In this document: positions 1 through 64,000 of the stretch, in pieces
Position numbering within the stretch: the first letter of the stretch is position 1
How the letters are laid out: every line of letters starts with the position of its first letter
Virus record (IMG/VR): IMGVR_UViG_3300035158_000293
Coordinates: 59,799 to 123,798 of that record
Length of the DNA stretch: 64,000 nt
Origin: a virus
Strand: one strand, 5' to 3'
Notes under the pieces: generated by a model
What the model saw: only the letters and a program-made list of their open reading frames with translations
Told to the model about the DNA's origin: nothing
Databases searched by the model: none
Program-made: the position numbers and the translations under genes

Positions 1-3000
1 GCCGTCACCACGTCATCTTCTTGGTCGTCGGAAACGAAGAACACCTTTACGGGACCATCCACGCCTGCGGGCATGATCGCTTTGTCATACTCGACACCAG
101 CAATCACGACCCCTGCGTCGAACACTTCGTAGTTGTCGAGGTCTTCGCCATATATGAACTCGTGTTTGCCGTAAACAGGGTAATACGGCAACGCTTCTTC
201 TGTATCGTCGGCTTCTGTCACACTCTCGTTCATGCGGGCCTTGATCCAGCTCTTGAAGCGGCTGTTCTTATCCTTTGCGGACACGATCTCTATTGTGTAG
301 TCGGACTCGAGCTTTTTGATCTCTTTGAGGAGGTCCGCCTTTTCATCCCAAGTATCTCCATCTAAAGCGTGTTTCATTCTCAAAATGTCGGGCCACTCTT
401 CCGACGGTTTGTCTCGCCACTCCATGTAATTGGTTACGTCCTCAAGCTGACTGATCCCTATGAGCAATTCGGACCCTTTGGGAATCTTCAAATCCCGATC
501 TTTTATAATCCACTCGCCCTCGTTCTTGTAAACCTGTCCAATGAGCTTCAATCCCTCTGTTATTTTGCGCTCAAGCTCTTTCATAGGGACTTCGTCCAAA
601 GCATCGGCGAAGCGCTTGTAAGTGTAGTCCTCCTCACGAAGCTTTGGAATGCCGACCTTCTTCAACCACTTTGCAATATCTCGCGGTCCTCGGATTTTCT
701 TGGGCGGGTTTTTTCGGGCTACGTCCGCCAACTTGCTGTGGCCAGCTATGTGTCGATTTTCCATCACAAGTGTTTTGTATTTCGAATCACTCTTGAACGC
801 CTCTATCATGTATTCGAACACGTTGCGGTAAACCTGTGTTAAACCTATCGGGGTCTTGCTCGCGTCAAACAAACGGTAGAGCGCGTCACAATTCTTGGCG
901 GTGAGATACATGGGGTTATCGTACATAACGCGGCTAACGGCGTTCTCTTCAACAAACGCACGCCCCGGCATCTTCAACGCGGCTGACTTGTTGAACAAGT
1001 ATTGGATGTCCTCGGAGCTACTGACACCCGCAGCGCCTTCGAGCCGTCTCTTTTTCAATGACTCAAGGTGAGACGGCTTGTACACGTCGAACGACAGGTA
1101 GAAAAATTCCGGTATGTCCGCGTCGGTGTAAGACGCCTCGACCAATGGCCGACCTGCAAACGTGGCCGTGTGCTCGTTTGTATCACCGTTAGGTAAACCC
1201 TTCATGTTCGTCTCTCCCAATTTATTGGTGCCACTCTCCAAAAGACCACGCTCTTTCAGTTTGTTGTAAGCCTCGTCCCCCAGCTTGTTTGCGATACTGT
1301 ACGGCATGTTCTTGAACACGTCGTTAATTATGTAGCCGGGTTCGGCTGCACCCCGCGAACGTCGGAAGAATGGGAGAAGCTGATCCAGTATGCCGTCTAC
1401 TGTGTGCCACTTATTACTGCTGGGTTTTTCTTTTTTGATCCGCTTGGCAAGCTCGGCAAGTGTGGCCTTGCGTACTTCCTGCGGCTCAAAGAACTGGTAG
1501 TCGAGAAGGCCCGTACCGGAACCCTCGCCGTACTCCTCTATGAACTCCTCACGAGTCATAGGTACAAACTGTCCGTAACGCTCACCTCTGACGTAAACCT
1601 TCGTGATCTGACGAGGTGACACCCGCCCAATGAACAACGCTTGAGGCTCCTGACCCTTGTCCAGTAGTCCGAACGAAACACTCGGTCGGAAAGACTTGGG
1701 GTACGACTTCCTCCAAAGATCGTCCTCGCGTTCCTGTTCTGCCGGGTTTTGACTGAACAGGTCTTTACCCTGCACCGTGAACCGCAGGATAACGGGTCCG
1801 AACTTTTCGGCTGTTTTGTAGTCCGGCGCGACAAACAACCCACGGTCAAGCCGCTTGCCTCCTGAATAGTGCGGGTAAAGACGGTGTGTTGGCTTGGTGG
1901 CGTCGACGCCTTTGCGGACAAACTCCAAGGCGGTTTTTTGGTCTGTGCCGTGGAACAGTTGGAGTTTGGTGTTGGGCCGTAGCCGTGCGATGCTTCCGCG
2001 CTTGCCTTCATGGAGAGCTTCGGATTCCTCCATCCGCTCCCGCGTTCCAACGCCCTCATTCACCAGCCGTAGTTCGCCATGAGGCACGTCAAACGGGTTG
2101 TCGTAACCTTTGTCAACCGTTCGGAACCAAACACGCCTGTCAGAGCCTTCGGCAAACCGTTTGATAGCCGCATCTGTCTTTGCCACGGCCACTACCTTGT
2201 CACCTTCCCTGACGTTGTACAGGTATTTGCCACGGTGTGTCTGCGTAATAATGTAATCACCGGGTGCGGGTGACGACCACCCTTGTGTACTCTCAATTTT
2301 GAGGTTCCTCTGCGCAAGTTCCTTCATGTGTGCCTGCGTCAACTTTTTTCTGCGGGATCGGCGTTTGCGCGGTTTCATGCCGGGTCGCGCATGGCTCATA
2401 GGCACTACCTGCACGTCGGTGATACCGCTTTTCTTCAACCAATTCTTAACACGGGACACCATGTTCTGATCAAGCACCAGCACCTTGTCCAACCATTCAG
2501 GACGAAACTTGAAATCCCCTCCCCGCAACCATTCGTCTTCTTCCGCGTACTGTTCCATGAAAGCGTCGAGCATCATACCGCGCTTGACGTCCCAAAAATC
2601 ACCGACGAGGTAGTCCTCATATTCTTCCTCTTCGAACGGCTCCCCATCTTCATCAAACACACCTCCCTGAGCAGCGGCGGACGCCAACTCGTCGGGGGTT
2701 TCAATAACCCCGCCCTCCGCGTCAAAAAACTCCTCATACGGGAAGGTATCCATAGCCATGCCGTATGCTTGCTCCGCAGCAACATCGGTCATTTCGGGAG
2801 ACTGTGCGAGGACGTATTCAACAGCCGTTGGGTTTTCGTCAAACCAGTCCTCGGTGTAGTGGACCTCTGTAAAGTGTGATTCGAGTGGTTTGCGATGGAA
2901 CGCTAAAATCACATCGTGATGTGTCCCGAACATCCCACCTTCAAGCGGATAAGTCGAAAGGCTGACGAAAGCGGGTCCGCCCATGTATGATGCGTTGGCT

Positions 3001-3104
3001 TTCAACGTCCGGGATTTGAGGATGTCCCTGAGAGCTTTGTAGTGTGTGGTGTGAAAGAAGTGCTTGGTCTGCGCTTCGAACAGAGAAATTCCGCTGTTAC
3101 CCAT
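1..3104 (-). CDS. Large polyvalent protein (>1030 aa, runs off the window edge) with two ADP-ribosyltransferase-like domains
   Basis: Absent from the ORF track because there is no stop in the window. Manual translation is open from ATG 3104 (GGAAGGA upstream) to position 1. Motifs: FFHTTHYKALRDILKSRTL..FVSLS..EEDEW and LFHGTDQKTALEFVRKGVD..RGLFVAPDYKTAEKFG. Confidence 0.7.
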   Translation of the reverse strand, partial: MGNSGISLFEAQTKHFFHTTHYKALRDILKSRTLKANASYMGGPAFVSLSTYPLEGGMFGTHHDVILAFHRKPLESHFTEVHYTEDWFDENPTAVEYVLAQSPEMTDVAAEQAYGMAMDTFPYEEFFDAEGGVIETPDELASAAAQGGVFDEDGEPFEEEEYEDYLVGDFWDVKRGMMLDAFMEQYAEEDEWLRGGDFKFRPEWLDKVLVLDQNMVSRVKNWLKKSGITDVQVVPMSHARPGMKPRKRRSRRKKLTQAHMKELAQRNLKIESTQGWSSPAPGDYIITQTHRGKYLYNVREGDKVVAVAKTDAAIKRFAEGSDRRVWFRTVDKGYDNPFDVPHGELRLVNEGVGTRERMEESEALHEGKRGSIARLRPNTKLQLFHGTDQKTALEFVRKGVDATKPTHRLYPHYSGGKRLDRGLFVAPDYKTAEKFGPVILRFTVQGKDLFSQNPAEQEREDDLWRKSYPKSFRPSVSFGLLDKGQEPQALFIGRVSPRQITKVYVRGERYGQFVPMTREEFIEEYGEGSGTGLLDYQFFEPQEVRKATLAELAKRIKKEKPSSNKWHTVDGILDQLLPFFRRSRGAAEPGYIINDVFKNMPYSIANKLGDEAYNKLKERGLLESGTNKLGETNMKGLPNGDTNEHTATFAGRPLVEASYTDADIPEFFYLSFDVYKPSHLESLKKRRLEGAAGVSSSEDIQYLFNKSAALKMPGRAFVEENAVSRVMYDNPMYLTAKNCDALYRLFDASKTPIGLTQVYRNVFEYMIEAFKSDSKYKTLVMENRHIAGHSKLADVARKNPPKKIRGPRDIAKWLKKVGIPKLREEDYTYKRFADALDEVPMKELERKITEGLKLIGQVYKNEGEWIIKDRDLKIPKGSELLIGISQLEDVTNYMEWRDKPSEEWPDILRMKHALDGDTWDEKADLLKEIKKLESDYTIEIVSAKDKNSRFKSWIKARMNESVTEADDTEEALPYYPVYGKHEFIYGEDLDNYEVFDAGVVIAGVEYDKAIMPAGVDGPVKVFFVSDDQEDDVVT

Positions 3105-3209
3105 TGTTTTGTCCTTCCGTAAAGTGCGGCGGCTTCACCGGAAGGGCCGTTCAAAAAGGACCGTTTCACGGAAGTTACGACCGCGTTCGTGGAATTCGTT
3201 TACCGGTTG

Positions 3210-6200
3210 TTATGCGAGCATGCCGTAGCCGTCACCAACCTCCAAATCACCTTCAGCCGAAACCATCATGGTTCCGCATTTGGGGCACTCCATGCCCCGC
3301 GCGGTTGACTGTTTCGGTCCTGTGGAGTAACCACAGCCCGGACACCGCATGAGCCCCACAGACATCGCAAAACCACCGCTGGAGAAACCACCCGTGCTCG
3401 CAGTTGTAGTGACTTCCTTGAGCCTTTTTGCGGTCTTGCCTGTGAAGCCGCTCTCTTGATACTTCTTGTACGCCAACTTGTCGAACTTGCCTTTCTTGGC
3501 TTCCCTCTCAAACTGATCCCGCATCATCTCTGCGGCTCTCTGACGTATCTGTGGAGTAACGTCGAGATAAGGAATGCCTACAACCTTGGAGGCACCTTTG
3601 TACGCCGCATTGGACAGAGTGAGAAACTTCTTCACCGCCTGCTCGCGGTCGTAGTCACCTTTGGCGACGTGGTTGATCATCGACCTGCAAGCTTGCTGCC
3701 ATGCGGGTTCCGCGGCCATTTGAATCGTTTTGACAATGAAGTCCGCCATCTTCTTACCATACGGCGTTTCTTCATCGCCTTCTCCTTCATCGAGGTGTTC
3801 CACGCTCTCCATGAACATGCGGACCTTGCGCTGTATCTCCGCCAACCGTGCTGTTTTGTCTAATTTGAAATTGTCGTCCTCTTCATCCTCGTCGGGGTCG
3901 TACTTAGGGCGCGTAGCCTTGATAACAGCCATTAAGTCAACCGCCTCGTTCAACGCTTCGGGAAACAACTCACGACGTCGTGCTTTGACCCGTTCTATCA
4001 TAGGCTCCCATGAACCATATCCGGGATCAAGACGCTCACCATACTGACGCAACGTGTCGGGTGTCATGTACCTTTCTTGTCCGCGCTCTTCAAAGCGTAG
4101 TAACACGCGGCAATCACTCCCGTCGCTCTCGTTTGGGCCGTTTACAAACAACAGACCGACACTCTCCAAATGCACCGACGATTCCCCGATGATTTGCATA
4201 GGCCAATTCTGCTTGACGATGGGCAAGTAAACACCCTCGCTGGTTGAAGCGTTTGCACCAAACGATACCTGATTGAACGGCACCGGCTTGTGTCGGCTAA
4301 GGTGTGCAACCTGCCTTGCGAGTTTGGTCTGTTTCGGGGTTGAGTAGTCGAACGTCTCTTGGAGATTTGACACAACGTCAAACCCTTCAACCACGTAATC
4401 TTTCGGCTTATGTGTGTAAGGGGATAAACCAACAGGCAATCCGGTGGGAGGTACGAATGCGTCAGGGTTGTTGCTCAAATACTCCTCCATGTCCTTGCGT
4501 AGTATCTTCATCAAACCCCTCTTGTCGCCATCCTTTTCAGGGTCTGTTATTTGATCGTTGAAAACCTCCATGAAACGCTGCGCCCACCAAGGGTTCTGAG
4601 GCACGGTAAAGAGTGTTTGCTTCTTGGGGTCGTTCAACGCCCGCCCTATTTCTGCAATGCTGTAATTATTCAACTGCGCAGACTCACCGAATAACTCTTG
4701 CAAATACGATAGGTAGTTTTGTACCTCTGGTTTAAGCCCTTTGAACTTCTCCACGGACTCCAAGTAGCTCTCTTTATCGGTCCGCCCTATTTCTTCAATC
4801 TTGTTACCGCCCTCGCTACTAACCTTAACCAACCAAATTTTTTCGTTCCCCTCGGCATCAACTGCGGCGTAATATGCTTTGCGGTATAATTTCCCTTTGT
4901 GTTTACCTACGCCTTCTGTTTCCTCGTACTTCTCTATGGTATCGAAGGTTAGGTTTTTCAAATCCTCAACCGTTCTACTCACACGGTCAGGAATTACAGG
5001 GCTCGACGGCGGCGCGGGAGGGGCCTCTGTAACGGTAGGCTCAGAATCCAAACCCTCACCGGTGATTTTCTTCTTAATCTTAGCATACCACTCACGAACC
5101 TGATCAAAACCTTCTTTTACATCGTTGCCATAGGTAACATACTCGGCAGCACCTTGATCTATATACCCACCGCGATCCTCAACCTCCTTCAACAAGTCTT
5201 CATTATTCCACGGATAGGTCAACGTAAGATTGAACCCTTCCTTGGACCCTGTCGATTTGGTTGCGCTGCGCTGTACTCCCTCGTCTGTAGTGTAAATCCC
5301 AAAGTAAATGCTCGCCGCGTCTAACCGACCTTGATTAACGGCGTTCAACAACTTTGTAAGGTTGACACTAATACCCGCAGGACCAACCTTTGACGTAAAT
5401 GCTTTAGGCTTTGAATCGCTGGGAGAGAGTTTCAAAGCCCCTTTAACGGTGAAGCCGCCCTCGTTTACTACCTGCTCCTTCGGGATGTTGTTCTTGACCC
5501 ACTCGCGCAGCTCAAGGATTTTAGGATCGGTGGCCGCTTCCTTGGAGTCTTTGACAAACTCCGTGTAAACCTTACCCACGGCTTTCATGGCTTCCTTGAA
5601 AGCCTTAACACTCGGCACCGCCTCTATACCCTCGGACTTGAGGTATTCCTCAACCTGCTTTTCAGTCACAACCATTACATCGCCGTCTGGAACTTCAAAG
5701 GCGAACACACGGTGTACCAAATCAAATCCGCCACCATATGTAGGTAAGTCCTCGACCTGCAAACCCGCCCACTTCAACGAGAAGTCGCGGCCTGCCTCTT
5801 CACTTTTCAAACCCATGCCTTCAACCGCATCACCAGAGATGATCTTCACGTTGACTACAGGCTTGACTATGGGAACCCCGTAATTTGAGAACTCTTGTGT
5901 TGTAGCCTGAGTCTCCCCGTACTGAGAAGCAAACTCCGCTATCTTGACTTGCTTTTCGTCCGTATAGGTATCGGCTTCTTGATCTGCCGGTTTTTCGGCT
6001 TCTGTATCTGCCATAGCGTCGTCTTGTGTAGCGCCGGGTTCCAGATCAGGCTCCCCGGTTTCTTCGGGCGTTGGAATGTCCAACTGTTGCTCTCCGGGTA
6101 CGCCTTCGACGGGCCACATGTCACCGTCCTCATACATATCGAGCAACTGATCATCCCAAACGTGGGTCAGCGTGTCCTGCCCAAGTAGATACAGCAAATA

Positions 6201-8039
6201 GAGAGGATCACCGTCAGGGTCGTTAATGACCGCGTAGATGTACGCCTTATTACCCGACGTATCGGTAACGTAATCCTTCAATTTGACCGGGCTTCCGTTC
6301 GCTTTGGCTGCCTTTGCAAAGTCGGTAGTGTGGATATTAACCATCTCAACACCGGCTTCAGCAATGTCTTGCAATTCCGGCTGTGTCGCCACGTAAGCTT
6401 CGACCTCTGTACGACGGATGTCGTCAGAAGGAACGTCAACCTCTGTCTCGGGGACCGCGGAACTGGGTAGAGAAGCCCCGACGTAATCACCCCACTCGGT
6501 GACAACTTTGTTCGTCAACTTCGACAGGCTGTGAATGTACTTTTTCAGAACGGCTTTGATGGACTTCTCGCTCGGCATGACCATCCAATCGCCAAGCTTG
6601 TCCTGCCATTTGCCGTTGGCCTGCACCGTATAGGTTGCGAAAGGTTTCCCCTGCTCCACACCGAAGCCACGAGTCTCCACCGTCATGGTGTTGTACATCT
6701 CGCCGGTAGCTCTCACAAGGAACTCAACGCGCAGATGTGGGAGCCCGACGCCCGGACCATAACCGGGGTCTTTTTGTGGTTCAACGTAAGCCACAAGCAC
6801 CGCTGTGTCGGGTTGCCCTCCGGTTTTCGTAGTGTTCGTTTTTTCCACCGCCACAATAACGGGGAAGGAACCACCCAACTTGATCGTGTCGGGAATGTTT
6901 CCAGACTGGGCAAGTCGATCAGCCACGGGCTTCAACGCCTTGCGTAACGCGGGTTTGTATCGCGCCAAGAGCTTTTCCAACTCTTTCACGGTGTACTTCT
7001 TTTTAAGCCCTTGTTTGCGACGGTGTTTCGTCTTGAAGTAGTACTTCTTGGGGAACTTCTTGGCCTTGGCTTCATACAACGCAACAAGATCAGACCTGTC
7101 GTACAGACTTTCACAAATGCGAGCCTTTGCACGAGTCAATTGCGTGCTTGACATTGAGTCAAACCGCTCCCGCAGACGCTCTATGTCTTCTGTAAGCGGT
7201 GTCCAATTCTCTGCGTCCGTAGTCACCCATCGAACCTTTTGGGCATCCTCTGCCACCACCCTGATTCGACCACCTATACGATGAAGCTGTGCTTGTTCCA
7301 AATCCACGTCGAAGAGGTGCTCCACAAGCTTGCCAGCGAGCACCTTTTCAACCACGGCCTCCTCATATTTCTTCATGGTGTCTTTCGCCAACTCCGGCTC
7401 TTTTTCTGGCTTCTTGTCTTCTTCCTCCTCTTCGCTACCTTTGTCTTTCTTTTTTGTCGCGGGTCCGGGACGTCCACCCTTGACGGGCTTGCCTTCAAGG
7501 ATAACCACATCAGACACCACCCCGTCTTCGGGAGCCACCGAACCACCATTCACCAGCATATCGAAGGTTGCGATGCTGCTCGTAGTGCTTCTCAGACGCT
7601 CAAACTCCATATCAGACCACTTGCCCTCGAAAATAGCGAGGAAGGAACTACTTCCGGGGCGTACCTGCGTCTCCACGAATTTCTCATACAGGTCACGACG
7701 CTTGGTTAAAAGAAAGGTTTCAAATTCCAGAGCGGCCATGCCGGTGTCAGAGTTGGTGTACGTGGCGTCCTTCTCTATGAATTTCTTGGCAAACTCACGA
7801 GCATCGACGCTCCCCAAAGCAACCGCTGTCTCCGTGATCAGATCAATATATGCCGCCGGATGTGCAACCGTCTCGCCCGTGATTGTAGTGGGAAGGTCAA
7901 GCCTGTCCCGCATGTCAGCGATGCGATCATAGAGAGAAACGTCGAGCTTGTCCACAAGGTCCGCCTCCAAGCGGCCTTCTTCAAGAGCTTGACGCAGACG
8001 TTTGCCTGAATACAGCGTGCATTTGGGTTGGGCCTTCAT
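3210..8039 (-). CDS. 1609-aa hypothetical protein, probably virion/internal head protein, with C-terminal Zn ribbon
   Basis: Long ORF with GGGAGG RBS, acidic linkers, many (L/I)xE motifs and C-terminal CPGC..CPKC. Confidence 0.6.
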   Translation of the reverse strand: MKAQPKCTLYSGKRLRQALEEGRLEADLVDKLDVSLYDRIADMRDRLDLPTTITGETVAHPAAYIDLITETAVALGSVDAREFAKKFIEKDATYTNSDTGMAALEFETFLLTKRRDLYEKFVETQVRPGSSSFLAIFEGKWSDMEFERLRSTTSSIATFDMLVNGGSVAPEDGVVSDVVILEGKPVKGGRPGPATKKKDKGSEEEEEDKKPEKEPELAKDTMKKYEEAVVEKVLAGKLVEHLFDVDLEQAQLHRIGGRIRVVAEDAQKVRWVTTDAENWTPLTEDIERLRERFDSMSSTQLTRAKARICESLYDRSDLVALYEAKAKKFPKKYYFKTKHRRKQGLKKKYTVKELEKLLARYKPALRKALKPVADRLAQSGNIPDTIKLGGSFPVIVAVEKTNTTKTGGQPDTAVLVAYVEPQKDPGYGPGVGLPHLRVEFLVRATGEMYNTMTVETRGFGVEQGKPFATYTVQANGKWQDKLGDWMVMPSEKSIKAVLKKYIHSLSKLTNKVVTEWGDYVGASLPSSAVPETEVDVPSDDIRRTEVEAYVATQPELQDIAEAGVEMVNIHTTDFAKAAKANGSPVKLKDYVTDTSGNKAYIYAVINDPDGDPLYLLYLLGQDTLTHVWDDQLLDMYEDGDMWPVEGVPGEQQLDIPTPEETGEPDLEPGATQDDAMADTEAEKPADQEADTYTDEKQVKIAEFASQYGETQATTQEFSNYGVPIVKPVVNVKIISGDAVEGMGLKSEEAGRDFSLKWAGLQVEDLPTYGGGFDLVHRVFAFEVPDGDVMVVTEKQVEEYLKSEGIEAVPSVKAFKEAMKAVGKVYTEFVKDSKEAATDPKILELREWVKNNIPKEQVVNEGGFTVKGALKLSPSDSKPKAFTSKVGPAGISVNLTKLLNAVNQGRLDAASIYFGIYTTDEGVQRSATKSTGSKEGFNLTLTYPWNNEDLLKEVEDRGGYIDQGAAEYVTYGNDVKEGFDQVREWYAKIKKKITGEGLDSEPTVTEAPPAPPSSPVIPDRVSRTVEDLKNLTFDTIEKYEETEGVGKHKGKLYRKAYYAAVDAEGNEKIWLVKVSSEGGNKIEEIGRTDKESYLESVEKFKGLKPEVQNYLSYLQELFGESAQLNNYSIAEIGRALNDPKKQTLFTVPQNPWWAQRFMEVFNDQITDPEKDGDKRGLMKILRKDMEEYLSNNPDAFVPPTGLPVGLSPYTHKPKDYVVEGFDVVSNLQETFDYSTPKQTKLARQVAHLSRHKPVPFNQVSFGANASTSEGVYLPIVKQNWPMQIIGESSVHLESVGLLFVNGPNESDGSDCRVLLRFEERGQERYMTPDTLRQYGERLDPGYGSWEPMIERVKARRRELFPEALNEAVDLMAVIKATRPKYDPDEDEEDDNFKLDKTARLAEIQRKVRMFMESVEHLDEGEGDEETPYGKKMADFIVKTIQMAAEPAWQQACRSMINHVAKGDYDREQAVKKFLTLSNAAYKGASKVVGIPYLDVTPQIRQRAAEMMRDQFEREAKKGKFDKLAYKKYQESGFTGKTAKRLKEVTTTASTGGFSSGGFAMSVGLMRCPGCGYSTGPKQSTARGMECPKCGTMMVSAEGDLEVGDGYGMLA

Positions 8040-8041
8040 AA

Positions 8042-8083
8042 AAAATACCTCCCACGTAAATGGTTTAGCGTAGAAGGTATTTT
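8042..8083 (-). terminator. Long hairpin after cas7 that also pairs the RBS of the 1609-aa gene
   Basis: mRNA AAAAUACCUUCUACG..CGUGGGAGGUAUUUU(UU)AUG. The stem includes GGAGG and ends in a U tract. Confidence 0.6.
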
Positions 8084-8170
8084 ACTATGTGCCGTCCCGT
8101 ATTCAACCTCTTTCGGAGCTTTCGCCGCGCCCCCTCTCCAATTCAAGCCACACTCTTCTGAGGGGAAACG

Positions 8171-9079
8171 CTAGTCCCACTCCACCTGTTCCGTCTTGTC
8201 CATGAAGGTCACGCCAGCAGGCCACTTTTCGGGGACCATTATCATGTAGTCCGTGAAAACTCGCGGGGAAAGAACATCGTCTTTCAACGCCACCTGCACG
8301 GCCTCGAACAGGTGAAACGCTTGGCAATTCCCCAAGGTGTCGGCATGCTCCCACACAAACAACCGACGTGTAGACATACGGCCTCGCCCCGCCGACCGGC
8401 TAAGGTCGAACATGTGGATGATGGCTTCCCACAGAGCATCCAAATCGGCGTAGGTAAAGCCTGTGTCTGCGGCGAGCATGGGGTTGACGAAACCTTCTGC
8501 GACGTACAAACCGTAAGGGATCGTGTACTTGGAACCCATCTCCGTCTCGCTTTTGTGCGAGTCCGTTTTCTCCTGCGTAGTGTACGCCACCCGCGTGATC
8601 ATGTGGTTTTTGATCAGAACACGGCTCACCGACCGAGCATCTGTTATCTGTACCGGCCCTGTAACTTGTCCGTTGTTGAACGCCGTAGTGCTCATTACCG
8701 CACCGAACGCCCGTACATCGAAAAAGTTTGCGCACATCCAATCCCGCGCCTGCGCAATGTCGTCCTTTGTGGCTTTCTCGGGGTCGATTTTCAAATTATC
8801 GTAGGACATCCTCTGACGACTCTCGAGAGCGTGCCCCGCCAGCACGAAGATGTCCTGCCCCTTTTCGACTTTACCGCCTTGCGAGTGCTTGTAGTAGTGA
8901 AAGTCCCGTATCTTGCGCTTCAGGCTTCCGTTGGAAACAAGCCCTTGAAATGTTTCCGGGTCCGTCCGTGGAGCGTTGTTGAAATCGGGATCACCGTTGG
9001 GGTTTCCGTCCACACAATCGAACATGATGAGAAAATCGTACCGCCGGTCAACTACCTTGTCACGTTTGGCGTCTGCCAT
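8171..9079 (-). CDS. cas7c: Type I-C Cascade backbone Cas7c (Csd2)
   Basis: RRYDF..DCVDGNPNGDPD.NNAPR.DPET..GLVS...LKRKIRD; FFDVRAFGAVM; GPVQ; EMGSKYTIPYGLY; SRSAGRG. Confidence 0.95.
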   Translation of the reverse strand: MADAKRDKVVDRRYDFLIMFDCVDGNPNGDPDFNNAPRTDPETFQGLVSNGSLKRKIRDFHYYKHSQGGKVEKGQDIFVLAGHALESRQRMSYDNLKIDPEKATKDDIAQARDWMCANFFDVRAFGAVMSTTAFNNGQVTGPVQITDARSVSRVLIKNHMITRVAYTTQEKTDSHKSETEMGSKYTIPYGLYVAEGFVNPMLAADTGFTYADLDALWEAIIHMFDLSRSAGRGRMSTRRLFVWEHADTLGNCQAFHLFEAVQVALKDDVLSPRVFTDYMIMVPEKWPAGVTFMDKTEQVEWD

Positions 9080-9133
9080 TTTGTGATCCTTTCGTTTTTT
9101 GTTTGTTTCAACCTTTTTTTTTCAACATAACCC

Positions 9134-9605
9134 GTTTTCAATCCGCGCACATGTGCGAGTGTTACTGTTGGTGCGAGTGTTGGATTTGAACCCTTCACAG
9201 TTTTCAATCCGCGCACATGTGCGAGTGTTACCTCACCCATGCGATGGGCTGTGGCAGAATGTTTTCAATCCGCGCACATGTGCGAGTGTTACCCGGTATG
9301 ATCCGTCTCTCCCTTTCAATCCGCGCACATGTGCGAGTGTTGCTGTGATAAACTATCGGTCTGATCCTGTCTTTCAATCCGCGCACATGTGCGAGTGTTA
9401 CCACCTGACCGCTTTTCCTTTTTTCAATCCGCGCACATGTGCGAGTGTTACCAATGGACGCTCATCCAGCTTGCAGTTTTTCAATCCGCGCACATGTCCA
9501 AGCGTTACTTTATTTTCAATCCGCGCACATGTACGAGTGTTGTCATGTCCTCCATGATCGGCTCAACTTTGTGTCTTTCAATCCGCGCACATGTGCGAGT
9601 GTTAC
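9134..9605 (-). CRISPR. CRISPR array with 9 type I-C-like repeats and 8 spacers of 34, 29, 19, 26, 18, 25, 3 and 30 bp
   Basis: Plus-strand consensus GTTTTCAATCCGCGCACATGTGCGAGTGTTAC (32 bp, first 2 nt variable) starts at 9134, 9200, 9261, 9312, 9370, 9420, 9477, 9512 and 9574. The reverse complement ends GGATTGAAAAC like I-C repeats. Confidence 0.95.
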
Positions 9606-10027
9606 TGGCTTTCGGTAGTTTCCGTTTCGGCCTCCTTTCTGGCGATAGCTTCCTCTGCCTGCTGTCGATCATGGGCTTTTTGGTGGTAAAAACCGACGGC
9701 GAAAAGCGCCTGATCTTCCGGGCTTTGCTGTGTCGGGAACCGCTCTATTCGATTCATTACGTCTGTCACCCGCTGGTCAATCGCGTGGCCTGCCGCCACA
9801 ATCGCGGGGTTGCGTGATCTCTTGAGTTTCGCAATGTGGTAGCGAGCCTTCGGGTTCATCTCGGAAAAAGCTTGATCCGGTACGACCGCGGCGTTACGGA
9901 AAAACTGCTCGGCAACCGTCCGCTGTATCTTGAAAATGGCTTTGTACTGCAAAGTGTCGTAGATAGCCAGCAAACGCCCACACAGGTAGGCGGGGTGGTT
10001 ATTGTTGTGGTCCAATTGCGCTTCCAC
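9602..10027 (-). CDS. cas11c: Cas11c small subunit from an internal in-frame start within cas8c
   Basis: GAGGAGG-GCAAC-GTG in frame, just before LDHNNNHPAYLCGRLLA. This is the known position of hidden Cas11 in I-C systems. 141 aa. Confidence 0.75.
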   Translation of the reverse strand: MEAQLDHNNNHPAYLCGRLLAIYDTLQYKAIFKIQRTVAEQFFRNAAVVPDQAFSEMNPKARYHIAKLKRSRNPAIVAAGHAIDQRVTDVMNRIERFPTQQSPEDQALFAVGFYHQKAHDRQQAEEAIARKEAETETTESQ

Positions 10028-11446
10028 GTTGCCCTCCTCTAAATCATTCAAACATACCCGCAGAAGTGCAAGTTTCTGTGACGCCCTCTGCATAGGGTCA
10101 GTACAAAAAATCCTTTCCAACAACCGTGAGAGCACTCGTCGGTCGAGCGGTTCGTTGAACAGCGCCCGCCACACCAAACTCTGCTGGATGTGGTCCTCTG
10201 GACTTTTACCTTTTGTCGCCGCACCCTCCATTGCGGGGTCTGCAAGTGTTTTTTGTAGTTTCCACAATGCGGGCGCTCGAACAAAGCGTCCGCTGTAGGG
10301 GCTCTGAACTCGCACGTCGTGGAACCATTGCCACACGTTTTCGTATATCTCCCCTATGGTGTTGTCATCGTACCGCCGCACGATCATGCGGGACATGTTC
10401 GCTGTAACGGTAAGTGAGTGAAAGCGCAAATCCGTAACCTGTGGTAGTGGTTCCGATTCTGTTCCTGCACCAAAAACTTGACACAACGTCAAACCCTGCT
10501 TCGGAGCATCCAGAACAGCACTTACAATGTCCGGGTCGGGGTTGTTCACGAACTCCATCGGAGGGTGTAAAACAGGTTCGTCGGTCCAGCACAGTAGTGC
10601 CGCGCCCCGGATATTGTATCGCGTTCGCACCTCTTTCTCGGACCTGTACCGGAGCAGATCGTTCAACGCCATAACATACGCTTTGGATGCTCGTATGCTC
10701 ATCGGGCAGTTTTGATTTTGTTTCCATCCAAACGACTCGAACGCCGCACGATTAAACGATATGAGCGATACACCCGAAGGCATACCCCCGATATTGGTGC
10801 AATGTTTGATTTTATCGTGCGTCCGCGACAACGGTCCATACTCCCCCGTCACAATACAGTATCCGTGCCCCGCGGAAGCGTGGCGTTCGAAAACACCCTC
10901 CTCGTAGTAATCTGCCCAATACTGTCGCAGGGCCTCACGCTCGACCACAGGTTCAGGTGAAGTGCTTCCGGGGATTGCGCAGTATAACGCCAACCGATTG
11001 TTGGCTACAACACCTCGTTCAACAGCTAACTCTCTGGCCTTTTTGACCACTTCGGGGTCCGCATAGAACGCCACACACGCCTTAACCGCTGGATCGTCGG
11101 TAACGTCTGCGATTGTATTCCACAATTCAACCGAGGCAACGTGACGTTCGTTGTGATTTCGCTCTTTACCTTCCGGTGTCCATGCGGGGTCCGCCCCCAA
11201 AATATACTGCACCGCGTCGCACCCCGGTAGTGGGTACAACCCGCCGGACCTGTGGTGCGGAGATTTGGGGGCTGAAAGGGTTGTTTGACCTTCCGGTGCA
11301 ATATCTTCAAAAGGCATAATGTCCACAAGCCCGCCTTTTGCATCGAGAGCAACTACGAAGTGTACCAAACCCTCTTCAAACGCTGGGTTGTTCAACTCGT
11401 CAGACAGGTTGCTTTCCGCATAGGCACACAAAGCCTTCAAATACAT
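9602..11446 (-). CDS. cas8c: Type I-C large subunit Cas8c (Csd1)
   Basis: Lies between cas5c and cas7. Motifs CIVTG..RTHDKIK, GVSLISFNRAAFESFG..Q, AYVMALNDLL, PAYLCGRLLA, FAVGFYHQ. Start moved to MYLK at 11446 (GGGGGG RBS). Confidence 0.92.
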   Translation of the reverse strand: MYLKALCAYAESNLSDELNNPAFEEGLVHFVVALDAKGGLVDIMPFEDIAPEGQTTLSAPKSPHHRSGGLYPLPGCDAVQYILGADPAWTPEGKERNHNERHVASVELWNTIADVTDDPAVKACVAFYADPEVVKKARELAVERGVVANNRLALYCAIPGSTSPEPVVEREALRQYWADYYEEGVFERHASAGHGYCIVTGEYGPLSRTHDKIKHCTNIGGMPSGVSLISFNRAAFESFGWKQNQNCPMSIRASKAYVMALNDLLRYRSEKEVRTRYNIRGAALLCWTDEPVLHPPMEFVNNPDPDIVSAVLDAPKQGLTLCQVFGAGTESEPLPQVTDLRFHSLTVTANMSRMIVRRYDDNTIGEIYENVWQWFHDVRVQSPYSGRFVRAPALWKLQKTLADPAMEGAATKGKSPEDHIQQSLVWRALFNEPLDRRVLSRLLERIFCTDPMQRASQKLALLRVCLNDLEEGNVEAQLDHNNNHPAYLCGRLLAIYDTLQYKAIFKIQRTVAEQFFRNAAVVPDQAFSEMNPKARYHIAKLKRSRNPAIVAAGHAIDQRVTDVMNRIERFPTQQSPEDQALFAVGFYHQKAHDRQQAEEAIARKEAETETTESQ

Positions 11447-12147
11447 CGCAATTCCCCCCACGCCTTCCTGTCCAAAACCACGAAGGGGTCTGTATTGATG
11501 ACCCCATCACGCATGACCGCTCGGTAGAACACGGGCGTGTTGTGGCCGTTTTCCCTGTAGACGATGCCGTACAACATTGTCCCCAAATCCTTCGTGACAG
11601 GAATGGGGGTGCCTTCATCGCCTGTCAGACACGTTATGTTTGCGGCATACTCTCGACATCCGAGGTACGGTTGGTGAAACTGTTGCCCCTCCCGTAAGCG
11701 ACGCAGGAACATCTCCTTGTATTTGGTCGGTCTGCTCTGTTTGTCCGCTCGATGAACCTTCGGATATGCCGTCACAATGTAGTCAACGTCCCGCAAGATT
11801 CGCCCTGTGCGGTTTGTTGTGTGCCTCGCTTGTCCCGCACCGCCCGGCTGTGGTCGGTAGGTGGAGGGGTCGCCCATCCACCGCTTTACCGTGCGCGGAG
11901 CAACTTTATTGAGGAGTTCGTTCGTCGCAAAGCTCTGCCATTTGATGGGTTTCAACACCGCAATGCTGGTGATTATCCAAATGAATTCGGGCTTCCCGAG
12001 GATAGCCCGCAGAGCACCGCGTAGTGCAGACGGTGTCGGCACCTCGTAGGATACTCGTTCAGCCTTCCCCTCGGGTCGTGTGAAACACGCCAAAGCCCCT
12101 CTGATCCTCACCGTTACGCTCGCGTGTTTTTGTCTTGTGGTAGTCAT
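11437..12147 (-). CDS. cas5c: Type I-C Cas5c (Cas5d), crRNA-processing subunit
   Basis: GALACFTRPEGKAERVSYEVPTPSALRG, KPIKW, NEL, LRDVDY, PYLGCRE, DLGTML. Start at MTTT 12147 (AAGGGGG RBS). Confidence 0.95.
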   Translation of the reverse strand: MTTTRQKHASVTVRIRGALACFTRPEGKAERVSYEVPTPSALRGALRAILGKPEFIWIITSIAVLKPIKWQSFATNELLNKVAPRTVKRWMGDPSTYRPQPGGAGQARHTTNRTGRILRDVDYIVTAYPKVHRADKQSRPTKYKEMFLRRLREGQQFHQPYLGCREYAANITCLTGDEGTPIPVTKDLGTMLYGIVYRENGHNTPVFYRAVMRDGVINTDPFVVLDRKAWGELRCI

Positions 12148-12169
12148 GCACACCCCCTTTTTTATTTTT

Positions 12170-12198
12170 AGTTTACCCGGTGGAGCGAGTTTTGTCAA
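12170..12198 (-). promoter_or_regulatory. Sigma70-type promoter of the cas operon
   Basis: TTGACA-17bp-TAAACT with T-rich upstream tract, about 22 bp before the cas5c ATG. Confidence 0.8.
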
Positions 12199-12239
12199 GA
12201 AAAAGCAAGAAAAAAATTTAGGCGCACATGCAATCACGG

Positions 12240-12659
12240 TCAATAAGTGCGTTCCTGAAAGGTTTGGCGCATTCTATCTACGACAAATTGGATAACGTGC
12301 TCCATTAAAGAACGTATAACCAACTGTCCGTGCTCCTCCAACAGCTCTTTGGCGGCTTGTGACACAATTTCGCTACCCCAACTGCCAACGCTCGCACCCC
12401 CACTCGTACCTTCGCTATCCAAGTACTCCTTAACAGCTTCCTTGAAGTAGTCTCGCACCTCTTCCTTGATCATTTCCCGTAAAAGTGAAGGCTTGCTCTC
12501 ACCGCCTTTTTTGCGGGGCTTGGTGAATTCTTCGATCTCTTGCTGGATTATCTGGTTCCGAGTGTCTTCGTCCATCGTTTCAACAAGGCTCTCGCGAATT
12601 GCTGCTTTCACACGAGAAGACCACACATCCGCAAGGTCTGGTTTAACATTGTAACCCAT
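12240..12659 (-). CDS. Hypothetical protein
   Basis: ORF with GGAGG RBS before MGYN. Confidence 0.6.
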   Translation of the reverse strand: MGYNVKPDLADVWSSRVKAAIRESLVETMDEDTRNQIIQQEIEEFTKPRKKGGESKPSLLREMIKEEVRDYFKEAVKEYLDSEGTSGGASVGSWGSEIVSQAAKELLEEHGQLVIRSLMEHVIQFVVDRMRQTFQERTY

Positions 12660-12705
12660 GACTACCTCCTTCATGTTTGTTCCACAAAACGCGCACAGCC
12701 GTAGC

Positions 12706-13026
12706 TCACGTTGTTTTCTTGGGTCTTATGATGCGTTTCTTGCCCGGTCGTTTGCCGATGCGTTTTACGACCTTCTGTGGCTTTTTTGGTTTCTTCGGTT
12801 TCTTCGGTTTTCTAATCCGTTTTTTAGCGCGGTGAAGGTTATCGTACCGGTCAACGTGCAGTTTGCCGTCAGCATCTTTGACTTGGCAACATACCTTACT
12901 TTTGCCTGCACGCCCCACGAGGGTACCTGATCGTCTTACTACCTCCCCCGAGGCCCGGTCAAAAAACGTGAAGAGAACGCGGTCGCCCGGTCTAAAGCCG
13001 TGTGTATCAAAGGCTTCACCCGCCAT
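12706..13026 (-). CDS. Hypothetical protein with SH3-like start and Lys-rich tail
   Basis: FRPGDRV motif, KPKKPKKPKKP tail, GGAG RBS. Confidence 0.55.
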   Translation of the reverse strand: MAGEAFDTHGFRPGDRVLFTFFDRASGEVVRRSGTLVGRAGKSKVCCQVKDADGKLHVDRYDNLHRAKKRIRKPKKPKKPKKPQKVVKRIGKRPGKKRIIRPKKTT

Positions 13027-13330
13027 TGTCTTCTCCATCGGCCTCTTGAGCACCCGACAACCGAGCCAACGCAAGGGTCAAGCTCCGCGCCGTGTAGCCC
13101 TCATTCTCCACTACCACATGCGACAACGCATCCACCGCACTATCAACCGCATTTTCCAGCGCGACGGCATCCCCTGCCTCAACCAACGCCCGAAAGTGAT
13201 CTGCGGTAACACCACAAAATACCCGTACCAGCGTCGTGTCACCGAGTTTGATCTCAGCATAAAGATCGGAAGAGTAGTCCATCTTGCTGCCCCCAGTCAG
13301 TTTAACCGGTTTGTCATGTCGCGATGCCAT
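13016..13330 (-). CDS. Hypothetical protein
   Basis: ORF directly downstream of the promoter at 13361-13389, with GGGGG RBS. Confidence 0.5.
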   Translation of the reverse strand: MASRHDKPVKLTGGSKMDYSSDLYAEIKLGDTTLVRVFCGVTADHFRALVEAGDAVALENAVDSAVDALSHVVVENEGYTARSLTLALARLSGAQEADGEDNGG

Positions 13331-13360
13331 CACAGCCCCCTGAACAATGTGTGTTTCTTC

Positions 13361-13389
13361 ATTATACCTTACGAAGGCAGTTCTTGCAA
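13361..13389 (-). promoter_or_regulatory. Sigma70-type promoter
   Basis: TTGCAA-17bp-TATAAT. Confidence 0.7.
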
Positions 13390-13601
13390 AGTTTTTTTCG
13401 CGTTTCTTCGCTCACAGGGAGAATCTTTCTTATTTTCCCTGTGAGATAACAGGTTGTAGTCACCCGATCCCCCACCCCCACTTCCTCTTCGGTTATGAGG
13501 TGGAGAACACCTTTATTACTGTAAGTGTAAAGACTTACGATTTTGTACCCTGTTAAATCCGTCTGTTGCGCTTCGTTGTCTGCTACACGTATTTTTGACA
13601 T
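13362..13601 (-). CDS. Hypothetical protein
   Basis: Short ORF (MSKIRV) after the MTase stop. Its start codon lies within the palindrome copy at 13595. Confidence 0.45.
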   Translation of the reverse strand: MSKIRVADNEAQQTDLTGYKIVSLYTYSNKGVLHLITEEEVGVGDRVTTTCYLTGKIRKILPVSEETRKKLCKNCLRKV

Positions 13602-13605
13602 TGTG

Positions 13606-14877
13606 TCACACCCCCAAACGTACAAGCGGAATTCTTGCTCGTGCTTGTGCAATTTTTGCACTTCCCAAATCTTTCTCAATTAACACAAAGTCGTACTCCA
13701 AACGCTGGGCCGCAAGTCCTGTTGTTCCTGAACCGGCAAACGGGTCCAAAAGCAAACCGCCCTCGGGAGGTTGTACGAGCTTACACAAATACTCCATGAG
13801 TGCAAGCGGCTTGACTGTTGGATGTTTGTTGACTACACGACCATCGTCTGTGCGTTCCTTTCGTGAGGCTTTCGCGCAGTAAAAGAACCGCGCAGCACTA
13901 CCTTCGTCCCCGAACGTGTCCGTCGCGACCGTATCAGGCTTCCATTCCCCGTACACATTCTTTCCAGCACTCTCGGACATCTGCCTGCGCGTCCCTTTCT
14001 TCATGAACCCGCTTTTTGTGTTCGGGAAGTGTTGTAGAACCTCAGCGCTCCCGTCGTGGATCAGGTTGGCGGGGAAGCGGCCTTTTTTGGAAGCACGCAA
14101 CCCTCCTTGTGCAGTAGGATCACCCTTACCCACTAGCCCCATAAACTTATCCGACATAAAACCAGCGCCAGAGGCACCATCCTGCCTAACCCAACCCGGA
14201 CCATCCACTCTACATCCGTCTATGTTTAAGCCAGCTACACCATGCTCAAGTGCGTTTTGTGCGTATGTTCCATCGAGCGGTTTCATGCAAAGCCACCAAC
14301 ATTCTACGGATGGCTTGAGTGCCGTCCCCCAGCCATCCCAAAGTTGGGCAGCGTGAGTGGCGGGGGCGGTGATGTCCAGCACGTTCTCGCCCTTTTGGTA
14401 TTCCCCCGGACGATAGTTGTGATCTTTGGCGTTACTACGATTGAGGTGCTCTGTGCCACCACCTTTCCTTCGAACTTTAGCAATCACCTCCCGCTCCGCA
14501 CCAGCGGCCTTGTCTAGTGCCTTTGAGATGTCATGGTTTTTGGGGAACCCCTGTCCTGTAACGTAGTAAACACAATCCCTTACAACAAAACCTGCGTCCT
14601 CTAATCCCATAGCGGTCCAATGGCTCGTGCGAGGGAGCGCCCAACACAGACAATGTGCGCCGGGTTTTAGAACCCGCAGGACTTCCCCCATAACAAGTGT
14701 CAACCACTCAATCCATTTGTCCCTACCTCCTTTGTTTGAATCCCATTGCTTGCCCATGAATGAGATTCCGGCGGGAGGGTCGGTGACACATGCGGTGAAT
14801 GTGTTGTCCGGGAGCCGCTTCAAGACATCCAAGCAGTCTCCGTTGACTACGGTGTTTTTTATGTCATGGAGAATCAT
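13606..14877 (-). CDS. DNA methyltransferase (N4-C/N6-A, beta class)
   Basis: NGDCLDVL..TDPPAGISFMGKQWD, LRVLKPG, GFPK, GRFPAN, HPTVKP, LDPFAGSGTTG. Confidence 0.92.
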   Translation of the reverse strand: MILHDIKNTVVNGDCLDVLKRLPDNTFTACVTDPPAGISFMGKQWDSNKGGRDKWIEWLTLVMGEVLRVLKPGAHCLCWALPRTSHWTAMGLEDAGFVVRDCVYYVTGQGFPKNHDISKALDKAAGAEREVIAKVRRKGGGTEHLNRSNAKDHNYRPGEYQKGENVLDITAPATHAAQLWDGWGTALKPSVECWWLCMKPLDGTYAQNALEHGVAGLNIDGCRVDGPGWVRQDGASGAGFMSDKFMGLVGKGDPTAQGGLRASKKGRFPANLIHDGSAEVLQHFPNTKSGFMKKGTRRQMSESAGKNVYGEWKPDTVATDTFGDEGSAARFFYCAKASRKERTDDGRVVNKHPTVKPLALMEYLCKLVQPPEGGLLLDPFAGSGTTGLAAQRLEYDFVLIEKDLGSAKIAQARARIPLVRLGV

Positions 14878-15272
14878 TCCGAACCCTCTTGTGTGCTTGG
14901 TATCACCAGCTTTGCGTCAAGAGCCTCTAATTCTTGCAAGCATTGAACCACACGGCTCATTCGTTGGAGATTGTCCAACCCCGCGCTTGCATTCAAAATC
15001 TCAACACCCGCAGATGGGAGGAACCCAAGGACGAACTTGCTACACCCGACACACTTGTACGACCGCAGGAAACAGACCCTATCAGGTTTAGCTATCCCCT
15101 TGCTGATAGCCCATTGGTTTGTGGCCGTATGATAGCGGGATGCAACACCGTAGCGCTGCAACACTTCCTCGACCTTCCGTTGCATCTCAGGTTGTACAGC
15201 GCGGGGATGACCGCTGTCAGCCGAAACCTGATCAAGGTCAACTGGCCCCTCTGTATGTCCCTTTTCAGTCAT
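14874..15272 (-). CDS. Hypothetical protein
   Basis: ORF with AGGAGG RBS, coupled to both neighbours. Confidence 0.55.
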   Translation of the reverse strand: MTEKGHTEGPVDLDQVSADSGHPRAVQPEMQRKVEEVLQRYGVASRYHTATNQWAISKGIAKPDRVCFLRSYKCVGCSKFVLGFLPSAGVEILNASAGLDNLQRMSRVVQCLQELEALDAKLVIPSTQEGSE

Positions 15273-15609
15273 GCCGCGCCTCCTGCCCGTGTTTTGATCC
15301 CGCTTTGTTGCCCCAACTCTCGTGCCAGTAACGCGCAACTGGCCATAGGGCCGCACGACACCGACCACCCTTGTACCTATAAAATACAATCCAAAAGTGC
15401 GTACCTACCTGCACAGCGTGTGGTAGGGACTCAAATCTGGCCTTGGCTATTTGACACACTACGCCGACCCCTTCAGGGCCTATAAATTCAACATACCAAT
15501 CCGCCCCGTTTGCAGCCTCGCCCTTAACCTCTGCATCGTAAGATTCAACCACTTCGGTCAGGTGTTCGGGGTATTTCCACGCAAACTTCTCCTCACCTGC
15601 GTTTTTCAT
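15265..15609 (-). CDS. Hypothetical protein
   Basis: ORF with GAGGAGG RBS. Confidence 0.6.
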   Translation of the reverse strand: MKNAGEEKFAWKYPEHLTEVVESYDAEVKGEAANGADWYVEFIGPEGVGVVCQIAKARFESLPHAVQVGTHFWIVFYRYKGGRCRAALWPVARYWHESWGNKAGSKHGQEARHD

Positions 15610-15624
15610 ACGACCTCCTCGAGA

Positions 15625-15885
15625 CTAATCGTAAACAAGCTTTGGAATGCGCAGGCGTGTATCGGCTGGCCGTGTGGACATCTCTAACCGGAGAGTCGTA
15701 AGTTCCGCCTCTATTTGGCGTAACCTTTCCTCTATCCATTCATTGTTGGGTGTCCAGTCGGTGCGCTTGTAAAGCCTAACCTCCCGACAGTCACAAGAAC
15801 CTACGGGACACTTACCTTCCCGGTTCCATAGACATTCAGAACATTCGTGGTGAATGTCTTTGGCCAGTTTGTTGTGGTGAAACAT
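15625..15885 (-). CDS. Small Cys-rich hypothetical protein
   Basis: ORF with GGAGG RBS; CSECLW..CP..C.C. Confidence 0.55.
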   Translation of the reverse strand: MFHHNKLAKDIHHECSECLWNREGKCPVGSCDCREVRLYKRTDWTPNNEWIEERLRQIEAELTTLRLEMSTRPADTRLRIPKLVYD

Positions 15886-15905
15886 CTCTCCCTCCCTACC
15901 GGGGG

Positions 15906-17709
15906 CTAACAGAAACGCACAAGCGGAACCTGCACTCTGTTCTGTGCCACGCGAGCGCTGTTCAACTCTTTCTCAATCAACACAAAGTCGCAACCCACAC
16001 TACGAGCCGCGAGCCCTGTTGTTCCTGAACCGGCAAACGGATCGAGGATAATCCCGCCAGTCGGCGTCCGTACCAATTTGCACAAATACTCCATAAGTGC
16101 AAGCGGCTTGACTGTTGGATGCTTGTTGACTACGCGGCCATTGTCTGTGCGCTCTTTTTTATTTACCTTGGCACAATAGAAGAACCGCGTTGTGTTCTGC
16201 GAATGGTACGGGCACGGGTCCATGTCCTTCACCTTCTTGAACATGCCCTCGCTTTGCTGTTTAGTCAAAGGAGGATCACACGTACCGTCCGCTTCTCGCC
16301 ATGCACAGTTAGCGCACGAGGGTTCGACGTCGGGATCACATTGCTGGAAAAATCTTGATGCTCCACCCTTGTCGCCATGTTGGTTATGTGGACCGCCCTC
16401 ACCACGAATAAACCCTGTTATGCCATCACTACTGTAACCGCCAACCTTGCGCTTCATAGCACCTGATTGTGTGACACCACTCTGGTCGTCCAACAGACGT
16501 ACCGGGCAATCAGGGTGGCACTCCCACACCTCCACCGTTTCTTTGCCGTCAGCGTCGCCGTGACAAGGGCCACACGGTTCTTTTCCGCCTTTTTCGGCTC
16601 CCACGTTGGCAAAGCCGCCCGGACGCTTTCCTGAGCCTCCTGCGCGTTTGTCACCTCTCACTTGTGTAGTCCCTCTGCAACGACACGCTGGGTGGTGTGT
16701 GAGAATTATGTTGGCTGGCCAACGACCTTGTTTGTGGGCTCCTGTCGGTATCGCGTTTGTCTCGGGACGATCTTCTCGACCTTCCGCCGTTCGCCACGCA
16801 TTGAAATTACGACCGCCGCCCGGAACGGGTGATCCGGGGTTGATTCTACACCCGTCAATGTTCAGACCAGCTACACCATGCTCAAGCGCATTTTGAGCGT
16901 ATGTCCCATCGAGCGGTTTCATCGCCACAATCACGCTTTCCCATGCTGGTTTGAGTGCTGTCCCCCATCCGTCCCAAAGCTGGGCAGCGTCGGTGGAGGC
17001 TTCGTATACATTCCCGCTGTGTGCCAACCCGTAGATCGTCCCGTCGCCCCGTCTATCAGTCTTGACGCCTCTTCGTGTGAGGCGCAAGTCCTCTGCTCGA
17101 ACTCTGTCCCTCCACTTTGGCGACACTCCCAACCGATCAACAAGGATGTTGTATGCTTCAAGAGACGGAACACGAAAGCCGTGATCGGTTCTTTCCCAGT
17201 TGTCTGTCACATAACCGTACTGAGGGAACCACCCCTTCAATTCCCGGCGCGACACACCCGCTTGTTCGCGGCACATCCGTATTTCTTTAGCCAGCTCTTT
17301 TCTCGCTTGTAGGTGTAGAGCCGACCGACCTCCCGCCTTGTCAATCGCCTTCGCAATGTCATGGTTTTTGGGGAAGCTAACCAGAGCCATACAGCCACAT
17401 AATGCAATCGCGGATTTCGAAACCCGCATCTTCGATTGCACATGTCAGCCGATGGCTCGTTCTGGTCCCTCCGAAGGCCAGTAGATGTCCGCCGGGCTTG
17501 AGTACACGGAGAACCTCTTTCCAGTAAGTCTCCCCCGGCACGCCGTGATCCCAATCCTTACTCATAAAAAATAATCCATATGGCGGGTCTGTTACACAAG
17601 CATCAATACAAGCGTCAGGAAGACGCTTCAAAACCTCCAAGCAATCTCCATTGACTACGGTATTCAAAACATCGTTAAAGCACACCGTTGACAACCTCCT
17701 ATCGGCCAC
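15906..17709 (-). pseudogene. Second beta-class DNA methyltransferase split by a 4-nt insertion (TAGC), with an inserted HTH domain
   Basis: ORF 17377-17709 has TDPPYG..WLYGSG*. ORF 15906- resumes FPKNHD..HPTVKP..DPFAGSGTTG. The junction reads GGT TAG C TTC CCC. Confidence 0.85.
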
Positions 17710-18016
17710 CTCGCTTAACAGCCCTACAAAGCCGACCGCAAATACCTTGGCCTTTGGGAGATAGAACGATAAGGCTCGCGGCTCTGTGTTTCACTTTGAC
17801 TGCATCGACACGTTCATTTGCCTCGTCGTGATCTGCATAGAACTCCACGACGTTCAAACCTTTAAGCAAGCGATCTGCGTCCACCTCGATGTAACGAAAT
17901 GGCAAGGGTGAGAAGTCGGAAGTTACGACGTAAACTTGAGGTAGCCCTTCTATGAGAAAGAAAGAGTAAAGGAGTCCCGAGTAGGATTCGGGTTCTTTTT
18001 GTGAAGTCAGTCGCAT
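17699..18016 (-). CDS. Hypothetical protein
   Basis: Tightly packed ORF in the operon. Confidence 0.5.
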   Translation of the reverse strand: MRLTSQKEPESYSGLLYSFFLIEGLPQVYVVTSDFSPLPFRYIEVDADRLLKGLNVVEFYADHDEANERVDAVKVKHRAASLIVLSPKGQGICGRLCRAVKRGGR

Positions 18017-18019
18017 GGC

Positions 18020-18316
18020 TCACATGTCCTCAAATGTTAAGGGCTGTGTGCTCGAGGTGTCGCACGCTGTACACCCCGAAGTATTGACCTCTCTCGGGCG
18101 TCTACGTCTGTTTGAACGAATAATTGCCGCACGCCCAAGTTTTTTTGCAGTTACTACGAAGGGAGGTATCTTGGCTTTGGATTGGCACTTACTGCACACA
18201 TCAACATTACAACGAAAACATACCCCATAAGACCAAGCTTCCACCTCCACCAAGTGACGCATGACGTTTTCCTCTGCGCCGCAGTAATCGCAGTACCTTA
18301 CCAAACGCTCTCCCAT
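18020..18316 (-). CDS. Zn-finger hypothetical protein
   Basis: YCDYCG..DVCSKC. Confidence 0.5.
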   Translation of the reverse strand: MGERLVRYCDYCGAEENVMRHLVEVEAWSYGVCFRCNVDVCSKCQSKAKIPPFVVTAKKLGRAAIIRSNRRRRPREVNTSGCTACDTSSTQPLTFEDM

Positions 18317-18341
18317 GTTGCTTACCTTTCAAGCGTGTCAA

Positions 18342-18414
18342 AGCTGGGGATGGGAATTGAACCCACAACCCCCGGTTTACAAAACCGGCGCTCTGCCAAT
18401 TGAGCTACCCCAGC
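18342..18414 (-). tRNA. tRNA-Thr(TGT)
   Basis: GCTGGGGTAGCTCAATTGGCAGAGC; anticodon arm CCGGT-TTTGTAA-ACCGG; GGTTCAATTCC. No encoded CCA. Confidence 0.95.
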
Positions 18415-18424
18415 GTGGTGCAAT

Positions 18425-19411
18425 TTATGCAGGAGGACTCCACCTAGCGGCGCTGTAACCTAGCGGCGCTTGGACGCCCATACAGGCACTACCATAACAG
18501 TCCCCTTGCGGGAATGAGGTCCACGTTGGCAGAAAGACGGTATATACTCCTAACACCAACGACGCCTTAAGGCTGTATTGATCATTAACACCGACCAAGA
18601 CACCATCCCCTACGTTATTCTCGTCTCGGTAAATACGCAAGCCAAGGTCCGGGATCACACCCGCGAGACTACACCAACTGTCTGATGTGAGGTCGCCGGG
18701 ACTTTCTGATGGGATGAACCGCTCGCCAAAAGCGTCTTGGATTTGGAGGCAAACCTCTGGACAAGCGAGGGCCCAATGCCCGCACGTATGACGTGTTCGG
18801 ATGCAGAGACTACTTTGCGCACCCTCCAACACAGAGACCATGTCGTTCCCCGTCTCAAAGTCGCGCTTCCCGATACCTCGAAGTGCTTCCTCGAACACGC
18901 ACCGTCCAACTAACTCAACTAGACTGTCGGTGCTCACGGTTTCCAAAGATTTACCCTGTGGCGGTCTTAGATGTGTCTGTCGGGTTGTTATGTTATCGCT
19001 TCCGATTCCCAAATCGACACTCGGTTCGCCCGTCTCGCTTTGATAGGTCCGGTACGTCGCGTAGACTACCGGTGCATACCACGGCCTTACTGTAGGCTGG
19101 ATCGAGAACAGAGCAGCTAGAGGACTTAACATTAAAACACGGGTGGTGACATCAAAAATCTGTTCCGGCGTTAGACCTCCAAACTGTTTATCTGCTTCCT
19201 GCAACTCGATAATGCTTGGACCCCTCTGCTGTAACGTCCTTTTTGTATTCTCAAGAATAAGTGCTACTGCCGAAGGTGAGAGCAAACTTACTTCCTCGTG
19301 CGGCTCCACGAACTCCCGCCAACCCCCTTGTTCCACGCTCATCTGTGCCAGCTTTGCCCCTGTTTCTGAAAGTGGGGTGTACGCGCCAACCGCTTTGCTT
19401 ACCAATTTCAT
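18425..19411 (-). CDS. Divergent T4 gp23/gp24-like capsid protein paralogue (tentative)
   Basis: ALILEN, LQEA, RVLMLSPLAALFSIQPT and WALACPEV resemble gp23-family motifs. AGGAGG RBS. Confidence 0.45.
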   Translation of the reverse strand: MKLVSKAVGAYTPLSETGAKLAQMSVEQGGWREFVEPHEEVSLLSPSAVALILENTKRTLQQRGPSIIELQEADKQFGGLTPEQIFDVTTRVLMLSPLAALFSIQPTVRPWYAPVVYATYRTYQSETGEPSVDLGIGSDNITTRQTHLRPPQGKSLETVSTDSLVELVGRCVFEEALRGIGKRDFETGNDMVSVLEGAQSSLCIRTRHTCGHWALACPEVCLQIQDAFGERFIPSESPGDLTSDSWCSLAGVIPDLGLRIYRDENNVGDGVLVGVNDQYSLKASLVLGVYTVFLPTWTSFPQGDCYGSACMGVQAPLGYSAARWSPPA

Positions 19412-19427
19412 ACTACCTCCTGCTTTT

Positions 19428-19922
19428 TCAGCTTTCGCCTAAACGCTCTTCCCAGCGCTCAAGACATGTGATGATTTCGTTGATCTTCTGGCTGAGGAAG
19501 CCGCTCCCCTGACACTTCTCAGGCACACCCACGCCCTGTGGACGTAGTTCTTCGGAGTCTTGGGCTTCTGACTCGGCACAGGCTTCGTTTTGTTTTTTAA
19601 GCTTTGCGGCGGCCTCCTGTGCCGCTTCTTTCTCCGCGTACTCTTCGCATAGGCCGTGGACCTCATTCATGAGACTTATCCACTCCCCAGCGTCTGCTTC
19701 GGGGCCGTTTTCGATAAAGGGATCAATCTCGAAGTCGAACAAGGCGTTGACTACACCTGTAATCTCTTTGAGAAGAGTGGTACGCCGTTTGAACTCCCTG
19801 AGAATCTTGACCAGTCGCTCGTCCGCGCCGTCGGCAGCGATCTGGCTTGAACACTTTGTGCAAACCCCTCCGCAACATTTGGCCAACTCGCCACAGATCG
19901 AGCACCTCGTTAGCATAGTCAT
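19428..19922 (-). CDS. Hypothetical protein with N-terminal Zn finger
   Basis: CSICG..VCTKC; AGGAG RBS. Confidence 0.55.
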   Translation of the reverse strand: MTMLTRCSICGELAKCCGGVCTKCSSQIAADGADERLVKILREFKRRTTLLKEITGVVNALFDFEIDPFIENGPEADAGEWISLMNEVHGLCEEYAEKEAAQEAAAKLKKQNEACAESEAQDSEELRPQGVGVPEKCQGSGFLSQKINEIITCLERWEERLGES

Positions 19923-19991
19923 CAGAACGCTCCTGCTTGCTTGGCTGTTTCCAACTTTCGGAGGATTTCCTGCACAGCTATTGACACAATG

Positions 19992-20771
19992 TCAATCCTC
20001 AGCCTCTGCCACTTGTAGTCTACGGAGGATTTCGTCTCTCCCCGGCTTGCAAACGTCCTGCAAAGGCGTCACCTCGGCAAAAGACAAAACTGCGCAGGTG
20101 TGACACTTGCGGTCTTCATCATACAAACACGCGGGACAGTCCGGGTTGCACACAACCGGAGTAGGGGCAGTTACAGGTTTGGTGTGTTTGGTTATCTCCA
20201 TCTTCTTCCCGCCGTTGATCTCCACCTTCATGGTGAAACTCACACCAGCATAATCCGCCAAACCTCCTGTAGTCAGTTGCTTTTGTACGGGTGTATGCGG
20301 GGTTTGTTGTGCAGGCCCTCGCGGAGCAGGTGCAGTATGGCGCATACAACGATTATCGAGGTAAACACGTATGTTCGAAGAGTGACACTCGGGGCAAGCC
20401 CGTTTTGCCGCTTCTGTTTCTTCAACCGTTTCCTTCTCCCACCAAACGGTGACTGTTTCACAATCTGCACAGTCCGTTCGAAAAAGCTTTTTGCTCTGCG
20501 GCATCACCATACTCCAATCCACGTCTTCCAACAGCAAGTAGTAAGCACAGTCAGGGTTATGGGGTCCGGCATCGTCGTAATCCCAATCGTAACCGGGCTT
20601 CTTTATTGCACAACTGCCGCAATAGCGCTCCTGCTCACACCAATACGCTGTCTGTTCTGTCACAATGCGCTTACACCCGTCGCCAGCACACTTGTACAAC
20701 CGCTTGTGTTTAGGATCGGTCACTACCCTCGCTGTCTCGTTCTTCTTCCGATCCGGTTTCGGGTTCCCCAT
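19992..20771 (-). CDS. Cys-rich multi-Zn-finger hypothetical protein
   Basis: Several CxxC pairs; GAGGA RBS. Confidence 0.6.
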   Translation of the reverse strand: MGNPKPDRKKNETARVVTDPKHKRLYKCAGDGCKRIVTEQTAYWCEQERYCGSCAIKKPGYDWDYDDAGPHNPDCAYYLLLEDVDWSMVMPQSKKLFRTDCADCETVTVWWEKETVEETEAAKRACPECHSSNIRVYLDNRCMRHTAPAPRGPAQQTPHTPVQKQLTTGGLADYAGVSFTMKVEINGGKKMEITKHTKPVTAPTPVVCNPDCPACLYDEDRKCHTCAVLSFAEVTPLQDVCKPGRDEILRRLQVAEAED

Positions 20772-21240
20772 CAGTCTCGTTCCTCTCTTCCTTAATCACA
20801 AGGGTATCAGTTACGCCCTCTGAAGCCTCTGTTGGGGTTTGTGTGGGCTCTGGCGGTGTTTCTTCCTCGTGCGAAGCCACCGCCTCAACCCTTCGAAACC
20901 GCTTGGCCAGAGCTACCGCATCGTCAATACGGCTGTGAAGCGTGGGGTCCGTAGTCTTTTTCAGTTTCTCTGCGGCGTCTGCGAGTCCTTCATCGGTGGC
21001 AGGAAGCTCGTTTATGACGTTTTCAGTATGCAACGCCATCATAATAACGCCCTTGTGCAGGTCGTTGCGCACGTTGCTCTTGAGTCCTAAGTACGCATCA
21101 AATTGAGGTGAACGCAGGACGCCTATCAACATGGGTAGAGTTTTTGATAACTCATTGAGCATCATGAAAGCCTGTTGACAGATTTGACCGACTTGTTGAT
21201 CGGGTCTTAATTGTTGTGGTTCAGGGTTCTGTGGTTGCAC
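20710..21240 (-). CDS. Hypothetical protein
   Basis: AAGGAGG RBS before GTG. Confidence 0.55.
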   Translation of the reverse strand: MQPQNPEPQQLRPDQQVGQICQQAFMMLNELSKTLPMLIGVLRSPQFDAYLGLKSNVRNDLHKGVIMMALHTENVINELPATDEGLADAAEKLKKTTDPTLHSRIDDAVALAKRFRRVEAVASHEEETPPEPTQTPTEASEGVTDTLVIKEERNETDGEPETGSEEERDSEGSDRS

Positions 21241-21250
21241 TATGTCCTCC

Positions 21251-21889
21251 TTAAAGGTTCTGTAATACAAAAGCTATGTCGCCTTGGACACCTTCAGCCT
21301 CCAAAATCATGCGACTCCACACTTCGTAAGTTTCTGGTTTGGCTCTACACTCCGACCACAAAGCCTCCATAGAGAGCCATTCTGCGGAAAGGGTTTCCGG
21401 TTCCGCAACCGCCACGTTTCCGGGCTCCACTACAACGAGGTGAACCAACCCAAAGTGAACTTGCCCCACAGCATTAGATTCATCATTCAAGGTACCTAAC
21501 AAAACGGGCTCACCCCCAACGTAAGGAGCCGCGAGTGACAACTCTTCCCTCAACTCTCGCTGTATCCCGTAGTGAATAATATCAAACGGTGTCTGTTGCT
21601 CGGACTGATCCCCCGGATTGATGTGCCCTCCGGCACCAATGCTGTGGAAGCCGTGGAGACGCGCCTCACCACCGCCTTTCTTGCGAGTCATCCGCAACAC
21701 CTGCCGTTTAGTATTTGCTACAAGGGTGTACGGTATGATTTGTTTGAACGCAGGGTCATGCTCCGCGTAATCGCGCTCGATAAAGAACATAATACCCAAC
21801 GGGGGATACACGTTACCGCGGGAAAACCCATTAGGAGCACAACCGTGGCCAAAAATGAACTGGCGTTTTGTGACGTAAATAAACTCCAT
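21251..21889 (-). CDS. Nudix-family phosphoesterase (YmaB-like)
   Basis: ERDYAEHDPAFKQIIPY, GGEARLHG..SIGAGGHIN, RELREEL, VGQVHFG. Confidence 0.88.
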   Translation of the reverse strand: MEFIYVTKRQFIFGHGCAPNGFSRGNVYPPLGIMFFIERDYAEHDPAFKQIIPYTLVANTKRQVLRMTRKKGGGEARLHGFHSIGAGGHINPGDQSEQQTPFDIIHYGIQRELREELSLAAPYVGGEPVLLGTLNDESNAVGQVHFGLVHLVVVEPGNVAVAEPETLSAEWLSMEALWSECRAKPETYEVWSRMILEAEGVQGDIAFVLQNL

Positions 21890-21902
21890 CTCAAAACCTC
21901 TG

Positions 21903-22760
21903 TTAGAGGGGTTTATGGACGATTACACCGCGCTCCCGATCTACAACCATATCGCAGAAAACCGAGGGCACAAGAATATGGAACGCTTCGAGAAGATCAA
22001 GCGCCATACTGCGAATTTCCCATTGGGCGTGCTTCTCTCCGCGTAGTTTGAAAATGTGCCGCCACTCCCGCAAGTTTGTGGTGAACGTAATCTCCGAGCA
22101 CGTCGCGTTAGGCAAAACAAAGCGAGCATCCTCGTTTTTCAACCCCATATCCTGCAAACGTATGTACAAGTCCCGCGTTGCATCCATGTGGGCTGTAAAA
22201 AGCTCCAACGCTTCAGGGCGCTCTTTAATTGCTGGGGGTGTAACGTAGCGGAAGCTATCTTCGTTGACGTACCTCTGGCTTTGCTGTGTAATACTCGCCA
22301 ACCGGTGACGCACGAATTGGTGTGTGAACGCACGCGACCCGCCGCGAACGCGCACCGTCGCGGAAGCGTGCTCGAGAACGGATTCATGCCCACGCTTTAT
22401 GACCATGCGAATGAATTTCTCCGCAGAGTCTCTGTACGCGGCTACAATCTCGTAAACACGCCCGTCGTGCGCAAGTTGCTTCCCCAACAGGGCCTCAAGG
22501 TCTGCAATAACCCACGACACCTTAGCGGACACCACACCGCTGTCCACCAATATATCTCTGTGTTCTGAGTTTTCCCACAGTAGTTGGTGTAACAACGGTC
22601 GCTCCACCGACGCTGACTCCTCATTCGATGTTGACGAAATGAAACGGAGCTTGAAGATGGGATGGGAAGTCTGTTTGTCGAATGACAAGTACGCTGTTCG
22701 TCCGCACTCCTCAATGACCTCTTCAGCGTTTGGTGTTAGCGCGATTACTTCAACGTCCAT
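21903..22760 (-). CDS. thyX: Flavin-dependent thymidylate synthase
   Basis: GRTAYLS, GHESVLEH, SRAFTHQFVRHRLASITQQSQRYV, EDARFVLPNA, HAQWEIR. Confidence 0.95.
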   Translation of the reverse strand: MDVEVIALTPNAEEVIEECGRTAYLSFDKQTSHPIFKLRFISSTSNEESASVERPLLHQLLWENSEHRDILVDSGVVSAKVSWVIADLEALLGKQLAHDGRVYEIVAAYRDSAEKFIRMVIKRGHESVLEHASATVRVRGGSRAFTHQFVRHRLASITQQSQRYVNEDSFRYVTPPAIKERPEALELFTAHMDATRDLYIRLQDMGLKNEDARFVLPNATCSEITFTTNLREWRHIFKLRGEKHAQWEIRSMALDLLEAFHILVPSVFCDMVVDRERGVIVHKPL

Positions 22761-22801
22761 TTTGCCCCCTTAAAAACTGCGGTTGCTGTGGTTAAGTACA
22801 C

Positions 22802-22841
22802 AAAAAACCTCCCCTCCGCTACACTCTTAGAGAAGGGGAGG
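22802..22841 (-). terminator. Intrinsic terminator after the HU gene
   Basis: CCTCCCCT..AGGGGAGG followed by TTTTTT on the minus strand. Confidence 0.7.
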
Positions 22842-22852
22842 AATTTGCAAGA

Positions 22853-23128
22853 TCAACCCGCGACGCTGTCCTTGAGTGTTTTGCCCGGTCGGAACTTGGG
22901 CACGGTAGTCGCCGGAATCTGCATGGTCTCACCTGTGTGAGGATTCCGTCCGGCTCGCGCTTTCCGCTCCTGCACCTCGAATGCCCCGAAACCAACAATC
23001 TGCACACGCCTACCTTCAGCCAATGCCTCGGTCACGACATCGACGAAAGCATCGAGCATTCGGCCCGCTTCCACTTTTGTTGTGTCCGCGCGGACAGCAA
23101 TACCTTCAATTAGCTCTCTCTTCTGCAT
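22853..23128 (-). CDS. hup: HU family DNA-binding protein
   Basis: VQIVGFGAFEVQERKARAGRNPHTGETMQIPA..PKFRPGK. Confidence 0.95.
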   Translation of the reverse strand: MQKRELIEGIAVRADTTKVEAGRMLDAFVDVVTEALAEGRRVQIVGFGAFEVQERKARAGRNPHTGETMQIPATTVPKFRPGKTLKDSVAG

Positions 23129-23152
23129 TGTAACCTCCTTGAAAAAAGTATG

Positions 23153-23692
23153 TTACCGCCTGCAACACTTCTTGAATTTTTTTCCACTACCGCAAGGACA
23201 AGGAGCATTCGCCCCGACCTTCTTACGTTTGCGTTGAAAAGTGTCCACGTCCGGGTCAACCCATACCATGTTTCCATCGAGTAGTAGTTGCGCCGCCATG
23301 TACACCAAATTGTGATCCTGCCAATCGTCGGAATCCTCGGAAGTAAAGACGACTTCAGGCTTCCCGTGTAACGTGTAATGCACAGTCAAACGACGGTACA
23401 CCGGAACAAGCAAATGTCGTTGTTGCTTATACACCCGGACCCGCCGCTTGTATTCAGGGGACGAACCCGCCTCGGGGTAGACAGCAAGGTTGTAAACTGG
23501 CGCTTGAACCACACCGGGGATGTGCAGGTACGCAATGCGTTCGAGCCGACCCACCTGAGTGGTTGTAAGGATTTGAGCACCTTCCTTCTTCGCCAACCGC
23601 ATGAGAGGTTTGGCAACGCTCTCATAGATGTCTGCGTCGCTTGTGGTTGTATCAAAGGTTTGCTGGCCCAAGGTCTTATCCGTAAACCTCAT
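23153..23692 (-). CDS. SEC-C motif protein
   Basis: C-terminal KVGANAPCPCGSGKKFKKCC; GGGGAG RBS. Confidence 0.75.
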   Translation of the reverse strand: MRFTDKTLGQQTFDTTTSDADIYESVAKPLMRLAKKEGAQILTTTQVGRLERIAYLHIPGVVQAPVYNLAVYPEAGSSPEYKRRVRVYKQQRHLLVPVYRRLTVHYTLHGKPEVVFTSEDSDDWQDHNLVYMAAQLLLDGNMVWVDPDVDTFQRKRKKVGANAPCPCGSGKKFKKCCRR

Positions 23693-23706
23693 TATGTGTA
23701 TCTCCC

Positions 23707-24270
23707 CTATTGGTGGCCGGTAGCCTTGATCACACTCATAACCCGCTCTACAACCTTCGCAGGAGAGTCGTGTGTCCACCACTCTGCACCCTCATTCCAC
23801 GGCTGTGGGAAGAGGAGCGCGTGACCGTGCGAACGAAAGTTGAAAACATTGGCGGGTTTGTCATCGATCAAAAGAGCCGTTGGGCTTGCGCACAAGTGTT
23901 TTTTGTTGGTTATGATGAAATCACGGAAGTCTCGCCCAAAAACATCCTCTAACCAGAGCTTTTTCCCGACAAGGGAAGTTACGTCCCACGAAGGGGATGT
24001 GAGAAAGGCAAACTCGTAGTCACTCTCAATCAACGTCTCCCATAAAAGACGCGCCCACGGGTATTCAGGAACGTAACGCCAAAAGTCAACTCCCGCGGCA
24101 TCAATGACTTTCCAAAAAGTACTGGAATCCAGCCCGAGCACTTTCTCAGCAGACCACTCCCCCTTCGGCCACGTATCGTAGAGGTCTTCTCGTCCATGCG
24201 CTTTGAGCATCGCCCGTGGGGTGTCCAAAAGGACACCATCAATGTCACAGAACACTTTGGTTATAGGCAT
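23707..24270 (-). CDS. 5'(3')-deoxyribonucleotidase (NT5C, HAD family)
   Basis: VFCDIDGVL, LTSP, GKKLWL, LLIDDKPAN, FPQPWN. Confidence 0.88.
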   Translation of the reverse strand: MPITKVFCDIDGVLLDTPRAMLKAHGREDLYDTWPKGEWSAEKVLGLDSSTFWKVIDAAGVDFWRYVPEYPWARLLWETLIESDYEFAFLTSPSWDVTSLVGKKLWLEDVFGRDFRDFIITNKKHLCASPTALLIDDKPANVFNFRSHGHALLFPQPWNEGAEWWTHDSPAKVVERVMSVIKATGHQ

Positions 24271-24320
24271 TAGCCCCCCTTGATTGTCTACCCAAAGTGT
24301 ACCGCATGAATCAGCCCGTG

Positions 24321-24590
24321 TCAAGCATTTTCTATTTTTTTATCCCGGTCAGAGGAATATCGGAGGTTTTTCATCCCTCCGGGCTTGATTCGCTTGCCCT
24401 TGAACCTGTGAGGCCGCTGTTTTCTTAATCGCTTGCCTGCTTCTGTTTCGTAGTTCTTACCTATTGGAACCTCTCGCGGGTCGTCACAACACCGCAACTC
24501 CACCAACTCGGACAAGGTAAAAAGCGTTCGCGTGGTTACAGGCATAGCTGCATAGCTCGCGTATGTGCATTGCATCTGCTTCACCCCCAC
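24321..24590 (-). CDS. Hypothetical basic protein
   Basis: ORF coupled to the downstream region; start uncertain. Confidence 0.4.
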   Translation of the reverse strand: MGVKQMQCTYASYAAMPVTTRTLFTLSELVELRCCDDPREVPIGKNYETEAGKRLRKQRPHRFKGKRIKPGGMKNLRYSSDRDKKIENA

Positions 24591-24711
24591 CGGGACTCAA
24601 ACCCTCTACAAGAAGTGTACAGCATGATTCACACATGTGCAACCATAAAATCTACTTTTTACAGCATGGCCGGGGTGATATGCAAATAATACATTGACGT
24701 TGTGTCAACAT

Positions 24712-24744
24712 AAAAAGACGCCGTTGGTCGGGCAACCAACGGCG
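24712..24744 (-). terminator. Intrinsic terminator
   Basis: CGCCGTTGGT-TGCCCG-ACCAACGGCG followed by TCTTTTT. Confidence 0.8.
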
Positions 24745-24822
24745 CGGCGGACCTATTTCTACCGTAACGAGCTTGTGGTGCTGTCTCCTGTGAGGAGATG
24801 CAGAGCCAACATATATAATATA

Positions 24823-25476
24823 TCACATCCAACGGGGTTTGTCAAGTGGAGGACTTAGTAAATGGAAGGTTTCGCCGTGAGGTCTATCCCACGCCTTATC
24901 ATAAGTAAAGAAGGCGTAAAGGGTTGAGTCAACTTTACCATCTCCGGTAAAAGATGGTCTTTTTGACACAAACGCCATGTGTCTTGGGAATATCTCCTCT
25001 TCGTGGAACTTACGGCGCGAATCAGACTCCATCCACGCAGCTCGTAACAGCAGTAGCACCACGCCGTCGTCTTTCGTAACAGCAAGGCACTTACGAACGA
25101 AAGGCAAAAGAATTTCGGAAGAGTACGGGGGATTGGTAGCTACAACATCGAACTTGAATTCCGGGGGTGCCCACTTCAAAAAGTCTGTGCAGGTGTCACA
25201 AACGTCGAACAGCCCTTTTGGAGGGGACACCTCTCGAACATCCACACCACGCACTTCGCACGAGGGCCAACGTGTCTTAACCACTTGTGCAAAAGGTGCG
25301 TGATCACCACACCCCGGCTCCAAAAATTTTTCGGGTGCGGTTTGTAGAGGAAAAGCATCGAAGAAGGACTGAACCAACGCCAACGGCGTCTGGTAATTGT
25401 CATTGGCTATGCGTTTGCGCTTGGGTTCTTTCTTAACAGGTTTCTTGACCCGCTTAGGTCTTTTGTGTACGCGCAC
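24823..25476 (-). CDS. DNA N6-adenine methyltransferase
   Basis: DNYQTP, FLEPGCG, DFL, VATNPPY, LLLR, RPSFTGDGKVD..YAFF. Confidence 0.85.
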   Translation of the reverse strand: MRVHKRPKRVKKPVKKEPKRKRIANDNYQTPLALVQSFFDAFPLQTAPEKFLEPGCGDHAPFAQVVKTRWPSCEVRGVDVREVSPPKGLFDVCDTCTDFLKWAPPEFKFDVVATNPPYSSEILLPFVRKCLAVTKDDGVVLLLLRAAWMESDSRRKFHEEEIFPRHMAFVSKRPSFTGDGKVDSTLYAFFTYDKAWDRPHGETFHLLSPPLDKPRWM

Positions 25477-25520
25477 ATCGCCCCCTTTTGTCTTTTGAAC
25501 TCCTACGTCTGTAGGTTTGG

Positions 25521-27461
25521 TTACGCTTGTACTCGTTCGAGTAATTCTACCCGCTCGGTTAATTCCTTGATCGCTTGAATAAGCACGGGGATGAGCTTCT
25601 GTGGCTTCATTCCCCACGTTTCACAATCCTCATCCTTCGGCTTATGAACCACCTCCGGGATGTGTTTGTAGACGTCTTGTGCAATGAGTCCGATCTGCTC
25701 TTTCCTATGTGGTTCATCAACGACCAAATGGTCATCCTCAACGTGCCAATCGTGTATCTTGAACCGCTTGGGCTCCAATGCGCAGATGGTTTCGAGTCCG
25801 TAGTTCAAGGCTCTAATGTCACTCTTAATCCTGCGGTCCGAAGCAACCGCCCACGACAACGTACCCGACCCGTTCGTCGTAAGCTGGTCGCCGTCATCGC
25901 CGTCGGCATCCGGCAAGACCCAAATCTGATCGGCTGTCAAAGCGGGGGCTTCAAACCCAACGTAATTGGAAGAACCCGAATCATAGAAGCGCAACTCCTT
26001 ACGATTCCACAAGGCTGCGTAGTTTTGTGCTACTGTAAAAGCGAGTGCGCCGTTAAAACCAACGGAAAATGTGTCGGCACCCGGAGCCGTGAGTTTCGCG
26101 ACGTTACTAGTACCACTCCCAAACACAAACGTATTGTCATTAGCCCCTGTGTCAACATACTGCCCTATGGCACAGGACACCTCTCCAGCAGCAATCGCGT
26201 AGTGGCCGAAGGCCAGAGCCCGATCACTTGTCGCATCCGAATAATAACCATAGGCAAATGACTGGTTCGCTGTTGAATCACACGCATTGCCTCCCGCAAA
26301 CGATCCGCTGCCTGTTGCGGTACAACTCCTTCCGAAACCAACGGAGTACGCACCTATTGACCCCAAGGCGGATGCAGGACACCACATAGCCCGAAAAGCT
26401 CCGTAATCCGTAGTGTCATTGTAAAACCGCAGGTATAAGTCATTCGTGGTGTCCTCGGCTTCGAAGCCTGAAGAGCCATCAGACATCTGGATTGCATACT
26501 GTGAACCAGTAGAGGAACCGCCCCCAGCGTCTTCCCATGAAAGAGTACCATCGCCTGCGGTTGTTAGAACCTGCCCATTTGACCCGTCAGAGTCGGGCAA
26601 GACCCAAATCTGATCGGCTGTCAAAGCAGGGGCTTCAAACCCAACGTAGTTGGAATTATCGGAGTCGTACCAACGGAATTCATTGGCGTTCCAGAGACAA
26701 GCGTACCCCTCTGCAACAGTAAAGTCCGGCTTGTCAACATTACCTTTGTTGAAACCAACGGAAAATGTCGAAGCCGCCGGTGCCTTGCACCGCTGCGTAC
26801 TGGAAACGCCCTGCCCGAGGATAAGCGCGTTGTTATAGGCGGAGGTCACATACTGCCCGATCCCGCAGGAATAGTCACCGGAAACAGTATTGTGCCGTCC
26901 AAACGCCGCCGAGTACTCACCGCTAACGCTGAGCGAGCTACCTGCGCCAAACGCGCTCTCACCGCTGACTGTGCTGTGCGAGCCAAGGCAAACTGCCCGT
27001 GCCTCACTCGCGGTACAGTTATATCCTCCTGCAAACGAATTAGCGCCAGTAGCATCTGTGCTCTCACCACACGCAAACGCCGATAACCCTGTGGCATTCG
27101 TGCGAGTACCACAAGCGAACGAGGCCCATCCCGAGGCTTCCGTATCGTGGCCGGTGGCAAAAGATCGATGTCCGATAGTCCCTAAACCATTAGGGAAGTA
27201 CCCTACACGGAAAGCGCCGTCGTTTGTTGTGTTGTTGTAGCAACGGAAGTAAATATCGTTCGCAGTATCTTCGGAGTCGAGACCTCCCGATCCGTCCGAT
27301 ATTGGAACAGCGTATTGAGAGCCGCTACCAACCACGTCCAATCGTCTCCACACAGCCCCGTCATAACCCCGGAAATTGGTACCGTCAAACTTTACCAACC
27401 CCGCGTAAGCGGCTGAAGTGTTTGCGTATGCGATAACACCTTTGCGTCGTCTGAAAGCCAT
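25521..27461 (-). CDS. Tail fibre/adhesin with YadA-head-like repeats and C-terminal peptidase S74 chaperone
   Basis: 14-aa S(F/V)AxG repeats; SDRRIKSDI..IGLIAQDV..LIQAIKEL coiled coil. Confidence 0.85.
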   Translation of the reverse strand: MAFRRRKGVIAYANTSAAYAGLVKFDGTNFRGYDGAVWRRLDVVGSGSQYAVPISDGSGGLDSEDTANDIYFRCYNNTTNDGAFRVGYFPNGLGTIGHRSFATGHDTEASGWASFACGTRTNATGLSAFACGESTDATGANSFAGGYNCTASEARAVCLGSHSTVSGESAFGAGSSLSVSGEYSAAFGRHNTVSGDYSCGIGQYVTSAYNNALILGQGVSSTQRCKAPAASTFSVGFNKGNVDKPDFTVAEGYACLWNANEFRWYDSDNSNYVGFEAPALTADQIWVLPDSDGSNGQVLTTAGDGTLSWEDAGGGSSTGSQYAIQMSDGSSGFEAEDTTNDLYLRFYNDTTDYGAFRAMWCPASALGSIGAYSVGFGRSCTATGSGSFAGGNACDSTANQSFAYGYYSDATSDRALAFGHYAIAAGEVSCAIGQYVDTGANDNTFVFGSGTSNVAKLTAPGADTFSVGFNGALAFTVAQNYAALWNRKELRFYDSGSSNYVGFEAPALTADQIWVLPDADGDDGDQLTTNGSGTLSWAVASDRRIKSDIRALNYGLETICALEPKRFKIHDWHVEDDHLVVDEPHRKEQIGLIAQDVYKHIPEVVHKPKDEDCETWGMKPQKLIPVLIQAIKELTERVELLERVQA

Positions 27462-27501
27462 GCCATCTCCGCACGAAACAAGGGAAATTCACACAGCTAT
27501 T

Positions 27502-27930
27502 CTAGCCCTCGCTCGCCGCAATGTCAACATCTGTTGGAGGATGTGCTTGTACTGGTGCGGTAATCGCTACGAAAGTCTTGTAAGGGTTCTTGAAGCCCAA
27601 CCGCCGAAAAAGAAACGCCAACGGTGTTTTCCAAAACATGAAGGAAATAAAGCGCGTAAGCCAACCGAAGGTGTTTATCAGAAAATCGACATCCACCAAC
27701 CGTTCCCCGGAAGGCACTTGTGCCTGTACTTGCGCATAGACACGAGTGAACACAAGCTCGGAAACTACGCGGTTTCTTACTGCTTTCAACCGATTCGTTG
27801 CAGAAGCGTCGCTGGACGCCGCGATTTTCTGTTCGAGAGCATCTCGCGCTTCAGCCAACGGGTAGTCTGCAAACTCTTGCGCTTCCTCGGGCAACCCTTC
27901 CAATTCCCCCAAGGTTTCGTAAACTCTCAC
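27502..27930 (-). CDS. Hypothetical protein
   Basis: AGGAGG RBS before GTG. Confidence 0.55.
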   Translation of the reverse strand: MRVYETLGELEGLPEEAQEFADYPLAEARDALEQKIAASSDASATNRLKAVRNRVVSELVFTRVYAQVQAQVPSGERLVDVDFLINTFGWLTRFISFMFWKTPLAFLFRRLGFKNPYKTFVAITAPVQAHPPTDVDIAASEG

Positions 27931-27938
27931 ACGGCCTC

Positions 27939-30215
27939 CTAATCCCGGTCCTGACTCCACTTGCAAGCGGGGCACACTTTTCGATCTTCGTCGTCCAAAT
28001 GCAACGGCGCACCACACGCAGGACACAAGCCGTGCTCTGCGTCGCGCAGTTTGAAGAGAATAGCGTGATTGTCTACCTTCGCCGCGTTGTCCTCAATGAA
28101 CCGACGAAGTACATGCGCTATACCATCCACACACGAGCGCACCGGCCCAAATTCAGGGTCCATACCCATTTTAGGGCATTGAATGCCCTCAATCTGGTCT
28201 AGTACTTCCTCGGGGCGTACACCACACCGCAACGCGAGTGAGATCAAACGCCCGAACGCCTGATTTTGAGAAGCCAAACACCCACCAGCCTTACCTACGT
28301 TTGCGAATACCTCAAACGCAGCACCACCAATGTGATTGATGGTCACAAACATGCTCCCACAACCCGTCTTGATTTTCGTAGTCTCCCCCAAGACCTTGGC
28401 GGGTCGAGGCAAAGGCTCGGGACATTGAACCTCCTGATCATCGTCCTCTTTGTCCTTCAACGCCATAGGCTGATCAGGGTAACTACCATTGCGATAAACG
28501 GTAACGCCCTTGACGCCCAACTCAATCGCGAGCTTGAACACCTTAGCGATGTCTTCCTCTGACGCCACAAACGGGAAATTGACCGTTTTTGAAACCGCGT
28601 TGTCAACGTGATGTTGAAAAGCTGCTTGCATCCTGACGTGCCACTCGGGACTGACATCGTGAGCACAAACGAAAAGTGCCTTTATATCAGGGGGAACCTC
28701 TTCGATGTGCTGTAACGAACCTTCTTCGTAGATGCGCTCAAAAAGCTCCTCACTCGCAAAGCCGTGTTGCACCGCCACAGATTTGAAGAACGGGTGTACC
28801 TCCATGATTTGCTGGTCTTTTTCGAGGATGTTCCGTTTGAACACGAAACTGAATAGCGGCTCAATTCCCGATGAACAACCTGCGATGATAGAGATTGTGC
28901 CCGTCGGAGCTATGGTCGTAATCGTGGCGTTCCGCATCGTAGTCCCTTTGTAAATGGACTTGTCAATGTTGGGAAACGGCCCTTTCTCCTTGCCTAACGC
29001 CTTCGACACCTCGTGGCCCCGCGTATTGATAAACTCCATAACCTCCTCGGCCAGCTTCGTAGCGGCACGCGAGTTATAGGGCAACTTCAAATAAAACAGA
29101 AGGTCAGCCCAACCCATGACGCCGAGCCCGATTTTACGGTTGCCGCGCACCATTTCCTGTATCTCAGGAAGCGGGAATTTCCCCATCGTCACCACGTTGT
29201 CGAGGAAGCGCACCGCAGTTTCCACGGCTATGTCCAAACTATCCCAGTCTATGCCGTCTGTTTCGGGATCGTAGAACTTGCTCAGGTTTATCGATCCCAA
29301 ATTGCACGCCTCGTAAGGCAGGAGAGGTTGCTCCCCACATGGGTTGGTGGCACAAATCTTTCCCACCTTGGGGGTTGGATTATCCTTATTGATCCTATCA
29401 ATAAAGATGACCCCCGGCTCACCTCGATTCCATGCACAAGCCACAATCAGGTCAAACACCGCCTGCGCAGATAACTTCCCTTCTGCTTTTTTCGTTCGCG
29501 GGTTGATCAAATCGTAGTCCTGCCCCTTTTCCAATGCCTCGAGAAACTTGTCGGTTACGGCAACCGACAAGTTGAAGTTGTTCATCTTGGTCAAGTCCTG
29601 CTTGATCCCTATGAACTCAATTATGTCGGGGTGGTCTACTCGCATGACGCCCATATTGGCACCGCGGCGAAACCCTCCCTGATTGATGCTATCGGTAGCT
29701 TGGTTGAATACTGCCATGAAAGGAAGCGGCCCTGAAGAGGTACCGTGCGACGTTGAAACTGTGTCACCTTTAGGACGTAGGCATGAAAAATCAAAACCCG
29801 TACCCCCACCGGACTTATGGACCTTGGCACCGTTCGTAACCCCGAGGAAAATGTCGTCCACCGAGTCACCTAACGGGAGCACAAAACACCCCGCGAGTTG
29901 CTGAAGCGTCCGTCCCGCGTTCATGAGCGTGGGCGAATTGGGCATAAACTCACATCGCGCCATAGCATTGTAAAACCGCACCGCCCACTCCAACACTACC
30001 TCGTTGGCCTTCTCACTCTTGCGATCCTTTTCAGGAACCTCCGCAGACGCAATGTTGTAAGCGACCCGCCAAAACATATCTTCTGGCGTCTCATTCGCTT
30101 TTTTGTACTGGTCCTTCTTCAGGTAACGCTCCCGAAGGACGCTCACAGCGTTCTCTGTCAGGTTGACTTTCGCTAAACGCTTTTTGTACTTCTCCGGCAA
30201 ATCTTCGCGCAACAT
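27939..30215 (-). CDS. nrdJ: Class II (adenosylcobalamin-dependent) ribonucleotide reductase
   Basis: FMPNSPTLMNAG, GCFV, RRGANM, TNPCGEQPL, TTIAPTGTIS, KGVTVYR, C-terminal TSCPD-like domain (RSCVD) and Zn ribbon. Confidence 0.95.
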   Translation of the reverse strand: MLREDLPEKYKKRLAKVNLTENAVSVLRERYLKKDQYKKANETPEDMFWRVAYNIASAEVPEKDRKSEKANEVVLEWAVRFYNAMARCEFMPNSPTLMNAGRTLQQLAGCFVLPLGDSVDDIFLGVTNGAKVHKSGGGTGFDFSCLRPKGDTVSTSHGTSSGPLPFMAVFNQATDSINQGGFRRGANMGVMRVDHPDIIEFIGIKQDLTKMNNFNLSVAVTDKFLEALEKGQDYDLINPRTKKAEGKLSAQAVFDLIVACAWNRGEPGVIFIDRINKDNPTPKVGKICATNPCGEQPLLPYEACNLGSINLSKFYDPETDGIDWDSLDIAVETAVRFLDNVVTMGKFPLPEIQEMVRGNRKIGLGVMGWADLLFYLKLPYNSRAATKLAEEVMEFINTRGHEVSKALGKEKGPFPNIDKSIYKGTTMRNATITTIAPTGTISIIAGCSSGIEPLFSFVFKRNILEKDQQIMEVHPFFKSVAVQHGFASEELFERIYEEGSLQHIEEVPPDIKALFVCAHDVSPEWHVRMQAAFQHHVDNAVSKTVNFPFVASEEDIAKVFKLAIELGVKGVTVYRNGSYPDQPMALKDKEDDDQEVQCPEPLPRPAKVLGETTKIKTGCGSMFVTINHIGGAAFEVFANVGKAGGCLASQNQAFGRLISLALRCGVRPEEVLDQIEGIQCPKMGMDPEFGPVRSCVDGIAHVLRRFIEDNAAKVDNHAILFKLRDAEHGLCPACGAPLHLDDEDRKVCPACKWSQDRD

Positions 30216-30256
30216 GACAACCCCCTAATCGACTCGATTGGTGTAGTTATTATGGT

Positions 30257-30517
30257 TTACAGCGGGCAGTTTCCATTCGGGCACTCTGGTCCGCTGAAAC
30301 TGTCTGCCCCTGCGTTGAAAGGTTTGTGCTTACCGTTTTTACCGTTGGTTCCGTTGGTTCTGTACACGCCGTTGGTGCCGCCTATACGGGCCAAACGGTT
30401 CTCAGGCAAACGAAGTGCTCCAAACGCCTCCAACCATTGATACAATGCGGACAACTCCTCGTCCGCTACGTCGTAAGTGTAAGTGCCACCGTCACTTTTG
30501 ATTGTAACCTCTGCCAT
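30257..30517 (-). CDS. Hypothetical protein
   Basis: AGGAG RBS; C-terminal CPNGNCPL. Confidence 0.5.
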   Translation of the reverse strand: MAEVTIKSDGGTYTYDVADEELSALYQWLEAFGALRLPENRLARIGGTNGVYRTNGTNGKNGKHKPFNAGADSFSGPECPNGNCPL

Positions 30518-30520
30518 CTG

Positions 30521-30802
30521 TTACTCCTGTTCTTTTTTAGGTAGTCGTATTTCACCTTGTCCTGTTTGCAAGTATTGCTTGGCCCGTTCGTTTTCCAAAC
30601 GTCGACGCTCTAACCACACCAAACCGCAGTCGACACAGTAAACGTACTGCTTGGAGGATCGACCTGTACCCTCCCGCACTTCGAGGCGGCGCACGCTAAT
30701 CTCGGCACCGCACTCGTCGCAAGCTTTACGCATTCTTGAATTGACGGCTCTCACCTCTACACGTCGAGGTCCATGCCATAATCCGGGCTTGCGTCGACCC
30801 AT
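30521..30802 (-). CDS. Zn-finger hypothetical protein
   Basis: CDECG..YCVDC. Confidence 0.55.
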   Translation of the reverse strand: MGRRKPGLWHGPRRVEVRAVNSRMRKACDECGAEISVRRLEVREGTGRSSKQYVYCVDCGLVWLERRRLENERAKQYLQTGQGEIRLPKKEQE

Positions 30803-30844
30803 ACTATCACCGTCCTCATATTGCTGAAAAAGTGAAATGCCGCG

Positions 30845-31198
30845 TTACGAGGTTTCTTCGTTGTGTTCACGGATTTCATCGTAGGTCGCCGGTGTTGGAG
30901 GGGTAACTGTCCCCGCCTCCAAACCCTGATAGGTTGTGACCACCGTATGAGTAGCGTAACCCCAATCTTGGATTAACTCCCACACGGTTTTTCCAACCCA
31001 ATCGCCGGGAACCCAAGTGTTGCCGGATTCGTCGGCCAACTTCTCCACCGCAGTAGTCATATCTGTTGAAGTGGGAATGCACACCCCAGCATCTTGCCTG
31101 CGCATAGGGTACAATTTCAACAATGCCCGTGTTACGGTATCGTTCGGCCCTGCAAAGCCCGGATCACGAAATATGTTTGTTGCCACCGTTACCCTCAC
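30845..31198 (-). CDS. Hypothetical protein
   Basis: Packed ORF. Confidence 0.5.
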   Translation of the reverse strand: MRVTVATNIFRDPGFAGPNDTVTRALLKLYPMRRQDAGVCIPTSTDMTTAVEKLADESGNTWVPGDWVGKTVWELIQDWGYATHTVVTTYQGLEAGTVTPPTPATYDEIREHNEETS

Positions 31199-31670
31199 GT
31201 TCGCGTTCGTGTTGCTTGGCCCTCAAAATCCACAATGCTCGGTCCACCGCGTCCGCCGCTCTCTTCTTACCACTTTTCAACCCGTTACTACACAGGACGT
31301 CGTCGGCCTGCTCCAAAAACTGTTCCACGATAAAAAGCGACTGTGTTACCACGTCCACTACCTCGCGGGGTGATACACACGGCTCTTCATCGCCACGACT
31401 TTCCACCAACGCCTTGAACAACAGATGGTCGTCCTGCGCTCCTGCGCTTTTGTTGGGTTTGTGGACTCTCTGATAGTACGCCACAGCGTCCATAATCCCC
31501 TCAACAACCTCTCTGCGTTCAAACGCGCACCGACCAGCATAATACCGGAGGGTCGGTAGTGCAAGAGGATCATCCCCGCAGAGGATAAAATAAGGCCATT
31601 CCGGGGGGTGCCCATCACGCCCAAATACTGCGTGATCAAACACCTGCGTCACTCTCTGGTTCATCGACAT
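31164..31670 (-). CDS. Hypothetical protein
   Basis: Packed ORF; FILCGDDPLA..LRYYA motif. Confidence 0.5.
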   Translation of the reverse strand: MSMNQRVTQVFDHAVFGRDGHPPEWPYFILCGDDPLALPTLRYYAGRCAFERREVVEGIMDAVAYYQRVHKPNKSAGAQDDHLLFKALVESRGDEEPCVSPREVVDVVTQSLFIVEQFLEQADDVLCSNGLKSGKKRAADAVDRALWILRAKQHEREREGNGGNKHIS

Positions 31671-32274
31671 CTTTCTCATCCAAAGGTAGTTCTTCCTTTT
31701 TCGTCTCCGCACCTTCTTCATGCGCGGCCCCCGCCAACGTAGGCAGGGTCTTCCCAAACATTTCCTGCAAAGTCTCGGGCGTCAAGGACATAAACTCACC
31801 ACCCAATGATTCCCCGGTGTAGCCCGCGGCCTCCTTCATACGGCCTATTGCCTTTTCAATCGCCGCCTCGATAACCTCGGGGCTGAAGTGGTCGGCAACG
31901 TCGACGCCCTCTGTACGATCCGCAATACGCTTAACAAGCTCCGTAGCGGACTGCAAAGCTGTGCGTTTAGCCACGAAGTAATGCCCGAAGTCTTCCGGCT
32001 CCAATTTACCCTGCGCCTCCAATGCCTTGTGTGCTTTCTTCTGTGCCTTGAAGTAGTTGTGGTAAACATTCGTGACTGCACCCTCGGCCCACTCTTCCAA
32101 CCTGTCGCGCAGATACAGGTAAAACCGCTCTTTCCGGTCTTGTGTGGAATCCAACTGTTCACGGGTGTCTTTTCGCCACCGTGCCCACCAACGACTCCCA
32201 CCCAACACAACCCATAAAAAGACTACGACGTAAGCCAGAATTTGTACCCACGCGCTATTCAAAAACTCTTCCAT
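31636..32274 (-). CDS. Membrane protein, possible LL-H-type holin
   Basis: Single N-terminal TM segment followed by basic residues; IEAAIEKAI motif; AGGAG RBS. Confidence 0.45.
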   Translation of the reverse strand: MEEFLNSAWVQILAYVVVFLWVVLGGSRWWARWRKDTREQLDSTQDRKERFYLYLRDRLEEWAEGAVTNVYHNYFKAQKKAHKALEAQGKLEPEDFGHYFVAKRTALQSATELVKRIADRTEGVDVADHFSPEVIEAAIEKAIGRMKEAAGYTGESLGGEFMSLTPETLQEMFGKTLPTLAGAAHEEGAETKKEELPLDEKDVDEPESDAGV

Positions 32275-32612
32275 CACCCGCTCCTTTGTTTCTTGTCCGG
32301 CACGATACCACACCGGCCTGAAATTTTGGTCGTGTACTCTTTACACCGGTTATACACGTCTGACAACATTGACGTTGTGTCAAAAAACTCTGGTGGCACC
32401 GGATAACCCTCTGTCAAATCTCGAAACATCGTCACCGTGATCTTCGTCCAATGTTTGAAGTTCGCGGTAGTGAAGAAACATAAACCTTCTGTTGGGCTGA
32501 ACGCCAAGTGGCACGCCCCATTACCATCCAAAACGTCGAATACGATGATCACATGGTCGGCCATCGCTGGACAGTAAGGAGCCAAGAAGTAACCTATGAT
32601 GCGAGCATTCAT
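32274..32612 (-). CDS. Hypothetical protein
   Basis: Start/stop overlaps with both neighbours. Confidence 0.55.
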   Translation of the reverse strand: MNARIIGYFLAPYCPAMADHVIIVFDVLDGNGACHLAFSPTEGLCFFTTANFKHWTKITVTMFRDLTEGYPVPPEFFDTTSMLSDVYNRCKEYTTKISGRCGIVPDKKQRSG

Positions 32613-32980
32613 TCTTCATCGTTTGGTTTTGTGGTGTTTGTAGGGTTGTCAACCTCGCGCAGAGTGCAACCAAGTTCATTGGCCATGTGTTCCAGATTGG
32701 TAAGCAACCCGGTGTGTACTGTGTTAAGCACCTGAACAGCTACCGCGATTGCGCCTGCAAGGGTTTTTCGATACCCTTTCTTCTCCGCCTCTTCAACATA
32801 CTCTGGTAAGGTTTCCCTCACCATGACTTCAAAAGCCACGCGCCCGTAGTCAGGCGACAGCCGAAAGAGTTTTATGCGTTGACTCTCTGCACTCTTTCTA
32901 GCGTGCTGGTCCCTGCGGACCTTTAGGTTTGGGACGTCGATTGGGGTCAGGTCTTGCTTCGGGCGTTGCTCTTCCATCAC
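32609..32980 (-). CDS. Hypothetical protein
   Basis: Packed ORF. Confidence 0.55.
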   Translation of the reverse strand: MMEEQRPKQDLTPIDVPNLKVRRDQHARKSAESQRIKLFRLSPDYGRVAFEVMVRETLPEYVEEAEKKGYRKTLAGAIAVAVQVLNTVHTGLLTNLEHMANELGCTLREVDNPTNTTKPNDEE

Positions 32981-33536
32981 CTTTCCTTTTCTTCACTTCC
33001 TCAAGTTTACGCAAAAGCTCTAACCGCTTACCTTGCAGTTCATCGTGCGTAGAAGCTTCCGGCATAGAAGGTGCAGACGCGGCTTCACTCTGTTCTGGTT
33101 CTGGTCGGTTTGCGTCTTGGCGGGCGTCGAATGCTCCTATGTACTTTTTGTGCTTTTCCTTGTAGTCTCTAACCGCGCCTTTTATGGCATTCGCCGTGTC
33201 CTGCACGCCTTGTTTAACATTTGCAAACGTCAAGTCCACAAAACGATGCAACGCGCCTGTACGACAAGGTACATGGAAACCCTTTTGTTCAAGCTTACGC
33301 CCAACTACATTGACGCTTGAATCGTCTTCGGACAGCCTTGGCTTTGGTCCAGACTGCACTTGTTGTGGATCGTATTTCGGCGCTTCCTTTTCCGGCACGA
33401 CGTACACGCTTCTAGGGAATACCCTGCGGACACGATAGACTGCATCCACTACCAAAGAATCGGGGTCATCCAACTTCGTTGGCCCAACGAAACGCAACCG
33501 GAGTCCGGGATACAACTGATCAAGCGCCAGCGCCAT
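32898..33536 (-). CDS. Hypothetical protein
   Basis: GGAGG RBS. Confidence 0.55.
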   Translation of the reverse strand: MALALDQLYPGLRLRFVGPTKLDDPDSLVVDAVYRVRRVFPRSVYVVPEKEAPKYDPQQVQSGPKPRLSEDDSSVNVVGRKLEQKGFHVPCRTGALHRFVDLTFANVKQGVQDTANAIKGAVRDYKEKHKKYIGAFDARQDANRPEPEQSEAASAPSMPEASTHDELQGKRLELLRKLEEVKKRKGDGRATPEARPDPNRRPKPKGPQGPAR

Positions 33537-33903
33537 CAACGTCCTCCAAACCGGGAACACTCTGGTCGTCGAGGGTGTCCAAAGCCTGCTCTGCTTGCTT
33601 CAAGGCGTCCTCGTCGATTTCTGAAAACTCTGCGTACATTCCGGGGGCCGCACAAGGGATTTGACGGTCGTCATCAATATACGCCACAAGGTCTACAACC
33701 TCCTCGATAGGATAGTAACGAAGACCCAAACGATCTCCCCCCTCGGAATCCTTAACCACAGTTATCAGAGGCAAATTAGCCAAGTTACCTTCGGCGTGTA
33801 AAGGCAGAGCCGTAGTGTGTACACGCCCATAAACTGTTTCTTGACTTGGCCCGTGCGTGAAACACACCTCGACATAAAGCAAATCGTCCACTACATCCCC
33901 CAA
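33520..33903 (-). CDS. Acidic hypothetical protein
   Basis: Packed ORF. Confidence 0.5.
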   Translation of the reverse strand: MGDVVDDLLYVEVCFTHGPSQETVYGRVHTTALPLHAEGNLANLPLITVVKDSEGGDRLGLRYYPIEEVVDLVAYIDDDRQIPCAAPGMYAEFSEIDEDALKQAEQALDTLDDQSVPGLEDVDGAGA

Positions 33904-34070
33904 TCTGCACAGAGACTTGTGGCGTCCCGATACATATTTGGTTTTGTTGGGAGTTAGCCCGTTGACATGTTTTTTCAGCGTTGCATGTCGCGTAGCCCGG
34001 AAACGTGCTCGTTACTCCCGCGGTCCATTTAATAGTATAGCACGGATTTCGACGAGTGCAAGTTGAACCC

Positions 34071-34457
34071 CTATTTTTTATGCCTATCTTCACACTCCCA
34101 CCCGTCCAAAGTACACCTCAAAACCTTGCCACACCAACAGTTACCGCGTACCGGCAAACGATAAAACGACGTTTCGCGATAACCCTCCTCACCTGACGCA
34201 ATAGACGGCTCTGGAAGGCGTTCTTTTAGGTTTTCGATAACGGACACCACATCAGGCATCAAAATCGCTTCTGCGGGCGCTGGTGGGCTTTCTTCGGGCG
34301 TTGTGACGAAGGCTTCCGGTTCCCATGTCACACCCGGCATCTCACGTAGTCGAATACCGCCGGTGTGTTTCTCCACTTCCGAAATGACAAAAGCCCCGGC
34401 ACCGTAACGCTCACGGTCGCTGGGGCTTTGGAAAAACACTCGGTCTCCGGGCCTCAT
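34071..34457 (-). CDS. Hypothetical protein
   Basis: Coupled to the upstream ORF; begins MRPGDRV. Confidence 0.55.
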   Translation of the reverse strand: MRPGDRVFFQSPSDRERYGAGAFVISEVEKHTGGIRLREMPGVTWEPEAFVTTPEESPPAPAEAILMPDVVSVIENLKERLPEPSIASGEEGYRETSFYRLPVRGNCWCGKVLRCTLDGWECEDRHKK

Positions 34458-34951
34458 TCCTTCGCCTCGAATTTGACCCGAACACTCTTCGTCGGCTTGG
34501 TGCTCGCTTTCACGTTGGCCGCGAAAACCTCGGCGTCGAACACTTCACCCCGCAAGGTAGCGAGAGCCTCTGCGAGGTCCATAGCCTCACCCTTCCACGA
34601 GGGGCGACGCTGTTCCGTTTCCAGCACCTTGACGGCAAAATTGCCGTCCTCGAAGTCCCCGCCTGCCGCATGGACAGCTTTGGCGTGCGCCTCCAGACGC
34701 TTGAGGGCGGTCTTGGCCTCCGACAAGAGCCTCACAAGGTCCAGCCCGAAACGCGCCTGATCCTGCGTCACGCGCGTTTCTGACTCGTCGAGCGAGGCAG
34801 TAAGTTGCTGTGCCCGTTCTTGCAGAAGGTCGGTTAGTCCCGCGAGGGAAGGTAGAGCTTCGTTAGCGACAGGAGGTGTAAAAAGGCTCGGGCTCGACGT
34901 CGCCGGTTTTTTGGCCTTCTTGGGCCTTGGCTTCCTCTTTTTCTTCGCCAT
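34454..34951 (-). CDS. Hypothetical protein
   Basis: AGGGAAG RBS; Lys-rich N-terminus. Confidence 0.6.
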   Translation of the reverse strand: MAKKKRKPRPKKAKKPATSSPSLFTPPVANEALPSLAGLTDLLQERAQQLTASLDESETRVTQDQARFGLDLVRLLSEAKTALKRLEAHAKAVHAAGGDFEDGNFAVKVLETEQRRPSWKGEAMDLAEALATLRGEVFDAEVFAANVKASTKPTKSVRVKFEAKE

Positions 34952-34976
34952 TCTCTTCCCTTTCGTTGTCGTTCAG

Positions 34977-35008
34977 AAAAAAGGCCCGGTCGGTGGGGAA
35001 CCGGGCCT
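34977..35008 (-). terminator. Intrinsic terminator
   Basis: AGGCCCGGT..ACCGGGCCT followed by TTTTT. Confidence 0.8.
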
Positions 35009-35030
35009 CGAACATGCCGGGGGGTCGAGA

Positions 35031-35441
35031 TCAGAAACCCGGCACGGTGTAGAGCCTGTTGATGCACTCCGCGAGGGCGTCTGCGTCGTTCTCGGGAACG
35101 GCCTCGGGGCTGAGGGCGGCGAGCAGGCCGCGTGCCTTGACGACCAACTGCCACGTAAGCACGACAACGGGGGTGTCCTCGGAGGAGGCGGCGAACTCGA
35201 CGAGCCTCTTAGCGGCGAAGATGTATGCCGCTTTCCTCATTTGGAGCGTGGGGGCGTCACCGGCGGCGTACTTGATCTGCCGGTACTCGTCGTAGCTGGC
35301 GGGGTCTCTTGTCTGAAGCACCTCGACCGGGGTACGCCGGATTTCGCGCACCATTGCCTCGGCCACGGTCACGACATGATACTCGCCATCGACCTCGTGA
35401 AACGGATTGACAGCTTCGTTCAGCGCAGTCTTGTAATCCAT
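35031..35441 (-). CDS. Hypothetical early protein, monocistronic
   Basis: Flanked by a consensus promoter and a terminator; AAGGGA RBS. Confidence 0.65.
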   Translation of the reverse strand: MDYKTALNEAVNPFHEVDGEYHVVTVAEAMVREIRRTPVEVLQTRDPASYDEYRQIKYAAGDAPTLQMRKAAYIFAAKRLVEFAASSEDTPVVVLTWQLVVKARGLLAALSPEAVPENDADALAECINRLYTVPGF

Positions 35442-35528
35442 GTCTTGTCCCTTCTCCGAGCGACGATTCAAAAAAGGCGGAGCCGGTCGTCGTCGCCCAA
35501 CCAGCCCGTTTTTCAAGTCTTCACCCAT

Positions 35529-35557
35529 ATTATACCCGATGGATCGCGGGGTGTCAA
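35529..35557 (-). promoter_or_regulatory. Perfect consensus sigma70 promoter
   Basis: TTGACA-17bp-TATAAT with upstream T-tract. Confidence 0.9.
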
Positions 35558-35613
35558 GCGAATTTCAAAAAAAATTTCCGGGACCGGCGGGAATTACACG
35601 GTAAAATCTGGCC

Positions 35614-35829
35614 TCACCTGTATTTATCGCGACCTGTGCGTCGGACAATTTTCAGATTCCCCGCCTCGATCCACTTCACGAACCGGTACGCCTCACACCG
35701 CTCCGCGCAGTATTTGCGCAGGATGTTCCGCTCCCCGCCTGCCTCCAAATCCTGTATCGCCTGCCACACACGACAGCCGGAGAGACTACAGTACTCCCGT
35801 AAGAATTTATGCGATTGGGCGTCGCTCAC
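35614..35829 (-). CDS. Hypothetical protein
   Basis: Start overlaps the stop of the upstream ORF. Confidence 0.45.
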   Translation of the reverse strand: MSDAQSHKFLREYCSLSGCRVWQAIQDLEAGGERNILRKYCAERCEAYRFVKWIEAGNLKIVRRTGRDKYR

Positions 35830-36059
35830 TTTTCGTTCTCGCGCTTATCCGTGGCCTCCGTGGACTCGTCGGCTTTCCCGTCCGGGGTTTTCGGTCGGAT
35901 CACCGGCGCACCGGTTTTCTTGTCCACACCGCCTATCACGGTGGCGTCCTCTACAAGTGGACCGGCCAATTTGCCTTTCCCTTTGCATTTGGGGCAAGGG
36001 ATGCACTCACCATCCGATAACCTGATGACTTTTTCGCCTTTGCATTTGTCACACAGCAT
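35826..36059 (-). CDS. Small DnaJ-type Zn-finger protein
   Basis: CDKCKGEK..CPKCKGKG. Confidence 0.55.
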   Translation of the reverse strand: MLCDKCKGEKVIRLSDGECIPCPKCKGKGKLAGPLVEDATVIGGVDKKTGAPVIRPKTPDGKADESTEATDKRENEK

Positions 36060-36111
36060 ACTACCGCCGTCCTTTCCTCGTTGACATTGTGTCAAACGTC
36101 AAACCTAGAAG

Positions 36112-36145
36112 AAAAACCGGGGGGCGACATACAGCCGTCCCCCGG
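36112..36145 (-). terminator. Intrinsic terminator
   Basis: CCGGGGGACG..CGCCCCCCGG followed by TTTTT. Confidence 0.65.
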
Positions 36146-36264
36146 CCACGGAAAAGGGTTATCCTTCTTTCCAAATTTTCGTTGTTTCCTCGCTGAACCG
36201 CTTTTTCAACGCACCGCTCTCGTAAAGAGAGAGCACCGATTTCGCTCGTGCTTCCGAAGATCGC

Positions 36265-36972
36265 TTATCGCCGCCCACAACATACCTCCTTCGCCGCCTG
36301 CATGATTTCCTCTCGGAACATCTCGACAAACATCTGTATTGCCCTTGCACCGTGTAGCCACGCGCATGAGCGCTCGACAGAAACACCCTGCAAGGGGAGC
36401 ATTATACAAGGGTCTTTTGAGAAAAGCGCCAAAAGTTCGGGTGTGAGTTTGTGGACACCACGCCGAAAAACCTCGCGGAAGTCCACCGCAAACCACCGCT
36501 GTCCCTCTATCCGAGCAAACACACCATGAGGAACGCTCCCGTCCTTGGACCAGACAACCCTCCCCGTCCCTTGCTCACGGTAAAGGTGGTCGTCAAACCC
36601 CGGAACAGGCTCGTAGACACAACAACACTCTGCGTCCCACTTGGCTTGGACGTGTAACGCCTCAACCACGTCGTGGTACCAGTCGCGAACAGAACAGCGC
36701 AAGCGGTCCAACGCCTCTTGCGCTTCCTGAAGCGCCTCCCCAAACGTAGCGGCGCTCCGGGCTGTCAACGTCTCCCGCCACACACGCAGATTGGCCACCA
36801 CGAGGTACGCCTGCACAACGGGTTCTCCGGGCGCGACGAACAAATCGGTATCCGTCTGCGTCGGTACGATTTCCCATTGTGGCGCTTGCACGTCTGGATA
36901 CGTCCGCGCAAGCTCTGGCGTGCCATAATGGTTGAGCACCGCCAGCATGTCCGAACAATCTCGCACTCGCAT
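36265..36972 (-). CDS. Hypothetical early protein
   Basis: GGAGG RBS before MRVRD, with a promoter directly upstream. Confidence 0.6.
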   Translation of the reverse strand: MRVRDCSDMLAVLNHYGTPELARTYPDVQAPQWEIVPTQTDTDLFVAPGEPVVQAYLVVANLRVWRETLTARSAATFGEALQEAQEALDRLRCSVRDWYHDVVEALHVQAKWDAECCCVYEPVPGFDDHLYREQGTGRVVWSKDGSVPHGVFARIEGQRWFAVDFREVFRRGVHKLTPELLALFSKDPCIMLPLQGVSVERSCAWLHGARAIQMFVEMFREEIMQAAKEVCCGRR

Positions 36973-37008
36973 GGTTATCCCTCCACAGGTACGTCGCTCT
37001 CCAATCAC

Positions 37009-37037
37009 ATTATCGTCCATACACCCCCGGAAGTCAA
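37009..37037 (-). promoter_or_regulatory. Sigma70-type promoter
   Basis: TTGACT-17bp-GATAAT with A/T tracts upstream. Confidence 0.7.
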
Positions 37038-37077
37038 GTTTTTTCTCAAAAATCTTCGCAGACGGCGAGAAACGCAA

Positions 37078-37536
37078 TCAAAATGGCGTTTTGAAATCCA
37101 AGCCGTCAACGTCCCTTGTACCATGTTCCTCGGGGTCGTCCAAATCAACATAGGAATCAGCACCTTCAAGGGTGTATTGATAGATGTACATGGTGCTCCA
37201 AACCTCATGTAGTACCTGCACATACAGATCATGCCCCCAAACCCTTGCCGCCTCACTCTTGAAATTGGAGAACTGTTGATCCTCGATTAATTGCGTGACC
37301 ACCTCAATCCAGTCCTCTTTCCTCACAATGAGCCTGTATCGGTAGTCCTTGTTTGGGGTTTCCTTAATCTCTATGTCCCCCAACAACTTGCCGCACACAC
37401 TCTTGAGCGCATTCAGATGATCTTTGTCTCGCGCCCGTATCTGTATTACCTCTGGATCGGGCTGACCCTTTTTAGGCCCTGTTAAATGTAAGCCGCAAGT
37501 GGCGCTGAAAAAGCCGTAAGGCGTGAAAAACCACAT
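37078..37536 (-). CDS. Conserved-looking phage hypothetical protein
   Basis: MWFFTPYGFFS..IRAR..HL..DYRYR..FSNFK pattern; AAGGGG RBS. Confidence 0.65.
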   Translation of the reverse strand: MWFFTPYGFFSATCGLHLTGPKKGQPDPEVIQIRARDKDHLNALKSVCGKLLGDIEIKETPNKDYRYRLIVRKEDWIEVVTQLIEDQQFSNFKSEAARVWGHDLYVQVLHEVWSTMYIYQYTLEGADSYVDLDDPEEHGTRDVDGLDFKTPF

Positions 37537-37594
37537 ACTTAGCCCCCTTCCGTGGAAAGCAACGACGCTTGACACAATGTCAAGCTTCACCCAC

Positions 37595-37623
37595 AGTATA
37601 TCCGCCATGCCGGGGAAAATCAA
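37595..37623 (-). promoter_or_regulatory. Sigma70-type promoter with a palindrome copy just downstream
   Basis: TTGATT-17bp-TATACT; palindrome at 37569-37583. Confidence 0.7.
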
Positions 37624-37668
37624 GTTAATTTTCAAAAAAATTTCCGGGGGTGCCGAGAATCATCGTGA

Positions 37669-38508
37669 TTAAAGGTGGCCTGTGCGTTTTATTTTGCGCA
37701 AGCGTGTGATGTGGCCTCCGCGGGTTGTGGCGGCTTCTTCCGCTACCTGCTCGATTTGTTCAGGGGAAGCAACGCGGATCATGAGCTTGTCACGGCAGTT
37801 CGTCAAACAAATCGTGAGACCGCTCCGAGGTGTAGTCGGGAGGAGTAACTTGGTGTATGGACTGTTCTCAAACATGTAACGACACGAGGGGCATGTGACT
37901 TTGTCGTTCGGACCACTCCACCAAATTAACACGTTTTGAGGCAAACCCATAACCCTCGCGCTGTCATAGAAAGACTCGAGCGCGTCAACGTACATTCGTG
38001 TTCGCCTATCCAGAGGCATTTTGTAGTTGCCGGTTACAACGGCTTCGATATACTTATTCAAAAACCGCATCTCGTGTTGCATAGCGGACTTAATCCACAT
38101 CTTGTCGTGGTCCGACAAGTCAATAAGCGGCTTCCCTTTTCCTGCGCCCTCTCCGGGAACCCCGCCTGCACGAAGCCCTGCCATGTACACTTTGTTCCAA
38201 GCGTCCTTCATGGTAGTTACCACAGCCTCGCGAAACTCCTCCGCGTCTATCCGACCCGCCTGAAACGCCCCTATACTCGCCATAAGCGCGGGGTAGACCT
38301 CTTTTTTAATGCGCTTCAACTTGCGCTTGCCGACGGTCTGCCCCTTTTTTCGGGCGTTGGCCACTTGTTCAGGGGTCACGTCTCCCAACTTCTCCGAAGA
38401 GTCGATTGTCAACTCATACGGTGAAGCGGTTCCGAGAGCTTTACCCTCCATAATCAAGAGGTCGTCCTCGTACACTACGTGTCTCTTCGGTGCATCCCTC
38501 GTAGGCAT
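37669..38508 (-). CDS. Head morphogenesis (F-like/SPP1 gp7-like) protein
   Basis: Downstream of the portal; TCPSC..LPTTPRSGLTICLTNCR motif. Confidence 0.55.
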   Translation of the reverse strand: MPTRDAPKRHVVYEDDLLIMEGKALGTASPYELTIDSSEKLGDVTPEQVANARKKGQTVGKRKLKRIKKEVYPALMASIGAFQAGRIDAEEFREAVVTTMKDAWNKVYMAGLRAGGVPGEGAGKGKPLIDLSDHDKMWIKSAMQHEMRFLNKYIEAVVTGNYKMPLDRRTRMYVDALESFYDSARVMGLPQNVLIWWSGPNDKVTCPSCRYMFENSPYTKLLLPTTPRSGLTICLTNCRDKLMIRVASPEQIEQVAEEAATTRGGHITRLRKIKRTGHL

Positions 38509-38996
38509 TTTCGATACGCCTCAAAACCTGTTGGTGAATACGACCTTTGGCGGTGTTCCTGAGTCCGTCTGCGCCAACGCTTTGACAACGCATGGTCTTT
38601 TCGTTTGTGGTCCCAAATAGGAGGGCAAACAAGTTTGACGTAATTCTGAAAAGGGACATGCGGACGGAAACGTGGACACGAAAACGTCATCCCTTTTTCA
38701 TACCCGTGTTTTGGCGTCACCGGTATAGCAAAGAACACGCCGAAACAAGGTACCGAAACGACTTTGCCCTTCGCTACCTGCTCCACCAACTCCTCAAGAA
38801 AATACGTCATGGCAATGTGTGCATCTTCCGGCGTTAGCCCTGTTTCAACAACCACACGAGCAATACACGCCCGTAACGGGTTTGCGTACTCCTCACGACT
38901 GAAATAAGGCACTTTCACCTTGTGTAATTTGGGCAATCTTACTGCCTTGCGTTTACCCCAATCAGTAGAACCTGTGGGATCGGGTGCTTTCCCCAT
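38475..38996 (-). CDS. Divergent HU/IHF-like protein
   Basis: GKVVSVPCFGVF..PRFRP. Confidence 0.55.
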   Translation of the reverse strand: MGKAPDPTGSTDWGKRKAVRLPKLHKVKVPYFSREEYANPLRACIARVVVETGLTPEDAHIAMTYFLEELVEQVAKGKVVSVPCFGVFFAIPVTPKHGYEKGMTFSCPRFRPHVPFQNYVKLVCPPIWDHKRKDHALSKRWRRRTQEHRQRSYSPTGFEAYRKCLRGMHRRDT

Positions 38997-38999
38997 ACG

Positions 39000-40811
39000 T
39001 TAGTCCTCCAAAACTTCCGCGTTCGGATTCGAACTTTGTAAACCCTCTAAATCCTCTTGCAAAATTTTCGCCTCTTTATCATCTTCATAAGTGTCACTCA
39101 AAACCCGACCCTTGATTGTCGGAGGTAGCAAACTTGGGTCAGTCTGAGCGAGCATCTGATCTGCGGCCATGTGTTCCTGTCCGTACTCTGCGAAGTCCCC
39201 TATGATTTTCCGCAACCGAGGGGATTTGTGAACAGCTTCCGCTACCAACCTTTGTTCCTCTGCACTCAAGGGGTAAAACCCCTTGCTCTGTTCTTCGTAA
39301 AGCTGCTCCCGCCACTCCTTCATGTCCATGAGTTTATCGACGCCTTTTGGAGGCTCCATACTCGCTCCGAAGCCACCAAAACCACCACCGCCGCCAAAAC
39401 CACCACCCTCGCCGCCTTGTTGCGCTTGCTTGGGTTTGTTGGTCAATTTCGTAACCAACTCTTCAGGAAGCTTTGCGTAGTTCAACAAAATGTACACACT
39501 CCATGTACGAGCGTCCAACCCCATATCCTGCGCCAAACGACTCATGGACTCAATAATCTGATAGCGCAGTTGTATCAATTCCAAACGCTCCCATTCGTCC
39601 AAGTAACTGATTGGGGACATCTGTACGAGGAACGGGTGTTTGTCAATGTTGTAATCCGTCATTTCCGGGTCCGTTGGGAGCAACGTGTAGTGTACGTCCA
39701 AAAGCTGGCGCATACCATAGATGACGCAGGTCTGAACACGTTTGATTGTTCTTGCCCAACGCACGTCTTGTTGAACCAACGTGGCCTTGGCGTTAATCTC
39801 CCCCTCGTAGCCGAAGTACGCCTTTGGCGCTTTCGCAGCACCAAAGAACGCATTGATGAAGTAATTGAGGTCGTACAACATGTCCATATTGCCTGCACCG
39901 GACAGTTGCTCGATCCGTGTCTGACTCCCCTCGAACGTGGGCAGAAATATGTCTTCCAGCGGGGTCAAAGGGTTGTACTGTTTTTTGTAGTCCGGGCTCG
40001 CAGGGTCAACGTACTCATGTTTTCGGAAGCGTTTACGGAAGGCGTTCAACGCGCTGGCCGCTTCATGTTCTTCCAGATGGGAAACATCCACAAGAATCAT
40101 ATTCCTGTCCGGGGCACGGCGCAAACGGTACATGAGTACGGCATCCTCAGCCAAACTCAATTGCCTCCACGGTCGAAAGATGTTCTCCAATAAGGAACTA
40201 CCATACCCCGAAGTGTCGTCCTTACCAAGATACCGAAAGTGTATGTAGTCCCAAGGCCACGACACCTTTCGAGATTTATTCCGGTACTTTTTACCTGTCT
40301 CTGTAAACCCTATCAGGCGGCTGTATTTGTCCTGCAACCGTGTCATGTCTTTTGCTTCTACGGGGTGCCACGCCAGCACACCTTTTCCCGTCTGATAGAT
40401 CAAGCGTTGGAACGCATCCCCGTACTTTGTCATACGTCGTACAATCGCAGGCAACCGCGCCTCAGCCTGTACATTGCGCAAACACTCATTACCGGCTTCA
40501 ATCATCTTTGTCGATTCGGACTCGACCCATACGATCTTACCTTTGTCGTAGTCCTTTTGACAAGTTTCCTCCGCGTAAGCATCGAGAAGGGCGGACACCA
40601 ACGGAAACGTATCCATCTCTTCAAATAACTGATAGCGCTGTGCTCTGTTTGGGGAGAGTTGGAATTGGCTTTTGAACCAATCACGATCCGGTGCCGTACC
40701 CTCCATATCGGCATCGAACATGATCGGGTGAGACTGCTTCTTATACAACCCGAGTAGCCGCCAAAACCATCCCACTTTGTGTGGATTACCTTTAGGTTCA
40801 CTACCAGTCAT
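39000..40811 (-). CDS. Portal protein (T4 gp20-like)
   Basis: YGSSLLE..WRQLSLAEDAVLMYRLRRAPDRNMILVDV, EDIFLP, QQDVRWARTIKRVQ; adjacent to terL. Confidence 0.92.
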   Translation of the reverse strand: MTGSEPKGNPHKVGWFWRLLGLYKKQSHPIMFDADMEGTAPDRDWFKSQFQLSPNRAQRYQLFEEMDTFPLVSALLDAYAEETCQKDYDKGKIVWVESESTKMIEAGNECLRNVQAEARLPAIVRRMTKYGDAFQRLIYQTGKGVLAWHPVEAKDMTRLQDKYSRLIGFTETGKKYRNKSRKVSWPWDYIHFRYLGKDDTSGYGSSLLENIFRPWRQLSLAEDAVLMYRLRRAPDRNMILVDVSHLEEHEAASALNAFRKRFRKHEYVDPASPDYKKQYNPLTPLEDIFLPTFEGSQTRIEQLSGAGNMDMLYDLNYFINAFFGAAKAPKAYFGYEGEINAKATLVQQDVRWARTIKRVQTCVIYGMRQLLDVHYTLLPTDPEMTDYNIDKHPFLVQMSPISYLDEWERLELIQLRYQIIESMSRLAQDMGLDARTWSVYILLNYAKLPEELVTKLTNKPKQAQQGGEGGGFGGGGGFGGFGASMEPPKGVDKLMDMKEWREQLYEEQSKGFYPLSAEEQRLVAEAVHKSPRLRKIIGDFAEYGQEHMAADQMLAQTDPSLLPPTIKGRVLSDTYEDDKEAKILQEDLEGLQSSNPNAEVLED

Positions 40812-43691
40812 TTACTTGTCCTTTATGTTTGCTCTCAACTTTTCCCAATCCACAGTCATACCACCAATTCTCTGGACCTTGGGTGGCTTCTCAATATCGG
40901 CCCCTTTCGGGTCTACCACACGCCCTGAAGCCACGCGGAATTCATCCACATCCATCACCGGCGGGAGATTAGCGCGGACACGATCATCACGAATCGTATT
41001 CCAAAAAGAGCCACACACCGCGTCTGAAACGTCTTTTCGGCCTTTGCCTCCCTTGGAAGACTTCGCAGGGTGGTCAACCTTCCTACGCTGAAGATCGCGT
41101 TGCAGGTCGAGCATCTCCTCAATGAACGGGTCATAACTGTACATCGCTATTCTACGCTCATAGAGTGCGTTCTTCAAGCTCATATATGGTTCGTCCGACC
41201 TGTCCACAGACGTCAAACCCGCCTCCACCCGCTGTTTCCGTAGTATCTGTACAGAGTCCCTCGATTGAAAACCATCGAAGGTAACACGCATCACATTCAA
41301 ACCGATACGCCGCAGAAACAGGATAAAGCTACGGATTTTGGACAAGTCGATTTCTGAACCCGGTGGAGGCCATATTTGAAGCATGAAATCAATTATTACG
41401 AAGGGACTCTCCTTGACGAACGGCACACCGTCAGGTCCATTGCGTTTGTGCCGAACCATACCACTCAGGTGGGAAACAGCCAGCCCCGCACAATCACCTG
41501 TCAACGCCAAGTCAACGTGCATCAAACGGGGAGCCGTCGGATTTATCCGAGGAACCCATTCGCTGGCCTTGTTGCGACAAAACTTTCGAACGTCGAAGTA
41601 GTCCTCTATCCCAACATCGTCCCGCGTATCCAACGTGATTACATCCCGTGTAAAGGGATGCTTCAGGTTGCCGCTCACCGCCTCCGCAAGCGACGTTCGG
41701 TCGCTGATTAGAGGCGAGAGGTTGAATGTGGCAACACCAGCTATGTCCCGTAGCGCCTGATCGGTGTCTGCTTCGAAATCTTCACGAAACTCCCACGGTA
41801 TCTCCACCGTCATGGCATTTTCCCGCGACTGTTCCTCGTCCCTCAAAATACGACTTTGTGCATACCTGTCGCCAACCTCCACACGAAAACCGGGCCACGT
41901 AAACTTCTTGTTCTTAACTTCCCACAAGCGGTAGTCAGAGACATACGTGCGCTTGGACCCCTTTGTCCGCGCCAAATGCTCTTCAAGGAAACTCGTTTGC
42001 GCATTTCGTGAGGACATCAAGATCATTAGGCCCGGAACTGTACCGCCCGACCGAATAAAACGTGACTTCATTCGAGTGTGAGTTGCATTGTACAGGTCGT
42101 AAGCCTGCCCCGTGAACTTGCCTTGTTCTTTTGACTCCTTCACGCGCATGAAGTTTACCTCGTCCAAAACAAAACTGAACAAGTCCAAGCCGAGGGCGTG
42201 CAACTCCTGACTACCGGGGATCACCTGTATGCGTCTGTCGGTAAAGTCTATTTTAGAATCAATCTTGGTCGACCGCGGGAAATCATATTTGAAGTAGGGC
42301 GATACATCTATGAAGCCCCGCAGCTTGTAATATCCAGTATCGGCAACCTGCCGTTTCGTTATGGAATAAATGCCGAACACAATCAACGAATCTGTTAGTA
42401 GGTCATAGTAACCCGCAGGGTCGCGAAGGCAGGACATGCAGTAAATCTTATATGCGATAGCCGACATAGCCAACGTGGTGTTGTGGCTTATAAACCCGTC
42501 AGAGATGTATGATGGGTCGCCGTCCACCGTCAAATCATAGCAATGTGCCTGTGATGTTTCTTTACTTGACACAACGTCAATCAGGTAGTTTTCCAGCAAG
42601 TCGTCCGGCAACCCACCCCAAACAGGATCACTCGGCAAGTCTATTTCCGCTGTGCTATACGTCCAAGTGCTTGTTGCCCGATCTCGCGTCACCTCCATCG
42701 GGTATAGACGCTCTATGTAGTAGGACTGAAACCCTGTCTGTGGGTTGACCTTTGTCGGGGTAATCTCCACGTACCAACCAACCATTGTGGCAAGCGCGGA
42801 AACCTCACGAACGACCTCCAGACTCCCAAAACGCGCCCCATTCGTATAGTAACCGTTCAAAAACCTGACGATGGTGGAGCGTGTACCTAAAAGGACTTCG
42901 TCCGGGATAGGGCCATTCAAAACAACACCTTGCTGATACACGTAGTACCGCTCTGCGGAACCGAAGGCTGTGGCCTGCACTTGTAACAACGTATCACCTG
43001 TTTCAAGGTCTTCCAAAGCCTTCCATTCTATCTCCCTTGAAACTCGGTTATATACACGGATTCGGTGGTTTGGGCGGCCCTCTAGTACTTGACCGCGACG
43101 TGTATGAACCTTGATAGTAGCTGTGACCCCTTCGTCATGTGTGCTGGTTATGGGATGAAGTCCTGTTTCGGTTTGTACAAGTGTGCCTTCTTTACCATAC
43201 AAGTCCTTTATCCGACGCGGACCTTGCGCAGTATTTATGTACGTGTTTTCTTCAACACACTTCCCAATGCCAATGGCTCCTGTCATTATCCACTCAAAAA
43301 CCTCACTCCCCGGCTTGAAAACCTGCCTCAAATCTTCTCGCCAACGCTCGTGTAAACCAGAGAGAGCACGCCCAAGGTAGTAATCGTCGGTAACGAACTG
43401 GTCTATGGAAACTGGTTTGCGAACGTAATCCACTTCCCAAATTGTATCGTGAATAGCGTTTTGAGCTTCACCCTCCACAATGGCTTCCGCAAGCCATTGC
43501 ACTACGAGGTCGCGCTCGTGGTCGGACAAGTCATCAAACAAATCGCGTCGCTTGTGGAGGGCCTCCAAAGCGACGCGATCAAATAGCCGACCTTCTGACT
43601 CTCTTTTGACACTTTCTGGACGTTTCACAGCGTCAAAAACGGAGCGCTTGCCTACAGGCTTACGACGTATCCTTTTTTTCTTTTTTGCCAT
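40812..43691 (-). CDS. terL: Terminase large subunit with intein
   Basis: Walker A TGAIGIGK/TT, Walker B FVLDE, nuclease HVDLA..TFDGFQS..VDHP..KDVSDA. Confidence 0.9.
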   Translation of the reverse strand: MAKKKKRIRRKPVGKRSVFDAVKRPESVKRESEGRLFDRVALEALHKRRDLFDDLSDHERDLVVQWLAEAIVEGEAQNAIHDTIWEVDYVRKPVSIDQFVTDDYYLGRALSGLHERWREDLRQVFKPGSEVFEWIMTGAIGIGKCVEENTYINTAQGPRRIKDLYGKEGTLVQTETGLHPITSTHDEGVTATIKVHTRRGQVLEGRPNHRIRVYNRVSREIEWKALEDLETGDTLLQVQATAFGSAERYYVYQQGVVLNGPIPDEVLLGTRSTIVRFLNGYYTNGARFGSLEVVREVSALATMVGWYVEITPTKVNPQTGFQSYYIERLYPMEVTRDRATSTWTYSTAEIDLPSDPVWGGLPDDLLENYLIDVVSSKETSQAHCYDLTVDGDPSYISDGFISHNTTLAMSAIAYKIYCMSCLRDPAGYYDLLTDSLIVFGIYSITKRQVADTGYYKLRGFIDVSPYFKYDFPRSTKIDSKIDFTDRRIQVIPGSQELHALGLDLFSFVLDEVNFMRVKESKEQGKFTGQAYDLYNATHTRMKSRFIRSGGTVPGLMILMSSRNAQTSFLEEHLARTKGSKRTYVSDYRLWEVKNKKFTWPGFRVEVGDRYAQSRILRDEEQSRENAMTVEIPWEFREDFEADTDQALRDIAGVATFNLSPLISDRTSLAEAVSGNLKHPFTRDVITLDTRDDVGIEDYFDVRKFCRNKASEWVPRINPTAPRLMHVDLALTGDCAGLAVSHLSGMVRHKRNGPDGVPFVKESPFVIIDFMLQIWPPPGSEIDLSKIRSFILFLRRIGLNVMRVTFDGFQSRDSVQILRKQRVEAGLTSVDRSDEPYMSLKNALYERRIAMYSYDPFIEEMLDLQRDLQRRKVDHPAKSSKGGKGRKDVSDAVCGSFWNTIRDDRVRANLPPVMDVDEFRVASGRVVDPKGADIEKPPKVQRIGGMTVDWEKLRANIKDK
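42480..43259 (-). mobile_element. Intein (260 aa) in the terminase P-loop with a degenerate homing endonuclease
   Basis: Starts CVEENT after GIGK and ends CYDLTV..YISDGFISHN followed by T. FLNGYYTNG is a LAGLIDADG remnant. Confidence 0.9.
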
Positions 43692-44313
43692 CAGTATCGT
43701 CCAAACCTAAATTGCCTCTGTTCGCGATTAGTTTCTTGATGTCCTTATCTCGAAGCAACTCGTCAATGACATTGCGCACGCGCTCCCTCGAAGTGGCTCG
43801 CTCCTCTGCCGTAAGTTTACTCTGCCGCTCTTCGTTCTCCACCTCGATAATGTCACTACCCCCCGATTTTAACAGCACACTCACGTTCACGCCAGTATTT
43901 ATCCGATCCTTGCTGGTGGGGGCCAACCCAACGCGATCCAGAATATCCCTAGCGGCTGAGAACTGTGCTTTTGTAGGGGTTGGTCGTCGTATCCGAGGTC
44001 TCCCGGACTCGTCCAACGCTAATGAGCCATCTGAATTCCTTACGTATTCTGGCCCTTCCAGCGTGTGTTCAAGTATCTCTATGGCACGAGGAGAAAGACG
44101 TGAGAGCTTGCGCCGACTAATAAACTTGCTGGCAGCATCCAGTACTTCTTGGTTGTTGAACTCACGCTCCAAAAGGTGCAACATGCTGCGCACCTCTGGT
44201 CGTGCCAAGAACTCCTCAATGTCACTACTAGACAAGCCCCGCTCTATCAACCCTGCGGGGCCAAACTGGAAAGCCGCTTCCACCAACTTCTTATCCGTCG
44301 ACGACAGAGCCAT
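43660..44313 (-). CDS. Hypothetical protein, candidate small terminase
   Basis: Directly upstream of terL; AARDILDRVG motif. Confidence 0.45.
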   Translation of the reverse strand: MALSSTDKKLVEAAFQFGPAGLIERGLSSSDIEEFLARPEVRSMLHLLEREFNNQEVLDAASKFISRRKLSRLSPRAIEILEHTLEGPEYVRNSDGSLALDESGRPRIRRPTPTKAQFSAARDILDRVGLAPTSKDRINTGVNVSVLLKSGGSDIIEVENEERQSKLTAEERATSRERVRNVIDELLRDKDIKKLIANRGNLGLDDTDGKKEKKDTS

Positions 44314-44809
44314 CGTTCAACACCTTCTTCAACCCGGTAGATAGAATGAGTCGGACGTGCTTGCGCGGCTCTGCCTCCTCAAGCTCACCAGTTACAGGAT
44401 GCCGGTAGTTGGTACCCTTGCGGGCATACGGCTCCAACCTAGCAAGGTGTGGTATGGTTACAGGAACGCCCGCGATCAAAGCCTTGCGTATAAATTTTAC
44501 AAGGGTTTGAATGATCGCCTTTGCACCGCTTTGTTTAAGGGAAAACTCACGGCGCAATTCGTTTTCCATATCAGAGCCTACAACCCGGTCTGCGGTATCC
44601 CAATCTATATTGGGAATGGGCTTGTAAACCCTTGGTCGTCCGCGTTTCTTTTTTCCCTCATCCGGCGGAGGTTCTGCAATAAGCCGTTTAGCTGCGCGGG
44701 TGAAGTTTTTTGGAAGTCCTCTACTACGCAAACTGTCAGGGGATTCGCGATTGATTCTAACCTTACATCCAAAATTGGATTTGCCGCTTTTGCTTTCACG
44801 CCTAACCAT
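44291..44809 (-). CDS. HU/IHF-like protein with basic N-terminal extension
   Basis: GVPVTIPHLARLEPYARKGTNYRHPVTGE; KRGRPR AT-hook-like motif. Confidence 0.65.
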   Translation of the reverse strand: MVRRESKSGKSNFGCKVRINRESPDSLRSRGLPKNFTRAAKRLIAEPPPDEGKKKRGRPRVYKPIPNIDWDTADRVVGSDMENELRREFSLKQSGAKAIIQTLVKFIRKALIAGVPVTIPHLARLEPYARKGTNYRHPVTGELEEAEPRKHVRLILSTGLKKVLNDGSVVDG

Positions 44810-45204
44810 CGGGCAACCTCCTCATAGACCATAACGTAGATCGGCTGTCTATTCCGTGTGAAAACCAACAAAGGGCACAAGTCAACCGATTCAGCTTGCT
44901 CCTCTGCCTGTTCCCACCACGCTAAAGGCCCCCACCTTTTCTGTGTGAACATACCGTCGAAGGTCCATCCCTCGCGATTTTTGGCCTCCACACAGAAAGG
45001 AAAAACAATTCCCGGCTTGTGCAAAACGTCTCCGGCACCCTCCCAATGGCCCGAAGACGGCATACTGTTTGTAGTACGACGGCGAAAAGGCAAATCGTAA
45101 ACACTCTTTTTCGACCAATCTGTATCAGGCACGAGCCATCCGCTAAACGCTCTGCAAACCGCGTTCTCGAATCTGTTTCCCTTACTCTGTCCGTTTACCG
45201 CCAC
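44605..45204 (-). CDS. Holliday junction resolvase (PD-(D/E)xK)
   Basis: SKGNRFE, GDV, FCVEAKNRE, WWEQA, PLLVFTRNR. Confidence 0.8.
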   Translation of the reverse strand: MAVNGQSKGNRFENAVCRAFSGWLVPDTDWSKKSVYDLPFRRRTTNSMPSSGHWEGAGDVLHKPGIVFPFCVEAKNREGWTFDGMFTQKRWGPLAWWEQAEEQAESVDLCPLLVFTRNRQPIYVMVYEEVARWLGVKAKAANPILDVRLESIANPLTVCVVEDFQKTSPAQLNGLLQNLRRMREKRNADDQGFTSPFPI

Positions 45205-45235
45205 AACACCCTCCACCTATCACATCACTACTACT

Positions 45236-45264
45236 ATTATACCACACTCTTACCCGTATTGCAC
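45236..45264 (-). promoter_or_regulatory. Extended -10 promoter
   Basis: GTGCAA-17bp-TATAAT with TGTGG upstream of the -10. Confidence 0.55.
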
Positions 45265-45277
45265 GCCGTTTTGCAAA

Positions 45278-47158
45278 TTAACTCTCTACGACGCTTGCAC
45301 TTGTACCATCATGTTGTACGATAAGTAACCTATCTGCAATTTCTTTTAAGCCTTCTGTATGAGTTATAAGCGTAACAGGTACGTCACGGGATACTTCAAA
45401 CAACAAATCCCCTATGGTTTCTACACCAGACTTGTCAAGACCGTCAAAAATTTCATCTGCAAAAAACTGTTTGATGGGTTTCAAATTACGAGAGGCGGCA
45501 ATGTCCCTAAAAGCCAAAAGCAAACTTAAATCCAATCGCTTTTTCTGTCCTTTGCTCGCTCCTGCATACGTATCAGTACACGAAGGGATAACGCCTTCCA
45601 CAACCATCTCTTCCTTCACTTTGTCGGACGACTTCAACTGCCGAACGGCTGACAATGAGACTTGAGCACCGGCCCCAAGTAGTCGATGCGCGTAAGCCGT
45701 TGCTCTGCTTGTTATCTCAGGTATCTGCGCCTCTATCAAAAAGGACTTCAAGCCTTTGTTACCGAACGCCTCGGCCAAAAACTCCAAGACGGAAACTTCA
45801 CCTTTGACACGCTCTATTACTGCCTCCGTCTCCCTTCTCTGTTGTTCCAGACTCTCTATTTCAGCTTCTTGTTTTTCTGTGGTTTCTTGACGGTGTGTCA
45901 CCCACTCCCGTAACAACTTGATGTGTTCAAGTAGTTTGTCAAGTTCAAGCTTCCACACCTCCACTTCACGAGTTTCTTCCTGTAACTCTCGCTCAAGGTC
46001 CGCCAAACGGTGGTTCTCCTCTTTTAGCGGTAAAACCAAGGCGTCTATCTGGTCCCTAAGCCATGTCTCATCCGCTTGCAAAAGGGCACTCTCCGTAGTC
46101 AACTGCGAGTACTCTGCTTGCAACGCACCAATAACGCTGTGTGCTCTGTTTTTTGAAAGAGTTTGCTGACACGTCGGACACTCCGCTCCCGCCAATTTTT
46201 CAAATTTGGCTATCCGCCGTTGGACTGCGGACATCTCCCCCTTAACCTCTGCAACGGCGGCCTCGTACTCTCTCAGTTCCTCGGTTAGTTTGCTTTTCCG
46301 ATCTTGGTAAATCCGTGCCGCACGCGCATAAGCTCGAGCCAATCTGCTATCCCTTTGTTTCTCCTCATTAAAGTCGGCCTCTACGCTCTCAAGGCGTTTT
46401 TGCCTGCGTTTGTATACTATCTGCACCAAGCGGTACTTCAACCGTGCTTGTTGAAGTGCCTCTTCTACGTTACCTCTATCCTGATCGGTTTGTTTTGCTT
46501 CTTCCAAGGCCCTCTTGCACCTGTCCAACGTGGCCCTCACACCCTCAAGCTTGGTTTCCTTCCGTGTCAACTCCGTTGTTTTGTGTTTCAACCGACGTTT
46601 GGCTATCTTCTCAGCCTCCCCGTAGACCTCAAGACCCAACAATGTTTCGAGAATTTGCTTCCGCCCCGAATCTGTTGTGGAGAAAAAGGACTTTACGTCC
46701 TCACGCGCACCAAATGCCACAGAGTTTGAAAAGGTCACGTAGTCCATGCCCAACAACTGCGTAATCGCAAGGTCTGTCTGTGGATTGGTCCCTCGACTGC
46801 AATCCTCACCATCAACTATCAGGTGTACATTGTTTTTGTGTTTTCTGTGCTTTCGATGCCGCGCCACCTTTATTACCCGCTCGCTCGTGTGCAACGTAAC
46901 TGACACACGGGCACCACCCTTCGATCCTAAACGCACCACTTCGTCTTTCGCGTAGCGTTCCCGAACACAACGACCAAAGAGCGCCCATGCGACGCCATCG
47001 ATCAGGAAAGATTTGCCTGCGCCGTTGCTATCACACCCTTTGCGCCCCTCCATACGGCCTTCTATCACCGTCAAACCGGGCCTTGAAAAATCCACGGTGA
47101 CATCCGCAAACGGACCAAAATTCTGGTAGTTGACTTCCCCGATTTGAAACACGTTCAA
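45278..47158 (-). CDS. SbcC/Rad50/gp46-like recombination ATPase
   Basis: SNGAGKS, coiled coil with CPTC hook, SKGQ signature, FADEIFDGLD, LITH. Confidence 0.92.
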   Translation of the reverse strand: MNVFQIGEVNYQNFGPFADVTVDFSRPGLTVIEGRMEGRKGCDSNGAGKSFLIDGVAWALFGRCVRERYAKDEVVRLGSKGGARVSVTLHTSERVIKVARHRKHRKHKNNVHLIVDGEDCSRGTNPQTDLAITQLLGMDYVTFSNSVAFGAREDVKSFFSTTDSGRKQILETLLGLEVYGEAEKIAKRRLKHKTTELTRKETKLEGVRATLDRCKRALEEAKQTDQDRGNVEEALQQARLKYRLVQIVYKRRQKRLESVEADFNEEKQRDSRLARAYARAARIYQDRKSKLTEELREYEAAVAEVKGEMSAVQRRIAKFEKLAGAECPTCQQTLSKNRAHSVIGALQAEYSQLTTESALLQADETWLRDQIDALVLPLKEENHRLADLERELQEETREVEVWKLELDKLLEHIKLLREWVTHRQETTEKQEAEIESLEQQRRETEAVIERVKGEVSVLEFLAEAFGNKGLKSFLIEAQIPEITSRATAYAHRLLGAGAQVSLSAVRQLKSSDKVKEEMVVEGVIPSCTDTYAGASKGQKKRLDLSLLLAFRDIAASRNLKPIKQFFADEIFDGLDKSGVETIGDLLFEVSRDVPVTLITHTEGLKEIADRLLIVQHDGTSASVVES

Positions 47159-48246
47159 CCCCTCGCTTCATCCAAGATTTGCAAACCGACCTTGACTATC
47201 TTCTCTGCTTTTTTCCCCACGATGCCTTTGAACGCGCAATACCGAGTCAGCACGTCGGTGTCGGGAGTGCTCACCTGTACGTCGATGCGAGGCTTCACCG
47301 CGTCTTTCATCTTTACCTTGGACGCCTCCACGTTCTTCGTGCGCTCCATGACCTTTGATACTACCAATTCAACATCATCCGCCTCGTCAAACGCCACACG
47401 GACATAATCGGACCCGCCAACGCCCGAGACATCATAATCGCTGTCTTTTATGAGGTGAAACCGCGGTGAAACGTCGTTCTCAACAAAACGCAGGCCCCAA
47501 TCGTCCGCCGCGTGGAAATGCAATAGCCCCGGAACCGTACCCGCCTCCCTGTAATCCAAATGCCACGGCGACCCCACGTAAACTACGTTCGAGGGCGCTT
47601 TAACACGGCCACCATCCCGAAGGTAATTATGGACTTCCCTCGGCAATTTAGACGTCGGCACAAATTGGTGTTTGTGGACATCTCCCAAAATAATCCAATC
47701 GAACTCTGCGGTGTGCAGATATTCCAATGGCACGCCCTTGTCCTTGTCGGGAAACAAACCCGCTACCAACAAGTGTGAACAGAGGATACAACTCTCCTCT
47801 TGTACTGCCTCTGCAACCTGCTTTTTGATCACTTCGGGATCATCATTCCACGGGACCAAGTAGAAATTTGGGTCCACACTCCACGGTTGTGGACTCTCCA
47901 CCACCTCCACAATACCGCGCAACGCCTGCAAACTGTTTTGTTTTGGATTGCGCAGGTACGAATCATGATTCCCAGCGAGTACGGTAATCGGCCTATCGTA
48001 CTCCGAAACCAAATCATCGAAAAGTCTACACACCGCGTCAATAAGAGACACCGGCAACTCTGTGCGGCTATCAAAAATATCCCCGAGAACCAAAAACGCA
48101 GACGCACCTCGCTTGACTTCCCGCTCAAATAATACACGGAACCCCTGCAACATGTCTGTCAAGCGCGTAGTTATCCCGTCGGATGTAACCGTCGAGTGCT
48201 TGTGCTGTTCTTGAAAATGCAAATCCGCAAAAATACCATACCCCAT
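47155..48246 (-). CDS. SbcD/Mre11/gp47-like nuclease
   Basis: ADLH, GDIFD, GNHD, LGDVHKHQ, YVGSP. Confidence 0.9.
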   Translation of the reverse strand: MGYGIFADLHFQEQHKHSTVTSDGITTRLTDMLQGFRVLFEREVKRGASAFLVLGDIFDSRTELPVSLIDAVCRLFDDLVSEYDRPITVLAGNHDSYLRNPKQNSLQALRGIVEVVESPQPWSVDPNFYLVPWNDDPEVIKKQVAEAVQEESCILCSHLLVAGLFPDKDKGVPLEYLHTAEFDWIILGDVHKHQFVPTSKLPREVHNYLRDGGRVKAPSNVVYVGSPWHLDYREAGTVPGLLHFHAADDWGLRFVENDVSPRFHLIKDSDYDVSGVGGSDYVRVAFDEADDVELVVSKVMERTKNVEASKVKMKDAVKPRIDVQVSTPDTDVLTRYCAFKGIVGKKAEKIVKVGLQILDEARG

Positions 48247-48254
48247 GATTCCAC

Positions 48255-49370
48255 CTATTCAGGCCAAACCGCCCCATACCATGCCAACCAAGGGCGAATG
48301 TAGTGGCCCCATTCTGTTTCAGTCAAAAGTTTCAAATCCACATATTGAGGCAAAGCATACTGGTAGAGGGAAGGAGCGAGCGTCGGCAACCAAACCGATA
48401 CACCCCCAGCCTGCGTGACTTCCTCTCCGGCAACTTTAGCCAAAACCACACGGTCCAACGCTGTACACAGGTTGCGCGTGTCCATATCCGCGAAGTCCTG
48501 CAAAGCGCGTGCGTAGTCTTTCAAGTCCACAAACTGATCGTCATCAAAACTCACGGCTTGGTGCCGCGCATACATGTGACGTTCGGGAGCCTCCGCAAAC
48601 GAAGCTGCTCCACGCACAGAGAACTCGCTGACGGCGTTTTTGAGGGCCTCGACGTGGTCGGTGTCGTATGCGACGTGCAAACCCCTTCTTCGCGCCTCTG
48701 GCGACCTGTGGTGCTTGTGCCAATGTTGTGCCTCCACCCGCGCAAATTCTTTCACAGGCACCGCGGGGTTACGCTTCAAATAACGCATCGTTGTGTAGTA
48801 ATCCCAACCACGCCTTACTTCAGACTCAGGACAAGCAAGAATAACCTCACAGAGAGATGCAAACTCGCACAAAACTTCCAAACCACCCATAAAACAAGCG
48901 TCGAAGCCTATGAAAGCAAAAACACCGTCGGGCACAGCCTCTACCAAGCTCGCGAGTGTCTTATCTGTCCCCATCCCAAACCATTGATTGCCATGACCCC
49001 ACAAAACGAGGCCGTAGCGATCTGCGGGAAACGTCTGAACACCCCACGCTATGTACGCGGACAAACTTGACACAACGTCATTCGATGGAACGGGTCTGTC
49101 CGTTATTCTGCCGGTTTCGTATTTCGCGCCCTCCTGCAAACAGTAAAGCATATTGAACCGCGCACTTGAGCCCACGCGCCCCATCTCCCCTAAATCTGCA
49201 TACAACAGGGTTTGTATATCCTCCTCAACCCCAGCGTAGAACATTATGGTCCACGTTTCCTCGCCGGGATACTTCACCGCGTCAGGATCGGGGGTCAAGG
49301 CGTCTCCAACATCTTGAAAGACTGAACAGCCGGTGAGCACTACCAACACCAAGAACAAAACTCGCCGCAT
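48255..49370 (-). CDS. Clostripain-family (C11) cysteine peptidase lipoprotein
   Basis: Signal peptide with lipobox LTGC; WTIMFY; FPADRYGLVLWGHG; IGFDACFMGGLEV; GWDY. Confidence 0.85.
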   Translation of the reverse strand: MRRVLFLVLVVLTGCSVFQDVGDALTPDPDAVKYPGEETWTIMFYAGVEEDIQTLLYADLGEMGRVGSSARFNMLYCLQEGAKYETGRITDRPVPSNDVVSSLSAYIAWGVQTFPADRYGLVLWGHGNQWFGMGTDKTLASLVEAVPDGVFAFIGFDACFMGGLEVLCEFASLCEVILACPESEVRRGWDYYTTMRYLKRNPAVPVKEFARVEAQHWHKHHRSPEARRRGLHVAYDTDHVEALKNAVSEFSVRGAASFAEAPERHMYARHQAVSFDDDQFVDLKDYARALQDFADMDTRNLCTALDRVVLAKVAGEEVTQAGGVSVWLPTLAPSLYQYALPQYVDLKLLTETEWGHYIRPWLAWYGAVWPE

Positions 49371-49373
49371 AGC

Positions 49374-50405
49374 TCACCCCCGCAATTTCTCTGCACGTTT
49401 GAAGGGTTTCAAAAACTTCTCAGGGTCGCCAAGAACGGAATTGAATTTCAAGCGTTTACAAAACCGAAGGAAGCCGTAGAGATCGACTTTCGGTTTGCGC
49501 TTCAGTATTGTGTTTAGGACAGATAAACCGCCGAACGAGTTCTTCAGATCAATACCTCGAATTACGTCGTCCAACCACCGCGCACTCTCCACGATGTTCT
49601 GCTCATATTTGCGGAGCTTACCCTCTTTCGCCTCCAAAAGACGCACCAAGGCCCTCATCTTTTGCCGCGGGGTTGTATAAGTCTCCAACTCCTCGCGGTA
49701 GTCCTCACACAAACTCTTTGCTCTTTTCTGTCCACAACCCGCCGCGCCGGGGATGCCATCAGACGGGTCGCCAATAAGTGCTTTTGCCACCAAATACAAC
49801 GAAAGCGGAAACCCGGTGCGCTCCTCAAAATTATCTGTGTCTATGAATTCTTTCTTCGACAAATTCCAAATGTCCGCACCCATCGCCACACATTGCCACA
49901 AGTCTTTGTCCCCTGTGACTACAATAGGTCTCGGCCCACCCTTCTTTACTACGGCCTGAACACAAGCGGCCACCGCGTCGTCAGCTTCTCTGTCTTGGAA
50001 GCTAGAACACACCACGCCGAGCAACTCCAGCAGATCACGAGCCAAATCCAACTGTCGAAATAACTGTTCTTCTTCTTCCTCTGTAAACCTGTCCTTCCGG
50101 TTCTTTTTTCGTGCTTCCTTGTAGTGCTCAAAAAGCTCTCTCCGAAATTCAGGCACGCCGCAATCAAAAAAAGCCACAATCCGACCTGCGTTGACGCCGG
50201 GTAACGCCAACAATGCCCTCAGAGACGTGAGCGTGCGATAAACACCGCCCGTAACAATTGTTTTTGTGTCTGCAACGCCTTCGGTGCGCACACCCTGCAC
50301 ACGCTCGACCACTTTCAAATCGTCGTGGGCCGTAACCATAATGTTGCGGTAAATAAACGAATTGGCGTCGATTACTACTGTTCGCGGTGGTTTATGCACC
50401 ATCAT
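49374..50405 (-). CDS. 5'-3' exonuclease/flap endonuclease
   Basis: IDANS, FRRELFEHYKEAR, EADD, TGDKDLWQ, LIGDPSDGIPGAAGCGQK. Confidence 0.92.
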   Translation of the reverse strand: MMVHKPPRTVVIDANSFIYRNIMVTAHDDLKVVERVQGVRTEGVADTKTIVTGGVYRTLTSLRALLALPGVNAGRIVAFFDCGVPEFRRELFEHYKEARKKNRKDRFTEEEEEQLFRQLDLARDLLELLGVVCSSFQDREADDAVAACVQAVVKKGGPRPIVVTGDKDLWQCVAMGADIWNLSKKEFIDTDNFEERTGFPLSLYLVAKALIGDPSDGIPGAAGCGQKRAKSLCEDYREELETYTTPRQKMRALVRLLEAKEGKLRKYEQNIVESARWLDDVIRGIDLKNSFGGLSVLNTILKRKPKVDLYGFLRFCKRLKFNSVLGDPEKFLKPFKRAEKLRG

Positions 50406-50709
50406 CGGGCCTCCTAATCTTTTTGCGAACGCACTTGTTAGCCATGAACCTATCCACCGCCGCAGTAATACAGGCTTTCAACTCTGCGTGGTCCTGATTT
50501 GTAAACGTGTCCACCGTATCCGCTACAACAACAACACCATCCGGCAAGTCCTCTGTCGGAACTCCGTGGTACCCTCTATCCCCAAGCATGTGGCGATTGA
50601 CGGCCACATCCACAGAATTTGACCCCTTCAAGCGCTTGGAAATTTTCCGAACAGCACTATCAGGAGACTTCGCCGTAACATCGAAAACCACGGTTATGCG
50701 AAAACGCAT
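50392..50709 (-). CDS. Hypothetical protein
   Basis: AGGGGG RBS; packed ORF. Confidence 0.55.
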   Translation of the reverse strand: MRFRITVVFDVTAKSPDSAVRKISKRLKGSNSVDVAVNRHMLGDRGYHGVPTEDLPDGVVVVADTVDTFTNQDHAELKACITAAVDRFMANKCVRKKIRRPDDGA

Positions 50710-50717
50710 GTTACCCC

Positions 50718-51254
50718 CTATGCACCCTCTGAATCAACGTCATCGGGTGGGCTTTCCCCTTCTTCGCGCAAAAGCTTCGCCAACTCATAACCTTTCCGTG
50801 TACTGCTCCGCACTACGTCGTCCGTAAAATTGTAAACTGTCGCGCCCACAATGTCCGAGATCAACTGCGCGACTTCCAAAGGTAACTCGGAAATTTGAAC
50901 CCCCAACACCTCTGCCACGGCGGTCAAAAGCTCATACCACACCTCGTCGTAGTACTCTTCATCAACGACCTCTCCCTCCATATCGGAAACTTCGTCGAGA
51001 TCGTGCTGGCGATGCCACTCGTCAACCCACTTCATGTACTTCTGATAGTTTGCCAAAACCGTTTTCTCCGGCGTCGTTTCCTTAACCCCTTGCACCTGTA
51101 AGCCGAGGAAAAAGACCCCACGCCACGGGGTCGTGGTGTCTTTAGGTGAGAGCCCGTCGAGATTCGCAAATGAAAACATAGGTGTGTCATAGCCCGCTTG
51201 GTGTGCTAATTGACACATGAGCTTGTACAACGCCAGAAACTCACGCTTCTTCAT
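50718..51254 (-). CDS. Hypothetical protein
   Basis: Start moved to MKKREF; the upstream extension overlaps parB. Confidence 0.55.
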   Translation of the reverse strand: MKKREFLALYKLMCQLAHQAGYDTPMFSFANLDGLSPKDTTTPWRGVFFLGLQVQGVKETTPEKTVLANYQKYMKWVDEWHRQHDLDEVSDMEGEVVDEEYYDEVWYELLTAVAEVLGVQISELPLEVAQLISDIVGATVYNFTDDVVRSSTRKGYELAKLLREEGESPPDDVDSEGA

Positions 51255-51336
51255 GCTACAACCACCCTTAAAACGAACACGAAAAGAGGCAGGTATCGTC
51301 TCAAACGATGCCTGCCTCAAATGGTCGGGACCGGAT

Positions 51337-52659
51337 TCAGTCTTCGTCGATTTCAGCGAGGTCAGCATCGGAAGGCTCGTCGATCTCAACCCCCTCACCT
51401 TCCTCTTCCTCGACCTCTTCTTCGTAGTCTTCCACTTCTTCCGCATTCGGGTCGTACACAACCTCTGCGGCGACTTCGGGTTCCTCTTCGGGTTCCTCTT
51501 CGGGTTCCTCTTCGGGTTCCTCACCGTCGGCCTTCTTCTTGGCCTTCAGTTCTTTTTCCTCGTAGGCTTCCGCAATGGCTTTGATCATCGCATTCACCAC
51601 GGCGAGGTCTTTCTCGGCCTGAATCGGGTCTTCTGCTTCGCCGGGGTCCAGCGGAGGCAATTTGGGGTCGGCCAAATCACCACGCTCCCACAGAATAAGA
51701 CCCACGGCTCCGCGGGTTTCACAGTAGTCTAACGTCCCCACTTCGGACTCGGGGTCGTCGGTGTAAACCAAACCCGCTTCATTCAGATGGTAACAGTAAA
51801 ACGACAGGAGCTTGTTCTTCGCCCGCGCACCCTTCCAAACGTAGAGCGCCCGGTCGCGCTCGACGCCTTTTTTGTGTGTGGCAACCTCGCCGTCCTTCGT
51901 GCTTGTGGACATCTTCTCAGCGGTCTGTTTCGCCAAGGATTTGATCCGGCGAGCAGACGGCCCATTGTCCAACTCGCTCGCAATAGCCTCGCGAGTTTCG
52001 TCCGAGAGCTTGGCCGCTTCAAGAGCCGCCGTAGGTGTGAGCGTCCCGGCCCGAACCCTCTGCTGGATGTCATCGGGGGCTGTTACGAGCTTGATCCCGC
52101 GGCGCACGGTCCTCTCATGCACCCCTGTGCATTCACCGATCTTGACGATGGACCAGCCATGCTTCTTGCGCAATTCGTAGAAGGCACGGCCCATCTCAAT
52201 GTCATTCAGCCGGTGTCGGCTGTCTTGTGAATTCTCAGCCACCGACAAAGCCAACCTGCCCGCGGGGTCTTCTGTAAGGTGTGGGCGAATCATGACCTGA
52301 ATCGTGGCGAAACCCAACTCTGTACAGGCCGCGTGCCTACGGAACCCTGCGATGACTCGGTACTTGCCCTTCGCCTTGGGATCGGGGATGACGCTTATCG
52401 GATGGATTAGACCCTCTTCACCAATGGATGCCTTGAGGTTGGTCAAATCACCGATGTGCTCCCGTGGGTTGTCGTCGGGGTCCGCGATGATCTTGTCCAC
52501 CGGAAGCTCTGCCGACTCTGCCTTTGGCGGGGACAACACGTCCTGCGCTGTTGCTTGTTCTTCAACCTGCTCTTCGACCTGCTCACTACCCTTTTCGAGC
52601 TTCTCGGGAGCGAGTGTTTTTTTCTTGCCCTTCTTGGGCGACTTCTTCTTCTTGGCCAT
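51337..52659 (-). CDS. parB: ParB/Spo0J-like DNA-binding protein with basic N-terminus and acidic tail
   Basis: NPRE..LKASIGEEGLIHPISV..YRVIAGFRRHAA, AEN..R..L, HTH WSIVKIGECTGVHERTVRR. Confidence 0.88.
   Translation of the reverse strand: MAKKKKSPKKGKKKTLAPEKLEKGSEQVEEQVEEQATAQDVLSPPKAESAELPVDKIIADPDDNPREHIGDLTNLKASIGEEGLIHPISVIPDPKAKGKYRVIAGFRRHAACTELGFATIQVMIRPHLTEDPAGRLALSVAENSQDSRHRLNDIEMGRAFYELRKKHGWSIVKIGECTGVHERTVRRGIKLVTAPDDIQQRVRAGTLTPTAALEAAKLSDETREAIASELDNGPSARRIKSLAKQTAEKMSTSTKDGEVATHKKGVERDRALYVWKGARAKNKLLSFYCYHLNEAGLVYTDDPESEVGTLDYCETRGAVGLILWERGDLADPKLPPLDPGEAEDPIQAEKDLAVVNAMIKAIAEAYEEKELKAKKKADGEEPEEEPEEEPEEEPEVAAEVVYDPNAEEVEDYEEEVEEEEGEGVEIDEPSDADLAEIDED
51476..51522. repeat. 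12-bp tandem repeat encoding (EEEP)n in the ParB tail
   Basis: GGTTCCTCTTCG repeated about 4 times. Confidence 0.85.
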
Positions 52660-52707
52660 CTTGCACTCCTGTAAAAAAATGGGGTCAAACGTCTGTCCAC
52701 CACTTGA

Positions 52708-52736
52708 AGCTTACCACACGTTTGACACAATGTCAA
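52708..52736 (-). promoter_or_regulatory. parB promoter whose -35 lies within the palindrome
   Basis: TTGACA-TTGTGTCAAACGTGTGG(17bp)-TAAGCT. Confidence 0.75.
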
Positions 52737-52766
52737 TCTTTTTTTCCAGAATCTTCCGGTGGGGCG

Positions 52767-53969
52767 TCAATCTGCACCATTATCCTCGTCGTCCGCCACC
52801 AAATCGTGGAAAAAAGACGTCTCCGCAATCTGTTGGAGGTACGCTGCTTCCGCCGCTTCCCGAAATTCCACATCTTCCATCCGCTTCAGCCATTGTCCAC
52901 GTCGAAACTGAACCTCCGTCCACGGCGCTTGGTAGTAGCCCCCGCTGGTGGTTTTTATCACCTTTTGCCCTATCAGAAAATGGAACATTGTAAACTCGGG
53001 AGACGGACCATAACGGAAATCCAAAATCCATTTGCAGGACTGGTGTGGGGGGAAAATCTTGTTCTTCTCTATGTCGGCTGTCACCGTGTAGCCGATTTTC
53101 CGCGCAACCTTGTTGACTGTCTTTTTCAAAAAGGCTCGCCACACCTTAACACGAGTTGTAGCCGCGTAATCCACAGCAACCCCGCCAACGGTCGCCTGAT
53201 TTGTTCCAAAGCCGCCACTCCCACCGAACTGTGTACGTAGCTGATTTATAAACATCAAATGCACATCGGACCTAGCCACGCGCCGGTATGCTTTTCGGCA
53301 ACCTTCCGACATGGATTTCGCCAAGCCTGCCGGTCTCTTTTTGTCAGTCGCAGAAGCCGCTTCCCACTCGTCTCTCGGAATAGACGCCGCTATTGAATCC
53401 CACACGATTAAAATAGGGGGTTTCTCTCCCGTCTTCAGCCCGTCAATGGTGTCCAAACAAGCCCATAGAGTATCCCAACACTCCTCCACATCCTTGGGAG
53501 TAGAACGGATAACTCGGCTCTCGTCAATACCCAACTGCACGAGCTTACGCTTCTCCAACGAATTCTCTGTGTCAATGTAGTAACAAAGCCCACCAATATC
53601 CAGACAGGACTTGACGGCTATGTGTGACAAGGCACTTTTACCGCTACCCTCCTTGCCAAATATCTCGCTAATACGACCGACAGGCCACCCACCACCTAAA
53701 ATTTCATCGAGGTTGGCAAAGCCTGTGGGAAGCCATTCTTCCACGTCGGATAAGAGATCGTCTTGCAGAACATTGACATCGTCCTTGTTGGCCACCTTCT
53801 TCTTGATCGCCTGTGCCAACGATCCTGTGAGCGCCTTTACGCTGGCAAGATCAGGTTTTTTAGCTTTCTTTTTTCCGTTTTTTGGCTTTTCGGCGTCTTT
53901 TGCCGTTGCGCCCCGCTTCGAGGCCATCTCTTTCGTCTTCGCGTTTTTCTTCGCTCGTTTTTTCGGCAT
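52767..53969 (-). CDS. recA: RecA/UvsX recombinase
   Basis: LGGGWPVGRISEIFGKEGSGKS, YIDTE, IVWDS, FINQLR, GG..YAATTR, KNK. Confidence 0.93.
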   Translation of the reverse strand: MPKKRAKKNAKTKEMASKRGATAKDAEKPKNGKKKAKKPDLASVKALTGSLAQAIKKKVANKDDVNVLQDDLLSDVEEWLPTGFANLDEILGGGWPVGRISEIFGKEGSGKSALSHIAVKSCLDIGGLCYYIDTENSLEKRKLVQLGIDESRVIRSTPKDVEECWDTLWACLDTIDGLKTGEKPPILIVWDSIAASIPRDEWEAASATDKKRPAGLAKSMSEGCRKAYRRVARSDVHLMFINQLRTQFGGSGGFGTNQATVGGVAVDYAATTRVKVWRAFLKKTVNKVARKIGYTVTADIEKNKIFPPHQSCKWILDFRYGPSPEFTMFHFLIGQKVIKTTSGGYYQAPWTEVQFRRGQWLKRMEDVEFREAAEAAYLQQIAETSFFHDLVADDEDNGAD

Positions 53970-54240
53970 GTAGTTTCTCCTTGTCTCGCGCCAACGCTAT
54001 AAGGGCATCAAGACCACCGGACTCTAACGCCGTGTGGAACTCTTCCCATAGACCCAACTCATTTAGGAGCGCGATACCGTAAGCACGCTCTACGTCCTTC
54101 TCCAATTCAAGCATGTCCGCTTCTGGATCATCCCCCAACTCACGGGTTATCTCTGCATGCGGTTTCAACGTCTCGTACTTGCGAACCCGCAACGCAGGAC
54201 CAAAACCCATAGTCACGATGTCACCTTTCCTGTAAGCCAT
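53860..54240 (-). CDS. Hypothetical protein
   Basis: AGGGGG RBS. Confidence 0.55.
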   Translation of the reverse strand: MAYRKGDIVTMGFGPALRVRKYETLKPHAEITRELGDDPEADMLELEKDVERAYGIALLNELGLWEEFHTALESGGLDALIALARDKEKLHAEKTSEEKREDERDGLEAGRNGKRRRKAKKRKKES

Positions 54241-54266
54241 CTCAGCCCCCTGCTATTACAACGCTG

Positions 54267-54307
54267 AAAAATGTAGGGGGGTACACGGCCAAATGTACCC
54301 CCTCTAC
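54267..54307 (-). terminator. Intrinsic terminator after the SSB gene
   Basis: GTAGAGGGGGTACA..TGTACCCCCCTAC followed by ATTTTT. Confidence 0.75.
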
Positions 54308-54324
54308 CGTGCGTGGTGGGAGAA

Positions 54325-55560
54325 TTACTTCGCCTTCTTCTTGATCTTGGAAGACGCCGGTTTCTTCGGTACAGAACCCTTCTTGCGCTTGGACTTCTTA
54401 CGCTTGGGCTTGACCTCTTTCGGCGGCTCTACAATCTTGAATGAGCCTTCGTAAAGCCCCCAAGTGTCCTCGAAGCCGTCAACTTCGACGTCGTAGAAGA
54501 TGTCACCATCCTCGTCCTCACCTTCACCCACGATACGTCCGCGGTATGTCGGTTCGTCCTCTTCGTCCTCGTCAACAAACTCCACAAGGGTTTCCCCGAT
54601 TACGATTTCACCCGAGGTTCCTTCATCCTCAGCCTCTTCTTCGTAATCCTCGTCGGTTTCGGGCTCTTCTCCCTCGTCGGGAACACGGCCCTTATCGGGG
54701 AAGTCTGTTTCTACCTCTTCCGCACCCTCATCCTCTTCAGGCTCCTCTTCCTCCTGCGCCTTGCGCTTGGTTCTGGCTTTCTGCTTCGCGCTGTTTGACG
54801 CGAGCCCCTTCTTGCGCTTCTTGCTCGCTTTGCCGCTCCGCCGTTCTTCGGGGAGGTAGTCCTCTGGAATGGGTTCGTGTGATAGGAGCGAGTACAAGTC
54901 CTGCAACACGTCCCAATCGGGTTTGCGCAGGTTCCCCTCCAGATCGAAGGCTTCGCACGCCTCAACGATTGCTTGCAGGGCTTCCTCGTCGTCCACAATC
55001 GGAGAGGGGTCTTGGAATTTGACCGAGTATTCGGTGTCCAAACCCGAACCGTATTTGCGCACGATGAAGTTACGCCCGGTGACAGGATCGCTGATGTCGT
55101 CGGGGTCGTCTCCGAGGTCTTCGTCACCAATGATGAATTCACACAAAGCCATGTAGACTGTTTTACGAGCCGGGAAAATTCGGATGTTCGGCTTCGTGGG
55201 ATCGTCCCCAAGGTTGGCCATGTCAAGCACAGCAAGGTAGTACCGCGTGCTCTGCGTGATCAGATTGCGGAGTTCTTCCTTTTCCTCTTTCGAGGCTTCC
55301 CGCCGCATCTCCGTCAGAAGATCAGCCACGGGATCAGGGTCGCCCCACGTCTCAGGACTTACAGTTCCACCACCACGTTCACCAACAGAGGGTGAATAGT
55401 ATTCCACGACCTGCTTGCCCGGCAACTCTCCTGCTTTGATGGGGAGTAGACGGTACAGACCGCGCTTGAAACCCTTCATGCGAATGAAGAGCCCCTGCGA
55501 CATGTCGTTCATTTCGCGCTTCAGCCTCTTGCGAAGCTTGTCCAAGTTGGCTCTAGCCAT
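54325..55560 (-). CDS. gp32-like single-stranded DNA-binding protein
   Basis: YRLLP, DPDPV, RYYLAV, DISDPVTGRNFIVRKYGSGLDTEYSV, acidic tail; lies between pol and recA. Confidence 0.8.
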   Translation of the reverse strand: MARANLDKLRKRLKREMNDMSQGLFIRMKGFKRGLYRLLPIKAGELPGKQVVEYYSPSVGERGGGTVSPETWGDPDPVADLLTEMRREASKEEKEELRNLITQSTRYYLAVLDMANLGDDPTKPNIRIFPARKTVYMALCEFIIGDEDLGDDPDDISDPVTGRNFIVRKYGSGLDTEYSVKFQDPSPIVDDEEALQAIVEACEAFDLEGNLRKPDWDVLQDLYSLLSHEPIPEDYLPEERRSGKASKKRKKGLASNSAKQKARTKRKAQEEEEPEEDEGAEEVETDFPDKGRVPDEGEEPETDEDYEEEAEDEGTSGEIVIGETLVEFVDEDEEDEPTYRGRIVGEGEDEDGDIFYDVEVDGFEDTWGLYEGSFKIVEPPKEVKPKRKKSKRKKGSVPKKPASSKIKKKAK

Positions 55561-56074
55561 CTTCGGTCCTTTCCTTCCTTATGGAAGATTGGTACAGTAA
55601 ACCTTGTAAAATTTTGCACCTGTGCTCGTGTGCGTCCTTAATCGCCCGAAGTAAACCGTAGTGCTCTCGGGTATCTTTCAACGCCCTGCGCAGAGTAACC
55701 ACCGGCTTGTCTCGTTGGACGTAAGATCGTATTTCGCCCTCGCGATATTCACCTGCTTCCTCTGCCCGCCAATTGCGGTGGATTAAATCCGCCTCGGCTA
55801 CCGCCCTATCCAACTCCGCTTCCAATTCTCGCACTTTCGCCAAAACCCGCTCGGCTTGGTACGCCCAAAAAGCAAATCTCGCAGGGGCTTTCTTGGCTTC
55901 ACTTTTGATTTCTCGTGGAGCATCAGGTATCAACAACTCCTCATGAGGATCAAAGTGAACTACTTTGTCACCCTCGAGCTTCACCCTAATCAGAATACCA
56001 TTCAGGTATTCTTCTGCACGCCCCAGTATTCGAGCCGTTTGCTTGTTTCTAGGCCGTCTCGGGCCTTTAGCCAT
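55553..56074 (-). CDS. Possible UvsY-like recombination mediator
   Basis: Helical 173-aa protein between pol and SSB; GAGG RBS. Confidence 0.45.
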   Translation of the reverse strand: MAKGPRRPRNKQTARILGRAEEYLNGILIRVKLEGDKVVHFDPHEELLIPDAPREIKSEAKKAPARFAFWAYQAERVLAKVRELEAELDRAVAEADLIHRNWRAEEAGEYREGEIRSYVQRDKPVVTLRRALKDTREHYGLLRAIKDAHEHRCKILQGLLYQSSIRKERTEDG

Positions 56075-56081
56075 GACTACC

Positions 56082-59000
56082 TCACCACAACACGCTCTTC
56101 TCTGCTTTGGTGGACATAACTTCCCACAACTCGTCCACACTCACAGGATCGCGTATGGTTTTGCCGTCTTCATCATAAAGCGGAGTATTGGCCGTGGTTC
56201 CGATCTTGTACGGGTCGAAATCAACCATTGATCGCCATGTAGGGCCTATCTCACAATCGGAACGTATTGGCACCCGCAACCAATCCCAGTCGAGACCCGG
56301 TAGAGCCTCGTCGGAGTATTTCGGTAAGTTCTCCATCACCTCCTTTACCATGCACGACAATTCCAAAAATTCATCCACATGGCAATCAAATATGATTGAG
56401 TCGTGAACCGTAAGGATCATCTTAGACTGAAAACCGCGTTTTTGCATCCTGCGGTGCAGTAACACGATTGACATTAACGTCATGTCCCCTGCGGCTGACT
56501 GGATAGGGAAATTTGTGGCTTGTCGCAACGCACGCGCAATAATCTTATTATCACCGCTGAATACTTCGGGTAGCCGTCGTTTGCGGCCTGTAAACGTCTC
56601 AATAAAGCCTGTTTTCTGAACATGATCGTGCAATGCTTCAATGCCTGCCGCCAAGCCGGGCCGGACTTCGAAAAACTTATCCATTAGAGCTTGACATTCT
56701 TCTATTGACATGAAAATGCCGTCGCCTTGCAAAGAACCCTGTAATCCGGGAGCCCCTATGCCATAGATTATACCGAAATTGACACGCTTGGCACGGGTAC
56801 GCCAACTCTTCTGATCCTTTTTTGGCAGCGCGTAGTACTCCTCTGGCGACAAATCTGAGATAGCTATACCACTCAACGTATGGAGGTCTTCGTCGTCGAG
56901 GTACGCTTGTATCATGTCAGCATCGTCGAAGTAACAGGCCGCTACACGCAACTCTATCTGTGAAAAGTCTGCCTGCATGAGCAAGCCCGCGTCACCAAAA
57001 CGTGAAATGTATGCCTGTTTGATCTTCGCGTCGCCTTTGTTCGGCACATTCTGCAAATTAGGTGACGATGAACTCAAACGTCCGGTCACAGTCCCATGAA
57101 TTTTGTAGGTTGAATGGACGTAATCATTCGGATCACGTCGTTCGCGTAACGACCGTACAAAAGTATTACGCAATACGGCTACACCACGGTACTCTAAAAC
57201 CTTCTCACACAAGGCATTTCCGCCGCTTTTGTATGCCTGCAACACGTCCTCTTTTGTTGAAAAGTGTTGCCATTCTTTATTCGCAATCGCTTCCTCAACC
57301 ACCTCGTCGAACTCCAACCGGTCGTTTTCTTTTTGCTCCCGCTGGAACCTGTCGTACAAGCGGTCAAAGCCGGTGTTTGTTAATTCGGTCGGGCGTTCTC
57401 CGTAGTAATCAAAAAGGACATACTGCAACTGCACCCACGAACCGGGGTTGAACTCACCACCTTTGACATTGATCCCTCGATTTGGAGCCTCCGCCACGAA
57501 TTGGCACACCGGAGGCAAAAGACTGATTTCCCGCTCAAGCCTCTCCATAATCTCGGAGTACTCTGCCCACAAAAACTCGGCTACATCTGGATCGACTTTC
57601 GCCCCGTTGTACTCCATTTCCGCCAATGCCGCGCTCAACTGCGGAAAGAAAACCTCGGCCAACGTGCGGAGCTTCGGATTGTCCACGTACTCTTCTTCTG
57701 CGCACAAACCGGCGTCTACACGAACCGTAACGTCGGCGTCCATCGCCGCGTATTTGAACAACAACTCGCCGGGGATATTGGCGTAACTACCCTTGTGGGC
57801 AGGATCAGCCGCTTTATTTGCGTCCTTGTACCTTTCCAGTACGAGATCATAACCACCCATACCTGTATACGCGAAAGCCAACTGTTTTAACCCGTGGGTA
57901 CCCTGCTTTTCATTAAGCGTCAAGTGCGTCAACATAGTATCTCGAGCAACCTGCGGCGGGTCTGCACGTAAACCGTGTCGAATATGTTGACGGTCAAACT
58001 TTTCGTTCTGCGCTATGAAAGGGATTCGCTCGTCGGAAAGGAAATCACGAAGTAGTCCGCGCAAAACCTCACGCTCCTCTGAAGTCCAAGGGGCATCCAC
58101 ATGCTCCAAGGGTATTGTATAGCCTACACCCGCTGTATTTGACAAAGACACACACAACAACTGTGGGTATTTGGTGTCGAACGGGCTCAAGGAGCCTGTT
58201 TCTGTATCGTATGCAACCGGTGTGCCTTTGTTGATAGCAGAACTGCGCAACTGTTCCAGCAGGGTTTCGGCTTGTTCGAGGGTATTCACTACATGATATT
58301 CACCCTCACCAGCCAGCATCTCCACATCGTCCTGTAAAAAGCGAAGACTCCGATCTATCGCATCGCAAAAACGGTCAATCTCGTAATCGGCACGGAGGAT
58401 ATACGCGGGGTGTAAACAACCCAGTATCTTCAAGTTAGGGAACTCCGGGCGTGTACAATCGAGGAACTTGCCTGTGAACGTGGTAATACCCTTTTGCTCA
58501 GTTAAAAACTCCAACGGTACGTTGCCCATCGCGACTACCAACTGCGGCTTGCGCTCTGTGATCTCTTGTATAAGCGCAGGGCCACAGGCATGGATAATCG
58601 TTTTTGATGGTGTTCTGTTCAAGGGTGGGCGGCACCTTACCACATTCGTAACCCCATAAGACACGCCGTCATCACCGAAAACGTCCTCAAGGGCCATACG
58701 CAGTATTTTACCCGATTTGCCTACAAAAGCCTCGCCTCGGTCATCCTCAATCTTTCCGGGGGCCTCCCCAACAAACAACACAGAGCAGGGGGTCCATACT
58801 TCACGAATGCACGGGTGTTGGATTGTGTGGACCTCTTTTGTCTGAATCTTCTCTGCATCCCGTTGGTAGTCCTCTGCCAGCAGGTCATCGAAATCCTCAC
58901 GGAACGGAGCCAACGGGCAGTAAACACAGCCCGATTTGGGGTACTCACGTTGGTGTAAAACCTGCCGAACCATTGGGACTTCTTCGGGTTTTAACCTCTG

Positions 59001-59084
59001 AGCCCTTTGTTGGGGTTTTTTGGCTTTACGCTTCGGTTTCCGTCTTTTCACTTTTGCCCGTCGAGGCGCTTTTTTACTCATCAT
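56082..59084 (-). CDS. polA: Family A DNA polymerase with N-terminal family-4 uracil-DNA glycosylase domain
   Basis: UDG: CxxCPL..VGEAPG..ED..FVGKSG..VRCRPP..HPAYILR. Exonuclease: YDTET. Polymerase: TGRLSSSSPNLQN, DFSQIELR, AKRVNFGIIYG, TVHDS. Start uncertain. Confidence 0.95.
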   Translation of the reverse strand: MMSKKAPRRAKVKRRKPKRKAKKPQQRAQRLKPEEVPMVRQVLHQREYPKSGCVYCPLAPFREDFDDLLAEDYQRDAEKIQTKEVHTIQHPCIREVWTPCSVLFVGEAPGKIEDDRGEAFVGKSGKILRMALEDVFGDDGVSYGVTNVVRCRPPLNRTPSKTIIHACGPALIQEITERKPQLVVAMGNVPLEFLTEQKGITTFTGKFLDCTRPEFPNLKILGCLHPAYILRADYEIDRFCDAIDRSLRFLQDDVEMLAGEGEYHVVNTLEQAETLLEQLRSSAINKGTPVAYDTETGSLSPFDTKYPQLLCVSLSNTAGVGYTIPLEHVDAPWTSEEREVLRGLLRDFLSDERIPFIAQNEKFDRQHIRHGLRADPPQVARDTMLTHLTLNEKQGTHGLKQLAFAYTGMGGYDLVLERYKDANKAADPAHKGSYANIPGELLFKYAAMDADVTVRVDAGLCAEEEYVDNPKLRTLAEVFFPQLSAALAEMEYNGAKVDPDVAEFLWAEYSEIMERLEREISLLPPVCQFVAEAPNRGINVKGGEFNPGSWVQLQYVLFDYYGERPTELTNTGFDRLYDRFQREQKENDRLEFDEVVEEAIANKEWQHFSTKEDVLQAYKSGGNALCEKVLEYRGVAVLRNTFVRSLRERRDPNDYVHSTYKIHGTVTGRLSSSSPNLQNVPNKGDAKIKQAYISRFGDAGLLMQADFSQIELRVAACYFDDADMIQAYLDDEDLHTLSGIAISDLSPEEYYALPKKDQKSWRTRAKRVNFGIIYGIGAPGLQGSLQGDGIFMSIEECQALMDKFFEVRPGLAAGIEALHDHVQKTGFIETFTGRKRRLPEVFSGDNKIIARALRQATNFPIQSAAGDMTLMSIVLLHRRMQKRGFQSKMILTVHDSIIFDCHVDEFLELSCMVKEVMENLPKYSDEALPGLDWDWLRVPIRSDCEIGPTWRSMVDFDPYKIGTTANTPLYDEDGKTIRDPVSVDELWEVMSTKAEKSVLW

Positions 59085-59508
59085 CAGGTCTCGTGTGTAG
59101 AAACGGGTGCTTGTAAATGTCCTCTGCACGAACCCACGGCAATATGTCGCTCTCTTCAACAAGACTCGCCGCGCATCGCTGTTCGCCTTTGGACACCGTA
59201 GTGCTTCTTGCTTTCGGTAACAAGAAAACAGGCCGCGTTTCACATTGTCTCTCGTAACAAACCAAACGCAGCCCGCAACGATCACACTCCGGCACACGCG
59301 CCGGACGACCAAAACAAGGTGGTTGCCCTTCTGACATGTAAAACCTTTCGAGGTGTCGTTACGGTAAATGTTGCGTAGTCGAGGGGTCCAACCTCAACTT
59401 GCCTATATTCTACTACATGAACGCCGAGTGCGCAAGCTCTTTTTGGGTTTTTTCTTTTTGTAGCCCTATCAGGCGGGAACCCTGCGGAAGAAAAGTTTTG
59501 ACATTGTG

Positions 59509-59760
59509 TCAATCAGCATCGCGCTCCAAACGCTTCTGCTTTATGTCCTGCATGCAATTTTTGCACACCAAAGGGTAAAAGAAATGTTCTTCACCCGCCA
59601 ACGCGATCTCCTCAAGCTCTTCGCGGTCAATGGTCGAGAGGATTCTCAATTTGTCCGTGCCGCCACACAGCGACACCGCGGTTCCAAACCCGACCGAATC
59701 GCACAAGCTCGCATGAATGATCGCACGCTTTGAGGGTCTACCCAAACCAAACTTCGCCAT
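59509..59760 (-). CDS. Hypothetical protein
   Basis: Short ORF. Confidence 0.45.
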   Translation of the reverse strand: MAKFGLGRPSKRAIIHASLCDSVGFGTAVSLCGGTDKLRILSTIDREELEEIALAGEEHFFYPLVCKNCMQDIKQKRLERDAD

Positions 59761-59843
59761 GTCTACACCCGATAAGGCCGGGGCAGGTAAAACGCCCCGG
59801 CAATGTTTTCGCGAACGAATCAAAATCACCGAAGCACTTATAG

Positions 59844-60287
59844 TCAGTCACTCACACCCACAACAAACTCCTCCTTAACCCAACCCGTCTCACCCTCGGA
59901 AGCACCATCGAGAAAACGCACCTCGTAAATAACCCCGGTGTCGTCCTTGAAGAATTCATAAGAGGATTCACTCAAAACAACCGCGTGTGTCACCTCCCGT
60001 AGTCGCTTGATTTGAATTTCCATAGCTAACTCAAGCACCAAACGCTCGGTCGCTTCCGCTGAAAGTTCACGACCTCTGTCCGGGTACTTGGCCGCCTCTT
60101 CCTCAACCCGCCGCCACGACGCCTCGTCACCAAAAAAGAAAGCGTCTCCGTTGATGGTGATCTCCTGCGGCTCTGGTTCTTTTTGCTCTGGTTCGGTGTC
60201 ACTTTCTGGTGTGGCCTCGTCGTCACACCCAATAAACACGCACAAAAACAACGCACCCAAGAACACCGGTAGCCACTTGTTGATCAT
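59844..60287 (-). CDS. Putative lipoprotein
   Basis: Signal peptide ending FIGC-DD; SH3-like GETGWV C-terminus; AGGGGG RBS. Confidence 0.65.
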   Translation of the reverse strand: MINKWLPVFLGALFLCVFIGCDDEATPESDTEPEQKEPEPQEITINGDAFFFGDEASWRRVEEEAAKYPDRGRELSAEATERLVLELAMEIQIKRLREVTHAVVLSESSYEFFKDDTGVIYEVRFLDGASEGETGWVKEEFVVGVSD

Positions 60288-60374
60288 TTCGTACCCCCTA
60301 CAGTAAAAAGAGTTATGAAACCCACGCCTCATGTACAGTACCAAGAGCCGTTTGTCAAGGTATTTTCTAAAAAA

Positions 60375-60773
60375 TTACCGTATTGAACGTGTAGCCACCT
60401 TTTTATTCTGCTTCTTCTGTTGCTCGCCCCGTAGTTCCAACCTAGCAAACAACTCCACTTTCCACCACGGACATGACCACCTAGCCCATGTGCCCACCAA
60501 GCGGTCAGCCACGCGATCAAACGCCGCACACCAAAGCTCCCACTCTGAATCGTCACATAGCCTAGCTCGCCACGCCTTCAAATCCCACGCATGGACTACG
60601 CTATACGCAGTAGCAAACCGCCACCGCAAGCCGGGGAGTTCTTTGTCAAACTCGTACAACACTTTCCAAATCACCGGCTGCAACCCTGCTTCAAGCGCCG
60701 CCCGCTTCACATACATACGGTAGTCATCACTTGCGTCGTAAGGTCCGTATGTCAGTCTATACATCTGAGACAC
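60375..60773 (-). CDS. Hypothetical protein
   Basis: AAAGG RBS; overlaps the tmk end. Confidence 0.5.
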   Translation of the reverse strand: MSQMYRLTYGPYDASDDYRMYVKRAALEAGLQPVIWKVLYEFDKELPGLRWRFATAYSVVHAWDLKAWRARLCDDSEWELWCAAFDRVADRLVGTWARWSCPWWKVELFARLELRGEQQKKQNKKVATRSIR

Positions 60774-61488
60774 CTTTTCTCAAAGGTCTGAGGCGACCAC
60801 TCAACGCAAAAAAGTCATTTACCATACTACAAAGGGCAACATGCACCTGTTCCGCATCACGCTCACCAAGCCATATCCTTCCTAAACGCCCACACCAACT
60901 GTGCAGGTTTTGCGTTGTAATGAGCCAATGGAACACGTCAGCTATCGCCGTCAGACGCTCGGAGGTTTCGTAGTAGGTTTCTGCATCTTGCTCGCATTCG
61001 TAACGAGCCTTCAAACGCGCCAGAGCTGTCTCTACCGGCAACTCTAACAAGAACGTCATGTCCGGTGCAGAAGGGCGCAAGTAGCCATTCACCGTCTGTA
61101 ACCATTCGAGGCGCTCGACGTCTGTTTGCGGCAAGTACGCATGCTGATCCGTCTCCATTGTCTGAAAAGGGCGGCTTCGCATGTCTGCAATTTGATACGC
61201 AAACGAGGACAGCATACTGCGATCTGAAATAACAACATCAGTACTTTCAACATGCCTGCGTGTGTGCAACCTATCAGCCGCAAAGAGGAGCCCAAGCACT
61301 TCAGGACACGGAGGTTCATCTTGTAAGAGTAGCCGCCGAATGAATGCCCCAATTGAGCCTTCTTCCTTGGCGGGCTCTCTACGGACCTTCACGGTATAAC
61401 CCTCTGCCTCGATGGACTCCTTCAACATACGCACCTGAGTGCTCTTACCGCAACCATCTATGCCATCAATCGCAATGCGCATAACCAT
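60757..61488 (-). CDS. tmk: Thymidylate kinase
   Basis: IAIDGIDGCGKSTQ, REP, LFAADR, VISDRSMLSSFAYQ, PD. Confidence 0.93.
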   Translation of the reverse strand: MVMRIAIDGIDGCGKSTQVRMLKESIEAEGYTVKVRREPAKEEGSIGAFIRRLLLQDEPPCPEVLGLLFAADRLHTRRHVESTDVVISDRSMLSSFAYQIADMRSRPFQTMETDQHAYLPQTDVERLEWLQTVNGYLRPSAPDMTFLLELPVETALARLKARYECEQDAETYYETSERLTAIADVFHWLITTQNLHSWCGRLGRIWLGERDAEQVHVALCSMVNDFFALSGRLRPLRKGVSDV

Positions 61489-61530
61489 CGTTGCCCCTTT
61501 TCGCCTCTGAACACGTCGGTTTGTGTGGGA

Positions 61531-61614
61531 TGTGGACGCCGGGACTCGAACCCGGAAGAGATTGCTCTCAACGGCTCCTAAGACCGTCGCGTAGTCCAGT
61601 TCCGCCACGTCCAC
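61531..61614 (-). tRNA. tRNA-Leu(TAG)
   Basis: GTGGACGTGGCGGAACTGG; ACGGT-CTTAGGA-GCCGT; long variable arm; GGTTCGAGTCC. Confidence 0.92.
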
Positions 61615-61651
61615 TTAAAAATACCAATCCAGCCCGATCTTACTCCGTCTA

Positions 61652-61724
61652 TGGTGCGGGGCGGGTTCGAACCGCCGACCTGTGGATTTTCAACCCACCG
61701 CTCTTCCAATTGAGCTACCGCACC
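61652..61724 (-). tRNA. tRNA-Phe(GAA)
   Basis: GGTGCGGTAGCTCAATTGG; GTGGG-TTGAAAA-TCCAC; GGTTCGAACCC. Confidence 0.95.
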
Positions 61725-61796
61725 GTCGAGGGGCTTTTGACGCTGTGCCGCCAAACCCCTCCTCTGCATAAGGTACACAGCCAGTAATGTAACTTT

Positions 61797-62048
61797 TCAA
61801 TTTCCGTGATCGGGCGGAAGTGTCTCAGTCATGGCCTTTTTGAAAGCTTCTTGCAAGACTGAAGGGTCGGCTTTAAGAACTTCCAGAGCTAATTTCGTGA
61901 GCCACCGCGCACCTGTGTCTACCGCCCGCTTACCAAACTCGTTTACTGCCATTTCACATTTGTCACTTGAATAATTCACCCGTAACGGAATCTCAAACTT
62001 CGGTCCGTAGCCGATGTCCAACCACAACTTGACTTTGTTCGCGTCCAT
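61797..62048 (-). CDS. Hypothetical protein
   Basis: GGAGG RBS; lies between tRNAs. Confidence 0.55.
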   Translation of the reverse strand: MDANKVKLWLDIGYGPKFEIPLRVNYSSDKCEMAVNEFGKRAVDTGARWLTKLALEVLKADPSVLQEAFKKAMTETLPPDHGN

Positions 62049-62075
62049 TCTAACCTCCAATCGTGTTTTAAGGAA

Positions 62076-62148
62076 TAGAGGCAGGGGGATTCGAACCCCC
62101 GACCACCGGATTAAAAATCCGGTGCTCTGCCAATTGAGCTATGCCTCT
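62076..62148 (-). tRNA. tRNA-Lys(TTT)
   Basis: AGAGGCATAGCTCAATTGG; CCGGA-TTTTTAA-TCCGG; GGTTCGAATCC. Confidence 0.95.
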
Positions 62149-62158
62149 CTAAAGCTTA

Positions 62159-62229
62159 ATGGGGCATCGGGACTTGAACCCGAAACGGCGGGACCAAAAC
62201 CCGCTGTGTTACCATTACACCATGCCCCA
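62159..62229 (-). tRNA. tRNA-Gln(TTG)
   Basis: TGGGGCATGGTGTAATGGTAACAC; GCGGG-TTTTGGT-CCCGC; GGTTCAAGTCC. Confidence 0.95.
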
Positions 62230-62277
62230 GCACCTAACCACTTCTAACACCTAGCGCACGCACACCGCCCGTGCTAT

Positions 62278-62469
62278 TCACCTTAACACCTCAAGCAAAC
62301 GTGTACCACCTAAAAGCTTCTTCAAATAGTAACGGCTCGTATACCACTTGCGTTTCGACACGTCTAAAACATGATCCACCATCGCCATAAGAACTGGGTG
62401 GTGCGTAGCCACAATGACTTGCCAACCCTTTCGCGCCACCTGAACTTGTGCTTCTGTCAGTTGTGTCAA
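62278..62469 (-). pseudogene. Short ORF resembling the C-terminal H-loop of an ABC/AAA ATPase
   Basis: GWQVIVATHHPVLM with no Walker motifs. Confidence 0.4.
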
Positions 62470-62483
62470 GGGAAACCCCTGTG

Positions 62484-62879
62484 TTAGCCTCTACCTTTTT
62501 GTGAAGGCGCGGGTACATTTTCCTCCAACCACGCTTTGGCCTCCTTCAAACCGAGAAACCGAACCTCCTTTACATATTTGATGGCTTCGATCTTTGACTC
62601 CTCTGCCCACAGGGTGCGGGCAGTTGCAATTATGGCGTTGTCCTCATTATCCACACGCCCCTCGTAGCAACCTACGATCCGCAGAGAGAACTCCACTATC
62701 TCCACCTCGAATTCACACAACAACCGTATCCGAGTATACACCCCGGACGCATAAGGGTCGTAGGTGTACAGTTTGGGTACACCGCCTGTCTCAAAACAGC
62801 CTTTATTTGTGTAATAACGGTCTTTCTTACCCTTATCGCGGATAGCAAAGACCCTTGTCCCTGTCAGGTACTCAAACAT
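62484..62879 (-). CDS. Protein with C-terminal ribosomal L7/L12-like domain
   Basis: KIEAIKYVKEVRFLGLKEAKAWLE; GGGAG RBS. Confidence 0.7.
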   Translation of the reverse strand: MFEYLTGTRVFAIRDKGKKDRYYTNKGCFETGGVPKLYTYDPYASGVYTRIRLLCEFEVEIVEFSLRIVGCYEGRVDNEDNAIIATARTLWAEESKIEAIKYVKEVRFLGLKEAKAWLEENVPAPSQKGRG

Positions 62880-62910
62880 TTACTTCTCCCGTTTGTGCAA
62901 ATTGTACTTT

Positions 62911-63135
62911 TTACTCGACCCGCCGGAAAGAACCACCACACATGCAAGTAGAGAAGATGCCAAGGCTGCCTCCCATCTCGATGTGCTCTTCAATCTCGCC
63001 GTCCACAAGATGACACAACCGACCACAAACAGGGCAACTCACAAGGTAGATGCTAACTGTCTTACCCATGAATAGAGGGTGCTGTTCGCCCGTCCTGTAG
63101 ATGCGCCCTGTGGAATCTGTCTGCCAGTCAAACAT
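62911..63135 (-). CDS. Small Zn-finger protein
   Basis: CPVCG..H..C; GAGGAGG RBS. Confidence 0.5.
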   Translation of the reverse strand: MFDWQTDSTGRIYRTGEQHPLFMGKTVSIYLVSCPVCGRLCHLVDGEIEEHIEMGGSLGIFSTCMCGGSFRRVE

Positions 63136-63275
63136 GGTCACGGCCTCCTCTAGCCCCATCAGTATCGTAAATGCACAACTCACGAGCATAGAGTGCCAAC
63201 CGAGCGGGGTCACGGCCTCCTCTAGCCTCATTGGTGTCGTAAATCCGCAACTCACGAGCATAGAGTGCTATCCGA
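63136..63275. repeat. 72-bp tandem duplication
   Basis: GGTCACGGCCTCCTCTAGCC..CAACTCACGAGCATAGAGTGC starts at 63136 and 63208. Confidence 0.9.
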
Positions 63276-63422
63276 AACTGTAGAATGTGGTCATCAACCA
63301 CCTGTATCCATGTCCTATTCGAGTAGTCGCCTTTGTCTGTCAATAGTTCTGATTCCATGCCACACACCTCTAAGAGGGAAAACCTACCTTGTATAGGGAC
63401 AATCTATAAGATCATCACAAAC

Positions 63423-63914
63423 TCACTCCCCGTCCGCGCCTCGTTCTGACAAAGTCGTGGGGTGGGCTCTCCGCGCCTCTCTCAATTTAACCGCAAATTG
63501 ACCTAACTTCGCAATGTAGTCCTTACTGAAATCCACGCTCACCATACCCACGGACAGGGTGATTTCAACGTCCTCGTCGGAAGCCTTCGGGTAGCCTTCC
63601 TGCATATTCAAACACTCGATGATCGCCTGCGCCATAGTGCGTTTCAACCCCGGCTTTATCTCGGCCCCTAAAAAGCGCACAACCACACGGGCAATTTGCC
63701 GCGCACATTCGGCGGAGGGTAACAACGGGATTCTGAGCTGCACAGCACAGCGCGAGGTGCCGCAAAGAGTAAGCCTTACACCCTCCTCGACCACCCTCCG
63801 CCGGAACTCTTCGTCCTCTGCCGCTTTGTGATCAGCTTCCGTCACCTCTTGCCACTCTGACTGTCGCCAGATGTATTTAGGCTCGGGTGGCTGCTCAGGG
63901 TCCAGCCGACACAC
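63423..63914 (-). CDS. Hypothetical protein
   Basis: 163-aa ORF; start uncertain. Confidence 0.5.
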   Translation of the reverse strand: MCRLDPEQPPEPKYIWRQSEWQEVTEADHKAAEDEEFRRRVVEEGVRLTLCGTSRCAVQLRIPLLPSAECARQIARVVVRFLGAEIKPGLKRTMAQAIIECLNMQEGYPKASDEDVEITLSVGMVSVDFSKDYIAKLGQFAVKLREARRAHPTTLSERGADGE

Positions 63915-64000
63915 ATAAAGAGGCCAAGCGGGGTTAGCAGGGCCAATGCCTAAAGAATCCAGATACTCCGGGCTCGGAGTGTATGCAAGACACTTCTCCA

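Follow-up and report, generated by a model that had tools for sequence, protein, structure and literature searches.

A type I-C Cascade operon with an internal CRISPR array and no recognizable cas3 on a contig of a phage with a T4-like portal

Results

Gene content of the operon

The source of the DNA analysed here is a phage contig of 123.8 kb, a linear record in IMG/VR that is about 75% complete by the CheckV estimate and whose left end is truncated within an ORF; the window, to the first base of which all positions refer, is a stretch of 64,000 nucleotides of this record. Among the genes of the contig are the phage hallmarks T4-like portal, RNR, PolA and tail fibre, together with genes for a RecA-like protein and SbcCD-like proteins. 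The same phage also encodes Tad6, another counter-defence domain.

On the minus strand of the window, between position 12198, the first base of a promoter-like site, and position 8171, the cas7 stop, lies a Cascade operon with the order cas5c, cas8c, CRISPR array, cas7 (Table 1). Its neighbours have no match to any Pfam or PHROG family. A preliminary description of this DNA had listed a promoter followed by cas5c, cas8c with an internal cas11c, an array and cas7; every one of these elements was found, with refined coordinates, and the claim that the Cascade gene set is complete stands, Cas5c, Cas8c, the internal Cas11c start and Cas7 all being present. Each gene of the operon is preceded by an SD sequence.

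Table 1 Positions of the operon features in the window
Feature	Position	Strand	Details
Promoter-like site	12170..12198	-	TTGACA-17 nt-TAAACT; sigma-70-like; 10/12 consensus matches; 22 nt upstream of the cas5c ATG
cas5c	11437..12147	-	236 aa; pre-crRNA endonuclease subunit; ATG at 12147 behind GGGGGTG
cas8c/csd1	9602..11446	-	614 aa; ATG start; the database's own gene call is also 614 aa
Internal cas11c (candidate)	9602..10039	-	141-aa product in the cas8c frame; SD GAGGAGG at 10039-10033; GTG at 10027-10025
CRISPR array	9135..9605	-	9 repeats of 31 nt, 8 spacers; between cas8c and cas7, co-oriented
Repeats 1-5	9575-9605, 9513-9543, 9478-9508, 9421-9451, 9371-9401	-	
Repeats 6-9	9313-9343, 9262-9292, 9201-9231, 9135-9165	-	
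A-rich leader	9080..9134	-	55 nt; SD AAAGGA; between repeat 9 and the cas7 ATG
cas7/csd2	8171..9079	-	302 aa; backbone subunit

By its match to the consensus, the promoter-like site at the head of the operon is a candidate operon promoter; sites of this kind number 10 in the region, compared with 2.9 ± 1.6 in shuffled sequences. The first gene product, Cas5c, matches the Pfam family Cas_Cas5d (PF09704) at 2.5e-24 and TIGR01876 with 133.3 bits (cut-off 85), and has the PDB relatives 8dex_A and 7kha_A, both with E ~1e-38. A longer cas5c frame, beginning with a TTG at 12243, is probably not used. The catalytic Lys is kept as K142 (Lys in 71 of 73 bacterial Cas5c), and the other two positions of the triad are occupied by L50, as in 18 of the 73, and Y143, as in 40. 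This state, with Lys kept and the two others varied, agrees with the accessible part of a published account, in which the triad is Tyr/Lys/His and Lys alone is invariant (PMC8524198). The phage protein departs from near-invariant residues at three positions, namely A42L (73/73 bacterial sequences), W51G (68/73) and R75T (73/73).

The start of cas8c overlaps the stop of cas5c by 10 nt, and an alternative upstream GTG at 11461 would give a protein of 619 aa. Cas8c scores 314 bits against TIGR01863 (cut-off 218.65), with profile positions 1-583 of 588 covered, and keeps 17 of 17 columns that are invariant in a 34-sequence alignment. The small subunit of type I-C, Cas11c, is reportedly the product of an internal start in cas8c. 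In the phage gene, a GTG at Cas8c residue 479 follows a GAGGAGG at a spacing of 5 nt. The solved Cas11c chains 7kha_K, 9jhb_B and 8g9s_H align to Cas8c residues 483-595; because the alignment of 7kha_K (residues 4-113, on Cas8c residues 484-595) begins at residue 484, the GTG is at the place expected for a cas11c start, and we infer that translation is initiated from it. Cas7, in turn, scores 280 bits against TIGR02589 (cut-off 182.25). Subunits of I-C Cascades with solved structures are among the relatives of the operon's gene products.

Divergence from the bacterial counterparts is in normal proportion among the three subunits. Phage-bacterium pairs with 50-56% Cas7 identity have median identities of 31.4% for Cas8c and 47.1% for Cas5c, and the bacterial pairs in the same Cas7 range (n=807) have 31.4% and 45.3%, respectively. 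Given the full-length HMM coverage, the preserved invariant columns of Cas8c and this proportionate divergence, the operon looks maintained, not decaying; the impression is the same for the proteins, given a GC content equal to that of the phage genome, a copy of a phage-wide 15-bp motif within cas8c and the kept catalytic Lys of Cas5c.

An irregular array between cas8c and cas7

The array adjoins the genes on both sides, the cas8c stop codon TAA falling within repeat 1. Seven of the nine repeats differ from the commonest form by two mismatches at most, and two, the degenerate repeats 2 and 3, by three; in repeat 3, an arm of the hairpin is mutated. There is no second copy of the repeat elsewhere in the 123.8-kb contig. 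The 3' part of the repeat, GGATTGAAA, is common to bacterial I-C repeats except that the final base is A or G here and C there, and the 11-nt handle part is, bar the last base, that of bacterial I-C loci such as L016, L040, L048 and L089. A canonical type I-C repeat has a GC-rich hairpin and ends in ATTGAAAC. The phage repeat, which folds at -4.7 kcal/mol, is weaker than every one of the 45 comparators, the energies of which range from -10.8 to -22.2 kcal/mol, and its hairpin is no more stable than those of shuffled sequences. Combined with the changes at three near-invariant Cas5c residues, this instability suggests that repeat processing by Cas5c may be poor; a weak fold also fits an array that has to be read through for cas7 to be expressed.

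The spacers measure, in order, 31, 4, 26, 19, 27, 20, 30 and 35 nt, so that five of the eight are no longer than 27 nt, and spacer 8 carries a 12-nt relic of a repeat. In the comparator loci, 1121 of the 1181 spacers are 32-37 nt long and only 10 are under 31 nt. The irregular lengths look like deletion scars, and the 4-nt spacer, the arm mutation in repeat 3 and the relic are all signs of array erosion. An earlier suggestion that the guide lengths are tuned is accordingly doubtful, given the relic, the 4-nt spacer and the lack of 6-nt steps.

No convincing separate promoter for cas7 was found, and no promoter-like site was called in the 55-nt leader. Because the array is co-oriented with both genes, adjoins them and is followed by no convincing cas7 promoter, the operon transcript must be cut if Cas5c is active. 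The proposal that cleavage of the internal array would sever the operon's own mRNA thus follows from the layout, provided that Cas5c is active.

We surveyed 84 I-C loci that hold both cas8c and cas7 (77 bacterial and 7 viral) for cas8c-array-cas7 synteny, and the phage layout was unmatched: an array between the two genes occurs in 0/84, the gap between them is 8-232 nt as opposed to 522 nt in the phage operon, and the comparator arrays are located 2-3 kb downstream of cas7. An intra-operon I-C array was not found in the literature searched either. Phages and plasmids that carry an I-C Cascade without Cas3 have already been published; what sets this operon apart is the layout with the array inside it. 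In a search of 5.8 billion proteins, Cas7 reaches at most 62% identity, and the closest relative of Cas8c has 36%; relatives this distant do not show whether the layout is conserved, and Cas7 is found in none of five related phage fragments.

Genes missing from the contig and spacer targets

Family searches of the 123.8-kb contig produced no match for Cas3 (TIGR01587 or PF18019) or for Cas1, Cas2 and Cas4; the same search recovered Cas7, which served as the positive control. Neither did the contig match the helicase families Helicase_C, ResIII, Helicase_C_2 and UvrD_C, that is, it has no SF1 or SF2 helicase; TniQ, the rve transposase and a DinG-type helicase were likewise sought on it without success. 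In bacterial I-C loci, the sampled ORFs upstream of cas5c encode Cas3 in 5/5 cases, and most loci have an ORF of 500-1100 aa directly upstream of cas5c. A tblastn search of the contig with 368 ORFs from bacterial I-C loci (64 upstream of cas5c and 304 downstream of cas7) yielded no match with an E-value below 1e-4 or a score above 37 bits. The preliminary observation that cas1, cas2, cas3, cas4 and transposase genes are absent, originally made for the 64-kb window, therefore holds for the entire contig, at its completeness of about 75%. The lack of an SF1 or SF2 helicase despite the PolA, RecA-like and SbcCD-like proteins indicates that the replication module is probably located in the missing part of the genome, and cas3 could be there too.

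None of the spacers has a target in the phage's own contig, either in full or as a seed with a TTC PAM. Sites with at least 11 seed matches number 3 on the contig (0-7 in 20 shuffles), and there are no partial self-targets with at least 10 seed matches and a TTC PAM. No targets were found in the cultured-phage and plasmid collections or, for spacers 1 and 7, in IMG/VR; the whole array, used as the query against 1,220 bacterial genomes, retrieved neither a target nor a matching repeat, and an identical repeat is present in none of the genomes searched. Given that no target was found in the searched collections, the guides may be obsolete.

Discussion

A possible nuclease-free, DNA-binding Cascade

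The explanation that we favour, tentatively and with slightly less than even confidence, is that the Cascade is self-contained, non-adaptive and nuclease-free, that it binds its targets, and that its Cas5c cuts the mRNA of the operon. On this view, a phage with a T4-like portal would harbour an effector module of type I-C that is reduced but intact. A single transcript would run from about 12170-12198 through cas5c, cas8c, the nine-repeat array and cas7, with cas11c translated from the internal start within cas8c, and Cas5c would cut each repeat at the 3' base of the short hairpin. Three kinds of product are predicted: crRNAs whose 5' handle is 11 nt long, a message for cas5c and cas8c that terminates within the hairpin of repeat 1, shortly after the stop codon, and a separate message for cas7. 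Together with Cas5c, Cas8c, Cas11c and Cas7, the crRNAs would form Cascades of unequal length that most likely bind DNA and keep targets on host DNA or on competing mobile elements from being transcribed or replicated. Binding is the most likely mode because the recovered DNA lacks Cas3, a substitute helicase and adaptation genes, and the system thus probably acts by binding targets, not by destroying them. In that case, the guides would be inherited as a fixed set, and the array would owe its form to deletion and recombination and not to Cas1-Cas2. This binding-only action presupposes that the absence of cas3 from a contig about 75% complete reflects the whole genome, and the 30-35-nt spacers, which are long enough for ordinary interference given a supplied Cas3, argue against it. 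Recruitment or sequestration of a host Cas3, also raised in the preliminary description, is pure conjecture.

Unlikely, albeit worth serious consideration, is ordinary interference with Cas3 supplied in trans, from the unrecovered ~25% of the phage genome or from a host I-C locus, whereby at least the 30-35-nt spacers would direct the degradation of rival or host DNA. Should cas3 be found on the rest of the genome, the operon would belong to a rearranged but ordinary phage I-C system. The incompleteness of the contig and its truncated left end are compatible with this possibility, and a replication and recombination set without any helicase indicates that such genes are evidently missing from view; moreover, three spacers (31, 30 and 35 nt) are near the normal range, the handle is almost that of bacterial I-C repeats, and the use of host Cas proteins by phages is proposed in the available portion of Al-Shayeb et al. 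(PMC7162821). However, bacterial cas3 is directly upstream of cas5c in all sampled cases, whereas at least 52 kb on either side of the phage operon are free of cas3. Furthermore, Cas8c is at most 36% identical to known Cas8c, so that its fit with a host Cas3 is uncertain, no searched genome has the same repeat, and five of the eight spacers are too short as products of a canonical system or as typical guides.

We consider it quite unlikely that the operon is a phage CRISPR-interference device the layout of which is a regulatory circuit, with array-coupled subunit supply, weak hairpins, handle-throttled cas7 and short-guide silencing. Under such a scheme, each guide-making cut by Cas5c would split the cas5c-cas8c/cas11c message from that of cas7 and so tie guide output to subunit supply, and the hairpins of the repeats would be weak as an adaptation, so that cas7 can still be transcribed and translated. 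After cleavage of repeat 9, the cas7 mRNA would carry a Cascade 5' handle that lies 55 nt, or about nine Cas7 steps, ahead of the start codon; Cas5c and Cas7 assembling there could restrain the translation of cas7. Small Cascades built on the short guides would silence host-defence or rival-phage promoters without a nuclease.

Counter-defence mimicry, in which the subunits and the repeat-rich RNA would soak up host I-C crRNAs, Cas3 or Cas subunits, or would repress host cas or defence promoters in the manner of Cracrs, the crRNA-like RNAs of viruses, and Racrs, appears improbable. The 19-27-nt spacers are within the size range of viral regulatory pseudo-spacers, the medians of which are given, in the accessible part of one report, as 19 nt for I-F Cracrs and 25 nt for CreA/CreR, along with nine two-spacer Cracr arrays directed at I-C (10.1101/2024.10.29.618823); the available excerpts of two others describe phage biomimicry of the dCas9 type (PMC10910872) and Racrs as viral repeat decoys (PMC10651486), and Tad6 is a counter-defence domain in the same phage. 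[quoted passage not shown]

Finally, a decaying passenger from a bacterium, or an array misassembled between cas8c and cas7, is very improbable: the scars of the array (the 4-nt spacer, degenerate repeats 2 and 3, the relic in spacer 8) and the singleton lineage, with the operon in no relative, would fit, but the three ORFs are full-length with intact signals and normal proportions of divergence, the composition is phage-like with the phage-specific motif inside cas8c, array assembly errors join within repeats and hence cannot shorten spacers, and the junctions are tidy on both sides (repeat 1 over the cas8c stop, repeat 9 at 55 nt from the cas7 ATG).

If the module works as in the favoured reading, that is, as a binding-only Cascade, it would be a natural, programmable DNA binder, compact at ~4 kb, with which a virus serves its own purposes and which needs no nuclease, adaptation genes or separate array promoter. 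It would provide a clean test of whether phage Cas3-less type I Cascades silence or cut, and would allow one to ask whether spacer length sets the size of the type I-C complex and whether crRNA processing doubles as processing of the operon mRNA. The regulatory short-spacer CRISPR RNAs, a recently described family, would likewise gain a type I-C member.

Comparison with known systems

The Cascades of type IV systems and of CRISPR-associated transposons share with the phage module the lack of Cas3 and adaptation genes and the location on a mobile element; membership in either is rejected because neither TniQ with a Tn7-like transposase nor a DinG/Csf set was found on the contig and the subunits belong to plain I-C families.

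CreA/CreR mini-arrays inside cas loci (accessible part of Shmakov et al., 10.1101/2023.03.03.530964, the main text of which has 0 occurrences of I-C) and viral Cracr arrays, with short-spacer guides that bind without cutting (available part of Liu et al., 10.1101/2024.10.29.618823), resemble the phage array, as far as these parts describe them, in repeat-spacer units between cas genes and in short spacers, which in those systems give binding without cutting and smaller complexes; the viral ones are small arrays. They are described there as having 1-3 pseudo-spacers, degenerate flanking repeats and a partial promoter match, and the viral ones as using host Cas proteins. In contrast, the phage array has eight spacers and mostly good repeats, is accompanied by the phage's Cascade genes, and has partial self-targets no more often than expected by chance. 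Membership in this group is ruled out by nine repeats, seven of them nearly identical, by the Cascade genes alongside and by the lack of a seed-anchored match within the phage contig.

An incomplete I-C system without Cas3, with a Cas8-Cas5 fusion and a proposed role as a DNA binder, appears in the available part of Altae-Tran et al. 2023 (PMC10910872). Both are stand-alone Cascades without Cas3 for which binding is proposed; here, unlike in that account, Cas5c and Cas8c are encoded by separate genes with a 10-nt overlap, and the array is irregular and lies within the operon.

The I-C variant of huge phages, as presented in the accessible sections of Al-Shayeb et al. 2020 (PMC7162821), lacks Cas1 and Cas2 and substitutes a helicase for Cas3, and the legend there states that the Cas5 active-site residues partly differ from the canonical ones. 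It is likewise phage-borne, with a Cas5d-like processing subunit and no adaptation genes. Unlike this variant, the contig has no ResIII, Helicase_C, DinG or UvrD helicase, and about 124 kb of phage genome is recovered, compared with more than 200 kb in the huge phages; with no non-Cas3 helicase found on the contig, assignment to the helicase-associated variant is rejected.

Compared with canonical type I-C systems (Desulfovibrio vulgaris, Neisseria lactamica; PDB 7kha, 8dex, 8g9s), the phage operon has no cas3 upstream and no cas4-cas1-cas2 downstream, and differs in the array within the operon, the spacers of 4-35 nt, the much weaker hairpin and a repeat whose last base is A or G where the canonical one has C. 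Common to both are the Cas5c, Cas8c and Cas7 families, the gene order 5-8-7 without Cas6, the internal Cas11c start, the repeat 3' part GGATTGAAA and the 11-nt handle after the hairpin.

Gene content of the phage contig

The operon lies on a single IMG/VR virus record of 123,798 bp (G000), classed linear, of which the window makes up bases 59799-123798. Nearly all of its ORFs are on the minus strand, and CheckV puts its completeness at about 75%. By gene content, G000 is a phage genome (see the table). For the portal, identity reaches about 30% at most with cultured phages and is 46-52% with five IMG/VR fragments. The 959-aa ORF that adjoins the portal gene gives a weak match to an intein-splicing domain, under the Pfam cut-off, and may encode an intein-bearing terminase. 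The two giant ORFs, of 3524 and 3604 aa, contain zero Pfam families at E <= 0.001. Domain matches were obtained for the 1101-aa protein (kinase-like, Zeta_toxin/AAA_33), the 371-aa protein (clostripain family Peptidase_C11) and the 516-aa protein, with a C-terminal domain of Tad6, a type I Thoeris inhibitor (4.5e-27); the last is a predicted counter-defence gene in the same phage as the Cascade. A palindrome-like 15-bp motif, TTGACACAAYGTCAA, occurs at 13 sites in the window with at most one mismatch (0.03 expected), and an exact copy is embedded in the cas8c coding sequence, a distribution that suggests that the cas operon sits in a phage-wide lattice of these sites.

Features of the operon and of the surrounding phage contig (positions in the window or in the whole contig, G000; L011, L012 and L014 are pieces of G000)
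Feature	Position	Strand	Remarks
Promoter-like site	window 12198..12170	-	TTGACA-17-TAAACT, consensus match
cas5c	window 12147-11437	-	ATG 12147 behind GGGGGTG, stop 11437
cas8c	window 11446-9602	-	ATG 11446, stop 9602; 10-nt overlap with cas5c
GTG within cas8c	window 10027	-	residue 479, 5 nt past GAGGAGG
15-bp motif within cas8c	window 10478-10492		exact copy
Array	window 9605-9135	-	nine 31-nt repeats
Leader	between array and cas7	-	A-rich, 55 nt, with AAAGGA SD
cas7	window 9079-8171	-	
144-aa ORF	window 12240-12674	-	directly upstream of cas promoter
1609-aa ORF	window 3210-8039	-	directly downstream of cas7
959-aa ORF	window 40812-43691	-	adjoins portal gene
371-aa protein	window 48255-49370		Peptidase_C11
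Five tRNA genes	window 18342-18414, 61531-62229	-	Thr-tgt, Leu-tag, Phe-gaa, Lys-ttt, Gln-ttg
1101-aa protein	G000 1255-4560		L011:1255-4560
516-aa protein	G000 19071-20621		L012:71-1621
3524-aa ORF	G000 24624-35198	-	L012:5624-16198
3604-aa ORF	G000 52088-62902	-	L014:2088-12902; ends in window 1-3104
Portal	G000		T4-like
Ribonucleotide reductase (RNR)	G000		
Family-A DNA polymerase (PolA)	G000		with UDG and exonuclease domains
RecA-like protein	G000		
SbcCD-like pair	G000		
ParB	G000		
ThyX	G000		
5'-3' exonuclease	G000		
Tail-fibre chaperone domains	G000		

Anatomy of the operon

A preliminary description of this DNA had recognized a cas5c-cas8c(cas11c)-array-cas7 operon behind a promoter, and the coordinates, family scores and solved relatives bear this out. 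Cas5c, Cas8c and Cas7 all pass the curated NCBIfam type I-C cut-offs over nearly the whole profile, and the closest solved structures are subunits of the D. vulgaris and N. lactamica I-C Cascades. The small subunit, Cas11c, is very probably made from the internal GTG start in cas8c, because this codon, at residue 479, follows an SD and Cas11c, a chain of its own in the solved Cascades, aligns to Cas8c from residue 483/484 on; an internal cas8c start is said to be the rule in type I-C, a point credited to McBride et al. in 2020. The 144-aa ORF upstream of the promoter could encode a small DNA-binding regulator; its match to the ribbon-helix-helix family falls short of the cut-off (16.5 bits against 20.5, E 0.0085).

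Absence of cas3 and the adaptation genes from the recovered contig

Six-frame family searches of the whole contig at E <= 1, which recovered Cas7 at 7.7e-86 as the positive control, gave no match to the Cas3 core, Cas3 HD, Cas1, Cas2 or Cas4, to TniQ or rve, or to Helicase_C, ResIII, Helicase_C_2 (DinG type) and UvrD_C. The phage was also searched by tblastn with ORFs from 80 bacterial I-C loci, namely 64 of at least 500 aa upstream of cas5c, where all five of those sampled encode Cas3, HD domain and helicase core included, and 304 of at least 80 aa downstream of cas7; the best matches (E of 1e-4 to 2e-4, 32-37 bits) fall in unrelated genes. Since both approaches came back empty, cas3 and the adaptation genes are absent from at least 52 kb on either side of the operon, an absence bounded by the genome quarter that lies outside the recovered contig. 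The search for cas3 and cas1 elsewhere in the genome that the preliminary description had called for thus finds neither on the entire 123.8-kb contig (about 75% complete).

The 124 kb are also devoid of SF1/SF2 helicase families, despite the genes for PolA, the RecA-like protein, the SbcCD-like pair and RNR. The presence of polymerase and recombination genes with no helicase suggests that the replicative helicase/primase block belongs to the unrecovered part of the genome, and cas3 could be there as well. This gap speaks for an alternative in which Cas3 would act in trans, supplied by the missing DNA or by the host; we regard such a supply as possible but on the unlikely side.

Operon layout among type I-C loci

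An alignment-based scan by Cas8c yielded nine viral contigs, whose Cas8c are distant (23-27% identity), and at least 585 bacterial loci, of which the best 80 were compared. Seven of the nine viral loci and 77 of these 80 show both cas8c and cas7, the others ending at contig edges. The two matches are separated by 20-133 nt at the viral and 8-232 nt at the bacterial loci, and the comparator arrays start 2-3 kb past cas7, beyond the adaptation genes. The corresponding distance in the phage is 522 nt, of which the array takes up 471 nt. A survey of cas8c-array-cas7 synteny, likewise proposed beforehand, therefore leaves the phage layout standing alone, as none of the 84 comparator loci shares it. 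In the distant I-C operon of L008, an IMG/VR contig, the match to cas7 (11654-12685) is in two pieces with 226 nt between them, which may reflect an insertion or a frameshift.

Spacers and repeats

No further copy of the array repeat is found elsewhere in the phage genome. When spacer length in 51 comparator arrays is taken as repeat spacing minus consensus repeat length, a measure that is approximate at the ends of arrays and incorrect for one locus whose consensus is truncated, 1121 of 1181 spacers are 32-37 nt long and 10 are shorter than 31 nt. Five of the eight phage spacers are 27 nt or less, and one is a mere 4 nt, separating repeat 2 from repeat 3, which has lost a hairpin arm. Modulo 6, the phage spacer lengths fall at scattered values, so that no tuning to the 6-nt step of Cas7 is apparent. 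A 12-nt stretch from the 5' part of the repeat recurs in the second half of spacer 8, a relic that looks like a deletion scar. This spacer was considered as a mimic of a tRNA 3' end and rejected, as only two of the five T-stem pairs are possible, the second half is the repeat relic, and none of the five phage tRNAs is matched. An Rfam search returned no CRISPR-DR family, its sole match being a sub-threshold miRNA.

The phage repeat and the bacterial I-C repeats have in common the 3' part ...GGATTGAAA and the distance of 11 nt from hairpin to repeat end. The repeats also differ. The last base is A or G in the phage and C in all 45 usable comparators, a count that is biased because the detection pattern favoured C or T there. 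The folding energy is -4.7 kcal/mol in the phage versus -10.8 to -22.2 kcal/mol (median -16.2) in the comparators, and the phage repeat folds no better than its own shuffles.

Relatives and targets

No close relative of the phage Cas8c or Cas7 was found in IMG/VR, and the best ones among 5.8 billion proteins are 62% (Cas7) and 36% (Cas8c) identical. This Cascade lineage is a singleton. By Cas7 (50-55%), the nearest lineages among the comparator loci are those of one Myxococcales MAG and of Acidobacteriaceae/Bryobacterales MAGs. The repeat 21-mer has no match in viral or genome contigs; the lone match in metagenome contigs is a palindromic hairpin without the remaining repeat and was dismissed as chance.

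Within its phage group, the operon is an accessory insert outside the core, because Cas7 is missing from all five related fragments (2-53% complete), three of which carry a counterpart to the N-terminal part of the gene past cas7. That gene, the 1609-aa ORF, has two CxxC pairs at the C-terminus and is 29-35% identical over residues ~51-292 to ORFs in all three fragments. It was rejected as a Cascade partner, given that Pfam, PHROG and Atlas offer no lead and that its N-terminal part is kept in these three fragments without Cas7. The methylase upstream of the operon has no counterpart in them.

Self-targets in the phage contig, whether full or seed plus a TTC PAM (10.1101/2022.06.15.496202), do not exceed shuffles. 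Against cultured phages and plasmids, the array gave matches at E 2-6 only, and spacers 1 and 7, the two covered by a pattern scan of IMG/VR, had none. The array was also compared with 1,220 genomes (sets of 401, 401, 401 and 17) from the phyla of four Cas8c-bearing genomes. At a per-genome E <= 0.05, two sets yielded 5 and 8 genomes versus about 20 expected by chance per 401, the best match overlapping a repeat, and the other two sets yielded 0 and 0 at E <= 0.005. Five Cas8c-bearing genomes gave matches to the repeat alone. These searches pointed to neither a target nor a host.

Proteins probably maintained, array probably frozen

The frames and expression signals of the operon are intact, its GC content is that of the phage, and Cas8c retains each of the 17 columns that are invariant in an alignment of 34 sequences. 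The nine phage-bacterium pairs at 50-56% Cas7 identity have median identities of 31.4% for Cas8c and 47.1% for Cas5c, compared with 31.4% and 45.3% among the 807 bacterial pairs within this range of Cas7 identity; Cas7, Cas8c and Cas5c have thus diverged in step, like bacterial subunits. We also counted toward function the copy of the phage-wide 15-bp motif in cas8c, one of 13.

For Cas5c, a catalytic triad has been described (PMC3973291), of which Lys alone is reported as invariant (PMC8524198), and this residue, K142, is kept. The other triad places hold L50, as in 18 of 73 bacterial Cas5c, and Y143, as in 40 of 73. Elsewhere in Cas5c, G replaces a Trp that adjoins the triad and is found in 68 of 73, T replaces an Arg invariant in all 73, and L replaces an invariant Ala. 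We counted the triad residues toward function and these three substitutions against it, together with the lost hairpin arm of repeat 3, the 4-nt spacing of repeats 2 and 3, the relic in spacer 8 and the scattered spacer lengths.

Our reading is that the Cascade proteins are probably maintained, and that the array would be a frozen guide set, shaped by deletion without refreshing by Cas1-Cas2. Decay or misassembly is the explanation that we consider least probable; misassembly is unlikely because assembly errors in an array make their junctions inside repeats, which leaves no way for a spacer to become shorter.

A proposed mode of action

For a maintained Cascade with a frozen array, we infer expression, processing and action alike from the anatomy of the operon. 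The promoter would start one transcript of the operon, and Cas5c would cleave it at the 3' base of each repeat hairpin, releasing crRNAs from the array. The cas5c-cas8c message would then end in repeat 1, about 17 nt beyond the stop codon, and the cas7 message would begin with the 11-nt handle and the 55-nt leader; weak hairpins would suit an array that needs read-through to express cas7. Cascades of unequal length would assemble and bind DNA without cutting it. We hold this sequence of steps tentatively, as having a little less than an even chance of being correct. Counter-defence through mimicry of a host type I-C system is an improbable explanation in our judgement. Of the binding-only Cascade in the preliminary description, the complete subunits and the lack of cas3 on the contig stand; its action keeps the status of a proposal, for a contig about 75% complete.

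Comparison with known systems

A phage I-C Cascade without Cas3 is of a known kind. Cas1, Cas2 and Cas4 are reported to be missing from almost all CRISPR systems of huge phages, many of which have no interference genes; these phages also carry a variant of type I-C in which a helicase stands in for Cas3, and repression without cleavage has been proposed for their systems (Al-Shayeb et al. 2020, PMC7162821). An incomplete I-C system without Cas3 has been described as a possible DNA binder (Altae-Tran et al. 2023, PMC10910872). Viral crRNA-like arrays with pseudo-spacers of 17-22 nt are reported to redirect host Cas proteins, and complexes on short spacers to contain fewer backbone subunits (Liu et al., 10.1101/2024.10.29.618823). 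Mini-arrays between cas genes have been reported for I-B, I-D, I-E and I-F, and I-C is absent from the main text of that study (Shmakov et al., 10.1101/2023.03.03.530964). In print, supplementary tables aside, we found no array between cas8c and cas7 or anywhere inside a I-C operon. What is new here is the recovered DNA without any helicase, the short irregular spacers combined with a weakened repeat, and a full array within the operon, fused to the stop codon of cas8c.

Follow-up and report, generated by a model that had tools for sequence, protein, structure and literature searches.

A type I-C-like CRISPR array with short, irregular spacers inside the cas operon of a phage

The cas operon and its surroundings

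The DNA analysed here, a window of 64,000 nucleotides to which all coordinates refer, belongs to a 123.8-kb phage record that is ~75% complete. It carries on its minus strand an intact cas5d-cas8c(/cas11c)-cas7 operon, and between cas8c and cas7, in the same orientation as the cas genes, lies a type I-C-like CRISPR array of nine repeats (9134–9605), which was delimited by repeat search and core matching.

Cas5d (Cas5c; 11437–12147, minus strand, 236 amino acids) is likely to start at the ATG at 12147, which follows a GGGGGTG ribosome-binding site; the ORF as listed begins earlier, at a TTG at 12243. A consensus scan placed a promoter-like sequence, TTGACA(N17)TAAACT (12170–12198, minus strand), 23 nt upstream of this ATG, and it is the candidate promoter of the operon. 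The protein matches Pfam Cas_Cas5d [2.5e-24] and NCBIfam TIGR01876 [133.9 bits, cut-off 85], and aligns to the I-C Cas5 of D. vulgaris [4e-38, 8DEX/7KHA]. The match is an overall alignment to chains described as “pre-crRNA processing endonuclease”, at the level of the whole chain and not of individual residues.

Cas8c (Csd1; 9602–11461, minus strand, 619 amino acids) was identified by Pfam Cas_Csd1 [6.8e-93], NCBIfam TIGR01863 [314 bits, cut-off 218.65] and chain I of PDB 8DEJ [2.9e-33]; its closest database relative shares 36% identity. Both Cas5d and Cas8c align nearly full length to solved subunits of I-C Cascade. Within cas8c a candidate cas11c frame (9602–10029, minus strand) opens with a GTG at 10027, which is residue 479 of Cas8c and is preceded by GAGGAGGG. 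Residues 483–595 of Cas8c can be aligned with Cas11, which forms a chain of its own in solved I-C Cascades [7KHA_K, 8G9S_H], and we infer that Cas11c is probably translated from this internal GTG.

Cas7 (Csd2; 8171–9079, minus strand, 302 amino acids) matches Pfam Cas_Cas7 [2.2e-84] and NCBIfam TIGR02589 [280 bits, cut-off 182.25], so that all three proteins score above the curated, subtype-specific NCBIfam cut-offs. It is 60–62% identical to ordinary I-C Cas7, and in an alignment with 15 homologs the ~90 invariant columns are all present in the phage protein.

The TAA stop of cas8c (9602–9604) lies inside the first repeat (G-TAA-C), and because of this overlap the array has no leader. At its other end the ATG of cas7 lies 56 nt from the core of the ninth repeat (54 nt from the end of the 32-nt repeat), and the terminator scan found no minus-strand terminator between the cas8c stop and cas7. 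Among ten viral loci in which cas8c and cas7 adjoin, none has a repeat in the gap between them.

Profile searches of the 123.8-kb record returned no match to Cas3 [Cas3_HD, PF18019; Cas3-like C, PF22590; cas3_core, TIGR01587], to the SF2 helicase domains Helicase_C [PF00271] and Helicase_C_2, or to the adaptation genes Cas1 [PF01867], Cas2 [PF09827] and Cas4 [PF01930]; as a control, the same pipeline recovers Cas7. Since the record is ~75% complete, its missing portion might contain cas3, and a host Cas3 could be used in place of a phage-encoded one.

The module has the G+C content of the phage (0.52–0.54), which together with the low identity of the closest Cas8c suggests long residence. Its neighbours include two DNA methyltransferases, and the gene upstream of cas5d gives a weak RHH match [0.0085, below the Pfam cut-off]. 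A neighbouring protein of 1609 amino acids was considered as a Cascade-linked effector and rejected as unsupported; it matches no family, and partial, syntenic homologs occur in related phages without the cas module.

Repeats, spacers and deletion scars

Under a 32-nt model the minus-strand repeat is GTAACACTCGCACATGTGCGCGGATTGAAA(AC), and its copies occupy 9574–9605 (R1), 9512–9543 (R2), 9477–9508 (R3), 9420–9451 (R4), 9370–9401 (R5), 9312–9343 (R6), 9261–9292 (R7), 9200–9231 (R8) and 9134–9165 (R9). The 30-nt core was matched nine times in the window, six times without mismatch, once with one mismatch (R6) and twice with three (R2 and R3); it was matched in none of 100 shuffled sequences, and no further copy exists elsewhere in the 123.8-kb record. 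A type I-C repeat is ~32 nt long, forms a hairpin and ends in ATTGAAAC. The phage repeat carries the I-C frame GT.ACAC...GCG.GGATTGAAA.C and has 23–25 identical columns of 33–36 when set against five ordinary I-C repeats. It ends in GGATTGAAA followed by AC in three units (R7–R9) and by variable dinucleotides in the other six (GA, AT, AA, AA, GA, GG). Its hairpin of 4 bp (−4.7 kcal/mol) is not better than those of shuffled sequences; R2 retains it by way of a G-U pair and R3 has lost it. An Rfam scan gave no significant CRISPR-DR family.

Repeat starts are spaced on the plus strand by 66, 61, 51, 58, 50, 57, 35 and 62 nt. In the minus-strand order the gaps between 30-nt cores are 32, 5, 27, 20, 28, 21, 31 and 36 nt, corresponding under the 32-nt model to spacers S1–S8 of 30, 3, 25, 18, 26, 19, 29 and 34 nt, each uncertain by up to 2 nt because the two nucleotides which extend the core vary between repeats. 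The first-pass annotation had given the same lengths and the same boundaries at 9134 and 9605, and these proved exact. Seven of the eight spacer units are no longer than 30 nt and four (S3–S6) measure 18–26 nt. Tandem Repeats Finder reported nothing for the array, as is to be expected from such irregular spacing. For comparison we used 90 intervals from six regular I-C arrays with 32–33-nt repeats, which span 64–70 nt, and 115 intervals from one further array, which span 63–68 nt; in the phage six of eight intervals are below 63 nt. The comparator spacers (31–38 nt) and the L. pneumophila arrays, in which I-C spacers are usually 33–37 nt (PMC5602111), bear out the range that the first-pass annotation had assumed as normal, against 3–34 nt in the phage array. 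We saw no 6-nt periodicity in the spacer lengths, whose shortfalls from 34 nt are 4, 5, 8, 9, 15 and 16 nt.

All spacers are given on the minus strand. S1 (9544–9573), S3 (9452–9476), S4 (9402–9419), S5 (9344–9369) and S7 (9232–9260) are spacers for which the searches below gave no target, and S6 (9293–9311) is treated below. S2 is the 3-nt gap (9509–9511) between R2 and R3; since these are the most degenerate copies and R3 has lost its hairpin, the unit looks like a deletion scar. S8 (9166–9199), for which no target was found either, is composite rather than a clean spacer of 34 nt, because an 11-nt copy of the 5′ part of the repeat lies inside it (9171–9181). By reasoning, and not by computation, we estimate the chance of such an identity at ~1e-4 per spacer. 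Inspection also revealed a putative remnant resembling the 3′ end of the repeat, GGTTGAAAC (9105–9113, minus strand), which ends 29 nt after R9 and lies upstream of the cas7 ribosome-binding site. The fragment in S8 and this remnant are further scars, and therefore some decay of the array has happened. We also considered S8 as a tRNA mimic and rejected this on inspection, since the T-stem is unpaired and the repeat fragment accounts better for the 3′ half.

In a deletion simulation, a crude model in which deletions of the observed sizes fall at random, all nine repeats escaped in 81 of 2,000,000 trials (~4 per 100,000), and in a variant with many small deletions they were all spared in 0 of 300,000. 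As random deletions would rarely spare every repeat, the repeats look selected.

Searches for targets and relatives

The first-pass annotation had advised searching each spacer for targets next to a TTC-type PAM, and none came to light in the phage's own record, related phages, viral I-C loci, cultured phages or plasmids. Against the phage's own record the spacers gave only chance-level matches (the best being 15/17 and 13/14, E at least 2.4), and a seed-anchored search of that record which ignored every sixth base matched at most 12 positions, with no TTC motif. Chance-level matches were likewise all that was found in 420,720 bases drawn from 17 viral I-C loci and the records of five related phages, and no spacer matched a cas promoter in these 17 loci. 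S6 has two 12/12 matches in a related phage piece (L036); the TTC motif and any shared context are absent there, and we therefore read both as chance. The whole array matched five records of cultured phages and three of plasmids, all with E of at least 2, and exact 20-mers of three of the eight spacers (S1, S5 and S7) had 0 matches each in IMG/VR. The possibility that spacers are copies of neighbouring genes was also set aside; S1 matches cas8c at 15/17 (p ~0.015 before correction for seven tests, and not significant once corrected) and the others stay at the null level.

Relatives of the array are equally scarce. A 20-mer of the repeat had no match in viral contigs, three in metagenomes and one, by chance, in 596 Gb of genomes. 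One match is an orphan repeat next to a regular array built from another repeat, and a hairpin and chance account for the rest. The genome and metagenome searches thus yielded no host array with the phage repeat, searches with Cas8c or Cas7 alone turned up no relative in viruses, and no related array with which spacers might be compared emerged from viral contigs, genomes, metagenomes or protein queries. Five phages related through the portal protein (46–52% identical), all of them fragments, have no Cas7, and in two of the related phages (G003 and G004) the ~22-kb region in which the module sits is absent from the syntenic place.

Possible roles and known systems

We see about an even chance that the array is a fixed set of guides for binding-only silencing by a phage type I-C Cascade without adaptation genes and, to judge from the record, without Cas3. 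In such a system cas5d, cas8c(/cas11c), the array and cas7 would be transcribed as a single unit from the candidate promoter upstream of cas5d. Cas5d would then cleave within each repeat to give crRNAs, onto which Cas7, Cas8c, Cas11c and Cas5d would assemble. With no Cas3 to license, the Cascade would need only to bind DNA, and when bound it might block transcription or replication of a target in the host or in a rival phage. Spacer length would be free to drift, or to be trimmed, to what binding needs (~18–30 nt), the repeats being kept by selection; R2-3 nt-R3, the fragment in S8 and the remnant after R9 would be scars left by deletions in a non-renewable array. We add, tentatively and with considerable doubt, that the module might be a self-sufficient silencing device with eight fixed guides built into its operon, in which guide length (18–30 nt) would determine how many Cas7 subunits are taken up and how strongly each target is bound; cleavage of the array by Cas5d would both make the guides and release the cas7 message, whose 5′ end would then resemble that of a crRNA, coupling the supply of Cas7 to that of the guides.

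The first-pass annotation had stated that truncated guides let Cascade bind without triggering Cas3. This is published for type I-E, in which spacers shortened by 6–18 nt form R-loops without locking or Cas3 cleavage (PMC6859484), and for type I-B, in which spacers of up to 26 nt repress transcription (PMC10551041). In type I-F, viral RNAs with short spacers form complexes that contain fewer Csy3, and they silence genes (Liu et al., bioRxiv 10.1101/2024.10.29.618823); silencing has been proposed for nuclease-less phage CRISPR systems (Al-Shayeb et al. 2020, PMC7162821). None of these short-guide precedents is type I-C. The same annotation had suggested that the guides are tuned for silencing or build Cascades with fewer Cas7 copies. 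The intact Cascade operon and the lack of Cas3 and helicase matches in the record are in keeping with the former idea; none of the spacers, however, yielded a target in the searches above, so silencing is a role that we infer. For the latter, the complexes with fewer Cas7-type subunits in type I-F offer a parallel, but the spacer lengths do not fall into 6-nt steps. Points that count against a binding-only reading are the lack of a protospacer and of a related array in the searches above, the weak hairpin, the missing 6-nt steps, the scars and the incompleteness of the record.

Several of these features could also mark a decaying relic, that is, a captured Cascade module with a non-renewable array whose spacers have been deleted away and guide nothing, the module itself leaving the phage or being kept for other reasons. 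The fusion of R2 and R3, with three mismatches each and 3 nt between them, would be expected of such a relic, as would the lost hairpin of R3, the repeat fragment in S8 and the repeat-end remnant after R9. So would adaptation genes not found in the record, spacers without a target in the databases searched, the lack of Cas7 in all five related fragments and the absence of the ~22-kb region in two phages. We nevertheless consider a relic unlikely. Every cas gene is intact and conserved, six of the nine repeats are identical, and unconstrained deletions would hit repeats, which in both simulations were hardly ever or never all spared; moreover cas7 lies downstream of the array, and the array region must therefore still be transcribed for Cascade production. 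The earlier argument that well-conserved repeats speak against simple decay is supported by the simulation, while the scars at S2, S8 and after R9 mark some decay. A different role for conserved repeats with loose spacer lengths would be that of an anti-CRISPR RNA array, in which spacers would count for less than repeats: the transcripts would soak up or reprogram host I-C Cas proteins, the short spacers would target the promoters of host cas genes, and Cas proteins of the phage would help or compete. Viral arrays of two or three short pseudo-spacers, termed Cracr, are known, nine of them aimed at I-C systems (bioRxiv 10.1101/2024.10.29.618823), solitary-repeat RNA anti-CRISPRs have been described (PMC10651486), and the two adjoining DNA methyltransferases are typical counter-defence cargo. 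A hijacker would, however, not need the complete Cascade that the phage possesses, searches of 596 Gb of genomes and of metagenomes found no host array with its repeat, no cas promoter among the 17 viral I-C loci is matched, and the Cracr screen excludes elements within CRISPR-Cas loci (bioRxiv 10.1101/2024.10.29.618823); this role appears distinctly unlikely. Only the R2-3 nt-R3 pair resembles the solitary units of RNA anti-CRISPRs, which lack a spacer and mimic the host repeat, and the first-pass annotation had proposed it as a decoy; with both repeats degenerate, the R3 hairpin lost and its scar-like appearance, it makes a poor candidate.

The position of the array, exactly between cas8c and cas7 where none of the ten viral loci has a repeat, raises the question of operon punctuation. 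The repeats would mainly be Cas5d cut sites that free the cas7 message, setting the Cas7:Cas8c ratio or feeding back on cas7 translation, and the spacers would be irrelevant. The cas8c stop within R1, the lack of a minus-strand terminator-like site after it and the handle-like GGTTGAAAC shortly before the cas7 ribosome-binding site would all be in keeping with this. Yet one or two repeats would suffice and nine are kept, and the literature searched gave no precedent; we regard punctuation as the main role as very unlikely, and it is in any case compatible with binding-only silencing. It is barely credible that the units are not CRISPR repeats at all and that the 12-bp palindrome CGCACATGTGCG, perfect in seven of the nine, is an operator for a regulator such as the weakly RHH-like protein encoded upstream of cas5d. 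The record has no further copy of the palindrome; the units follow the frame of I-C repeats, as their comparison with five ordinary ones shows, and stand in cas orientation within an I-C operon.

Returning to binding-only silencing, the system is best read as a variant of the phage Cas3-less I-C systems and of the viral short-spacer Cracr arrays. With the I-C variants of huge phages (PMC7162821) it shares its phage location, a Cas5d-type processing subunit, the lack of Cas1 and Cas2 and a compact array (median of six repeats in those phages). In those a helicase takes the place of Cas3, whereas neither Helicase_C nor Helicase_C_2 was found in our record, and the available text of PMC7162821 mentions neither an array between cas8c and cas7 nor irregular short spacers. 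Cracr arrays (bioRxiv 10.1101/2024.10.29.618823) are likewise virus-borne, with several units per transcript, short spacers (21–24 nt in the I-E example, 18–26 nt in tests) and some degenerate repeats, which are processed poorly; their complexes contain fewer backbone subunits. [quoted passage not shown] Their definition leaves out CRISPR-Cas loci, while the phage array has eight spacers within the phage's own Cascade operon and no host counterpart was found in the searches above.

Canonical I-C systems [PDB 7KHA, 8DEX, 8G9S; D. vulgaris and N. lactamica Cascade] likewise have Cas5d, Cas7 and a Cas8c from which Cas11c arises internally, together with a repeat that has the I-C frame ending in GGATTGAAA. 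Their array follows cas2, unlike the leaderless phage array between cas8c and cas7; they possess Cas3, Cas1, Cas2 and Cas4, none of which was detected in the phage record, and their spacers keep to the usual I-C length. The spacers of the phage array run from 3 to 34 nt, and the hairpin of its repeat has 4 bp. The shortened-spacer I-E and I-B Cascades (PMC6859484, PMC10551041) are laboratory constructs, whereas the phage array would be a natural I-C array of mixed lengths. If its short units load and bind, it would be a natural I-C case of a phage nuclease-free Cascade with mixed sub-canonical guides, and would extend results from engineered I-E and I-B complexes and from host-dependent viral Cracr RNAs. 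The compact, leaderless layout, with the array between cas8c and cas7 and a stop codon in R1, might be reused as a single-transcript cassette for multiplex repression. If on the other hand the spacers are dead, repeats still kept by selection in a non-acquiring array would point to a role of the repeats themselves.

The cas operon and its internal array

The virus record spans 123,798 bases (completeness about 75%, CheckV); the window is its final 64 kb, and all long reading frames lie on the minus strand. They include cas5d (11437–12147), cas8c (9602–11461) and cas7 (8171–9079), with a repeat array between the last two. The likely ATG of cas5d follows a GGGGGTG site, and a consensus scan predicts a promoter-like sequence (TTGACA-17-TAAACT) upstream. 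Cas5d, Cas8c and Cas7 all score above the NCBI I-C-specific cut-offs; the first two align over almost their full length with the I-C Cascade subunits of D. vulgaris and N. lactamica, and Cas7, 60–62% identical to ordinary I-C Cas7, possesses all the invariant columns of a 16-sequence alignment. Inside cas8c, a GTG preceded by a strong GAGGAGGG site lies at the position where the separately translated Cas11c begins, and is a candidate start for it. The cas8c–cas7 gap is 522 nt and houses the array, whereas in all ten viral loci where both genes could be placed it is 20–133 nt and free of repeats. Just upstream of cas5d a 144-aa ORF (12240–12674, minus strand) shows a weak ribbon-helix-helix match (E 0.0085, below the Pfam cut-off) and is a possible regulator of the operon.

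The 30-nt repeat core occurs nine times at 9134–9605 (six identical copies, one with one mismatch and two with three) and nowhere else in the 123,798-base record; none of 100 shuffled sequences gave any match. On the minus strand the repeat reads GTAACACTCGCACATGTGCGCGGATTGAAA, followed by AC in R7–R9 (numbered in transcription order) and by other dinucleotides in the remainder. With a 32-nt repeat, spacers S1–S8 measure 30, 3, 25, 18, 26, 19, 29 and 34 nt; these lengths and the array coordinates were correctly given in the first-pass annotation. The TAA stop of cas8c sits within R1 (G-TAA-C), and the array therefore has no leader. A terminator scan revealed no minus-strand terminator-like site after it.

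The same annotation held the spacers to be unusually short for type I-C, and this is borne out: six of the eight intervals fall below 63 nt, against 63–70 nt in comparators. Six regular arrays with 32–33-nt repeats, five from viral contigs and one from a metagenome contig, gave 90 intervals of 64–70 nt, a count which omits L023 (115 intervals, 63–68 nt), L020 (a duplicate of L019) and the arrays with longer repeats, L024/L025 (37-nt repeats, intervals 57–82 nt), L030 and L034. In L. pneumophila, native I-C spacers measure 33–37 nt (PMC5602111).

Selection and decay

The array displays marks of both selection and decay. In a random-deletion model, admittedly crude, the losses observed relative to an ordinary array spared all nine repeats in 81 of 2,000,000 trials, and in a variant with many small deletions in none of 300,000. 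Because such sparing is rare, and because six cores are identical without Cas1–Cas2, we conclude that the repeats are being kept. To this extent the earlier argument that conserved repeats speak against simple decay stands; the array also carries several features which we read as scars. R2 and R3, 3 nt apart, are the two most degenerate repeats, S8 holds an 11-nt copy of the 5' part of the repeat (9171–9181), and a GGTTGAAAC remnant follows R9 (9105–9113). Since S8 is composite and S2 lies between degenerate repeats, the clean spacers are all 18–30 nt. The proposal that the 3-nt unit yields a spacer-less decoy is weak, given those flanking repeats; the hairpin is lost in R3, though R2 retains it through a G-U pair. 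That the whole array is a relic appears unlikely to us.

A proposed role for the guides without Cas3

Profile searches of the 123,798-base record, about 75% complete, gave no match to Cas3_HD, Cas3-like C, cas3_core, Helicase_C or Helicase_C_2, nor to Cas1, Cas2 or Cas4; the same pipeline detects Cas7 there, and the negatives cover the record and not the quarter or so of the genome beyond it. The likeliest reading, to which we would give about an even chance, is a Cas3-less phage Cascade with its own short guides that acts by binding only. Operon transcription would run through the array, Cas5d would cut every intact repeat, and the phage's own Cas7, Cas8c, Cas11c and Cas5d would load the crRNAs. 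Complexes lacking Cas3 would act by binding alone, for which a full-length R-loop would not be needed, and deletion bias could then trim spacers while repeats stay fixed, giving the pattern seen. Type I-E spacers shortened by 6–18 nt still form R-loops without the lock or Cas3 licensing (PMC6859484), guides no longer than 26 nt bring about repression in place of cleavage in I-B (PMC10551041), and viral short-spacer RNAs build I-F complexes with four or five backbone subunits instead of six and silence genes (bioRxiv 10.1101/2024.10.29.618823). Fitting this poorly are spacer lengths not in 6-nt steps, the weak repeat hairpin, and the absence of type I-C among these precedents.

An anti-CRISPR RNA array exploiting host Cas proteins is improbable. 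The arrays of short-spacer crRNA-like RNAs in that preprint (Liu et al.) are host-Cas-dependent, of 2–3 units and defined outside cas loci, whereas here eight spacers lie inside the phage's own Cas operon. The repeats might instead serve as operon punctuation controlling cas7, which is compatible with binding-only guides but doubtful; that they are operator sites is scarcely credible.

Phage-borne I-C variants without Cas1–Cas2 and Cas3 are already published and are alike in these respects, but have a helicase (PMC7162821), whereas none was found in the present record. A literature search outside supplementary tables found neither a phage's own Cas3-less I-C operon that holds eight guides of mixed, sub-canonical length between its cas8c and cas7, nor a first repeat that provides the stop codon of cas8c. 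The present array is a type I-C example and is distinct in its layout.

No spacer target was found in the record itself, five related phages and 17 viral I-C loci, cultured phages or plasmids, nor in a 20-mer scan of IMG/VR with three of the eight spacers (S1, S5 and S7). Most environmental spacers lack a database match, and absent targets are therefore not evidence against function. Searches with a repeat 20-mer (viral contigs, metagenomes, genomes) recovered no related array, and Cas8c and Cas7, each used as a query, no viral relative.

Phage background and neighbouring observations

The record encodes a portal, a terminase-like protein, a DNA polymerase and an SbcC-like nuclease; five tRNA genes lie on the minus strand at 61531–62229 (a cluster of four near the window end) and 18342–18414. 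Phages related to this one through the portal (46–52% identical), the terminase-like protein and the polymerase show synteny on each flank of the cas region, where about 22 kb (about 8040–30520) replaces the 1.5–3 kb of relatives G003 and G004. Besides the cas module this island carries a tRNA, two DNA methyltransferases of the N6/N4 kind, one of which has an HTH, NUDIX, ThyX, a SEC-C motif protein, a tail-fibre-like protein with a chaperone domain and ribonucleotide reductase. Because the island is absent from syntenic relatives, Cas7 is absent from all five related phage fragments, the nearest Cas8c in a set of 5.8 billion clustered proteins shares 36% identity, and module and phage share the same G+C, we regard the module, on these comparisons, as accessory cargo, yet not freshly captured from any sampled host.

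Immediately downstream of cas7, a 1609-aa ORF (3210–8039, minus strand) gave no match in Pfam, PHROG, NCBIfam or Atlas; in G003 and G004, both without a cas module, portions of it have counterparts of 31–34% identity at the syntenic position. The ORF probably encodes a giant core or structural protein of the phage, not a Cascade partner. A 3604-aa minus-strand ORF (1–3104) runs past the window start, continuing to genome 52088–62902, and a second giant ORF (3524 aa) occupies genome 24624–35198; just upstream of the latter in the minus-strand sense, outside the window, a 22-nt unit (seed CTTATGTGTG) is repeated four times in tandem (genome 35346–35421).

Elsewhere, the viral contigs L024/L025 (112–119 kb) carry I-C-like cas5-cas8-cas7 between two long arrays, together with a stub of three copies whose intervals are 22 and 46 nt (stub and arrays at 734–802, 3752–5290 and 11063–13263). 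In two viral I-C loci (L018:1008, L021:7327), solitary GGATTGAAA repeat ends precede cas5d by 190–450 nt, and a two-repeat stub with a 62-nt interval directly follows cas7 in two more (L029:3310–3372, L030:10879–10941); these are candidate regulatory crRNA-like elements. On the 7.5-kb contig L010, on which no cas5, cas8 or cas7 was found, a regular array built on a different repeat is followed, about 370 nt past its trailer end, by an orphan I-C repeat (4553–4584). This orphan matches the phage repeat in 28 of 33 aligned columns and is closer to it than to the repeat type of its own array, a likeness which may be chance.
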